A stretch of DNA of 64,000 nt from Selaginella moellendorffii (taxonomy: Eukaryota > Plantae > Lycopodiophyta), in the NCBI RefSeq assembly GCF_000143415.4, contig NW_003314332.1, positions 434,001 through 498,000 on the forward strand. The letters run 5' to 3'. The position numbers and the translations under genes are program-made. Position 1 is the stretch's first letter. The number at the start of each line of letters is the position of its first letter. Shown one piece after another: positions 1 through 64,000 of this stretch. The notes below the pieces were generated by a model, which was not told the origin of the DNA, searched no databases, and saw nothing but the letters and a program-made list of their open reading frames with translations.

Positions 1-710
1 CATGAGGTATGGGGAGGATCGTAAGATCCAAGTATGAGAACAGTAGGTATCTCATTGATGGCAGAATGTGCTATACTAAAGTTGTGGGAAAGATGTTCCC
101 AGAAGAAGGCAACTTTGGCCCAGAGTTGGGTGAAAACACTATGGTGCGGTGCTAACGGATAGTTAGCATGAGGAACAACTATATTGGTCTTAGCAAAGAC
201 CTAGACACTAATAAGTAGTGTCATAAGGGTAGGCTCGTGGGGCTGATGGTGTGAAGACACCAAAGAAGACATTCAGCTCTTGCCGCGAGGCATTTTCGTT
301 TGCCACAAAGCTAGAAAGAGAGCTTCTGGTCGACTTGGGGATTGCTAGAATTGATTTTGACCAAGCCATCATCCCGTCAGAGTCATCTTGTGCAGTTGTT
401 CACCTATCCACACCAAATTCTGTCGCTATTAAGCATACACCTCCAGCTCTTGAGAACTTTGTCAATGAGATGCGGCAGCTAAAGGAGATCATTCTGCAAC
501 AACAATCACACCATGACAAACTGCTCTAGGAGCTGGTGGAGTCAAAGAAAGAGGCTGCTACAGCTCGGGAACACAGATTTAAGTCCCGTTGGTGCACTCA
601 CTGCGAGACGAACACACACAACACACAGCGTTGCTTCAAGCTTCACCTAGAGCTTCGGCCTCCATCTTCTCAACGTGCCCAACAACATCCCTTCACTGAT
701 AACTCCACAC

Positions 711-2590
711 TGTGAGACACAAAATCCCTAGGCCCCAAAGTGGAGCCGGAAAGGGTGCCACGTGGTAGTGGCCGAAGCAAAAGCCAAATGAGTGTAACAC
801 GTTTGGACTAAAAGCTCTAACTTGGAAGGTTGAGAGCGGGAGTGGAACTCCCAACAAAGTGCTCAAGGAGCGAGCACGAAGCGAGCAATAAGCAAGGCTC
901 CAAAAAGGGACCCAAAAAGGACTGACACATGACACGTGGAAGTGTCTGAGATGGACTCAAAATGGAGTCTGATATGGAGTCCGAGATGGACCTGAAGTGG
1001 AGTCCAATATGGAGTCCGAGATGGAGTCCGAGATGGACCCGAAGTGGAGTCTGAGATGGAGTCCAATATGGAGTCCGAGATGGACCCGAAGTGGAGTCTG
1101 AGATGGAGTCCAATATGGAGTCCGAGATGGACCCGAAGTGGAGTCCGATATGGAGTCTGAGATGGAGTCCGAGATGGACCCGAAGTGGAGTCCAATATGG
1201 AGTTTGAGATGGACCCGAAGTGGAGTCCCATATGGAGTTTGAGATGGACCCAAAGTGGAGTCCGATATGGAGTCTGAGATGGGACCCGAGATGGACCTGA
1301 AGTGGAGTCCGAGATGGACCCAAAGTGGAGTCTGATATGGAGTCTGAGATGGACCCAAAGTGGAGTTCGATATGGAGTCTGAGATGGACCCGAAGTGGAG
1401 TCCGATATGGAGTCCGAGATGGGACCCGAGATGGAGTCCGAGATGGACCCGAAGTGGAGTCCGATATGGAGTCCGAGATGGGACCCGAGATGGAACCGAG
1501 ACCGAGACCGAGTCCGAGTCCGAATCCGGGACCGAGACCGAGTCCGAGTCCGAGTCCGAGTCCGAGTCCGAGTCCAAATACTAATACAGGCAGTTGGGTG
1601 AAAGCCCAAAGCGATTGTCCCCCGGGGGGGGGGGGGGGGGGGGGCTACGGGGGGTTCCAAAAGTATAGTAGGGAGAGTATGGGGGTTGAAACCCAGTGGA
1701 GCCAGTTTGGCCCAGGAAGGCCAGACCCAGTGTTGGGTGATGAGCTGACCACTGGGAAGTCCAAAACTAGAGTGAACACGGACCGACAAGCGGGGTAGCT
1801 TGGTGAAGTGTTCAAGAGCCGGCTCTAGTTCCCCTGGGAGATCGACTGGCCGATGCTCCCAGTCCAAGTGTGGGTGGCACTACCTACTTGGATACCAGGC
1901 ATGGCTCAATGGAACCTCGCTCTAGGCCCATGGCTAGAGCACCCAAGGGTGGAAGATGGGGAGAGTACCCAGGTGGCTCGCGTAAGGCCACGGTGTTCCG
2001 AAATGTTGTCCCAAAGGCCCCGACTGTGGAAAGGAAGAGGAGCAGTCCTCTGGGGTAGTGACAAAGGACACAGTTGTGTGGTGAGGAAGTCCCAGAGGAC
2101 TATGGGACTTACTGGTCGGGCCTGTGGGCCTCGATCCAGTGGCAATGTTGACAAACACGGCCAGGGGCAGAAAGGGACTTAATGGGGACTGGCAGAGGGA
2201 TATTGGGGAAGGCTATTCCCCTTGTTGGTGGGCATCCTAAGGATGCTAAGGAGTGGATCTGAGATGACCACTCACAGATGGTTTGCCTAGTCTTGGAGAG
2301 ACAAGACCGTGTTGCAAGTGGTATTGGACTACCAGTGCGGCAAGGGTGATTGGGCATGGCCTTAGCATAACAGGCTGCTATGTTGGTGGTACCTTTGAGT
2401 GTCGGTCATGGGATCGGACACATGGAGCACTTGGACCAAGTGCAAAGGTTGGGTGGCATGGAAGCCATTCTCGGGGCTAGCAAGCCCCAAGTCTTGAATG
2501 GGACTTATGGAGGTTGTGAATGAGACTCCTCCAAGTGGTCGGAGGTGTGGTTAAGTGACTAAAGTAGAATGGAAAATTTAGTCGCTTACA
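711..2590. mobile_element. Solo LTR (1880 bp) of a family related to the 15963-23507 element, in opposite orientation
   Basis: TG...CA ends; 5-bp TSD CACAC at 706-710 and 2591-2595; right end is a near reverse complement of the chromovirus LTR start; removal restores the gag frame. Confidence 0.93.
938..1576. repeat. Tandem array inside the solo LTR built from 12/11-bp monomers, grading into (CCGAGT)n
   Basis: Repeated GGAGTCCGAGAT, GGACCCGAAGT and GGAGTCCGATAT units. Confidence 0.95.
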
Positions 2591-5500
2591 CACACCACCT
2601 CGGGGTCCAAAGACATATCAGGAGCAGTTGGAGCGACAAGCAATTGAGGCAGCCCCTTCGTCAAGCAAAGGCAAGGCACCAGCCTCATTGGTCAACACGA
2701 TTTTGGTAGCCGAGGAACTCCATAGGCAACAGCAGCAAACCACAGCCACTCGAGCCCAAGTGAAGAAGAAGGTAGCCGCTCAGCTTGCCACAGATCCCCC
2801 GGTGCCGGTTGAGAGTGAATCCCCGTCTGCATCAGACCTGGTGACACAGAGGGTGGCTTGTAAGCTCCCCTTCAAGTCACTACTCTCTTCTCCTCCTGAG
2901 ATCTCACCAACAACTATTCCTGTGCTGGAGCCGGTTCTTCAACAGCTGGTTGACACTCCTGTCACCTTTTCGCTCCGAGACATGTTGTGTCTTATCCCGG
3001 GATTCGGCCAGCGTTTAGAGGAGTTTGCACTATCAGGAACACCAGAGAGCACTCTCAAGAGGACTCCTCAAGGGGTGCACATGGTCGACATGACAAGATA
3101 TGGTGGAGATCCTGGTCCATTCTTCATCCCAGTGCAGATTGGTACTTCCTGTTGTAGGATGGATGCTTTAGTTGACTCTGGTTCCGGAAGCAACATTATC
3201 TCTCTCGAAGCTGCCCTTTCAGCACAGCTACAGATCACTGAGAGCTCCTCCATCGTGCTCAAGACCTTCGCCAACCACATTGTTCCTCCAGCGGGTATTT
3301 GCCGTGGTGTCAAGGTCTCAGTGCAAGGTGAGGTGGATTTCCTCGTGGTTGACTACCAACGTCTGGGAACGTCCTCTTTGAAGGAATCTATCATCCTTGG
3401 CCGCTCATGGCAAGTCACAGCCCATTGCACCATCGACAGTGCAAAAGGCAAGATGGAAATTAGCGATGGAACCAATAGTACCACCTTCTTCAACAACCAT
3501 GGCTGAGCTCTTTCTCAGCAAGCCCAATAGGCTCAGACTAAGATGGCCTCCACACCACACTTCCCTCCCGAGCTCACAGAGGTTTTTCCTGAGTTGGCGG
3601 TGGAGTCGACCATCTATATGATGGATGCTTTCTCATGCAATGCAATTGACATGGTTGGAGGTGAGTCAGATAGCCCAAGACATCTCTCAACTTCACTCTC
3701 TTTATTTGAGAGTAAGGCTGAGCCTCTAGACAGGCTCTCTTTATTTGATGGTGGGGCTTATAGAGTATGGGCTCTTATATCCAGCTTTTCGGAGTGTTTC
3801 TTGATAGAGGAAGGGCTCCTTGATTTGTTTCTTGCATGGGACCAACTCTCTCTTATGGAGCTTGACAACACAGTCACTCCAGACCAGGTCCATCTTTCGC
3901 AGGACACAGCCAAACTCAATCCTCCTCAGCAACTATCTGAGGTGTCACACAGCCAGCATCTTCCTACTAAAATCGTAGTAGCTGATGACTCCAAGTGTAT
4001 TTCGTCATGCCGTTTCTTGGAGATGGAGGATGACATCCAGACACACAACTGGCAAAAAGAATCAAGCCAGTCGGACGTGCTGCATGCGAGTTATAGCTCT
4101 TTGAGTTCAAAATTTCCTACCATGGAACCCCCGGTACAGGTCTAAGTGTATTACACTGAAACTTCAGCACCAGACTTGGACTGGACTTCAGTAGAGGATC
4201 TTCCTTCACTTGTAGAGTACTTGGCTACAGTTCTTGCTTGGACATCGAGCACTCAGAGCATCAGAGGCAAAGAGAACAACAGACAAAGACTCCGGATCCA
4301 ACAGCAGTGTTCTTGCCTGACTGGCCAGAGACAATCTTGCCGGATGTGGTGTCTCCAGCATCTTTATTTGAAGAAGAGAACACTCCTATGATTACAGCTT
4401 ATTTCGACGGTGCGTTCTGCCCCAAAAACTAGGTTGCCGGCATTGGAGTTTGGATGATTGATCCGTTGGAGAACAAAGTAGCCAACCTCTCTATCACTTT
4501 GCTAGCAACATCAGCTAATGAAGCAGAGTACTTGGCAGCTATCACCGCCATGAAGTTGGCCATAGATCTCAAGTTTAGGTGAGTCACTTTCATTGGAGAT
4601 GCACAACTCATCATACGCCAACTTACTGGAGAATACCAAGTCCGCAAAGAGAACCTGAAAGAGTTATGGCAGCAGGCGGTCAACCTGAAGGATGAGTTCT
4701 CTCATATGACTTTTCAAAGTGTCCCTCACGAGGAAAACTTTTGGGCAGACAGGTTATCACATCAAGCAATCACCATGATGCGAGAGGCAAAAGGCACTCC
4801 CTGCTCTTTGGTTTCCAAGGTCAGGGAGGAATCTGAGATAGATGAGCCCCATGAGCACAAGGTTTTTCCAGACTCTAGGGTTCATGCCATTTCCCTAGGT
4901 GATGACAAGGACCCAATCTTTATCACCACATCGCTTGCTCAACAAACGCAGCAAAGCTCTTGGATCTCCTTCATTGTTTCAAGGACATGTTTGCTTGGGA
5001 CTACAGCCAGCTTCTAGGAGTTCCCATGGACACAATCATGCATAGTATTGTGCTTTCAGAGATAGCCAAACCAGTCCGTCAAAAGATGTGGCATTTCAGC
5101 CCGGTAGCTCACTCAGAGATGAAGTTGGAGATCGAGTGACTTCTGGTAGCTGACTTTATTTATCCTTTGGAGAACTTAGAGTGGGTGGCCAATCTCGTTC
5201 CTGCACACAAGGCAAATGGAAAACTCCGCATCTGCATTGACTTTCAAGACCTAAACAAGGCAACTACGAAAGACCATTTTCCGACTCCATTTATCGATGC
5301 GATTGTGGATGAGATGGCTGGTCACCAGTACTACTCTTTCATGGATAGCTTTTCAGGGTATAACCAGATCTTCATTCATCTGGATCATAGAGATCTTATG
5401 GCCTTCCAGACACCTTAGGGCGTCTTGCTATTTGGTTTCAGGGTATAACCAGATCTTCATTCATCTGGATCATAGAGATCTTGAGGTCTTCCAGACACCA

Positions 5501-7124
5501 TACTATGCCTCACATTCATTCAAGGAGACTGAGAAGAAGTACGTGGATGCAGAAAAAGAAGTAGTGGCTGTTGTTTACACCTTGGAGCGATTTTGTCACT
5601 TTCTTGTTGGAGCCCGTATCCATTTCCATGTCTATTTTAATGTGCTGACCTTTCTTTTACAGCGACCGGTTCATAGTCCTTGTACTTTATCTTGGATTGT
5701 GACCATCCAAGAGTTCCAGCCAACTTTTCACATCTGGCGGAAGCGTGTGATGGATCCAAGTGAGTTCCTGGTTGCCGAAACTACTTCCTTTGTGGTCCCA
5801 GCAGCATTACAGGACATTGCGGTGTACCTGGATTCAGGTCAGTTCCCAGCAAATTCCTCACCAATACAACAAAAGGCATTGGAGATCTGAGCATAGGGGT
5901 TTTGCCTTCTCAACGGACTCCTTTACCATGGGACTTCTTAGGAAGTTTTGTTGCGGTTTGTGGGGGAACACGTCCCTGAGCTCCTTTGCGCTTTCCACTC
6001 TTGTGCGGGGCATTTCTCAGGACGGGTCACAGCACAGCTCCTCTTGTGCCATGGCTACTTTTGGCCTCGGATTCACCAGGACAGCCTGGCCTATGCAAAG
6101 GCATGTGAGAAGTGCCAATGGTTCAACCCCTGGAGCCATGTTCCACGTCTTGCTTTCCAGCTTATCACTTCTCTGGGTCCCTTTTACCACTGGGGACTTG
6201 ACTTTGTCAGCCCGATCAACCCACCGAGCTCAAAAGGGCAGCAATACATCATCGTGGCGACGGACTATTTCACAAAATGGGTTGAGGCCACCCCTCTGCG
6301 ACAAGCAGATCAATAGTCTACAGCAAAGTTTGTCTACGAGTATATCATTTGCCGATTCAAAGTTCCCGCTATTTTGATTTCCAATCGAGGCAACGGCTTC
6401 CTCGGACAGGTGATGCAGCATCTTCTCTAGCAGCTGCAGGTCAAGCACGTGAAGAGCAGTAGCTATTATCCTGAGTGCAATGGCCAGGCGGAGTCCAACA
6501 ACAAGATATTGAAGACAGTCATCTCAAAGCTTGTGGAGGATCACTCGAGGCATTGGCACAAGCACTTGGTTACAGCATTGTGGGCCTTTTGGACGTCCTT
6601 CAAGACATCCATTTCCGCAACCCCATTCTCCCTTGTCTATGGGACAGAGGCCGTGCTTCCAGTGGAGATCCAAGTGCCATCGCTCTCACTTTCACTTCAA
6701 TATGCAACAGCGATGCAGCTTAGCGATGAGGACAAGCTTCATGCACGTGACTTGGAGGTTCTTGCCTTGGAAGACGATCCATGATTGAACATCTCCTTCG
6801 AGGCAAGCAGAAGATCAAGTCAGTCATTGATCACCAGCGGTCTGCCAAACCATTCAAGGACGGCAATTTTGTTCTACTCAAGGAGTTCACGCCACCTTCG
6901 AAGTTCTGCCCTCGCTGGACTGGCCCCTACTTTGTCCAGTGACACATTGGAGGTGGAGCATATGTGCTAGTTGATGGTAATGGACGTGAGCTCCCACACG
7001 CTCATAACCACTCTCATCTCAAACGCTTCATCCAGTGAGGCGTTCCTCTTCTCTTCTTTTTCTTTTTCTTTTTCTTCCTTTCTTTCACTTTACTTTCATG
7101 GCTACTTTTCTTACTTTCAGGGGG

Positions 7125-8346
7125 TGTTTCTCCATTGGACCATGGCCCATGCCTTGGATTTCGTGCTCAAGCTGCATTGCCGTTTGTATGGAGGTTCCTT
7201 GCTTGGCCCGGTCTATATTCCAAGTTCTTTGGCCCTTCCCTTACCATTACTACACCCCACACATTCCCCTCACTCATTCCATATCATCTACACTCACAAT
7301 TCCATCACCAATCACTTCCAGCAGTGTTGCCCGCACTTATCTCTAGATGCCCGTCTTGCACCTTTCATTCTTTTACCATCATTCACATCTCCGCTTGAGG
7401 TCACATTTACACCATACCAAAGACACACATACGTGCACCAGCAGCAAAAGACACCACCTCGTTTGGACATGCCGTTTCCGAGATACCCTTACGACCATTT
7501 GCCGACAACGTGCTAGCTTTTCTGGAGCGACTTTCTTCCAACTAGGTGAACCTGTTCACTCAAGGCACCTTGGTGGATCTTTAGGTGAGGCCAAAGAAGT
7601 CGAAGCTACTTTCTTCTGCTCCAGCACTCAGTGGACACATGCCACCTCTCTTTACCAACAACCCAGCGACTACGCCATCCTTTTCAGCTGCTGTCTTCCT
7701 CAGTCCGACACATCAGTCCATTGGCCTACCACTTCTCAGAGTGCCACCACCATATCAGTGCTCCACCATATCACTCCACCATATCGGTGCTGCAGCAGGC
7801 GTAGGAGTAGGAGCGAGAGCAGGTGGTTACCAGTTACAAGTCCCTGGTTACTGGTTACCAGTTACCGGTTACCAGTTACTGGCTACTCCGAGAGGTCAAC
7901 GCTTACTCTACAGGCCAATGGTTATCAATGGCCACTTCAGAGTGCCACCACCATCTCTGCGCTCCACTATATCACTCCATCTTTCATCATTTCCACACTT
8001 ACCACCCTTGGGCAATGCATCCCCTCTTCTACCTCTCTTTCTTTCTCGATTTCGGCCAATCCTTGGAGCATACCAGAAGTCATCAAGAGACTGCATTTGC
8101 ATATATTACACTTTCCTGAGCCGAAATCCAGATATGGGTTAAGTTCTTTGGGTACTCACTCTTTTTCCTCTATTTTTCTCCTCTTTTCACACTTTGTTTG
8201 CTCTTTTTCTTCAACTTTAGGGTCCAATTTGACTACAGGGTTTCCCACCGGGTTTTCCTCCCTATCTCCAAACTTCACACCTACCTCTTTTCTTTCTTTT
8301 CCACTTTGTTTTCTAGAGTTTCTATTATTTCACGCAGCTACCAACA
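7125..8346 (+). mobile_element. Putative LTR or 3' non-coding region of the Tat element
   Basis: Follows integrase stop and AGGGGG; begins TG, ends CCAACA; contains (GTTACCA)-like tandem at ~7826-7882 and a ~50-bp duplication (7730/7932). No second copy in the window to confirm boundaries. Confidence 0.4.
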
Positions 8347-8439
8347 CTTGGCATCAGTAGCAGAGGTACACTCTACACTCTTCGGAGGGTTCTCGCGTGT
8401 CTAGAGCCAGTGCAATCCACCATGGTCGCATGTTAGGGC

Positions 8440-8825
8440 ATAACCATTGAGAGAGTGAGAGAGAGAGAGAGGGAATATTCTAGGCCTTAGAATATTCCCC
8501 ATCTTCCTTGTATAAAACCCTTGCCTCAAAAGGGCAAGGGGGGGCATTTGTGAAGAGCATTGAAGCATTTCTCGTGTTTGAGTGAGCGTTGGGGGACTTC
8601 CCCTAACACTTTTGGGGATCCTTTATCCTACGACACCTCGGGGAGTTGGTTCCTTACAGAGGAATAGTCTTCTGATGTAGTGACCAAGGATACAATCATA
8701 TGGTGAAGAAGTCCCAAAGGACAAAGTTAGGAATAGGACTTATAGAGGTTGTGCGCAAGACTCCTCTAAGTGGTTAAAGGTATGGTTAATTAACTAAAGT
8801 AAAATGGAAAATTTAGTCTATTACA
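8440..8825. mobile_element. Mosaic of LTR terminal fragments
   Basis: 8613-8657 matches the last ~45 bp of the chromovirus LTR; ~8735-8825 matches the last ~90 bp of the solo LTR 711-2590. Confidence 0.75.
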
Positions 8826-9695
8826 AGAGGTAGTTCCATCACTCATTTAAGTCGGTGTGTTTCCTATATAGTGTGCTTTCTGTTAACTTTTGGAGTTGTT
8901 TCCTTGACAGTTTGCTAGACTTGGGTATGCATCAATGAGGACATCGATCTTCCTTAAGAGGGGAAAGTGTCGTAAATGTGACTTCAAGTATTAAAAGATA
9001 CTTGTCAGCAAGTCCTTATAGACACCCTTTCTTTACTGCTATGACAACAAGAGGTTGGTACAGTTGGATCCCTTTGGTAGCCCCTCTTGTGCTAGTGGAG
9101 TTAATTAGACATTTTGAGTGTACTTAAACTAGAAAAACATAAGAACGGAATTCCTATATGCTATTAGCTAAGCATACCTACCTCGATAAGGAGTTCTTGT
9201 CTCGTTATATCTTGCATTGGCAGTAACAAGAACCCCTATATATTGAGATTAATCCCTAAATATCGCCAAATGATAGCTTACCATATCTACCAAACACAAA
9301 ATGTTGGTCCCGTTTAGTCCTAATTACTATTTATGGAATATGCCAAAATTTACTAATTTGGCATATATATGGAATGTAAAGGTTGTCCTGAACACGATAG
9401 TGTTGGTCTTGTGTCTAAATACGCAATCTAGTGCCATTCCATAATTAGTAAGTTTCAAACTTGTCCTAAAGACTAACTCGTAGTACTAAGGGAGGCTAGG
9501 GGTGAAAGCCCAAAACATGTGTTCCTCAAGATGGAAGGGGGGGGGGGGGGGGGTGGGGGGGGTTCCAAATGTATAGTAGGGGTAGTGGTTGGAATGCATG
9601 TTGCACCACTTAAGATATTAATTTGGCTCTTGTTGGGTTATGTTGCTCTTTGTTTTACGTCTGGCTTGGGTCTAAACCCAAGCTCCATGTTACTT
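8826..9695 (+). mobile_element. 3' internal end, PPT and truncated LTR of LTR family C
   Basis: PPT AAGAGGGGAAAG 8956-8967 followed by TG at 8968; reverse complement of ~25300-26130. Confidence 0.8.
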
Positions 9696-9699
9696 TAGT

Positions 9700-11525
9700 T
9701 GGGTGGGTTCCCTCCTCATCGCATTAGGCCACTGGTACACTAAAATCATGGCAGACACCCATCTAACACTATTTAACATATAAGTGTTGGATATGGGGAG
9801 CTGGTGCTTGTGGAATTGTAAATATACCAGACCCTCATTTCATAGTGCAATGGACTTGGAATTCAACTCTAAATTTAGGTGTGCTACATAAAGCTTTTCC
9901 AATGCAGATCTCTTGACTAGTGTTGTTGAAGGAGGTGCAATGTTGATATATAGGGAACTCCTACATTTGCCATAGCACATAAATCCAAATGCAAAAGATA
10001 CTACTTATCTAGATTGAGGCCATGTTAATGCATCGAAAATGCTCAATTTCTCACTTTTGCTAAGTGCTGCAAAAAGGAAGTAATAGCCTCATCAATATAT
10101 ACAAGACAATTTTAAATACCTTTAGCAATGAAGCCCCATTGATGTTGGTAAGGAAAGACCTTGATATGTCTTAGATCTCTTTTCTACCTTGGGCTGAAAT
10201 GATGCCAAAAGAGGAATAAAATAAAAGTATCATAAAGAATTTTTACCCAAGTGCATGCTCCATTGGTTGGACTAGATTAGCAGGAATATGGGATGGCCTA
10301 AAGAATTGGCCACAACAATAGGGATGAAGATTCTATATAGCAACCCAGTGGGAAATATCCTTTGCAAGGTAAGGTGTAAACACACATTGCAAACTTTATC
10401 TATGCTATGGATTAAAGACATCCAAAATTATAATATCCTCTATCAACTCAAAAAAGTGCTTGTAAAACTATATGCATGCTCAAAAAGTTTATGCTAGAAG
10501 TGCTCAATACACTACAACAAAGTAGTGAGTAGTTGAGTAGCCAAAAGACACAAAAGTAATATACTTAATTTTGTGTTGACCCAGCAATTCATTATATCAG
10601 CCTCAACCTCATTATGCTCAAGGGCATTGTCATTTCTCAATTGTTTTGGCCTACTAAAGTGCCTCACAACCCATGTGTAAGTGTTTAAAATGGCATGTGC
10701 TTGTTTTGTGGTTGAGAGCTCATAAAAAACAATGTAATGAGTTGCACCATAGATCACTACATGACATAAAAACTGTATGTCACAAGTTTGCAATAGACTA
10801 CAACAAAGAAAACTAAGATTAGTTTTTAAGAATAGTTTGTAGAATATAAAATTGAACTCACAATCCATATGGCATACTGCATAAAGCATGTCATTTGAAT
10901 ATACTCATTAATCAATTCTAGTCATGTGTTTTTATTGGAGTCTAGATAGTTTGTGTATAGCTAAAGTTTGCCATATTTGGAGTCAACTAAATCAATATCT
11001 TGCAATTCTACAGTCCGAGCAAGAGTTGATAACCCCCTAGTTTATGCTAGCATGATTCATAGAAATATTAGCTTGGACAAGATTCAATACCTCTCTTGAT
11101 GGCATCATGTTATATACATGCTTCCAATTGGGATCAATAAGCTCGTAACTTGTACAGTGTTGGTCTTGAAATTCCAAGGTAAGTTGCAAGGTAACTAGTA
11201 GTTTTGGTCTAGAGAATTTTAAGTTGCATCCAAGTAACATTTCCAAAGAAATAAAAGAGCCTCAATCACCCAACACTTTCAACTATAGAGATCTCCTGCC
11301 CCATGTTTTGCAACGCCTAGAATAGAGGGAAAATACATGTCCCTTGGGAAAGATTTATCTTTATGCTAGAAAAACTCTCATTTATTTGAGTGCTTTCTTT
11401 GATGGGGAAGTTCCAAGGAAATAAATCAAAGGACATATTGGATAGATATTTTCTTTGGAACAGGCATTCTCTCAAAATCTTGTTGGTATAGCCTATAAAG
11501 ATTTTCTCCATGCAATACAAAATTT
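9700..11525 (-). mobile_element. Highly degenerate LINE (L1-like) reverse transcriptase remnant
   Basis: ORF 11317-11520 resembles LDxEKAFD...INGxxS...QGCPLSPLLF (CMEKIF...QINESFSS...QGTCIFPLF); downstream TYLGI near 11170; left boundary uncertain. Confidence 0.5.
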
Positions 11526-11699
11526 AAAGGAAAAGAAAAGAAGGGGCAAATATTCTAAGAGTAACATTTACATTTTTCTTGCCCCATTCTATAAACTCTA
11601 TTAACAACCATGAGGATTCATAAATAAAGGTTACTAGGCCAATAAAGAAAAAAAAAATTCCACAATACGTTTGCATACAAAAGCAAACAAAAGCAAGAG

Positions 11700-14350
11700 G
11701 ACAAAGCTTAGGGCTAACGTAATAAGCTAGAGTGACTTAGGCAACTTAGAGGTGGGTAAGGAGCTTCTTTTTCTCTCTCGCTCTTTTCCTCTCATTCACT
11801 CTACACCTACACCTTAACTAAGATGCATCAACACTCCAGGCTTAGCTTCGAATTAATGTACGGCAACTCAAATGCCACCTAGGGCCGCACAAGAGCAAAC
11901 ACCATCATCGCCACCCACTAGGTCAAGTACACTTTTGATTGGGTGGAGTGATTTTGTCTTCACGCCACTGCCACAAGCCGTTGACTTCACTCTTGCACCA
12001 TTGACGCAAGATTTCTCTTGGGCACCTCCGTTGGCACTTTATTACGACTCCCAATCACATAACACCGAGTGTTTGGCCTACAAATCTCCATAGATGGCAA
12101 AAATGCCTAGGCAAGATGAGTATGTGGAGGAAATCTCATCTGGTGATGAGGAGTTAATTTATGGCCAAGTAAAGTTGTCTAGGGAGTTTATGCTTTATCC
12201 CTATAACAAGTTTTAGCTTAATGCTTTTAGGTTACTTGCCTATGCGGAACTTCTTAAAGGAGAAATAGCAGTCGAGCAAGGGATCGAGCTTATATGGAAA
12301 TGGTACCCAAAAGAGCATGTTTTTCTTTTTCACAAGTGAGTCTATCCCTTTGAACTCACCTAGTTTGCTTAAATTTTTCACCTAGACAACGAGGGTGAAA
12401 TAATCACAATGAGCAAGAAGGATCAGATGCTTGAACAATACGTCCTCCCAAACTACATATCTAGACGAGAAAGTAACTTCACCTATTTAAAGCCCGACTA
12501 TCATGCTAGGTTTAAGGTGTTGTGTGCCATCATTGACAAAAGGACGATTGTGCAAAATGCTAGGATCAAGATAGGCCGTCTGTTGGAAGCTATTGAGACT
12601 AGATGGCAAATAAATATAGCTCATTTTGCCTACAATAGATTTGTGGCCGAAATAAAAAATGTTGCCTTACATGTAGGCAAGGGAAGGCAAGTGAAAATAG
12701 GAGTCTTCATCTTTTTGTAGCACATCTACAAGCATTACACTGCTCAAATGGATCTTATGCCATTTAACCACCACCTCCAATATCTCCTCCGAGGGAGATA
12801 GCAAGGGATATGGAAGTGGAGGAAAATCCAGACAATATTGGTTCAAGTGAGGAAAATTCTCCTCTCAAAAAGAAACTCTACCTAGATCTAAAAATCCAAG
12901 CTACAAAACCTCCAAGGTTCATTCTACAGAAATCCAGTGGTCAAGTATGCCGCTGAAAAGTTAGGCGTGGCAAGTATGGTGATAAAATGCTATGCTTGGA
13001 TCAGGAACAAAGTTGTGACTCATCTATGTTTACAGAGACAATTCCAATGCCTATATAAATCTCTTCAAGCATCAGAGAAGTGATGAGTACACAAATGGAC
13101 AACACTAGGTGAATGGTGGATGCCAAAGTTATGGAAGAAATTCCAAAACTTAGGCCACAAGGTCCAATACATGATGTGCCTACAAATGTTGCAAAATCAT
13201 TGGTCGTAAATACAACTAATGAGGTGGGTTTAGGCCAAGAAGATCACGACATAAAAACTCAACAAGATGAAAAGGACAAGGCTACAAAAGAGGGTCTAGG
13301 TGAATTAGAGGAGTACATGCTAAGTTTTCTCTAGCCCACCTACACATCTGACAGCAACACACTCTCGGCCGACAAGTCTAGTGAGATGAGGCAGCCACAG
13401 CAGCAGCAGATGCTACAGCAATACTATAAGGTCAAGGCTAACCATGCCTTTGCACACAAGTCCACGAGTCAGCCTAATAAGCCAGTAGTTCAAAGCTTCA
13501 TAGAGGAGCTCACTCAATATATCAAAGGAGGCAAGTAGCCAATCGACAAGCTAATATAGCTGGTGGAAGACAAAGAAACAATGAAGTACCGTGTGCAAGT
13601 CTTGAGCTACCTCAAGACAAGCACTAAGAAAGTGGATGGAGTTATGGGTGAACAGAATCATTAGTGCCACATAATCCAAGAGCTCAAGAGTGCAATCCCG
13701 ACTTCCACATCCACCGATGTAGAGCGCATCAGTTGCTAGGACTAGCACATCACTATGCTCGACTAGGAGAATTAGATCATATATCAGGAACTCAACAATC
13801 TATGCCAAAGTGTTGAGCTTGTTACCAGGAAGATTAAGCTTAGCAACCTAGAGCAGGATTTAGAGAATCTGACTGGTTGAGGACAGGCAATAGCTTTGTT
13901 GTGGGGGAGTTATGAAGAGGTAAATGTTTTATCTTGTTTATCATCCCAAGTAGAGCAAAAAAGGAAAGCTTAAATGAAATGGATTTATACCGAAGTTTAG
14001 ATATCCAAAGAAGAAAGACCCAATCTAGGCAACACTTGTCATAGACAAATGTGAAGTAGTTATGAATGGTTATAAAATCATATCATATATACTAGAAAAC
14101 AACCCCCACTCATATTTGCATTAAATTAACCATCTTTTCTCCCACTTGTAACTGTTTGTGTAAAGTAGAGTTGAGAGAGTGATATATACTTATCCTTACT
14201 CACACCTTTAGAGTTTGAGGTTGAGTTCTTTTATTCTCTTCTTATATCCTTCTCCTTCTCTTTCTTCTACATTCTCGTTTTTGTTTGTTTGTTATTATTT
14301 TGCAAACAGAGGTGAGAACGTGAGCATAGGTAGAAAAAGCCTTAATCTAT
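11700..14350 (+). mobile_element. 3' part of an LTR retrotransposon: decayed extra ORF, PPT and LTR (family D)
   Basis: Broken coding frame 11872-13880; GTGGGGGAG at ~13901-13909; sequence 13910-14350 recurs inverted at ~37480-37932. Confidence 0.6.
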
Positions 14351-15962
14351 ATAGCTTCTTAATCACATGATAATATGTTATATGTTTGGCTAAAATAGAA
14401 GAGTCATAGTAAGTGTGGAAAAAGTGTAAAATGAAGATTAAAGACACCATCAGCCATAAATGTTCATCTAAATCAATTTCAACAAAATAAAAAAAAGTCA
14501 TCTTGAAGGCAATTTTTACAATATAAATGCCAACATAACAAAATATCAGCAAATGATTAAGGATTCTCAAATCCAATACTAAAGACTAGTTTAACCTTTG
14601 AGCCTCACCTATAGCAAGTAAATCTAATAATACATATTGTGGATATTAAATATTAAGCACAAAAACTACCAATAGCATAGAATCCATATTAAAAAAATCC
14701 ACTAACACTAAAAAAAAGTTTTGAAACAAAAGAAGAGAAAGAAGGGAGAGGAGATTAAGAAAGAGTATAAGTATCAACTATTAAACTCCCAGGACAATAA
14801 AAAATTTAGAAGTTGTAGACTTTATAACCCATTAAACAATATAGCCAACCAAGTTCTTTCATTTGAACAATAAACATGATCACTCTCAAGCAATATTCAA
14901 AAAACATGCAAGTATGGATGAAACCCTAGACAACTTTTCTCAATCATGGAATAATTCACCTCAGCTAGCTACAAAGTACAATTGATATATACAATAAGAT
15001 GATATTGACCAAACATACTTATACTCTCTTGCATCAATACACTCATGAGACTAATGTCAAAAACATCTACACACAATAAGAAAAAAACAAGTTTAATTAG
15101 GATACAACACTAAAAGAGTTGTTAACATATTTTTGAGATTTACAAATAACCACTTATAATCTTCAGATTAGATGAAAAATGATGTTGATGACTTTAGCAA
15201 AGCTTGTAATAGTGTAGTACAATAAGAAATATTGAATAAGAAATTGAGAATAATATTTTAATTGCTAAATTTTTTATAGAATCTAAAAATAGTTAGTCTT
15301 ATTATAAACTTTTCATAAAAGAAAACTCATTATACTTTTTTAAAAAAGGTATAAAAGCCTAAATTATAAAAAGTAGTATTATTTTTTATTTTTACTTTTA
15401 GAAATTCTTCTAAAAAGCTTTAACCAAAAGGGAAAAGTAACTGAATATAAATCATAAAACTTGAAATTGAAGGATGATTTGCCTAATCAATATGTATCAT
15501 GTAATTATAACTATAGTGATGTTACTTCTATTTCAAATTGCCCATGTTAAATCACCCCCTCCTCACCCATACCGAATTCAGCCTCTTACAATCTTTCGTA
15601 GAAATCTCCACACATTATCATTGTCACGATTTCAAAGTAGTATGGTAGAACTTGTTAGACATATTTTTAGTGAATACAATGACAACAATCCAATTTCAAT
15701 AGGAGGGTCAGTTTTAGATATAAGGTTTGGTGACAACACTAGGCTAAGTTTCTATTTGTATGTGAATGCCCCTTTAGTTGTAAATAATCAGTTTCTAATA
15801 TGTGTTTCTGATCCCTTAATCCCCATGAACTTTCATCCGACATATGTACGGAATTCACTCATGCGAATTGCTGCACGGATTTTTATTGATGCTGCTAGCA
15901 ATGCAACTCGATTGAATTTTTGTGGACGCATACGCATTGAGTTTTTGAACTTTGCAATCAGC

Positions 15963-17125
15963 TGTAAGCCACAAATTTTTCCTTTTCAACTTGCCAGCTT
16001 ACCTCGCCTATCCGACCAACTCTGCCTTGGCTTGTGCTAAGTTCCCTCTCCAAGGTTCTCGCTTATGGTGCCAGCTCCTACTTGGTTTCAGCTACTTACT
16101 GCATGAGCAACGGAGTGTTAGCCATCCATCTACGGATTCCCAAATCTCTCCCAATCCCCCTCCCCGGGTTAGACTGGACTTAAGGTTCGGCTACACTCCC
16201 CGCAGGCACAAGCAGCCAAGCACACCAAGCCTCCAGATTCCTAACACCCCAAGGTACCACAAGGCTTGATCATGGGACCCTCTAAATCCCAAGCCTTGGG
16301 TGCAGCACTTGCTTCGGGACGTCGGGGCGAAACACCGTGGCCTAACGGCCCGGTATGGGTACCTCTACCCCCCCCACTTCCATCCCGAAGGGAAGGCCCA
16401 AGCCCCCGGAAGGGCGCGGACCAATGAGCCACAAGGTACTCAAGTGGGGCACCACTCCACCTGAGCCGGGAGCACCGCAGTCGGTTTCCCTTTCGGGAGT
16501 GGGAGCTGCTCTTGAGCACTTCCTTGGATGGCCCCTCCGGCACCAGCCAAGTCCATGCTCACTCCCACCCAAGGCCCTTCGGTCCCAGTCCCAACCTCAA
16601 GTCGGTTTGGAAGCCCAACTGGAGAGTCCCTTCTAAACTGGTTCCTGGACCTCACTATCCCTACTATACTTTTGGAACCCCCTGCAGCCCCCCCCCCCTG
16701 GGAGACGCACGCTTTGGGCTTTCACCCCTTGACCCGTATTAGTATTTGGACTTAGTCTCTGGCTCGATCTCGGACCCAATTTCGGATCCGACTTCGGATT
16801 CGGGTTCGGACTCGATCACGGACTCGATCTCGGACCCGACCTCGGACCCGACCTCGGACCCGACCTCGGACTCGACCTCGGACTCGGTCTTGGACCCGAT
16901 TTCGGATCTCGGACTCCGTCTCGAACTCGGTCTCGAACTCGGACTCGAACTCGGTCCCCGAGTCGGTCTCGGACTCGATTCCGGACTCTATCTCGAACTC
17001 GGTCCTAGAGTCGGTCTTGGACTCGATCCTCGACTTGGTCCCATCCGATGAACTCTTTGTCATTTCGGTCAAGCTTTTTTGGGGATCCTTTAGCCTACGA
17101 CATCTCGGGGAGTCGGTTCCTTACA
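15963..17125 (-). repeat. 3' LTR (1163 bp)
   Basis: TGTAAG...CTTACA; direct repeat of 22359-23507; adjacent G-rich PPT-like GGGTGGTGGAGT on minus. Confidence 0.98.
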
Positions 17126-17430
17126 ACTCCACCACCCATAGAAGAAGTTCGATGCCCACATCGAACGTCTCGTTTTATCCTACGACTTGTTGTCCATGTC
17201 TCCGGGGGCATCCCCCCACTTAGCGGTGTGCCTAAGTTAGCCTCCCCGGCCAAGAGCCCATGACAACGGAATATAGGTGTCCCTATACTCCTCACCTCAC
17301 CACGCCCTAGTATAGGGTCGGGACTTGAACCCAGCCTTGCTTTACTAGGGGGTTGGGACTCGAACCCAACCTCCGTAGAATACGTTTACGGATTCGACAT
17401 CTCCGCGGGGAGTCGGGCGTAGTGCCCTAC
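17126..17430 (-). other. Structured 3' UTR with multiple hairpins including two tRNA T-arm-like loops
   Basis: Inverted repeats at 17147-17166, 17307-17348, 17316-17336, 17351-17371, 17372-17392, 17395-17415. Confidence 0.65.
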
Positions 17431-17910
17431 ACCTGGTCAACCTATCCAACCCATGCTAATTAGCTTACCTTTGGCGCGCCTTCGGGTCCCAACATATGCC
17501 ACTTGCTCAACTTTGCAAATTGATATTTTTAATTGAATTTTGCATAAGTACATAGAGTTCTGCCTTGCAGAAATTCCTCCACTAGATCTCGCGCGTTCGC
17601 TAGGTTCTCCTCCGGTTCCCATGTTGCTTCGCAGTGTGGAAATCCTTTCCACTTCACATGGAACTCTCTCACCTCGCGTCCTTGTCGCTTGCTCTTGTGC
17701 GCATTGAGGATGGCCTCGACTTCGTATTCCTCTTCCCCTTGGATAACCTTAGGTAAAGGTCTTACTTGGTCCTTGCAAAGCGGATCCTCAAAGTACGGCT
17801 TGAGTAAGTTCACATGGAACACTGGGTGCATCTTCCCCATCTCTCGAGGAAGTCGGAGTCGGTAAGCCACTTTACCGATTCGTGCCTCAATCTCGTAAGG
17901 CCCCGCGAAC

Positions 17911-17962
17911 CTGCTTAAGGAACTCAAGATCAATTCATTTACAGGAATACATGCATTTTTAC
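17911..17962 (-). other. Spliceosomal-type intron (52 nt) in the integrase GPY/F region
   Basis: CAAAG|GTAAAA...TAAGCAG|GTTC; splicing gives RKLTQRFAGPYE. Confidence 0.85.
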
Positions 17963-18380
17963 CTTTGGGTCAACTTTCGGCTGATCCCACTTGGTAGCCT
18001 GAGGTTCTTGGTGTTCAGCCACACCTTCTCCCCAGCTTGGAACTCTACATCTCGGCGTTTTAGGTTCGCGTACTTGGTTTGCCTTTGTTGAGCCCGTTCC
18101 AAGGAATCCCTCACTAGATTCCAAATGTTGAGTCTTTCCGCCGTGAATGCCTCCACTGCGGGTAACTCTCCATGATACTCGGCCACGCCGAGTTCCACAG
18201 GACCTTCAATAGCTCGCCCATTGATGACTTCCCATGGACTCACCCCGATACTCGAATGTGGTGAGTTGTTATAACACATTTCCGCAAGTCCCAAATGACT
18301 TACCCAATCGGTTTGGTCTCCCGAGACATAGCATCGCAAATAATCCTCCAGCTGCCTATTCACCCTTTCCGTTTGTCCGT

Positions 18381-18426
18381 CTGTCAAGAAGTGTTAGTGC
18401 CAACAACTTGACTCAATACCCCATAC
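18381..18426 (-). other. Spliceosomal-type intron (46 nt) in the integrase catalytic core
   Basis: ACAG|GTATGG...CACTAAC...TTGACAG|ACGG; splicing gives AYHPQTDGQTERVN. Confidence 0.88.
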
Positions 18427-21400
18427 CTGTTTGTGGGTGATAGGCTGTGCTGAATTTCAACTTGGTGCGATACTGTTCCAGGAGAGTCCTCCAGAACCTA
18501 CTGGTGAAGATCTTATCTCGATCTGAGATGATCTCTTCCGGTCTTCCCCGCACTCGAACCACTTGTTCGAAGAACAGCTTTGCCACACCTTCCGCATCCA
18601 CCTCTGTTGTGGTGGGTATGAAGTGTGCCATTTTCGAAAATCGGTCCACCACCACGAATATCGCATCAAACCCCTCACTTGGGGGGAGTCCCGTGATGAA
18701 GTCCATCGTAAGACATTTCCACGGGCGATCTGGAATTGGGATGCTTTGCAACAAGCCCCCACTAGCCTTGGTCACGGCTTTTACCTGCTAACATGTTGGA
18801 CATGTCTTTACATAGTCTTGGACGTCCTTAGCCATATCTGGCCAATGGTACTTCCTTTTGAGTAAGCCCATCGTCTTGGGCACTCCACCGTGTCCCGCAA
18901 GAGGTCCGTCATGACACTCTTCTAAGGCCACCTTCCTTAGTTCCCCTTCTGGAACATACACCCTCGTTTGCTTGTAATAAATGAGTCCGTTGCGTTCTGC
19001 ATAGCCCGTTTTCTCTTCCGTTGGCAGCTCACCTCTCTGGTGAGCTTCCCGCGCCTCTAGATTCCTCAGCAACACTTCCTGTGCTAGACCATCATTCTCA
19101 TATGCTGTCCGCACATCGTCCCAGAAGGTTGCTGTTCGCTGGATATTGCCAACTTCAAGCTCGCTTTTCGACTTAGCACATCCGCCACGATGTTGCTCTT
19201 CCCAGGCTTGTACAGAATTTCGCAATCAAACTCGGCCAAGGCATTGGCCCACCGACCTTGTTTCCCTCTTAGGTCGGGCTGTGACAAGAAGTGTTTCGTT
19301 GCCACATTGTCCGTGTAAACCTTGAAGTGTCTCCCAAGGTAGTGTCGCCACTCCTTGAGTGCCTTGACCACCGCAAACAATTCCTTCTCATGGGCAGGCC
19401 ACTTCCGTTGAGCCTTGTCCAGCTTCTTCGAGAAGAACGCTACCGGATGGTTGTCTTGCTTCAAAACTGCGCCCAACGCAAAGTCCGAAGCATCCGTTTC
19501 TACCTCAAAGTCCTTACCAAAGTCTGGTAATGCCAATACGGGAGCCTTCCTCAACTTCCCTTTGAGGTGGACGAATGCCGCCTCGCATTCCGCTGTCCAC
19601 ACCATCTTCCCTTTTCCTGTTTGGTCCGTTAAGGGCAGGGCTACTCTCGAATAGTGTCTGATAAACTTTCGATAGTAGTTGCATAGCCCCAGGAATGCCC
19701 TCAACTCATGTACATTGGCTGGTCGCTCCCATTCCTAGATCGCTTGGACCTTCTCCAGGTCCACCTTGAGCCCATCCTGGCCCACCACATGCCCGAGAAA
19801 CTTTACCTCTTGTTGAGCAAAGTCACATTTGCTCTCCTTAGCATACAGCTTGTGTTCCCTTAGTTTCTCAAACACCTTCACCAAGTGTTCGGCATGCTCC
19901 TCTAGCGTTTCGCTATAGATCAGGATGTCGTCGATATAGACGACCACGAAGTGATCCAGATAGGGTACAAAGATGTGGTTCATTAGCGCCGAAAACGTTG
20001 CCGGCGCATTACATAGCCCGAAGGGCATCACCAAAAACTCAAAGCTCCCATACCTTGTTCGACAGGTTGTCTTCTTGACATCTTCCTCGACTACCCTGAT
20101 CTGGTAGTATCCTGACCTTAGGTCAATCCTCGAGAAGTATTTTGCCTTTCCCAACCTATCGAACAGGTCCTCAATCCTTGGCAAAGGGTACTTGTTCTTC
20201 TTTGTATACTTGTTGAGCAACCGGTAGTCTATGCACATGCGCATAGATCCATCTTTCTTTTTCACAAATAACACCGGCGCCCCCTACGGCGACTTGCTCA
20301 ACCTAACATACCCTTTGTCCACCAACTCCTCTAGTTGGCACTTGAGCTCCTTGAGTTCTTTTTCGTTCAAACGATAAGGGGGACGAACCACTGCCTCAGC
20401 ACCCTCGACCAGCTCAATCTTATATTCTATCGGTCGTGCTGGGGGTAGCCCCGCCGGTAGCTCTTCCGGCATGGTATCCTGGAATTGGTCCAACACCCGC
20501 TGGATCACTAAAGGTACTTCTTCCATTCCTGTCTTTTTGTCACTCTTCACCGAGAGTAAGCACAAAAAGGCCGCCTTAGTTCCTTTAGTGAGTTGTCCTC
20601 TCGTGGACACCAGGTTTAAGCAAGAATCTTTGGCCTTGCTTTGCCCTACCTTTAGATCTTGGGCCTCCACCCTAGATCTTCTTCCTTGGGCATTCGCCAG
20701 TACCACAAGGTTTCTACCTTGACCATGCAGGGCTACCACGAATCGATTGAACCAGTCCATTCCGAAGATCACGTCAAATCCCACCATGTCCAACATGGTG
20801 AAATCCATGTCCACCTTCCAAGTCCCCACTTCGACTCTCGCTTGTCGAAGTACTTCATCGGTGCTTTGGCTACCTTGAACAAACTCTATAGTCCTTGGTT
20901 CGCCTAGCCGCTGCACCGTTAGTCCGGCTTGCCGGACTATGTCTGCAGCCACAAAATTATCTAAAGCACCCGTGTCAATAAGGATCTTAACAAAGCTACC
21001 TCCGAGCTTCCCTCGGAGGGCTAGAAGATGTCGCGAACGACTCTCTACCAAAGTTGCTCGTGTAATGAGTAACTTTGAGTTAGGGACTGGATCACATACC
21101 TCATTTTGGACTTCACCCGACTTGATGGCCATATTGGCTCTGGCCTTCTTCGGGTAGGGACATTCCCTCGAGAAGTGTCCCGCTTCACCACAGTTGTAGC
21201 ATACGTTGTTTCCCACGCTGCTATATGACTTGACCTTCTTATCCGTGGGTTTGTCTCCTTTTGCTTGACTCCCCCACGTACTCGCTCGTTGGCCCCCGGA
21301 TTTGCCTTTCCGGAACCCCGAGGACTCATTCTTAGAGAAACTCCTCTTGAATTTCCCTCTGCTAAATGTTCCCCTTGGTTTGGCCCCTTTGCTGAACGTG

Positions 21401-22343
21401 GATCCCGACCCCGTCGTGTTCCCCTTTCGCAAGTTATCGTTGAAATGCACCTTGATGGCTGCATCCAACGCTTCCTTGTAGTTGGTCGGGTTCCACCGCA
21501 TTACTTCGCCGTGAGCCCAGGTTTGCAAACCTGATATGAAGGCATGGAACGCATCCATATCCCCCATGTCCGTGACAAGTATCCTCTTTGCCATAAACCC
21601 ATTCACATACTCCTGAATGGTTCCGGTCTGCTTCAGCCTACTCAGCTCGTCCCTTAGGTGCAGAGTAGCATTCGGAGGAACGTAAGTTGTGCGGATCCTC
21701 GCCTTCATCATTTCCCAAGTGGCCACCGGTCCTTCGTTGGCCTCCGTTGTTCTCCACCAAGACTTGGCATTATCTGCCAAGTATGGTTTTGCACATGGGA
21801 CCTTTTCCGAGCTCGGTAATCGCAACGCTCGGAAGTAGTCCTCCATATCGTAAAACCAATCCTCCACCACCTTATAGTCGTTCACTCCCTTGAAGACCGG
21901 TGGGGGCTTTGGTTTGTACTTGGGAACTGCCTGAGGGACTGATTCCACTTCGGTCTGTTCGACCTTGTCTGGTTTTGCCTCAGTCCCTGCCGAAGGGTCC
22001 GCACCTTCTGCGCTGCCAGCATCCGCAGTCTTTTGCTTTTTCTTCCGCTTCTCGTCACGCTTTAGCTTGCGTACGAGAGTCTCTAGCAAGGCATTGGTCT
22101 ATGCCAATTGTCCTTCTAGAACATCCAATCGAGCCTTGGACGACCGAACCTCACCACCGGACTCCTGTTTGGAAGTTGCCTCACTGGAGTCCTCCTCATG
22201 CAAGGATTCCTCATCCATCGCCTCCTGTTCGACTGGAGGCTCCAGCTCTGGAGGAGGTTCCGTCTCTGCCTGGGTTCGCTTACGTCCTGCCCTTGCCATC
22301 TCCCAGCAATCCGCCTCTATCCTTCGCTAGAACTGAGGAAGAG

Positions 22344-22355
22344 GCTCCGATACCA
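22344..22355 (-). promoter_or_regulatory. Primer binding site (initiator Met tRNA type)
   Basis: TGGTATCGGAGC on minus, 3 nt from the 5' LTR. Confidence 0.92.
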
Positions 22356-22358
22356 AAT

Positions 22359-23507
22359 TGTAAGCCACAAATTTTTCCTTTTCAACTTGCCAGCTTACCT
22401 CGCCTATCCGACCAACTCTGCCTTGGCTTGTGCTAAGTTCCCTCGCCAAGGTTCTCGCCTATGGTGCCAGCTCCTACTTGGTTTCAGCTACTTACTACAT
22501 GAGCAACGGAGTGTTAGCCATCCATCTACGGATTCCCAAATCTCTCCCAATCCCCCTCCCCGGGTTAGACTGGACTTAAGGTTCGGCTACACTCCCCGCA
22601 GGCACAAGCAGCCAAGCACACCAAGCCTCCAGATTCCTAACACCCCAAGGTACCACAAGGCTTGATCATGGGACCCTCTAAATCCCAAGCCTTGGGTGCA
22701 GCACTTGCTTCGGGACGTCGGGGCGAAACACCGTGGCCTAACGGCCCGGTATGGGTACCTCTACCCCCCCACTTCCATCCCGAAGGGAAGGCCCAAGCCC
22801 CCGGAAGGGCGAGGACCAATGAGCCACAAGGTACTCAAGTGGGGCACCACTCCACCTGAGCCGGGAGCACCGCAGTCGGTTTCCCTTTCGGGAGTGGGAG
22901 CTGCTCTTGAGCACTTCCTTGGATGGCCCCTCCGGCACCAGCCAAGTCCATGCTCACTCCCACCTAAGGCCCTTCGGTCCCAGTCCCAACCTCAAGTCGG
23001 TTTGGAAGCCCAACTGGAGAGTCCCTTCTAAACTGGTTCCTGGACCTCACTATCCCTACTATACTTTTGGAACCCCCTGCAGCCCCCCCCCCTGGGAGAC
23101 GCACGCTTTGGGCTTTCACCCCTTGACCCGTATTAGTATTTGGACTTAGTCTCTGGCTCGATCTCGGACCCAATTTCGGATCCGACTTCGGATTCGGGTT
23201 CGGACTCGATCACGGACTCGATCTCGGACCCGATCTCGGACCCGACCTCGGACTCGACCTCGGACTCGGTCTTGGACCCGATTTCGGATCTCGGACTCCG
23301 TCTCAAACTCGGTCTCGAACTCGGACTCGAACTCGGTCCCCGAGTCGGTCTCGGACTCGATTCCGGACTCTATCTCGAACTCGGTCCTAGAGTCGGTCTT
23401 GGACTCGATCCTCGACTTGGTCCCATCCGATGAACTCTTTGTCATTTCGGTCAAGCTTTTTTGGGGATCCTTTAGCCTACGACATCTCGGGGAGTCGGTT
23501 CCTTACA
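22359..23507 (-). repeat. 5' LTR (1149 bp)
   Basis: Direct repeat of 15963-17125; about 7 substitutions, two C-run indels and one 12-bp unit difference counted by eye. Confidence 0.98.
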
Positions 23508-24896
23508 TCAGCTATGAGGTTGTTGACTACAATCGTCAACCAAAGAATTCATTAGTGATTGGTAAGACCTTATATGGAAGGAATTCATCAGTGATAGATA
23601 GTAATTTATTTGTAAAGAATTCATTATTTGTTCCACATGAAAGTGATAGTGATCAAGGGAGCTGCTGGAATTTTGAAAACTCTCTTATAGGGAGCCAGGA
23701 GAAGATACCTGGATCTTATCTTCTACAAGGGAACAGTATCAGTTCTTTAAATGGGCTCTATAGGTTAATTCTGCGCATGGACTGTAGGTTAGCTCTAAGG
23801 AAAAAGAGTAAGCACCAGGAAATTTGGGTGAGCAAACATGATTATCATACTTCTGATGGATGCTATGCTATACAACAGCAAGATGGAAACTTGGTTATCA
23901 AGGACAATTCTGGGAATGTTTTTTGGGCGGCTGGCGTGTATTGTCAGCCCCAGCCAAATTGCATTGTTCTCACTAGTGTTGTTGTGAGAGGAGAGGGAAA
24001 TGCTTTCATCTATAATTTAGAGACTCGAGAAATCTGGTGGCAGGCACTAAGCTGAAATATTTGGTTTAATGCGCACTGTTAATCATTATAAATTTTTTTA
24101 ATTTGCAGAAAAAGATGGTGAAAAGGAACTATGCCGATGACATTGAAACTTTTAGACAAGAAAATTGAGAGGAAGAAACTCTTACTAGAGATGTTACAGA
24201 AGAGGCTAAGGCTAATTAAGAAGAGGAAGAGCCCAATGCTATAACAATATAGCATATGGCTAAAGCCATTGAGATTGAGAATATATAAAGAGAAGTTTAT
24301 AACTTGAAAAAGGAGAACAAAAAGAGGAAGAAAGAAGATGAGGTAGATAAACCAATTAAACCTAGGTAACTATACGTACGTAACCAAAGAGAACAACTTG
24401 AGAATTGATCTATAGGATTTAAATATAAAAGGAAAGGGCCTATAAAGAAGAGTGCACCTCTTTTTTTAATCAATTAAGAGTTTTAGGATATTTAGGGTTA
24501 TACATCCTTGGGTTTGAGTGGTATTGAGTTGGGTGACCTCTCAAGAAGTCCAAATTTAGAAGCTTACATTTAGTATTGGAACAATCTTAGGTTTGGCTCT
24601 GTTAGTTGGCTAGGGGAATTATATAATATATTGAGATTGATATTTAGTAGGTCTAATTTGCCTTTGGCTAAGCTCAACATGAAAGGGATGGTGTCAAGAG
24701 AGTGAGGCTTTCAAGAGAGTTGTGGCTCTTCACTTCCATTCACGAGGGCATGAACTTGCAAAGAAGTATAGTAGATTATAAGCAACTAAAAAGAATAACT
24801 TAAAAGACAATCCATAAAGTTCAAATATAAAGGGAAAAAACCCATGAAAAATAATACACCTCCTTTCTAATTAGTTAAAAGTCTTAGGATACTTAA

Positions 24897-27800
24897 GGTT
24901 AGTGCACGTGGTTTTTACCCTTTATCCTATGCATAGGATAACCACGAAGTAGAACCTAAACCCTCCATATGCCATGTGTTATATGCCACATGCCACATGC
25001 CATGTGTCCAAAGAACAATGGTGCAGAACCTTAGTTTTAGGGCCTGGGCTACTAAATGAAGGAACGGTGCTAAACTCCCAAGCATGGAGCCAAGGAGCAA
25101 TGGCATTAGAGCATAAAACAACTCCCAAGTGTACAGCCCAATGAGCGAAGGAACAAGAGTGCGGAGTAACTTAGAACAGTCCTAGAGCATCCAGCATCCC
25201 AATGCTAGGACCAGCACACAAAACAGAGTCAAACAGAGTTTGGTGCTATTTCAGCATACCGGTGGTCTAACACAAGGATATGGGTACTCTGCCAACTAGC
25301 ATAGTATCAAAATTAGGCTTAATCGGATGCAAAACAAGGACAGGCACGCAAACAAGAGTTAAACTATGCCTTAGGTTAGTTGGCCATGCCCAACCTACCC
25401 ACTATCCCTACTATACATTGGAACCCCCCTCGCCGAGGAACACACACTTTGGGCTTTCTCCTTTAGTACCAAGCTTAAAACTTATTAAATATGAAATGTC
25501 CCTAAATTGCAAATTTAGATATGGGACGAACACCATTGTGTTCAGAACAATCTCTACATTCCGTAAATATGCCAAATGAGCAAATCTAAACACTTTCTAT
25601 AATTAGCATTTAGGACCAAAATAAGACTAACACAAAGGGCATGATAGCAACGGTGTTTGGTAGATATGATAAACTATCATTTAGCGAATATTGAAGGACC
25701 AATCTCAATATCACAAGGGTTCCCAACACTAGCAAGTGCAAGTCAACATCATGAATTTCTATCACTGTGTCAAGTATGCTTGACTAAATGACAACTTAAG
25801 ATTTCCTTCCTTAGTGCCCTTCTGGTCTAAGTGCACATGTGATGAGTAGTTTCTCAACTAGCTTAGGCAAAGACTGATAAAGGATTTAGCAATACCGACT
25901 TCCTACTGTTATGGGAGTAAGGAAAGAATATCCGAAAGGACTAGCTAATAGATAACTTTTGATACCCGAAGTCACATTCACAACACTCTCCCCCCCTTAG
26001 GGAATATCGATGTCTTCCTTGGTGCATACTCTAGTCTAGACCACTGCCAAGGAAACAGCTCCAGAAAAAGTTCACGGTGATCACACTATATGAGAAATGC
26101 ACCAACTTAAATGAGTTAAGAGGCAACCTCTTTGTCTAACACAGATGCACTACCAACTCAGATACCTTCCAACCATTGCCGACAAAGAAATGACCAATGG
26201 AGTTAGCCACCCTTGCTGCTCTGGGTGTCACCCAACTTACAAAAGTGTGATATGCCCTTGCTTACAGGGACATAGAGAGAGAAGCCAAAGGCCCCAACCC
26301 TCTTGAGCAAAGAAACCAAACCTGTTGGTAAAGTTTAGATAGACTACTATAAACAGGTAGTTAGAGTTGTTTACACGGTCACACCCTTTAAATGACATAA
26401 GGAACATCAACAGAGAACTGAATGATATGACCAGTTGATAGTAGCTACCCTATGACTAAAAATTTCACCATGCACATAAAGTGTAGAATCCAGTTTACAT
26501 ATACTTGCCCAAACTCAAAGATCAATAGATAAACTATAGACAATGATATCTTAGAATCTTAATTATCAGTGATTAAATCTTAGATTAAAACACACATATC
26601 CTAAGTAAGTTATTATCTGATAAACTAGTATTATACTATAGGAACCACCAAGATTATCAGAATTAAAAAATATAAGATTCACCATCAAATAAAATTCAAT
26701 GGCAAGTGTATCATCAAGAACATGTAATGACAAAACTTAATTATTAAATATTGTAAACAGCATACCAAACAATTTACAAAAAAGAACTAAAAGAACACAA
26801 AGTATCATCAACTTAGTAAGCAAAATGCTTATGAATGTATTACCAAAAGAAAATAACATCCAACCTATCAGAAGTAACTGTAATGATAGTCAATAGAATA
26901 GAATGAATGCGGCAAGACTAACAAACACTCGTTCATGCCAACTATTGCACTAATTAATTTGAATAGATCCCGGTCAATAATATGAAAGAACTCAAGTTGC
27001 TTAAGCAAGTGTCAGCAACATCTTTCCGATGTCTCAAACCCAAGAGACCAATCCAAGACAAGCTATAAGGAATATGTGGTAATGGGAAAAGCTATAAGCT
27101 ATCAAGGAGAATAACTAGCTATCATGAAAGATCATCAATCATCCCGTCAATGAAGAGATGCATAATCATCATCAAAGAAATAATCTACTATCCCAAAGAA
27201 TAGCAAATCATTCTATATTAACGACAATGAAGCAAAACCTTTGATAAGGATAATCAACTATCCTATATGATAGTCAATCACTACTAATGATTGCTAGATG
27301 CAAAAGCCAGCTTCAACATCGAAGGTAATGAGCCAAAATGCCTTCCCCAACAACTTCTAACAAATGGAACAATGAGCCTAAAACTCAAAAGACTAAAAGC
27401 TCGAAGAAATTTATAGCCAAGTCTCTCATAACAATGATCACAAGTTTCGTAGGAACTAACTTCAATGCTAAAAAAAAAATCATGATACAACCCATAATAT
27501 CCTCCTCAACACATCCATAAGCTAAACTTCATAATGCAAAGTTAATGAAGAACATATCTGCATCAATCCAAAAGTTAAGCATAATGAAGTTATGTTCAAC
27601 AAGTGATCATCTAATCAATCCTCCATAAATCTATCTATAGCAAGATGTAACTCACTTTATAACAAGCACAAAAAGAATCATCGATGATTGATATATCCAA
27701 ACTCAAATCTAATAAGAATTCAAACATTTCAATATTGATTACTAACTCTTCCTCTCGTAAAATTAATATAGTCCATGACTAAATCACTTTTCAAAGAAAA

Positions 27801-30800
27801 ACTCAAAGCTCAACCCTTACTAAACAATCTTGTCTAGAACACAACTAACTCAAACTTGCCACTCAATTCGTTTGAACATCAATACAATTACTAATTAGCA
27901 AATGCATGGATGCCAATAACACAAAGTTATAACCAAATCATCAACACTATCTACATCAAGATTAATGAAACTCATATTAATCCTACAGAGAGACATCTCA
28001 TTTCACTCGAATCTCAACATCAACAATATTAATGACAAGGCATCAGTTCAATGCCATCAACACCATAAAAAAGCTAGAAGAAAGAAAAAATGAATCACCA
28101 CTAAAAACTTTCTAACAACTAAGCTAACCAAAGTCGAAGATATTATATTTAGTATCTGAGACTAATTCTTTAACAATACTTAGTTACAGATAATACTTCA
28201 TCAAAGAGTGATTCACCACGTCCAAGACTCCATGAAATCCAATACTGCAGACTAAACACAACTAAATGATATTGACAAAGGTAGAGTCGACATGCCAACA
28301 TGGAAAAACCATATAATTTTAATGACACGATCCTCCACAACACCATCCGATAAAGCAAGTCTATCACTGCTAAATTATCATCAAGCAAAGCAAGTGTCAA
28401 TAGGCCCTAACAAAATTTACAAATAATTACTAATCACAAAGAAACTAACAATCACTCTTTCAACTTGCCTTCATAAGACCCAAACACTAAATTCATGCCA
28501 TCAAGTCATATACATATCCAATATGAACGTAAAACCTTAGGTACGAGATATAGGAACATGAACAAGCACGAACTAAATGACTACTTGAATCCAACTCAAC
28601 CGAAATAAACTCACTAATGCATTTAGCCAACAGCTTTGAGCATGCATTGAAAAGGTTAACTATGCATGATCAACACTTAGTTGAAATTAAAGTGAAGACC
28701 ATGAGATGAATTCATATTGGTACACAACCACCTCACAAACAAGGCTATAGTATAGATACTAATATCTCAACCTCAAACAACTAAGTTGGACATCACTATC
28801 TTCAGCCAAGGCACAAAGCTACCAAGACCAAATCAAGATCAGTGAGAGCTCATTACACTCAGAGTCTAATAAAATGCAAGGTGCAACTTGCCACCAAACA
28901 TAATATTACAGAAGAAAGACACAAAGGTCACCTTTCTAAAAAAGCACAACAGCCACTTTTCTATACCAAATTTAGACACTTTCCAACTTAATTGTCTTAG
29001 CCCCAAAAGTTAGTATCCCTTTTGAGTTACATTATACAAACTATTACTAAGGTTTAAGCCAACTAAAGTCAACTCTAACCCCTTCATTAATTTGTACTAA
29101 CTTATGAAAATGGAATGGTTTTTGGGCAAAATAATCAAAAGATCAGCCATTGGGAAAATTTAAGAAAATTTGTAAAAAAATTTCCATCCTAGAGAAAGAA
29201 TGACTCTCAATCCAGGAATGCAAACTTTTAAGACTCAGCCAACTTCCTCTTACCAACAACATCACATAAGTCCACCTCAACACAAATTCTCATGACTAAC
29301 AATATATCTAAGCATCAAACATCTTTGCTCATATTTCTGACATCCAACACTAATATCCATAAAATGTAAAATGAACATCTAAAGCTTGATCACGAAGACT
29401 ATATCTTCAGATATCCACATTGCACTAACACTCTTTTTCAATCACCTTCAAGATCCAATGTAAAGCCAAAACACTAATAAGAAAAATGACATAAAAAATC
29501 AATCTAAGGTAAATTCCTCATCACTCAAAATAAAAATGCCACTTCCATTAACATAAGTGCTAACGATGTCAATGCTTTAGCTACACATCTTCTCCATCTA
29601 ACAATCTACTCCAAATGCTAACGGATCAACCAACAAGCTATAATAAATGAATGCTACAACCCTTTTCCATCACCTTATAAGCAAACCCAAGGAACGAAGG
29701 AACCAACTTAAGCTTAGCGTAATAAATTGCTATCAAGAATTTGGTCAAAACTACTACAATGCTACTACATGTAAGTAAACTAACTTCACCATCAACCACT
29801 TTAGGGTTGATCATCGTTTACCCAAGCAACTTCGTAAACACATTGCTCATTATCACATGGATATGATATAAAATTACAATAACTTGATCATCCATTAAGC
29901 AACACTATGAGTAATGCCTATATCACTACTACAAAGGTTTACGTAAGTATCAAGTGTCAATTCGATTCGACAAAATCCAACATAAATGCCACACTCCACC
30001 GATAGAGATTTACAACACCCAACACCACTAACTTTTTTTCATAATATGAACAAACTTATGCCACTCTCTTTTCGACCAAACTCAATACTAATTTAACACC
30101 AAGCTACTCATATAGCAATAGCAAGGTTTCCCGAAAAAGAATTGAGCATTATAACCCAAGTCTTCAATAATAAGCCTAGACAAAATGGTTTAGCGCTTAT
30201 CCCATAACTCACCATTTGTAAGGCCATCATAATTAACATGCATCAAGATAGAGACTCTTGATTGCATAATATGAACACGGGCAATGAGTTACACCTCATT
30301 GCAAATCATCTCTCCAAGAAGAAAAGATGATTTACATATTTGATCCTTTATCTCTAAAAACTCTATTTTCGATCTCATTTTTTACTAAACCTCAAGCTTG
30401 CATTCACACTGCTTTTAATCCAATCCAAGAAGAGTTTATGAGAGAGTACTTCAATGATTATTTGAACCAATAGACTAATCCTTATAGTCTTGATTGATCC
30501 ACTTATAATCATGCCTAAGAAGAGGATCCACTAGTGCCATGCTAAATAGCTATGTATTAGCTTAATTGCCATTCATAACAAACCCAGGGAAGGTTTATGG
30601 TACACAGAACAACTCATGAAACCATCGATAAGCTAACATTAATCTTGCCAACACAAAGCGTAACCTTGAGTTGCTAATGTGTCTCACTCATGAGTTCAAG
30701 CATAAACTTGTGCAAATGGAGCAACTCAATCCCTCTTATGAGCCCAAAAGCAAGCTCACATTATTACAGTACAAAAAGGTAACCAAATCCATACCCAAAG

Positions 30801-31686
30801 AACAAATGTAAAATCTTAGCACCCAAACGTGTACCCACTTGGATCATCGTTTTCATCTTTGCGTATGCAACGAGACTAGTTGCTTAATCTCTTGAATAGT
30901 ACTCTCTGAGACTTATTCTTTGATACCAAATATAGCACATATGGTTTTTACCCTTTATCTTATAGTTATTTACCATAGGATAACCACGAAGCAGAACCCA
31001 AACCCTTCATATGCCATATGTCATATGCCACATGCCATGTGCCACGTGTCCAAAGGACAATGGTGTGAAACCCGAGTTTCAGGACCTAGGGCCACTAAAC
31101 AAAGGAATCATGCCAAACTCCCAAGCATGGAGCCAAGGAGTAATAGCACTAGAGCATGGAATGACTCTTGAGCATACAACCCAAGGAATGAAGGAACAAG
31201 AGCGTGGAGCAACTTGGAACAGTCCTAAAGCATTTAGCATCCCAATGCTAGAACTAACATGCAAAATGGAGATAAATGGAGTCTAATGCTATTTTAGCAT
31301 ACCAGTGGCCTAACGCGAGGATATGGTACTCCACCAACTAGCATAATATGGAACTTGGGGTTAGACCCAAGCCAGATGCAAAACAAAGACAGGCACGCAA
31401 GCAAAAGCTAAACTATGCCTTAGGTTAGTTGGTCATGCCCGACATACCCACTATCCTTACTATACATTTGGAACCCCCCAAAACCCCCCCCCCCCCCCCC
31501 CACCTTAGGAACACACACTTTGGGCTTTCACCCCAAGCCTCCCTCAATACCAGGAGTTAGTCTCTAGGATAAACTCAAAACCTACTAAATATGAAATGTC
31601 CCTAGATTGCAAATTTGAATACGGGATGAACACCATTGTGTTCAAAACAATCTCTACATTCCGTAGATATGCCAAATGAGCCAAAT
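24897..31686 (-). mobile_element. Old LTR element of family C with no intact gag-pol (LARD-like or fully decayed)
   Basis: LTRs ~24897-25985 and 30931-31686 (truncated); PBS TGGTATCAAAG at 30918-30928; PPT AAGGGGGGGAGAG adjacent to 25985. Confidence 0.78.
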
Positions 31687-31687
31687 G

Positions 31688-33741
31688 AGTTGGCAAGATT
31701 AATATTAGTCTATCAATGGTTCCATAAATTGTTCTATATACCATGGGTAAAAAGTAAACCATCCCTAGGTTTGTTATAGGTGGTGAGTAGGCTAGTCTGT
31801 AGCTATTTAGTATGGCACTAGTGAATCCTTCCTAGGCATGATTATATATGGATCAATCAAGACTATAGGGATTGGTCTATTAATATATGTATTTATTGCC
31901 ATGCTCTCTTATAAACTTTTCTTAGTTGGACTAAAGGCAGTGCGAACGCAAACTTGAGGTTTAGTCAAGTTGAGTCTAAAAAGAGAGTTATCAGGGACGA
32001 AGAATCAAACATGTAAATTATTTTCTCTTATAAAGAGATGATTTGTAACAAAGTGTTAACTCATTGTTCATGTTCACGTCATGCAATCAAGAGTCCCTAT
32101 CTTTATGTATGTTGATTATAATAGTCTTACAAGTGGTGAGTCATGGGATGGATAGCAGTGAAACACTAAACCATTTTGTCTATGCTTGCTATTGAGGATT
32201 TGGGTTACAATGCTCAATTATTTTTTGGGGAACCTTGTTATTGTTCTTGAGTAGCTTGGTGTTGGATTAGTGTGAGTTTGGTTATAAAGAGAGTGGCATG
32301 AATTTATCTATGTTGTGAACAAAGTTAGAAGTGTTGGGTGTCATAAATCTCTATCGATAGAGTGTGGCATTTATATTGCATTTTGTTGAATCGAGTTGGC
32401 ACTTGATACTCACATAACATTTGAAGTAATGACATGAGTGTTTTTTGATTGATGATCAAGTGATTGTGATTTTTATATCATATCTATGTGATAGAGAGCA
32501 ATGTGTTTATGAAGTTTTTTGGTTAAATAATAATCAACCCCAAAGTGGTTGATAGTGAAGTTAATCTACTTGTAAGAAGTAACATTAAAGTAGCTTTAAC
32601 TTGATTCTCGATAGTGGTTTTTGAGAAATTGCCCATTGGGGTTTTGAAAAGGGTTATAACAGTCACTTGCTATGGCTTGTTGATTTATCCATTAGCACTT
32701 AGTAGATTGAATAGTGAAAGTGTGAAGGTGAGGCATTGACAATGCTAGCACTTATGTTAGTGAAAGTGGCATTGTTGTTTCGAGTGATAAGGAACTTTTT
32801 TTAGAGCTTGATTTTCCATGTCATTTTTCTTATTAGTGTTTTAGTTTTATACTAGATTTTGAAAGTGATTGAAAAAAAAGTGTTAGTGCAATATGGATAT
32901 TTGAAGATATGATCTTTATGATCAAGTCTTAGATGTTCATTTCGCATTTTATGGATGTTGGTGTTGAATTCATATATATGGGTAAGATGTTTAATGCTTA
33001 AGCATACTGAATTGGTGTTAAGATGAACCTATGTGAAGTTGTTAATAGAAAGAAGTTGGTTGAGTCTTGAAAGTTTGTAGTCTTATATTAAGAGTTATTT
33101 TTTCTCTAGATGGAAAATTTTTCCACAAATTTTCTTAAGCTTTTCCAATGGCTGATATATTGATTATATTGCCTGAAAACCATTTTGTTTTCATAAGTCA
33201 TTATAAACTAGTGAAGGGAGTTGAGTTGACTTTAGTTAGCTTAAATCTTAGTCTATACTTTGTATGATATGGCCCGAAAAGGATGCTAACTTTTTGGGAC
33301 TAAGGCAATTAAGTTGGATAAAGTCTGGAGTTAGTGTAGAAAAATGGCTATTGCACTTTTTTAGAAGGTGACCCTTGTACATTTCTTCTATAGCATTATG
33401 CTTGGTGGTAAGTTGCATCTTGCATTTCATTTAACTCTATGAGAGTAGTGAGCTCTCTTTGATCTTGACTTAGTCTTAGTAGCTTTGCATGTTTACTGAG
33501 GAAGGTGATGTCCAACTTCATTATTTACGATTAAAGTGTTAATACCTGTACTATAGCTTTGTTTATCAAGAGGTTGTGTACCAATATAAGTCCATCTCAT
33601 GGTCTTCACTTTAGTTTTGGATAAATGTTGATCATGCATAGCTAGCCATTTCAAGGCATTCTCAGAACTATTTGCTAAATGCATTAGTAGGCTTATTGCA
33701 GCTCAATTCGATTTAAGTGGTTATTTAGTTCATGCTTGTTT
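31688..33741 (+). repeat. Diverged inverted copy of family C internal sequence
   Basis: Reverse complement of ~28560-30653; ORFs 33248-33430 and 33493-33684 mirror plus-strand sequence at ~28620-29050. Confidence 0.85.
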
Positions 33742-33745
33742 TTAG

Positions 33746-34380
33746 CCTTTATCCTATGTTGATTTACCATAGGATAACTACGAAGTGGAACCTAAACCCT
33801 CTATATGCCACATGTCATATACCACATGCCACATGCCATATATCCCAAGGAAAGTGGAGCAAAACTAGAGTTTTAGGGTCTTGGGCCACTAAATAAAGGA
33901 ACAGAACCAAACTCTTAAGCATGGAGTTAAAAAGCATAGGAACCAAAGTATGGAACGACTCCCTAGTGTATAGCTTAAGGAGCAAAGGGATAGAAGCATG
34001 AAGCGACTTGGAACAGTCCTAAAGCATCTAACATCCCAATGACAGGACTAGCATGCAAAACAGAGGCAAACAGAGTTTAGCACTATTTTAGCATATTAGT
34101 GGCCTAACACAAGGATATGGGTATTCCACCAGTTAGAATAAGTCTTTTTAGCATTTTCTATTGTGACCTCTATCCACGGCCCAATCTTGTGACCCTCCCA
34201 TATATCCCTCCTTAGGCTTAAACCCAAGCCAGATGCAAAAAAAAGGATGCAAGAGCTAAACTATGCCTTAGGTTGGTTAACCATGCCCAACCTAACCACT
34301 ATCCCTACTATACATTTGAAACCCTTGGAACCCCCTTCCCCCCCCCCCCTGCCCCCTCAAGGAACACTTAGGAATTAGTC
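33746..34380 (-). mobile_element. Truncated family C LTR
   Basis: Colinear with the LTR copies at ~24920-25445 and ~30950-31515. Confidence 0.85.
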
Positions 34381-34384
34381 TGTA

Positions 34385-37012
34385 GTTCCCCTTATGGAAT
34401 ATACACTCTCGCCTATTTATAATAGATGAGTCTATTGCAGTCTATATAACTTATTTTCAATTCTATAGGTAACTTGCCTTTTTGGTGAGTTTCTTGTGCT
34501 TCTTAGTTCCTTTAGCAACACTTCTTGTGCTAAACTATCATTCTCATATGTTGTCTGCACATCATCCCAAAAATTTGTTGTCATGCTATATATTGCCAAC
34601 TTCAAGCTAGTTTTTCAACTTAGAGTATCTGCCACAATATTGCTCTTCCCAAGTTTATATAGAATCTTGCAATCGAACTCGGCCCAAAGCATTATCCCAC
34701 CGACTTTGTTTTCTTCGTAGGTCGAGTTGTGACAAGAAGTGTTTCATTGCCATATTATCCATGTAAACTATAAAGTGTCTCCCAAGGTAATGTTGCCACT
34801 CCTTGAGCACCTTGATCACTACAAACAATTTCTTCTTGTGGGTAGGCCACTTTTACTGAGCTTTGTCGAACTTCTTCGAAAAGAATGCCACTGAATGATT
34901 GTCTTGCTTCAAAACTGCACCTAACACAAAGTTCGAAACATCTATTTCTACCTCATATTCCTTACCAAAGTTTGGTAATGCTAACATAGGAGTCTTCTTC
35001 AACTTTCCTTTGAGGTGAACAAATGCCACCTCACATTCCGTTATCTATACCATCTTCCCTTTTCCCATTTAGTTCATTAAAGGCAAGGCTACTCTTAAAT
35101 AATGTTTGATAAACTTTTGATAATAGTTACATAGCCCCAAGAATGCCCTTAACTCATATATATTCGATAGTCGTTCTTATTCTTGAATCACTTGGACTTT
35201 CTTAGGGTCCACCTTAAGCTCGTCCTTGCCCACCACATGCCCGGGAAACTTTACCTCTTATTGAACAAAGTCACATTTGCTCTCTTTAGTATACAACTTG
35301 TGTTCCCTTACTTTCTCAAACACCTTCATCAAGTGTTTGGCATGCTCCTCTAGTGTTTCACTATAGATCAAGATGTCGTCAATATAAAAGACCACAAAGT
35401 GATCCAGATAAGGTACAAAAATGTGGTTCATCAATGCTAAACTGTTGCTAACGCATTGCACAGCCCAAAGGGCATCACCAAAAACTTAAAGCTTCCATAC
35501 TTTTTTTAACAAATTGTCTTCTCGACATCTTCCTCTGCTACCCTAATCTAGTAATATTCTGACCTTAGGTTAATCCTTGAGAAGTAACCTCTCGAATAGG
35601 TCCTCAATCCTTGGTAAAGGGTACTTGTTCTTCTTTGTATACTTATTAAGCAATTAGTAGTCTATACATATACGCATAAATCCATCTTTCTTTTTCACAA
35701 ATAGCACTAATGCCCTTTACAGTGACTTGCTCAACCTAACATACCCTTTATCCACCAACTCTTCAAGTTAGTGTTTGAGCTCCTCAAGTTCCTTTTCATT
35801 CAACTTATAAGGGGGATGAACCACCACCTTAGCACCCTTGACTAGTTCAATCTTATGTTCTATCAGTCATGTAGGGGGTAACCCCACTAGTAGCTCCTTT
35901 GGCATAGTATTTTGAAATTGGTTTAACACCTATTAAATCACTAAAAATATTTATTTTGTTCCTATCTTTTTGTCACTCCCCACTAAAAGTAAGCACAAAA
36001 ATGCTGCCTTGATTTCTTTAGTGAGTTGTCCTCTCATGAACACTAGGTTCTAATAGAAGTCTCTAGCCTTACATTGCCTTACCTTTAAATCTTAGGCCTC
36101 CACCCTGGATCTTTCTCTACGGGCATTCGACAGTCCCTTTAAGTTCCTACTTTGTCCATACAAGGTTACCATAAACTGATTAAACCAATCCATCCCAAAC
36201 ATTACATCAAGTCCAATACGGTGAAATCCATGTCTACTTTCTATGTCCCTACTTTGACTCTTCCTTATCGAAGTACCTCATTAATGTTTTAGGTACTTTG
36301 AACAAACTCTTTAGTCCTTGGTTCACCTAGCTATTGCACCATTAGTCTGGCTTGCCAAACTATATCTACAACCATAAAATTATCTGAAGCACCCATGTCA
36401 ATAAAGATCTTAATAAAGCTACCTCCAAGTTTACCTCAGAAGGTTAATAAATGTCACAAATAACTCTCTACCAAAGTTATTCATGTAATGAGTAACTTTG
36501 AGCTAAGAACTACATCACGTACCTTAGTTTGGATTTCACCTAACTTAATAGCCATATTGACTTTGGCCTTCTTCAAGTAGAGACATTCTCTCGAAAAATA
36601 TCCTACTTCACCGCAATTGAAGAATATGTTGTTCCCTATACTTAGTAGATTTCGCCTTTTTATCAGTGAGTTTGTCCCTTTTCACTTGACTCCCCTACAT
36701 ACTTGCTCGCTAGCCACCAAATCTACCTTTCCAAAACCTTGAGGATTCATTCTTAAAGAAACTCTTCCTGAATTTCCCTTTGCCATATGTCCCCCTTGGT
36801 TTGGCTCCTTTGCTAAATGTGGACCCTAACCTCGTTGTGTTCCCCTTTCGCAAGTTATCATTGAAATGCATTTTAATAGTTGCATCCAATGCTTCCTTAT
36901 AGTTGGTTTGGTTACAATGCATCACCTCACCTCAAGTCCATATCTATAAGCTTGATATGAAGGCATGGAATACATCTATATCACCCATATTCGTGACAAA
37001 GATCCTCTTTGT
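34385..37012 (-). mobile_element. Old, heavily mutated copy of the chromovirus gag-PR-RT-RH region
   Basis: Colinear with ~18940-21590; residual ORFs (YIDD at 35258-35461, gag at 36710-36925); mostly C>T/G>A changes. Confidence 0.93.
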
Positions 37013-37479
37013 TAAAAATGCATTCTTTGGGCTTGTGAACTTGTCATCACTTGCATCTTGAGTAGAAATATATCCCTCACTATCATTTTCTTCAACATAA
37101 TGTTTCCCCTCATCCATTGGCACAACATTAAAAGCAGTCTTAGGTTTTTTATTAGAGGGATTGCTGAGCCTTGAGAGAAGGAGGCATCATATAGAATCCT
37201 CATATCCATTGTTGTGCCTCAAAGTAGTAGTAGAATCCTTTTTAGTTTGCTATGCCAAAAGGAAACCCAAACATTATAACAGGATTAAAGCAAATAGAAA
37301 ATTGTCATAAATCTGCTTACCAAAGTGAGCACAAGCTTTTAATCCCTATAAACTCCAGTTCTTCAACTGTAATATACAGCATATATTGGATAGTTTTGCC
37401 CTATGCTTGGAAACCCTTTTTACAAATTTCAAAATTTAAAACAGTTATGATTGAAAAGTGTTGAAAGTGAGTAAAGTTT

Positions 37480-37945
37480 TTTCTACCTATACTATACCAA
37501 GTAAAGTTCTTGCCCTTGCTTGCAAAACAGTGACAAATAAATAGAACAAAAAATGTAGAGAAGAGAAGGAGATAAGAAGAATGAAAAGAGAATAGAAGAG
37601 AATTTAGCCTCAAACCCTAAAGGCATGAGTAAGAATAATCATATGTCACTCTCTCAACTCTACTTTGCACAAATAATCATAAGCGGGAGAAAAAATGGTT
37701 AATTCAATACAAATGCATACAATAGTGAGTAAGGGTTATTTTTCAGCACGTTTAAGTGCTACTTATATACTACATGATTTTATATTCATTTCTAACTACT
37801 TAATAATGAACATTGACTAAGTCAAGTCTTCTTCTTTGGATGCCTAATCTTAGGTGTAACTCCATTTTGCCTAAGCCTTCTTCTTTTGCCCTACTTGAGA
37901 AGATACACAAGATAAAACATTTACCTCTTCATTAGCTCTTCTCAC
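37480..37945 (-). mobile_element. Family D LTR with preceding purine tract
   Basis: Reverse complement of 13910-14350. Confidence 0.7.
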
Positions 37946-40457
37946 CTAAATGTTATTACATACAATTGCAACTTCCATATTGTCAAATCTCCTTCAGCAT
38001 GCTGCTCTTAGGAGAACTCTTGGTCCAAATATCAACACTACACACCTTTGCATAGTACACAATCCAAGTATGAGCCTCACCAATTCATGGAATTGGTTGG
38101 AGACTAGGGCTATGATCAACAACATGAGCATAAAGTGAGTGGTTAAACACCATTAACCTAGGACCATCTACAAAGTTGTTGCTATATAGAAAAAAGTGCT
38201 ATAGTTTAGTTGTTTCACTATAAGCAACTAGTAGAGGAAGGTGACTTCCATTGCAATATAAACAACTAGTAGGGGTGAATAGGTCAAATCCCTACTAAAA
38301 CATTCATAGTGATTTCTTATGTTCAACCTACTTTTGAGTCATATGCAAATCTTTTTAAGCATCATGATATGAAATTAAAGCATTGAGAGAGCTAGATTGA
38401 AAATCAATAGCAACAAAGGATAAACTCAATAGGATGCATTAGAGACATGACTCTAAACAATAGTTCACTTACACTTGCTGTGAACACCATGTTAAAATAG
38501 GTGTGCCAAAAAATGATAATTTGGTTTATTTGCTATGAGCAACAAGAGTAAGAGGTGAGAATATAATGCTTTAGAAAAAGTAGTATGGTATGCAATTTGG
38601 TCAATTGTCCATTTGGTTTGCAACATTAACAACTTGCTTGAATGCATGGGATGAATGGGTCTATGGGGCCATAAATGGCATTCCACACATAGCATGGGCC
38701 CCATCCATGGCATAAGGAATGGATATTCATGATATACTATACCTATGTTTTTTCCACACTGATATTACATATGGACCAATAGCAGCCAGACACATGTTGT
38801 GAGTGAAATAGAATGCTTTATTTTCTACCCTTTTACGAATTGCACACCATAAGATTTAGGTTCCTAGTGGAAAAATCACTTGGTGAGATGTCATGGCAGC
38901 TCTCACTAATAATACCTTGAATCAAGCTGAATCATCCATATGCTTCAAAGACCAAGCCAAAATCCAAGGAGACCACATACCCACACTGTAAAAAGGCCAA
39001 TTATGAAGAAGATTAAATACCCCTCTTATGCAAAATTGAAGTTTCAAAAAGCCAATTTAGATAGAGCTAAAGTTTGTTCATTCTTTCCTAAGTATGATTT
39101 AATATTTACTTGAGATTCATGTTTGTTTAAGATGTTCTTGTAAGCACTAAGATCTTTAGACTCAGAAGATCTGCTGCCAGAACAACACCAATGACACTTC
39201 CAGAATAACCCCTCATGCTCATCATCAAAATCAAGTCGGGTATAGAGTGCTGGAGCAACAGCAAGATTTTATTGCCTTGGGGGAGAAATCCTCCCTCATT
39301 TGAATCCACTATAGAAAAAAAGAAATCCATTCATACTGAAAATCTCAAGAATGACAAAAATGAAGTTTGTTGTGGGTGTTATGGCATACATGGTCATAAT
39401 TGTATCAATTTCTAGTTATAAATGTAATATTAGAAGTATTTTGCAATATCTAAAAGTTCAGAGGGTTTAGATTTCACTTCGTGGTTATCCTATGGTTTTT
39501 TTTTTCTTGCAATTTTAAAAATTCTAAGGGGCTTTTATGAAATTTTCCCTTTATTTTATTGAGATAGGAATAATGATATTAACTGTTGTCCAGATATTCT
39601 TAGCACCTGTGATATTGGAATTAAATCCGGTATTTTAACTTTATATGAATTTGCATACTGATAATCTCAGATGTATTGTTGAGGTTACAAATATATTTCA
39701 TTTGGATATGGTGATTGATATTAATTATCAGAATGATGATATTAACATGTGACATTTTAATTGGTTTGCAGCAAGTGATCATGTGATAAAGAAAATACAT
39801 TATTATAAGTTTAAAAGCTATAATAGTGGTGGTATACTTGGAAATGAATATCATTGTGAAGGTCTAGCACTGTTTATCAAAATCCAAGAAATCATGTCAC
39901 TTGGGATGAAATGCATTATACTCAACATTTCTATGAGGCATCATTTAATTTGTTCTGCATGGCAATTTTACCCTCTTAACTTTGAAAATGGTTTAAGTGA
40001 ATTATGTGATTTAGATAATTCTAATAAAATCTTAAATTCTCGGGTCCATAAAATTTAGATCGGTTCCTCCAGTTGGAGATATCCTCTATAAAACGTTGCG
40101 ATGCCCCCATGGAGTTGAAGCTTAATCCAGCTTCTTTGCCTAGGATCATCACAGTGCAATCATTGGCGTGAGGTTGTCCACTATGAGTGACTGCCTCAAT
40201 ATGGCCTTGAAGTTGGCCATTGTTTAAGGCTTTCTCTCGATGTATGGACTGGTTTCTGAAGATCGATTAGTTTATCCTCATGTATAATTCTTCAAAGAAC
40301 TTGATAATTCACGTTTGACATTGTCAAATACAACGATTTATTATTCTTTTTCTACTCTGCTCGCGAGCTTGACTCTTCATGGCAAAGTTTTGATCAAGCT
40401 TCGCCATGAAGAGTCAAGCTCATAGTGATATAAAATTAGAGACTGCCCAAGGTATCC

Positions 40458-41366
40458 ATGGAGTCTCATTCTTCGTTTATCATTCTAAATTCCAGAGACG
40501 AACAGCGCTTGTCTGTGTTTGACACCAACAAGGAGGAGTGGAATGAATGGCCAATGCGCCACGCTCACGACCATTTGCAGCTCTCTTGCCCCTCTTCTCG
40601 CTTGCTGTGCTTCACCCAAGGTACGAGCATCCATGTCTATCACGCACAAACAAACCAGTGCTTGGAGCTAGCAAATATTCCAAGTGATCGTATCAAAGAG
40701 GGCTTCTTCCAGATCTGGCACTGCTCCTTGTGCCCGGATAATCAGAGCTTGGAGCTAGTGATATACGACGAAGTAGAGCGCGAGGTGCTTTTATACAACT
40801 CGGGCACTGGAGCTCTGGACCGAAAGAACAAACTCGATAGTGGCGAGTTGGAGCTCTTGATGGATGTTTGGCCTGGTTGGAACAGCAACACAGCCTACCT
40901 CCTCTACTGTTGTTGCGAGCTAGCCACTTACGATCTGGCAAGCCATGAATTGTCCTTCGCAAAGCTGGAGATCCCGGAAGGTTGTATCTCGGATGCTTCT
41001 CTCGACTTAAATATGTCGGTGGTGGCGTGCAAGAACAACGCATTCATGGTAAGCTATCTACTGGTGGGAGATTGTTATCATGGGGAATTCGATCACATTG
41101 GTATATGGAAGCTGGATGGGGAAAAGTGGGAACTGGTATCTAAAGTTTCACACTCGGATGGGTACGATGACGAGGAGATGTTGAAAGTGGAAGAAGAATA
41201 TGAGTGGAGATTTAGTTGCTGCAGCGATGGATTTGACAAGATTTGTATCGCTATTGACAAGTGTGAGTTCATGTGGATGTATAGTGTGGAAGCCGACGCA
41301 TGGAGAAAACTTCCAAGCTATCCTCAGGCTAAAACTAAAATGCTTGACAAGATCATGTTCTTCTAA
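40458..41366 (+). CDS. F-box-associated/kelch-like beta-propeller protein lacking an F-box (302 aa)
   Basis: Single-exon ORF; FDT...W, LLCF, IWKLD..KWELVS, YSV...WRKLP patterns. Confidence 0.6.
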   Translation: MESHSSFIILNSRDEQRLSVFDTNKEEWNEWPMRHAHDHLQLSCPSSRLLCFTQGTSIHVYHAQTNQCLELANIPSDRIKEGFFQIWHCSLCPDNQSLELVIYDEVEREVLLYNSGTGALDRKNKLDSGELELLMDVWPGWNSNTAYLLYCCCELATYDLASHELSFAKLEIPEGCISDASLDLNMSVVACKNNAFMVSYLLVGDCYHGEFDHIGIWKLDGEKWELVSKVSHSDGYDDEEMLKVEEEYEWRFSCCSDGFDKICIAIDKCEFMWMYSVEADAWRKLPSYPQAKTKMLDKIMFF

Positions 41367-41512
41367 CAAGCTAGAGCTGGAATAAATTCGCAATTTGCTT
41401 TGAAAGAAGGGTAGGGTTCTTCATTCTTTTCTTCTTGAGAATGCGTGCTTGGGTAAGGATCGTTTCTAGAGCTAGTCTCGAGTTTTATCTCACTCCTCTA
41501 GACCAGAGCTGA

Positions 41513-43899
41513 ATGAGGGCGATCTTCTGGGGCATTCTATGCCGGCGCTCTTGTGCTTGTAGCTCGGAGGAAGTAAGCAGAAGAGTCTCCAAGGAAGACC
41601 ATACACTCGTGAGCTTTTCTTCTTTTCTTTGCTTTCTTGTAAGAAAGATGATGTTTCTATACTCGAGCAGGCTATCTGGAGCTCACCGAGACGGTGGTGG
41701 CCGAGGCCAAGCTTTCGCGATGAAGAGGTTGGAAGTCTTTGTTATAATTCTTGCGAGATAACAGAAGATTTTCGGCTTAAACCAGGCACGGGCATTCTCC
41801 TCTCCGGATTGAAGGCATGCAGCAGCCTGAGAGACCTCGAGCTTGGCCACAGACTTCGCAGAAATGCTCTCGAAAACAAGCACATCTACGTCGCCAACTC
41901 GCTCGCAAACATGTATGCCAAGTGTGGCAACATGCCGGAAGCTTTCTCGGTGTTCCACGCAATGCCTCGTCGCAACCAGGCATCGTGGAACACCTTGATA
42001 GTTGGATACGCAGAGAATGGAGAGAGCGGCACAGCGCTGGAGGTTTTCTCTCGCATGGAAGAGCCGCAAAGGAACGCTCTCACTTTTGTGGCGGCGTCCA
42101 TGGCTTGTGCGAGCTTGGCAGCGCAGGAGGAGGGCCGGCTCGTGGATGGAAGCTTGGTGAAGTTGGATTGCCTGGAGAGAGGCATGGAGGTCCACTCTTG
42201 CGCGTCCAAGGCTGGGTGTGACTCGGAGCTCTTGGTGGCGAGCAGCCTGGTTGATATGTACGCGAAGTGTGGGAGCATGGCGAACGCTCGCAACGTTTTC
42301 AGCTCGATGCTTCACAGGGACGTGGTTTGCTGGACGAGTTTGATCCAGGGATACGCAGAGAATGGACAGGGCGAGGAGGCTCTGGATTTGTTTTCAGCCA
42401 TGTCTGGCGAGTGCGAGCCAAATGCCCGGACTTTCGTGGCCGTGCTGCTCGCCTGCGCGAGCTTGGCTTCTCGAGAAGTTGGCCGGATGATCGCAGATCA
42501 TGGGAAAGCTAGTGTGAAAGTCAGGGGCTTGGAGATTGCAATGGCTACACACTCGAGAGCTGCGAAGATGATCAATTGTCTGGAGCTGGACGTTTTCGTG
42601 GCGAGCAGCTTGGTAGATGCCTACGCAAAGTGTGGGAGCTTGGTGGACGCTCGCATGGCGTTTGATAGAATGCGGCACAGGGACGTGGTTCTTTGGACTT
42701 CTCTGCTGCTCGGCTATGTTGACAATGAAGAGTGCGAGCTGGCTCTCGAGCTATTCGAGTTTATGGTTGCCGAAGGTTGTGAACCGGGTGCTCAGAGTTT
42801 TGTTGCTGGATTGGTGGCATGCGCGAGATTGGCAGTCGAGGAAGAAGAAGAGACCACGCAAAGTATAGAAGGAAGGCGAGTGAAACTGACAAGCCTCGAC
42901 AAAGGAATGGCGATCCATTCTCGAGCTCACACAAACTTGGGCTGTTGCGACTCCAACGTTTTCCTGGGAAACACGCTGGTGGACATGTACTCCAAGTGTG
43001 GCAGCCTCCTCGACGCTCGGATCGTCTTCGACCGGATGTTCCACCGCAGCATCGCGTCCTGGAACGCACTGATAGCAGGGTATGCTGAGAACCGAGAAGC
43101 CGAGCTCGCGCTGGAGCTCTTCTCGCGGCTCGAGTGCGCTCCAAACGCGGTAACTTACGCTGCCGCGCTGCTGGCCTGCACGGAGCTGGCGACTCTAGAG
43201 TCCGGGAAGGCAATCCACGCTGCTATCATCCGCTGCGCGCTCGAGAGCGATGAATTGGTGGCGAACAAGCTGGTGGATCTCTACGGCAGGTGTGGCTGCA
43301 TGGTGGACGCGGAGATCATCGTTTCTACGCTTGGAGAGCCGACGGTAGTGGCTTGGAACGCACTGATAGCAGGATATAGTCGCCAGGCCGAGGCTTCGAG
43401 CCGGGCTTTTAGCGCGTTCCAGAGGATGCGAGAGGAAGAATCAGTGGCTCCAAACGAGGTAACGTTTCTTTTGGTTCTCACAGCTTGCAGCCATGCCGGT
43501 TTAGTCGACATGGGCCAGGCTTGCTTCGATGCCATGGTTTCTACGTACAAACTCACGCCTGGTATCGAGCACTATCACTGCTTGGCTGATATCTTTGGCC
43601 GTGCGAACCAGCTCGAGAGAGCTGTGGAGATTGTGACGAGCATGCCTTACAAGGCCACCTCGGTCAGCTGGAAAACAATCCTGGCCTCGTGTCGAAAGTG
43701 GCGGAATGTAGAAGCTGGGAAGTTTGCGTTTGATTCGCTACTTGCGCTTGAGGTTGATGGTCACAAGACTGCGGCATTTTTGCTCATGGCGAGTTTGTAT
43801 GGGAGCCTTGATATGTGGAAGGAACAAGCCAAAGTGCTCGAGGCCAGGAATATGCTCTTCGTAGATTCAGAGAGAGAAAAATTTGGAAACAAAGAATGA
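41513..43899 (+). CDS. PLS-class pentatricopeptide repeat protein ending in E-type motifs, no DYW
   Basis: Repeated LVDMYAKCGS...A..VF..M..RDVV.W motifs; TF..VLTACSHAGLV, PGIEHY.C..D..GRA; 5' exon structure uncertain. Confidence 0.93.
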
Positions 43900-44039
43900 T
43901 CCTGAATTGAGTCGATTCAATCGAGGAATAGAGAAAAATACCAGACGTGTCTTGACCATTGTCCATGTGTTTTGTGTGAGCTCAAGACGATACAGCCTTG
44001 ATTATCGTAGAAGGTTTATAAGAGGATGCTGACTTTAGG

Positions 44040-46676
44040 AAAAGTACATCGGATGGCTGAAAGGAATTTTTCGGTTGTGGTACTGCTTCCTTTGGCTTGA
44101 GATCCTGCACGCTTCAAGGCTTTAGCAACTCAGACTGGGCGGGATGTCCTACAATCTGGTGGAGCAGTAAAAAACACACTGTGGCAGCGACTGTGAGTTC
44201 AGCCTGCCTTGCCTAGGAATTGGCTTACCAGGCTCACAGAGTAAGCAAGGTGCAGACCACAAGATACGTAAGGCTGCCAATGGCACTGCAATAAAGTACA
44301 GCTGCCCATCTTGTTTTTCTCTTGCTCTGTAAAAGGAGAATTTTCACGAGAGAGTTTCAAACCTACGACCATCGGTGTTGGAGCAGGAGAGCATCGCTCC
44401 ATGGAAAATTGTTGGAGGATATCCTTGATATACTTGTTCTGGTGAAGAACGAGAGAGCTGTCATGGCGGTCAAGCTAGATCCCGAGGCAGTAGTGTGCCT
44501 TTCCTAAATCTTTCATCTCAAAGTGAGAAGAGAAGATCTTGACTTGATCTCAGCCAGAAAACTTGCACTGTTGCAAACGAGCAAGGAATCATCAACATAA
44601 ACAGCAATATAGATTGTGTCCTCTCCAACTTTCTTGTTTTTGCTTCTGAAAAATCCACTTGTGAGTAAAGTCTTCAAGCTTTTTGTACCACTGGCAAGAA
44701 GCTTGTTTCAATTCATAAATTGCCTTGTTGAGTCTCCAGACATGGCTTTCCCTTCCCGGAACTTTGTAGCCTTCTGGCTGCATTTCTTCCTCAAGTTCTC
44801 CATTGAGGAATGCAGCCAGCAATGTACGGATTGTGGTCAGTTTCACCACATATGCAAAGGTGTCAGTGTAATCAGTCCCAGTTACTTGTTATGGAACAGT
44901 CTGGATTTGTGGGAATCCACATGGATTTCACCAGCTTTCTGCCAAGAGGAGCTTTGGAGACTAGATAAAAAGTGTGATTTTTGACAAGAGAAGTGTACTC
45001 TTCATCAAAATCCAAATGCCACTTTTCCTTGTCTTTTGAAGCCATAGCCTCACCATAGCTGTGTGGAATGTGAGAAAGTTCCACCCTAGCAAGTAAGGTT
45101 TGAACCAAGGACTCTGGTGCATCTTGGACGGCAGCAAGCATCGTCTCAATAAGCTGGTTGAGCGTCTAAGAACTGGTGGTTCTTGTGGCTGTGCATCTGG
45201 TTGTGGCAGCACAGAAAATTGAAGGTCACCAACCTGGAATGAGTGGTGGATTGTCTCCCGAAACCATAGCGCCAGGTGCAACAACGCTTGCTGGTGCTGG
45301 AAGAGGTGGCTGAACCATGATTGGAACAATGTGGGAGTGAACAAGACCACACAGCCGCGACGGATCGTCACGATAAACTCATACATTTAACCGTCGTAAC
45401 TACACCGTTCATAATACCACATAGCAGCGAACGATCTAATGGCAAGAGGACAGTGACAGAGGAAGAATCAAAGGGGCCAGGAAGGAACCCTTGGCTCAGG
45501 AGCGCGTGAGGGCCTTGGCAGTGCTGGTGCGAGTGGAGCGGAAAATCCAGGAGCGAAAGTGCCCACAAGTTCTTTGCCCAGCCTGCAGGAAGGTGTGCCC
45601 TTGTTGTGGCCGAGTTTTTCACTCCATTCTAAATTCTCCGTTTAATCTATGCTTACGCAGCAGGAAATTCTGGGGGCTGGGAAAACGTTCACGGGACAGA
45701 ATTTCTCCACCTGAACAACAAAAGTACCCTTTTGGCCAAGGATTGCTGGCCTATACGACTCAACGTCCGGCTGCTGTGAATGTAACCCAATGGCTCGACT
45801 GGGATTCCAGGAACCGAAAAGCACTCTCAGTCATTGGGTTAGGTCTTGGGGATGAATTCGTTCATCTCCTTGATCTCAGCAAAAACAGCCCACCAGAACT
45901 GGACATCCCCTACACAAATCTTGGCTGCAAAAGCTGCCAGCTAAGGTCATGCTAACACAAAGGTTCTTTATGCTGAGAATGCAACCCGATGACATGATGG
46001 CCACTTACACTGGAAAGTTTACATGATGATCACTGAGCTGAAGGATGTAGAAGCAGTAATCACCATTGATCAAGCTAAGGCATTCCTACTCAGCTCTTTC
46101 TCCCTTGAACTCCACACTTACACTGGAAAGTTTACATGATGATCACTGAGCTGAAGGATGTAGAAGCAGTAATCACCATTGATCAAGCTAAGGCATTCCT
46201 ACTCAGCTCTTTCTCCCTTGAACTCCAACCTTTCACATCAATGCTCTTAGCTGTGCCTGGAAAGGACTTGGACTTACTCTATTCAGACTTGATTGAGGAA
46301 GAATGCAAGCAGAACGAGTGGAAAGGCAAAGTGCCCTCTAAGGCTGCTTTACATGTGAAGTAAGCATTGTTTATTGGTAAGCAATGGAGTGGGAAGAAAC
46401 AAAAAAAGGCGATTTTGTTTCAATCAAGTCTGAATAGAGTGAGTCCAAGTCCTTTCCAGGCACAGCTGAGAGCATCAATGTCAAAGGTTGGAGTTCAAGG
46501 GAGAAAGAGCTGAGTAGGAATGCCTTAGCTTGATCAATGGTGATTACTGCTTCTGCATCCTTCAGCTCAGTGATCATTGCTTAAACTTTCCAATGTAAAT
46601 GGCCATCATGTCATCAGGTTGCATTCTCAGCATAAAGAACCTTTGTGTTAGCATGACCTTAGCTGGCAGCTTTTCC
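44040..46676. mobile_element. Rearranged Ty1/copia remnant (RT on minus, gag on plus with duplications)
   Basis: Minus: PHSYGEAM...W...[34 protein letters not shown]; plus: gag-like W...NRKAL..I.L.L and LRMQ...ITELK...LLSS at 45750-46363. Confidence 0.85.
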
Positions 46677-46799
46677 ATATGTCCACTATCTATACTATAC
46701 ATTTACTAAACCCCCATAACATTGTTTATAAGCTTCACACACAATTCGCAACAATAGAGCTGGCGAATGATAGCATTCAGCTAAAGCAAGTCTTGAATG

Positions 46800-47329
46800 A
46801 ATTGGTCCCTGGATCTAAACAATCAGTGTCAATCAATCGAAATATTTTGACGAGAACGAGCAATGTGTACCTGTCTTGCACCTCCTTGCGATTGATCGAT
46901 CGCAATGGTGATTAGAGCAAGAGAGTTTCATGAGAGATTCTCCTACCTTGAGTTCTTCCAGCAGTGATCTCGTATTGGCAATCTCCAGGTGCTTGCTCTC
47001 CAGTCTTGTCTGCGAAAGAAAGGAGATATTTCAATCGGCAATATTTTCCACCTGTCGCGACTGGATCGTGGCGTCCACCTCGAGGCACTTGAGCTCCTCC
47101 TCCGCGGATTTCTTGCGCGCTTTCTTCGTTTCCAGCTCCGATCTTGCGTGCTCCCGTTGCGACATGAGAGCTGTTCTACCTTTGCCCCTCTCCATGGACT
47201 TCGATTTCCAGCACTGGAAAGAAGAAATCCTGCTATACCTCCGAAAGACTGATCCCTGGCGCATCCCTGGACGAGGGAAAGAATGCGGCCCTGCTGCGCT
47301 GGAGGAGGAGCAGCGGCGCCGCCCGCCAT
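46800..47329 (-). pseudogene. Broken coiled-coil gene fragment, possibly SPC25-like N-terminus
   Basis: Coiled-coil frame 46945-47264 with in-frame TGA; resemblance (AEEEL...QVENIAD.IS) judged from memory only. Confidence 0.3.
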
Positions 47330-47380
47330 TGCAAGCGCGCGATTTGGCGCCTCAAAAGATTTTTAGGGCTCTTGAGAAGA

Positions 47381-48597
47381 ATGGAGGAAGAAGGCGAGGG
47401 TATAGGCGCGCCGGTGACGCGCGCCGAGTTTATGCTCCAGCATCTCCTTGATGGACAGCTCTCTACTTCTGCAAGGTATGTTCGATCGATCGATCGATGG
47501 ATCGCGCGAGTCTATGGTTTATTTGGCTCACTTTCTTGCTGGATGGATAGATTAGAGCAAATGGAATTCAAGGGCGAGGCATTCACGGGGCTGGAGGAGT
47601 CTCGCAGAATTTCGCTCGCAACAGGACGAGGGGGAGATCCAAAAGCCTGAGGTGAATATTTTCTTTCTTTGTTCTGGTAGCTATAGTTTTGTGTTCTTAA
47701 CATTGATGAAAAATGCAAACGCCAGAGGTATGGTCCAGGCCCGGTGTTCTTGCAAAGCCAAGAGATGGAACGAATGAAGCAAGCTCTTGCTCGAGAGAGC
47801 TCCATAGCTGTGAAGCAAGAAATGCGACGCCATTAGAAGGAGCTGGAAATTTCTTTGATCGAAGGAAAGCAAAGATTGCAAGCTATAGCACATCTTACTG
47901 TGGAAGGTATTCTTCAGTATTTGTTTTGATCCAGGTGTTTCTCTCCGGAAACCTTTGCCTGAGCTCAGCGTCGTTTGCGCCGGAGGCTGTCGCCAACTTC
48001 CTTCCATTCTTTTAATTTTGTTTTATTTTGAAAACTAGGAACGAGCACGAATGCAACCTGGGAAAGAGATTTCGAGATCGTCATCGAAAGTGTTTTCATC
48101 CTCAGCTCCACTACTGCCGGATCTAGACACCTATCTGGATGAAACCACTCTGAACGCTATGAAAACTGGGAACGAGGAACACAATCCTCCCATGGTGTCT
48201 GAAGAGACTATCATCTCCAACCGGCTTTCTCTCAAGGAGTTGCAGGATGGAAAGTTTCGAAACCACCATCAGGGCGTGCCTTCAAACGTAAGCTCATTCT
48301 GTGGCTTAGATCTCCTTGTCAAGCCTGAATCGCTTCTTTCTCAGGTTCTCTGATCTGTGCCCGAGGAGGATCTAGCCGCATTGTTTCTTCGATATAAGAA
48401 CCAACGAGACGATCAAATTCTTTTCCGACTAATGCAAAAAGGACGAAAAGGATCGAGCCTTTGTTGCATTCCCAGGTTCGCATCTTGTTTGTCACGTCAG
48501 CACGTGAAATCTTCAACACGTAGTGGCAGCAACCTGTGCATTGCAACATGGGATACGAAGACCGGTAATCGTGGAATATGCCCGAGGCAAAAAATAA
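47381..48597 (+). pseudogene. RBM41: RBM41/RNPC3-like RRM protein pseudogene (minor spliceosome family)
   Basis: N-term TRAEFMLQHLLDGQLSTS; NRLS..EL...KF.N...G.PSNVL, EDLAALF.RY, I.FRLMQ.GR, AFVAFP, VIVEY; stops at 47834 and 48351 plus a frameshift near 48448. Confidence 0.65.
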
Positions 48598-48672
48598 CAA
48601 GCGCGGGTTAAAATAGATGATCATCAAAATGACCAAAGGTTTGTATTTTCCTTTCCGGTTTTTCCTTTTCTC

Positions 48673-51136
48673 ATGGACCCAGCCACCCAGATCGCTCTTG
48701 CAGCGACTCTGGGCAACTTACTCCAGGGCTGGGATAATGGAGCTATCGCAGGTACTCGAGAAATCATTCTTTGCTTTCCCATGCCACCTTACTCATCCAG
48801 TGTGATCTTTCTTTCCAGGAGCATTACTCTATCTCAAGCCCGAGCTGGGAATACAAGGGAATCCCATCATTGAAGGCATTGTGGTCGGATCCACGCTCGT
48901 CGGGGCTCTCCTTAGCACGATCTTCTCCGGGCCTGGATCAGACTGGCTGGGCCGGCGAGCTATTCTCATTGTCTCGGGGGTTTTCTACACGACGAGCTCT
49001 GCTATCATGCTGTGGTCGCCGACTGTGCTGGTGCTGATCTTGTCGAGGTTGCTGGTCGGTTCGGGTCTCGGCATCGCAGTGACAGTGATCCCGATATACA
49101 TTGCTGAGACTGCTCCTCCTGAGATCCGTGGGACTCTGTCCACGCTGCCGCAATTCATGGGATCGGTGGGCCTGTTCTTAGCCTATTCGCTCTGCTTCTT
49201 CTTCTCGCTCTGGCCAACTCCAAACTGGCGGATCATGCTGGCGCTCCTTATGGCACCATCGCTGCTGTTCTTGGCACTGGCGATCCTCTACTTGCCAGAG
49301 TCTCCTCGGTGGCTGGTGAGCAAAGGAAAGATGCTGGAAGCTAGGCTTGTGCTCCAGAGGCTGAGGAACAAGACGGACATATCAGGTGAATCCTCTTGGT
49401 TTTCGTTCTTTGTTTATACTCACAACTTCTTTTCATCTTTCCAGCGGAGTTGGCACTGTTGGTGGAAGGATTGGGTGTAGGAAGCGGCGGTTCACTGGAA
49501 GAATGGGTGCTAGAACCGGCTCCACCGAAGACCAAGAGCAATGGTTCGTCGTTTCTCGCGAATGGATCCAGCCAGCACGTTTTGTATACACCGGAAGATG
49601 GTGGAGTCTCGTGGATCGCCAAACCTCTGCTCGAATCCGATCCGACACACAGCAGCTTCTCGCAAGCCGGTGGCCAGTCTCCTTTCGTGGACCCCCTGGT
49701 AGCACTCATTGGGAACCTCACCAATGTGAGTGTGGCTCGCGAGCAAGAAAACTACGAGTCCGACGTAGAGAAAGGCGAGGGGGATTTAGAAGAAGGTGGC
49801 GAAGAAGCGGTGGTGGGAGAGATCGAGGAGCTCTTAACTCCGTTGCTGCGACGACGTGCGAGCTCAAAGTCTGTGATCACGGCAGGATTCTTGTCCAGGC
49901 CGAGCTCCATGCTGGGCGTAACTCACAGCAGCAGCGGCGTGAATGGGACTACGGTTGCGAGCCCGGTCGTGAGCGCTGGCATCGGTAGCGGCTGGCAGCT
50001 TGCTTGGGAATGGGATAACCAGGAAAGAGGAGGACCATTGTCAGCGACCAAGAACACCAACATGGACTTTCGACGTGTTTTTCTTCTCCAAGAGGGTGCT
50101 GCTGCTGCTGCCAACATCTCTGGGAGTCTTTCTGTATCAGCGCGTTCTCTGCCGGGCATGGTCGAAGATGGTGGTGGAAACGCCGTCGTCGATCAGTCAA
50201 TCCAAGCCGCGGCTTTGATCGGCAGGCCGGCTCAGTCATTCCACAACCTCGTCTCGGACAAGGTGGTCGGCCCGGCGATGGTTCATCCTGTCGAGACAGC
50301 CATCAAAGGCCCGGCGTGGTCGGATCTGCTAGAAGTTGGCGTCCGCCGCGCGCTCGTCGTGGGTGTTCTTCTACAAATCCTCCAACAGGTACGTGGAAAG
50401 AAAAAGTTTGCCATACTATTGCGATCATGGATTGTGTATTTGTTTCGCAGTTCAGTGGGATCAATGCGGTGCTCTACTTCGTTCCCCAGATCCTCCAGCA
50501 GTCCGGGGCCGATGAGCTTCTAGCACGTCTGGGACTCGGCTCGGCGTCAGCCTCGATTCTCGCCAGTGGCGTCACCTGCTTGATCATGCTGCCGTGCATC
50601 GGCCTCGCGATGCGTCTCATGGACGTGAAAGGAAGAAGGTAAGCCAACTTTTCATAGTTTCCTTCGAACTCTGTTTCTCGATCACGCACAGGCAAATACT
50701 CCTCGTCACGCTTCCAATCCTCTTCCTCTCGCTGGTCACCATGGTCATCTCCAGCACTCTCGTCCCGGCTGGGATCCTCCAGGCAGCAGCGTCCTTCGTC
50801 GGCGTCACAGTCTACGTTTGCGTTTTCGTGATGGGATTCGGACCCATCCCAAACATCCTGGGCTCGGAGATCTTCCCGACTCGAGTTCGCGGCCTCTGCA
50901 TTGGGATGTGCCAGGCCTCGATGTGGACTTGCAACATCATCCTCACCAACATGTTCCCGACGCTCCTCGGGGTGCTGGGAATCGGGGGCTTGTTTGGCTG
51001 CTTCGCGGTGGTGGTGTTGGCGGCCTGGATCTTCACCCTGTTCAAAGTTCCCGAGACCAAAGGCATGCCGCTGGAGGTGATCTCCGAGTTCTTCGCGATG
51101 GATGCCGCCAGCCAAGATCACTCTTTGAAACTTTGA
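48673..51136 (+). CDS. TMT: Tonoplast monosaccharide transporter (TMT/TST, MSSP family); exons 48673-48751, 48819-49385, 49445-50388, 50451-50638, 50692-51136
   Basis: GNLLQGWDNGAIAGA, DWLGRR, PESPRWLVSKG, long central loop with GIGSGWQLAW, QQFSGINAVLY, PETKGMPLEVI; GT-AG introns of 53-67 nt. Confidence 0.96.
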
Positions 51137-51284
51137 TCGTGAGAAGTTCTTTGTATGACTTTGGATTATAGAAGCTGCTTGTAACAACATCACGAAGAAT
51201 AGTTTCTCTTTTTTTCTTGATCTGCCACCATTCTCACATGTCAAAGCCAAGTATTTCAATGTTTAGAAAAAGAAAAGAAAAGTA

Positions 51285-52271
51285 CCAAATAAGTGATAGT
51301 CGAGTGCCTTGTTGCATACAAACTCGTAAACGAGCATTCTCTTGCCATCCTCGACGCAAAATCTTAGCAAAGTTACCAGGTTTCGGTGCTGTGCTCCACT
51401 CAGAACCTTGACCTCTGCACAAAACTCCTTCCCTCGGGTGCTGGCGAGCTTGTGTTGCTTCACGGCAATGTGTTGGCCACCTTTGAGAACGCCGTTGTAC
51501 ACAAATCCAAGTCCTCCCTCGGCCAGAAAGTTGGCCTGCGAGAAATTGTCTGTCGCCTCCTCGAGCTCAGCGTACGCAAACTCTCTCGTCTGTCTCTTGA
51601 AATCGCGGGGCTTGCGCTTGCAAACCGAGCAAAGTGGCAGTGCCGGGCTCCCGAGTTTTGGGAAGAGCGATCACTTCACCAGTCGTGTTACTGTGCATGA
51701 GGATCGTGTCGCAGTCCGAATCCCCTCCGGAGGATGGAAAGCGGCAATTCTTTCCATCCAGATTCATAGCAAATTAATTAAGAGGACCTAAAAACAGAAG
51801 AAGAAGAAAAAAAAAACTGTCTAGACGAAGATCTAAAAAGAATATATATAAAAAAAACCAAAGTTTAGATACGTTTAGATCCTCGCATGCCTTTTGAATA
51901 TCACTGAGAATTACAGTTTTTTTACAAATTTCTTCATCCTGGTTGCCAACGAGAGACTGCTTCTGGGGCACTACAACAATAAATATCAAAATAAAAGGCA
52001 AAAATGAAGAGAAAAAACTTATTGAATTTTGCAATTCCTGTGACTGTTTGCCGTAAAATCCCAAGATGTGTCAAGACGTCCCCAGGCTGAAGAATTCTCT
52101 CCAGCGTCCACTCCACAGCGATGCTTGACGTCTCCCCCAACGCATCAAAAATTACCATAATGTTTCGATTAGAAGTAGTAGCAGCAGTAGAACTAGAAGT
52201 AGAGGAAAAATGGTCAGGCACAGGTATGGCTGTGTTGCTCGGCAAAGGAACGCTAGACAAAGATTTTCCAT
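51285..52271 (-). pseudogene. Truncated USP-like + RLK/Pelle (PERK-2-like) kinase gene
   Basis: VIFDA...AVEWTL..ILQPGD; PLCSVCK, FAYAELEEATDNFSQANFLAEGG, IAVKQHKLAS, AQHRNLV, LVYEFVCN; no HRD/DFG lobe before the TMT 3' end. Confidence 0.8.
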
Positions 52272-52473
52272 CAATTTCTTCTTCCTATCTCCCTTTGATC
52301 TTAGATCTTGTGATAGATCTTTGCTTGAATTCTCCTCTCTCATTTTTTTTGGGGGTGGGGGGTGATCCTGGAATCCTTGCTTGGGAGAAGAGGAAGAGAT
52401 TCTAAGATTCTAACGCCGGGGATTCCACAAGTATCGAGCTACACAAAGAGGTAAGAGACAAGGGAGCATCGGG

Positions 52474-52538
52474 ATTCCCGCCCACTGGCTGCTTATAGCT
52501 TTACACGCGTGTAAATTTGAAATGGCGATGGCGGGAAA
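52474..52538. promoter_or_regulatory. E2F-type sites at the start of the OB-fold gene
   Basis: ATTCCCGCC 52474-52482; GGCGGGAAA 52530-52538; TTTGAA 52516-52521. Confidence 0.5.
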
Positions 52539-54978
52539 TGGTATTCTAGGGTTTATAGAATGGGCGAGGAGGGAGCTCGAGGAGTACCGGCGGCGGCACG
52601 ACGATGGCGCGGCGGCGCCCGGATGGGCGTGGATGATGGCGTGCGTCTTGTCGTGCTGCCAAGCTCATCCCCGCGGGGTCACGGAAGGGATCCTTCTCGC
52701 GGAGCTCTTCCAGGTGAGGATTTCTCGCTCGGTTCGAGGGATTTTTGAGGAATGTAGGTGCTGTTTGTGGATGATAGACCTGGGGCGAGAGGGAGCGCGG
52801 CAGAGGCAGAGGGAGGCTCGCGGAGAATCACCCGGTGATGCAAATGAAGAGGAGGAGGGGGGCTCGGTATCAGCATTTGGCCAATGCTGTGACTGTCGAC
52901 TCGATTCTGGAGAAGAAGTTTGTTTCTCTGGATGCCGTGATGGAGGTCGTTGTTCTGGACATCCACGTCTTGCCTGGTAAGCTCATTTAGCTTGGATTCT
53001 CGATTGATTGGAAAGTTTCCAGGGAGCAATGGCTATCTTCTTACGCTTGGAGATCTTTCCAGCGGGAACACAGTCGACCACTATCTGCACCGAAAGTAAG
53101 CCAAGAACTTCTGGTATTCGTCTTTACCTTCTTTTGTTGATGGCTTCTTTTGTTCATAGATTTTTTGACATGGTACAAGATGAGGAGGGAACTATTAAGA
53201 GAGGTCGAGATCTACGCATGACAGGTTGTAGGCTGAGAGTTGGAGCTGGATCGTGTGCTCCGCGTCTTTTACCCACAGAGCACCTAGTAGTCCTACTTGA
53301 CGAGGTGCAGTGAATGTTCGAATTTTTGTGAGTTAGCTATTGTTTTCTTCGCAGGACCAAGAACACGATGCAATGCTGCTCGGTGCCCAGTTTCTCTCTG
53401 ACACTTTCTCGTCTATACAACGTGGAGCTGCCGGAGATCACCATATTTATGCCAAGTAAGTGTTGTTTCGCGTGATCGATCGAGTATGGCTTAATCACTT
53501 TGTGACGATAGACTGGAAAAGTCCATGGAGACTGAGACGAACGGCGACAGAAGATGGAAAACAATCTTACTTGTTGATAGTGAGGGAATCACAGTGCCGT
53601 TCGTCCTGTGGAATGACCAGGTTTCTATCGCCAATTTGCTAAGGTTTCGTATCAGGCTTTCTGCTTTCGTAGTGAACATGTTTTACGTGATTGCAGTGAC
53701 GGAAGCATGTTGGCCCTTGAACGACCCTTTGTAAACTATGACACAATGGAGATAGGCCTGGAGTCTGGAACATGCACTCGGATCTATTGTGTGCCGCCCT
53801 GTCTTCAACTCGAGCAAGAGGTAAAACTGCGTTTACTTCGGAATAATTTTCTAATCGTTGTCAAAGGTGACAGTGGCGTCTGATCACGAAACATGTCTTG
53901 GATCGGAAGTGCTGATTCCAAGCAACCCACACGGTGCTGTTGATCTCAACGATTTCCCGGCTCGTGTATGTACAATGCAAATTTTGTCATTCCTACTGAC
54001 TGACGTGTGTAACTTACACGCAGCTTCTGGTAAAGGACTTGAGACCAAAGATGTTCAACCTTGCAGTTTATGGTACAGTAGCGTTTGTTGGTCGTCAGAT
54101 TTCATCTGCTAAGTGTAGGCAACCATTTATACTGTCTATTAACGACGACACCGGCATTATCGAGATTGAGCTTCAGTTCATGCTGGAGAGCTGGTAAAAA
54201 TGTTTAATTGTTTTTCTTTTAGTTTTGATTTTTTCTGAGAGTGACTTTGGCTGGCAGGTGTTTTGGCCAGGTTTATTCCGGACAACTTGTGTTTATATCG
54301 GGCCTTGCTACTTATGCAGACACTGGTGGAAGGTAAAAGAGAAACTATCTGTTCTCCTTAACGATATTTCGTTGCAGGATGAAATGTTCTTGGACCGAGA
54401 GCACGGAAGGAGCATCTTTCGTGAACGTTTCCCATCTCACTGCAGTCATCTCTTCCCCGTGTCTTCACAGCATTGTTCCTGTCTCTCGATGGTCTGGCTA
54501 TGGCCAGGTAGGAGAAATTCCTTTTAAGCTCTCTATTTGACCCGAGAAGATGATATCAGGTGTGCAGAGTAAGGGTCGAAAGAGTGGAGCTCCAGCTTCA
54601 TAAAATACACGGTGCTTGTGGTCGGCGTGTTACGGATGAAAGTGGCACTTGGTTTTGTTCTTTCTGTACACGCAGTTGCGATCAAGCGTCGCTCTCTTTC
54701 CACGCAGACGTCTATCTTTTTGACGTTGGAGAACCAGGCAGGGAAATTTGTGCTAGAGTCGATGGTGAGGCTGCGTTCAATCTTCTTCAAGTTTCTCCTG
54801 AGACCTTTCGTACTTGGCCCGAGGTATTTTCTGTTTCTGGACTACAAACTATCACTTTTGAGCTTATTATTCACAGGATGAGCAAGTGATGTACTTACTA
54901 AGTTTCGATGGTGAAGAATTCTTAGTGTCTTTTTTTCAGAGTCAAGGTAAACTCTGTATTGGTTGTGCCGTTAAATAG
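52522..54978 (+). CDS. Multi-exon OB-fold nucleic-acid-binding protein (CDC24_OB-type) with RPA1-C-like Zn ribbon
   Basis: PGWAW....LSCC.A...GVT.GILL.EL; KRGRDLRMTGC.LR, RLLPTE.LV.LLDE; C-terminal HGACG...WFCSFC, LLQVSPETF..WPEDEQ; many short GT-AG introns. Confidence 0.8.
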
Positions 54979-55427
54979 TTAAGCTAGTTGTTTTTTATAT
55001 TCAAACTTCAAATTGTGAGTAAAAATGTTGTTATCTGTTGAAGTAAAAAATTTAATTCTGGTTGTAAGGTTTTTTAATTTTAAAATTTAAATTTTTGCTA
55101 CAATTAATTAAAAAATTAATGTAAGCTATTGGGGAGGGATAATTATTTTTCCACAACATATTATGCAATAATATTCACAAAATAATGGTTAAATTTTTTT
55201 AAAAATAAATAACAAATATATATTTAAACCAAATTAATATTATTTTCATTGTTTAACTTCATATGCCTTTTAATTTTGTCAACGATATTTAAAAAAAGTG
55301 TTTTGGAATGCTATTACAATTGTAAAATGTTTATGTCAATATTATAATGCTAATAGCTGCAATAATAATGTTGTCAATTATAAAAAATCCATTGATCTAA
55401 AATTTAGTATAATTTGTAAGGTTTATA

Positions 55428-55884
<457 letters not shown>

Positions 55885-55894
55885 CTTTGTCAAG

Positions 55895-58365
55895 GTAATA
55901 CACTAATTATAATACTAAATTATATAGACCGTCCACTTGAGACTGAATTTAATCCATCCATTGTTGTATATAAACAAGAGTCTAAACCCTAATTATTTTT
56001 TTTTTCTATATCCTAACCACTTGAAAAGCATTGCACTTTATCTTTGAAGGGCGAAACTTTTTAACAGTGCTTTGCTCTAGTGTTTAGGATTATTCCTTTT
56101 GTTCTTATTTTTTCATTCTCTTTTAGATCTAGATCTGTATTAACTTTTTGCAATATCTAGAATTTAACTATCATTGTGCTTAAATTTGCTTTTTCTTTTG
56201 ATTTTCATTGCATTCTCTTCTTCTATCATGCCATGCTATCATCAATCAAAGAGTATGCCACTTGAAGCTGCTAATGCTACTCCGTTGGATCAAACTTTTA
56301 ATGCTGTAGGGTGTAATCACGTTAGTGCTACACCTATCCTTGGTGTGTTGCCATTTTTAACTTTTGTAAGACATGATTATATAACTTATTCTATTCTCGG
56401 TGTTTTACCATTTCTCGTTTATGTGGAGCATGATTGTGATATCAATTTGCGAGCTATGGATGATGCAATCTGGTTCTTAAAGAATGTTCAAGGATCGAGT
56501 TTATGGGAAGACAATGTGTATAAGCTTGAATGGATTCCAAATCATTTTAACGAATTTGATTATTATAGAGATAGCTTTGGAGATGAAATGGAGATTTCAC
56601 AAGATAAGTATCAATCCTTCAATGTACTATTTAATCTTTTCTCTTTACCTTCGGTTTTTCCCAACCTTATTTTCTATTTCTAGGCCTAAGCTACCTTCTC
56701 ATGTTTCTAGTATTTCTTCCTCGTCTGTAGTGTTTTTTTCACCTACCACATTAATCATTTATGACTCTGATAATTCTCATTCTCAATCTAGTGTTGAGTT
56801 GAGTGTTTTCTATCCTCCTTATACTAATTTAAATGTTGAGTGTGTGGATGAAGTTGAGAATCTTGTTTTTGTTTCATTGGTAAAGTCTTTAATTAATTCT
56901 AGTATTGAGTATTCCTTTATTCTAAAGGTTTATAGTCACTTTAGCTAGAATTTTGGGTTAAATGCATATCCCTACTTGTGAGTGTTGTTGAGAGCCTTTG
57001 TTTTACTATTGCTGCTAAAAAGTTTATGTGTTCCCTTGAAATTGTAGACGTTGTTATTGATTTTCTCATCTCAAGTGTTGAATTGTGTGTTGAGAAGATT
57101 GAGTAGTGTAAATCTTTTGCTTATATTATGGTGGCTATGATAGGAAATCCCTTATTTTCCAAGTTATAAGCACATGTCCTTCTTTTTATTTCCCCATTTC
57201 TACATTGCCAGTTGTTGTAAATTCTTTTTTGACACTTTTTTTATCTATTTTTTCTTCTTCCATAATTTTTTTTCCTCAATTTGTTTTGCTTTCTCCTTTT
57301 TGCCTTGACACTTCTACTTTTTTTTTCTTCGAAAGAGGGGGTAAAGGGGATGGACAGGAGTTTGGCCCTAACGATAGAGTAAGGACAAGTGAATATAGTA
57401 GTGACGCAAGGATAAACAATATAAATTATGGAGTGAGGATAAGTATAACTAGTATGAATGAAACATTTAATCCTAACATAGTGAAGCCGAACGGATGCGA
57501 TAATAGAGGCCAAACATAGATGGTGAAGTGAGGACGAGCATAACGAGTATAAACAAAGATAATGCTTCAGATTTTTTTTTTCCTTCGAAGAGGGTAAAAA
57601 GGATGTGGAAGATGAATAAAGTGAGTCTAACACTTTATTTCTCTCCCTTTAAGCCAACTGGAAAAAGGGCAATTGCTTGATAAAAGAGCCTTTAGTGGCT
57701 ATTTTATCAGGGTAAAAGTTTTATATATATATATATAAACTTTACACCATCCTTCCCTCCGGAAGATGAAAAAGTGATGATAATAAATTAGGTGGAACAT
57801 CTAAAGTTTCTGTTGGGCGATTACAAACTACTAAAAGAATCTAAAGTTCCCACAAAACCACTAACAAAGTTGTTAATAACCATGACTAAAACAAAACTTA
57901 AAGCTATAACATAAGCATCAGTCGACTATAGAATTCTGACGAATTAATTGTAACTTCGTATACAACTGCCAAATGATTAAATCAACCTTAAAGCCATAAC
58001 TTTAAACTAAAGCAAGAGACTTCAAGAACCACTATAGTCCATGAAATACTATTGCAACAACTAATACTTCCCATGTTTAAGTCCGCCCACCAATAATTCT
58101 AAGAGACCAACATTAACTTAGACTTAAGACCATAAGTAGAACAACCATTGTCCTCGTCTAGCACCACACATGGGATATTAGTGTAGCATATGTGATTATG
58201 GGATGAAATTTAGATATATTGTCACCATGGATCTTTGGAATCTTGGGGGATAAATGGGACTTAAGTAATACACTAACTATAGTACTAAAGCATATAAACA
58301 GTCCATTTAGGACTGAATTTAATCCATCCATTCTTGTATATAAGTAGGGGTTTAAACCCTAATTA
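55895..58365. repeat. Segment bounded by ~101-bp diverged direct repeats (55895-55995, 58265-58365); probable decayed element
   Basis: Shared GTAATACACTAA...GACTGAATTTAATCCATCCATT...TAAACCCTAATTA. Confidence 0.6.
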
Positions 58366-59352
58366 ATATACTTATTCCTTTATCCCAAGTACTCACACTT
58401 CAATTTACAAATACAATATTAAAAAATTTATTGGATAATAAATATATCAATAGGTGTTGATGTAAATACTAATAAAAAATATATAAAGAATTGGTATTAA
58501 GATATTAAAAATATTTTTTTTCAACATTTTAGACAATTATACTCAAAATATTTTATCTTATTTATTTGACTATGACTATTTGCCACTCAAGCCATATAAC
58601 ATAAAATATTTAACACATAAGCCTAATTCCTTGATCTCTCACCATAATGGCAGCCTCATGACACAAAATAAGCACACACACATGACCCAGACTCCCAGCA
58701 CACTACAGTATAAAATCTTGAAATGGGACATTGGTAGAAACACACACTTGTTCAAAGAAAAGAGCCCTGCACAAAATGGAAAATAAGGTAGCTTAATTGA
58801 CGAAGCCGTGTTGACAAAGAAAAGGCCGAAGCCTCATCGTCCACATCCTGGGATAGCATCAAGCCACACGTCACCTTGAAATCGCTCTTTGACAAGGACT
58901 GGACAAGGCAAGCTGATCGATACGACTTGGAGGAGGGCCAAGCTCTGGTGCCGGATGTGCCACCAGCCAAGCATACCAACAGGAATGTCCTGATGAAAGC
59001 CATTGAGAATGTCAGAAATCCCTCGCCAAAGTTTAGCGGTGTCGCTGGTAGCAGTGGTAGCAGTGGTGGCAACCAGCATAAGCGATCATGGTGGAGCAAC
59101 TACATTTGTTGCATGCCGAGAATCAGTTAATCATTTTTTGGACAGAGAGAATTTTTATGTCACTGCACCGAGCTTGAGCCAAAAAGTCAATGAAGGTCAA
59201 AAAATACATTGAAATCAATAAAAGTCAAGGAAAGACTGGTTAATAGATATTGTCTTTGTGGTAAGGACAATACCAATAATGGAATCTGCATTTCCAATGA
59301 CAATAATTTACTCCTCAAATAACTGCTTTCTCCCAGGTTTGGTAAGGCAAGT

Positions 59353-60285
59353 ATGGATTGGGTGACTAAGTTTGCAATTCTTTGCTCATTTCTAGCTCTT
59401 TCTGCAGAATCATACACAACAAATTTCTCATCAGATCGCAACACCCTTTCCACAGATGATATTCGCATCATCCTAGAAGCCATGCACGATGCTATCAAGC
59501 TCTTCTCTGGCGAGCAGTACTACCCAGTTGGATCCGCTTTCATCGATTTCGTGACCGTCACGAACAACGTTGTGGTCAACTTTATATTCTTTGTGTACGA
59601 AGGAGGCCAGGTCCCAGACTACTGCCGAGTAGGTGCTGATGGACAGCATTACATTCGTGGAAGAGTTCTCCAGGCCACCCTTGGGAATATACTCCACTAT
59701 TGCACAAACCAAATGCTCCTCTATGGAGCTAGCAAGATGTTATCAGTCATGGACGTTGTGGGTATAGACTATGTGATTGCACACACTGACCAAGGTCCCA
59801 CTCTTGATTTTTTCTATGATTATTCCAATACTTCAGTTGAAACAATGGAGGACTCTTATAAAACATCAATGCATGGTTTACCACGTAGAAGCTGCGTGAC
59901 TCGGTTCACAACGCTGGACAGTGGCTTTTACAATTTGCTTCCAAAGGGCTATCACTTGACCACATCAAATAATTACTACAGTTTGGGGGTGGAGGACGAT
60001 TGTAGTGTGGCGGTCAAAGCTGGTGGCAAAGAGATCTGGAGGAATGGCTATCCGCGGCTCAGAGATGTGAATTGTGGCCTCAGAATCCAAACGGATGGAA
60101 ACATGGTTATGTTTGAGCGATCGAGTAAAAGAGTGATCTGGGCTGTGAACAAGCTCTGTCAAGGTCTTTGCTATACTTTCCTTACCATCCAGGACGATGG
60201 AAATGCTGTGCTCTACCATGTATATAAACATAGCACCGAGATGATACCTGTGTGGGATTCGAAAACATATCATAAGCACAAATAA
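59353..60285 (+). CDS. Secreted protein, unknown N-terminal domain plus bulb-type lectin domain (310 aa)
   Basis: Signal-peptide-like start; QTDGNMVMF and QDDGNAVLY match the QxDxNxVxY mannose-binding motif; intronless. Confidence 0.88.
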   Translation: MDWVTKFAILCSFLALSAESYTTNFSSDRNTLSTDDIRIILEAMHDAIKLFSGEQYYPVGSAFIDFVTVTNNVVVNFIFFVYEGGQVPDYCRVGADGQHYIRGRVLQATLGNILHYCTNQMLLYGASKMLSVMDVVGIDYVIAHTDQGPTLDFFYDYSNTSVETMEDSYKTSMHGLPRRSCVTRFTTLDSGFYNLLPKGYHLTTSNNYYSLGVEDDCSVAVKAGGKEIWRNGYPRLRDVNCGLRIQTDGNMVMFERSSKRVIWAVNKLCQGLCYTFLTIQDDGNAVLYHVYKHSTEMIPVWDSKTYHKHK

Positions 60286-60889
60286 TATAAGAAAACAATG
60301 GTCATCTTGTCTCGATACTTTTCTCGCCTAACCCCTCACCGCGAGCCTTTTCTTGTGCTATAGATCTGGCTGTTCGTGTGATTCCTAGCAGGCCGCGATG
60401 GGATTCTTCCGGAGGATGCAGCAAGAAGGTATGGCACCGAGCCGAGTAACTCTTCTCACCGTCGGGTGAGAAATCAGTCAGCATGGGAGCGTCCAATCGG
60501 GAGCATGAACAAATCAGTCCGAGCGCCCAGGCGCGAACACAAAGAAATCAGTCAGTGTGGAGAAGACGACCAAATCAGTGGAGTGCCAATCGGAGTCAAA
60601 CTGGAGCGTCCAATCCCGAACACAAGGACAAAGAGGAACAAAAGACACTTCGTTCGATTTGCTTTCCAAGTGCCAGCTCGAGGTGGATCTTGAAATGTAT
60701 TTGATCTCCGTCCTTGGCTCGTCCAATCGATCAAGTGCATGCCAAAACTACTCAGCTGGAAGAAGATGCTACTGCATGATCTCGACCCACCCAGAGAACA
60801 ACGATGGAGCTAGAGCATTTTTTCTATCATGCGATTTAGGGTTCTCCTGGTCCAAAGACGATGGAAGACGATAATCTCTTTAGGAATTG

Positions 60890-62857
60890 ACGTATAGGGG
60901 TGGCCACCATTTCCAGAATCCGAGATCTAGATCTGAAAGCACAGGATTTGCTGCTTCTGTCACCTCAGTTATTGGCAGAGCTGTGCCAAACTGTGGGAGC
61001 ATCTGATGGCTTGATTGCTTACCAAATCCGCAGATTCCTGTCACTGCGGATTGTTGTGCTGCACTCACGGCAGCAAAAATCTTGAACCTCTCGTTGCCTG
61101 ATGTATTTTATTTCAGGTTCGCAATCGGAAGGCTTGAACGCGCGTTTATACATTTCTGAAAGAAAAGATCTGTTGGAGAAGCTTGAGAGTCTTGTTCGCA
61201 AAGAACGAGCAGTCCTCGTGCGAACCCCTCCTCAAAGTGGTAAAATATCTCTTCTTCAGTTGTTAAAGTACAGAACTGAATCGAAACTCAGCGACGTGTT
61301 CTGCATCAGCCTTGCAGGCATCAGTGGGCACAGTTTCGAGTATATGTGGCATCAGCACTATCCTCGTGAGTACTCAAGAAAGTTTATTTTATTCTCTGTG
61401 ACTTGCTGTCATAACTTGCAGATGTTCCAATCGAGAGGCTCAACAGCAGCGAGCCTACACTTGTACTTGTTGACGAAGGGCAAAGTGGGTTTCATGCTCC
61501 TGATATAACTCTATGGGCCAAGATTAAATCAGCGCAAGCCGGTGGTATGCTGCATATTGTGCTCGTCTCCAGCGTTGCGAGTGACGAGGATGATACTGAC
61601 GTACCGCCAACACCAATTATATTTAAACCAAGTTGCGCTGTGACCCTGCGGTGAGGTTTAGAATTATTCGCATGTAACTTGCGTGATTATCCTGAATGCA
61701 GGCCGCAACATGGTTGTGAATCTTCGGGTCTTTATCTCCATTTAAATGCTGAATGCATGGAATTATGGCAGAACTGGTGCAAATTCTGTGGATTTGTACC
61801 CAGCAACAACGATATCCTCTACTACGTGATGGAGGTTGGAGATAGACAACCAGGGCTCATGACACACATGCTTGACTGGCTTGTGAGGGGAATGTTAAAT
61901 GACAAAAATCGGGCAGATTGTGAGGAGTTTGCGAAGAGGGAATTGCTTTCTGAACGCTTTATGGAATCGCTATCTGAGATTCGAAGTATCTGCACGTAAG
62001 TAAAACTAGACACCTGATTTGATGTGATTTGGTTTGTGTTCAGGTTTCGTCATAGGTACTGGCAACCAGAGTATGCGGGTAGCCTCTCCAAATTATTGGG
62101 ATCTAGTTCAGTAAGTGTCAATTTCATGTTTCTAATTTAACTTTTGCTGCAGGCTCTGGGTTTTGTGAAGAAAACAGAGCTGTCGTCGGAAGTGCTGAGT
62201 GCTGCAAATATGCTGTTGAGAAGGGGTCAACTGGTGAGGACCAAAGCCATGAACTTTATGTTCCCTTCGCCTTTGCACCGTCACTATTTTGCATCTTTAT
62301 GTGCCACTGCAACGTTAACGCTGCCGAAGCTTCAAACAATGTGCATTGAGAGCTTTCTGGTCCATGTGATTCAAAGGATGAGTGCGGGACGTTTGGTGTG
62401 TTCTGAATCTCTTGCAACTGATGATGGGACAATATACGAGCGACAATACCAGAATGAGTTCTATCGGTATGTTGCTATTTATGTTGTGTTGGCCTAACTG
62501 AAAATCTTCTGTTACAGTGCATACTGCACACTTTTTGATGTGCCAATGTTCCTGGATGTTGGTAGACTGTACGGTGCGGCAGGACATGTTGATTTTTATC
62601 TCGCAGCTCTCAAATGGGCTTTCGAAATCGCTCGGGATGGTATCAAACTTGGGGAATTGAAGGGCCGCTACCATGCATTGATATCGAAGGGAGTGGTGAA
62701 GAAGTACATGGTAGTGAACATGGATGCAAGTGGTGTTGTTTATGAAGATGAGGTAGGATTGCTTCAGGTGATATTTGCAGATGGTTACAAGTGTAATCTT
62801 ACAAGCTTAAATGCTGTTTTATTATTAAATAAAAATTATATTTTCTGTAATAAATAA
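60890..62857 (+). CDS. Crinkler(CRN)-like protein: SAM-like header, P-loop NTPase and restriction-endonuclease-like domain; multi-exon, possibly degenerate
   Basis: VRTPPQSGKIS (Walker A), LVLVDEGQ (Walker B), FPSPLH, YERQYQNEFYR, GHVDFYL...WAFEI.RDG; start codon unresolved. Confidence 0.8.
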
Positions 62858-63602
62858 ATAATATATTTTATATAGTTTAAAAGTATTTTTTGCTATATAT
62901 TTATAATTTTAGAAAGATAAAATATATTAATTCTAAATAATCAATAGTCTATATATGTTTTTCTCAGTTTAAATTTGTAAAAACCTTAAAGATAATTCTC
63001 GAATATATAATTATATATTTAAAATATTTTATTACAATATTAAACATCATCTATAACTGGGATTAGATTAATTATTTTAATAACTTCTTAAAGTTATTTA
63101 ATTAAATTTATGTACAAATGAAAAATCTTGAAGTGTGACAAAGGTCTACAAAAATTGCTTTGTCACTATAAAACTGAAAGAAAAAAAGAATGTACTAACT
63201 AACTATTATAAATATTGACAACTAAAACCTAGAGATAGAGAGTGGCTAGAAAAAGCTTTTTCTAAGTTGCTTTTCCTCAAAATTATACAATCTAAAAATT
63301 TAAATGATCATATTCAATGTCTCGTTGGATGGATGAAGAATCTATAGAGGTGTCTTTTGAAGACTATTATAAAGATATGATACACTAAATACTACAAACC
63401 ATGTGCATAAAATCTTGATTTTAAGGTTGAAAATCCTTCTCAAATTTATTATAAAGCTCCTCTACCGAGAATATGTCTAGATCACCTACTATCCTTAACA
63501 TCTTTGTAGTGGACATTTGTAAAATCTCATTACTATAATTTGTGATTTGTTAATATTGGCTGCGTTCTCCATTTTCCTCCAGGTCAGTCAGCCCTAATAG
63601 TC

Positions 63603-63775
63603 AACCCTAATGGCCGCGGGATCCACGTGGCAGGGGCCGGCCGGCTCAGCCCAAGAGGCGGAGCAAAATTCCGCAAATTTTGAAAACGCGCGCGCAAGGC
63701 CCATGGGCGGGAGAGTCCCGGATCCATTGTTAGGGCTTGGGAGCCACAGCCCGGCTCGCCCTAGGGTTTAAGCAG
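63603..63775 (+). promoter_or_regulatory. GC-rich cell-cycle-type promoter
   Basis: Telo-box-like 63603-63610 and 63762-63769; G-box 63623-63630; TTTGAA 63679-63684; site II GGCCCA 63698-63703; E2F-like GGCGGGAGA 63706-63714. Confidence 0.55.
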
Positions 63776-63835
63776 GTGAGTAAGCTGGATTGCATCGCCA
63801 TCGCCTTGTGAGCTAGCCGCGCCGCCTCTCCCAGG

Positions 63836-63948
63836 ATGTCCGACTCGTGCCTGGATGTGGAGGGCTTTCCAGTCGGCCTCGACACGGAAATGCAGGCGCT
63901 ACCCGCCTACAATCGCAAGGAAAAGTCTCTGGGCCTCCTGTGCGAGAA
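63836..63948 (+). CDS. DEL: First coding exon of an atypical E2F (DEL/E2FE-like) transcription factor; continues beyond the window
   Basis: MSDSCLDVEGFPVGLDTEMQALPAYNRKEKSLGLLCE followed by GTAAGT donor; not in the ORF track. Confidence 0.85.
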
Positions 63949-64000
63949 GTAAGTCATCGATGCTCTTTGTACACCTCTTGCGCTAAGCCCAACTCCCAAA

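Follow-up and report, generated by a model that had tools for sequence, protein, structure and literature searches.

A 46-nt segment that interrupts a Ty3/gypsy integrase gene of Selaginella moellendorffii close to the codon of its catalytic Glu is probably a real U2-type mini-intron. Judging from the sequence of the 64-kb stretch of DNA analysed here (the window), it is probably one of two introns that the SM1-Galahad family carries fixed in its integrase gene, with the spliced RNA serving as the message for complete integrase.

A Candidate Mini-Intron next to the Integrase Catalytic Glu

The segment has the following position and signals:

18426-18381, minus strand: intron 1, 46 nt, GTATGG donor, CACTAAC branch motif, GACAG acceptor, phase 1

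In the minus-strand orientation, the site reads TATCACCCACAAACAG, then the segment itself, GTATGG...GGCACTAACACTTCTTGACAG, and then ACGGACAAACGGAAAGG. Within the stretch from 18560 down to 18250, the integrase frame upstream of the segment is KLKFSTAYHPQT, followed by the intron start GTATGGGGTATTGAG and, at its far side, the intron end GGCACTAACACTTCTTGACAG. The downstream sequence ACGGACAAACGGAAAGG encodes (D)GQTER, and the segment splits the Asp codon of DGQTE. The adenosine of the CTAAC motif lies 13 nt ahead of the acceptor, so that a YTRAY motif is present within the range of 10-40 nt before the acceptor. A 46-nt intron with GT..AG ends and a CTAAC branch motif had been claimed in the initial annotation, and we found it at exactly the coordinates given there.

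When the segment is retained, the integrase frame terminates as ...AYHPQTGMGY, with a stop codon within the segment. The ORF downstream reads (L)TDGQTERVN... and differs in frame from the upstream ORF, since 46 mod 3 = 1. Excision yields AYHPQT joined to DGQTERVN, by which both the frame and the conserved motif are restored. Exon 1 aligns with residues 1156-1267 of the Ty3 Gag-Pol and exon 2 begins at residue 1268 (PDB 7q5b), which indicates that the two halves abut with no residue missing or added. The distance between the second catalytic Asp (ISDRD) and the Glu (DGQTE) amounts to 35 residues only once the segment has been removed, and the segment is located four codons before the DD35E Glu. 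The location beside the catalytic Glu and the restoration of HPQTDGQTER, both proposed in the initial annotation, are thus borne out by the Ty3 alignment and the Asp-Glu spacing. An ACAG repeat allows five equivalent placements of the borders, one of which gives GT..AG; we estimate that a random insert would have such a border with a chance of about 2%. A second segment in the same integrase gene shares the GT..AG border property.

The Element Carrying the Segment

The segment lies in a complete chromovirus of 7545 bp with a single gag-pol organisation, all parts of which are on the minus strand:

23508-23512 (upstream copy) and 15958-15962 (downstream copy), minus strand: target site duplication GCTGA (5 bp)
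22359-23507, minus strand: 5' LTR, 1149 nt, TGTAAG...CTTACA ends, 12-nt tandem repeat block, G10 run
22343-22355, minus strand: primer binding site TGGTATCGGAGCC, 13 nt, initiator tRNA-Met type, 3 nt past the 5' LTR
18427-22299, minus strand: exon 1 (the published ORF1), with Gag (Retrotrans_gag, zf-CCHC), protease, RT, RNase H, integrase zinc finger and integrase core to HPQT
17963-18380, minus strand: exon 2, with DGQTER (catalytic Glu), the remaining integrase core and the first part of the SH3-like domain; 139 open codons
17529-17910, minus strand: exon 3, with the rest of the Tf2-1-type SH3 domain, followed by the chromodomain and the stop codon
17126-17137, minus strand: polypurine tract GGGTGGTGGAGT, abutting the 3' LTR
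15963-17125, minus strand: 3' LTR, 1163 nt, with 6 mismatches and 4 gaps relative to the 5' LTR over about 1149 nt

Pfam profiles were matched in the order Gag, zf-CCHC, protease, RT, RNase H, integrase zinc finger and rve core, followed by SH3_Tf2-1 and the chromodomain. The rve profile match stops exactly where exon 1 stops (profile position 102/102). In the downstream exons, SH3_Tf2-1 was matched with an E value of 2.6e-15, Chromo with 6.4e-16 and integrases of the protein library with 5e-39.

The gaps in the LTR-LTR alignment arise because the block of 12-nt tandem repeats, found inside both LTRs (16744-17091 and 23126-23473), differs in length between them. The near-identical LTRs and the target site duplication indicate that this copy is a young product of reverse transcription. 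Since the reverse-transcribed copy still holds both segments, the template RNA must have been unspliced at both sites.

A T-rich, in-frame GT..AG segment of 57 nt was also seen at 20943-20999 (minus strand), spanning the protease active-site motif LIDTGA; its excision would delete the catalytic Asp of the protease.

A Second Candidate Intron and Comparison with Host Introns

The second segment lies further downstream in the integrase gene:

17962-17911, minus strand: intron 2, 52 nt, GTAAAA donor, AAGCAG acceptor, phase 2

Its context is ...SRKLTQ AG, then GTAAAAATGC...TTGATCTTGAGTTCCTTAAGCAG, then GTTCGCG, with a branch-like motif, TTGAT, at -19. When it is retained, the AG/GTAA donor creates a TAA stop at once, and when it is excised, SRKLTQR is joined to FAGPYEI, giving the product SRKLTQRFAGPYEI, which is colinear with KLDYKRAGPY of fungal relatives. 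Intron 2 interrupts the SH3-like domain of the integrase, upstream of the chromodomain, and its excision reunites both halves of the domain.

The two segments were compared with the introns of a host gene in the same window. The other features annotated in the window are as follows:

48673-51136, plus strand: sugar-transporter gene (Sugar_tr, tonoplast monosaccharide transporter-like) with four introns
41629-43899, plus strand: PPR protein gene, intron-less
52522-52980, plus strand: exon with a CDC24_OB1 domain
59353-60285, plus strand: ORF with a weak B_lectin match

The four introns of the sugar-transporter gene, placed by protein colinearity, are 67, 59, 62 and 53 nt long, have GT..AG ends, and contain 36-43% GC and 34-49% T. 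Intron 1 has 43% GC and 33% T and intron 2 has 33% GC and 35% T, as compared with 50-51% GC and 20-21% T in the exons of the element. Intron 2, with its 52 nt and 33% GC, thus falls in the class of the host introns, and intron 1 is host-like in composition, but its 46 nt are 7 nt under the shortest of only four host introns, which speaks to some degree against the intron reading. A strict YTRAY motif is absent from these four introns, so that the branch motifs of introns 1 and 2 are supportive and not required. Intron lengths in S. moellendorffii are known to be short, to cluster with those of fungi and to differ sharply from those of other land plants (PMC6157073).

Correspondence to the SM1-Galahad Family

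SM1-Galahad is a Ty3/gypsy chromovirus family of S. moellendorffii (Novikov et al. 2012, PMC3350952), described as about 7.5 kb long, with LTRs of 1076/1146 bp that have TG..CA ends and G runs, and with a 13-bp tRNA-Met primer site. The corresponding values in the window element are 7545 bp, LTRs of 1149/1163 nt, a 13-nt site of the tRNA-Met type, and runs of G10 and G11. The published ORF1 comprises 3885 bp (1295 aa) and ends after the core integrase, without a chromodomain (PMC3350952); in the window copy, ORF1 starts with the ATG at 22299 and is closed by the stop at 18413, inside intron 1; its length is 3887 nt, where 1295 codons and a stop would take one nt more. ORF2 and ORF3, the latter with a group I chromodomain, were reported as 316 bp and 309 bp (PMC3350952), and their counterparts here are 318 bp, counted from the first Met, and 309 bp. 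We found that the window element matches SM1-Galahad by its dimensions and layout, the comparison being made with the published description, and that the published breaks between ORF1, ORF2 and ORF3 are the two intron segments.

The published account reports hundreds of SM1-Galahad copies about 95% alike, none of them intact, leaves the three-ORF layout unexplained and does not contain the word "intron" (PMC3350952); an interpretation of the ORF breaks as a pair of spliceosomal introns is new compared with that account. The closely related sister family SM2-Galahad is described with a single ORF and numbers hundreds of copies (PMC3350952), which indicates that the SM1 lineage has gained the introns. 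The family identity, like the second intron at 17962-17911, had been overlooked in the initial annotation.

The window copy is damaged. It carries four in-frame TAG codons (22101-22099, 20286-20284, 19737-19735 and 18790-18788, minus strand) and a 1-nt frameshift near 19136 (minus strand), at which a sister contig differs by 1 nt in length. This damage exceeds what the six LTR mismatches predict, suggesting that an already defective template was mobilised in trans. The stops and the frameshift, together with the possibility of mobilisation in trans, weaken the need of the element for an integrase of its own and to that extent speak against the intron reading. They would suit an alternative in which the two segments are dead, intron-like inserts and SM1-Galahad is a non-autonomous family with a truncated integrase, to which integrase is supplied in trans, for example from the single-ORF SM2-Galahad. 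Consistent with this alternative, no intact SM1-Galahad copy was reported, and SM2-Galahad combines its one ORF with hundreds of copies (PMC3350952). Against it, GT..AG ends and a branch motif would have to coincide in both segments with a host-like length, T-richness and an excision that restores conserved motifs to the exact codon, at an estimated chance of about 2% each, and the open frames and strong domain matches kept by exons 2 and 3 would be left unexplained. We consider this alternative unlikely.

Uninterrupted Relatives

We examined whether relatives of the element are interrupted at the same sites. A metagenome scan matched only fungal gypsy elements, which were used as intron-free controls; all 29 fungal loci are continuous through HPQT/DGQTER and, allowing for their own decay, through KLDYKRxGPY. 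As protein controls, we used the best 150 relatives among 1.8 billion representative proteins, and DGQTE could be located in 126 of these. HPQT-like residues directly precede DGQTE in 105 of the 126, the others showing substitutions or N-terminal truncations, and no sign of an interruption at HPQT/DGQTER was seen in the 126 proteins with a located DGQTE among these best 150. Two library proteins that start at DGQTE, P0133 and P0141, were considered as intron cases and rejected: one lies at a contig edge, and the other has an uninterrupted HPQMDGQTE with Met in place of Thr. Ordinary gypsy/chromovirus integrases, including that of Ty3 (PDB 7q5b), have the same order of zinc finger, DD35E core, SH3-like domain and chromodomain; those checked are uninterrupted at HPQT/DGQTER, unlike SM1-Galahad.

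Homologous-protein searches with exon 2 or with the 604-aa gag-PR-RT ORF as the query returned no match. The closest relatives in the representative protein library show only 30-51% identity, indicating that the SM1-Galahad family is absent from those collections.

The window itself holds a second gypsy integrase (6197-6969, plus strand), which is continuous at both intron sites. The surrounding element (2628-6969, plus strand) is a distant gypsy element, about 29-31% alike in protease, RNase H and integrase. Another, related gypsy sequence at 34597-37024 (minus strand) comprises gag-PR-RT-RNase H, with 51-83% amino acid identity over the matched segments, and has neither an integrase nor an LTR pair. 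It is possibly SM2-Galahad-like and, lacking an integrase, offers no comparison at the intron sites.

Sister Copies and RNA Reads

In the DNA run X1, 73,802 pieces matched the element, a number that points to a very high copy number of the family. Intron 1 is retained in one piece that crosses it, and no skip at intron 1 or intron 2 was found among the best-supported joints of this run. In run X15, a contig of 614 nt, about 95% alike, spans 17958-18565 and keeps intron 1, the sole length difference over 609 nt being one extra base within intron 1. Absence from sister copies, together with a lack of splicing in vivo, had been named in the initial annotation as a ground for rejecting the intron; the segment instead occurs in sister copies as well as in the published reconstruction, for which many of the hundreds of family copies were used, so that it belongs to the family as a whole and has been carried through reverse transcription. 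The same data bear on the explanation that the segment is an insertion specific to this copy, or an assembly error in one element. The damage elsewhere in the copy, with its four stops and one frameshift, would fit such an origin. However, intron 1 also occurs in the X15 sister contig and in the X1 DNA piece, and the ORF lengths of the published family reconstruction need both breaks, so that we give this explanation almost no credence.

Whether run X15 derives from RNA or from DNA is uncertain. The element is covered by its contigs at an even depth of about 5 and the LTR at about 13, with an LTR/internal ratio of about 2.5, which looks DNA-like; the retention of intron 1 in this run thus proves little about splicing. 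The alignment of the X15 contig ends at 17958, having covered 5 nt of intron 2, and leaves 5 further letters unaligned. At this point the assembly graph may fork into spliced and unspliced forms, or the copies may simply vary.

The runs X22 and X23 are raw RNA-seq, of which about 12% each was sampled. Only about five reads of the two runs fell on the integrase, with no joint at the listing threshold. That no spliced read or contig appeared among these reads and the X15 contigs is in line with the view of the segments as dead inserts. X22 and X23 cover only one stretch, 22534-22890 in the LTR, at a depth of 10-16, by reads that are 90-95% alike and have unrelated loose ends on both sides. This seems to be a diverged LTR fragment embedded in another transcript elsewhere in the genome.

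Border Repeats and Intron Origin

ACAG closes both exon 1 and intron 1, and the borders of intron 2 likewise carry a 4-nt repeat, AGGT. The ACAG duplication had been taken in the initial annotation as what an insertion-derived intron gain would leave. The splice consensus is (C/A)AG before GT at the donor and YAG at the acceptor, and CAG is common to the exon end and the intron end in three of the four host introns. Consensus and host introns thus already account for CAG, and only the extra A of ACAG is left to explain; the duplication does not support a gain by insertion. We regard the two 4-nt border repeats as mildly suggestive of a gain by insertion or by repair of a staggered break, a hint and not evidence.

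A mobile, introner-like insertion or staggered-break repair that left ACAG as its target duplication would account for direct repeats at both segments, and the introns, being absent from SM2-Galahad and from every other relative examined, are gains. The sharing of CAG by the host introns argues in the other direction, as does the search for further copies of the 46-mer that the initial annotation had proposed: this sequence occurs once in the 64-kb window, and neither segment has another copy there beyond chance 8-12-mers. Introners are recognised by many near-identical copies in unrelated genes, and no second copy was found in the window. Such an origin appears improbable to us.

The border repeats also place matched codons at both sites, ACA...ACA at the first and AGG-TAA...AGG at the second, which could serve as take-off and landing codons for ribosomes that hop over the segments, as in the translational bypassing of phage T4 gene 60. 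At site 2, a stop directly follows the take-off codon, and the protein product would be identical to that of splicing. However, border repeats of this kind arise from the AG/GT splice consensus anyway, and bypassing gives no role to the GT..AG ends or to the T-richness of the segments; we know of no case of it in plant cytoplasmic translation. The matched codons are almost certainly a by-product of the splice consensus, and we regard bypassing as very improbable.

Proposed RNA Processing and Relation to Known Systems

We prefer the reading of the two segments as spliceosomal introns. Unspliced RNA can encode only Gag-PR-RT-RNase H and an integrase truncated four codons ahead of its catalytic Glu. 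Given these ORF breaks, complete integrase would come only from spliced RNA, and new intron-bearing copies only from unspliced RNA. The host spliceosome would excise both introns, of 46 and 52 nt, from a fraction of the transcripts, and the full DDE integrase, complete with SH3-like domain and chromodomain, would be encoded by these spliced messages alone. The unspliced RNA would be the genome that is packaged and copied, and would serve as well as the message for Gag-PR-RT-RNase H and the Glu-less integrase stub. The efficiency of splicing may thus set the amount of complete integrase.

A further step, which we put forward only tentatively and rather doubt, is that the two mini-introns are kept by selection as a switch of RNA fate, by which RNA with the introns retained becomes the genome and RNA with the introns removed becomes the integrase message. 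Retained introns would then mark an RNA for packaging and reverse transcription. The very short 46-nt intron would make removal inefficient, and the spliced form would be the sole message for active integrase with the chromodomain. Host splicing would in this way replace frameshifting as the control of integrase dose, and intron-less revertants would be selected against.

Elements that are copied through RNA should lose their introns, Ogre being the standard plant exception, and LTR retrotransposons that keep ORF-breaking introns are accordingly very rare. The intron of Ogre is single, longer and located ahead of RT, whereas SM1-Galahad, a Galadriel-related chromovirus of a lycophyte host, has two mini-introns (46 and 52 nt) within the integrase. 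Plant LTR retrotransposons are generally free of introns, with Ogre and EVADE as the exceptions (2025 review, PMC12786077). Among known systems, the Ogre elements of legumes come closest; they are likewise plant Ty3/gypsy elements with an intron-interrupted pol (Steinbauerova et al. 2008, cited in PMC12786077), in which spliced RNA restores the frame and genomic copies keep the intron (PMC12786077); by analogy, SM1-Galahad may be alike in mechanism. Ogre belongs to the Tat lineage, lacks a chromodomain and has an extra 5' ORF, whereas SM1-Galahad is a chromovirus with a chromodomain and a single gag-pol, and is therefore not a member of Ogre.

The splicing of EVADE, copia and BARE-type elements and of retroviruses is alike in that unspliced RNA is the genome and spliced RNA the message for a subset of the proteins (PMC12786077, PMC3735527). 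In these systems, splicing removes coding sequence to give a subgenomic gag/env message, and the full polyprotein is made from unspliced RNA (PMC12786077, PMC3735527). In SM1-Galahad, by contrast, the full polyprotein would need splicing. Our literature search found no paper describing a two-intron SM1-Galahad integrase.

A family with hundreds of copies in a model lycophyte thus keeps two introns, one of them beside the catalytic Glu of its integrase. The intron reading would explain why "intact" SM1-Galahad copies are absent and why the chromodomain lies cut off in an ORF of its own. SM1-Galahad could in that case serve as a simple system for two questions: what lets the unspliced genomic RNA avoid the spliceosome, and what prevents spliced RNA from being copied into the genome again.
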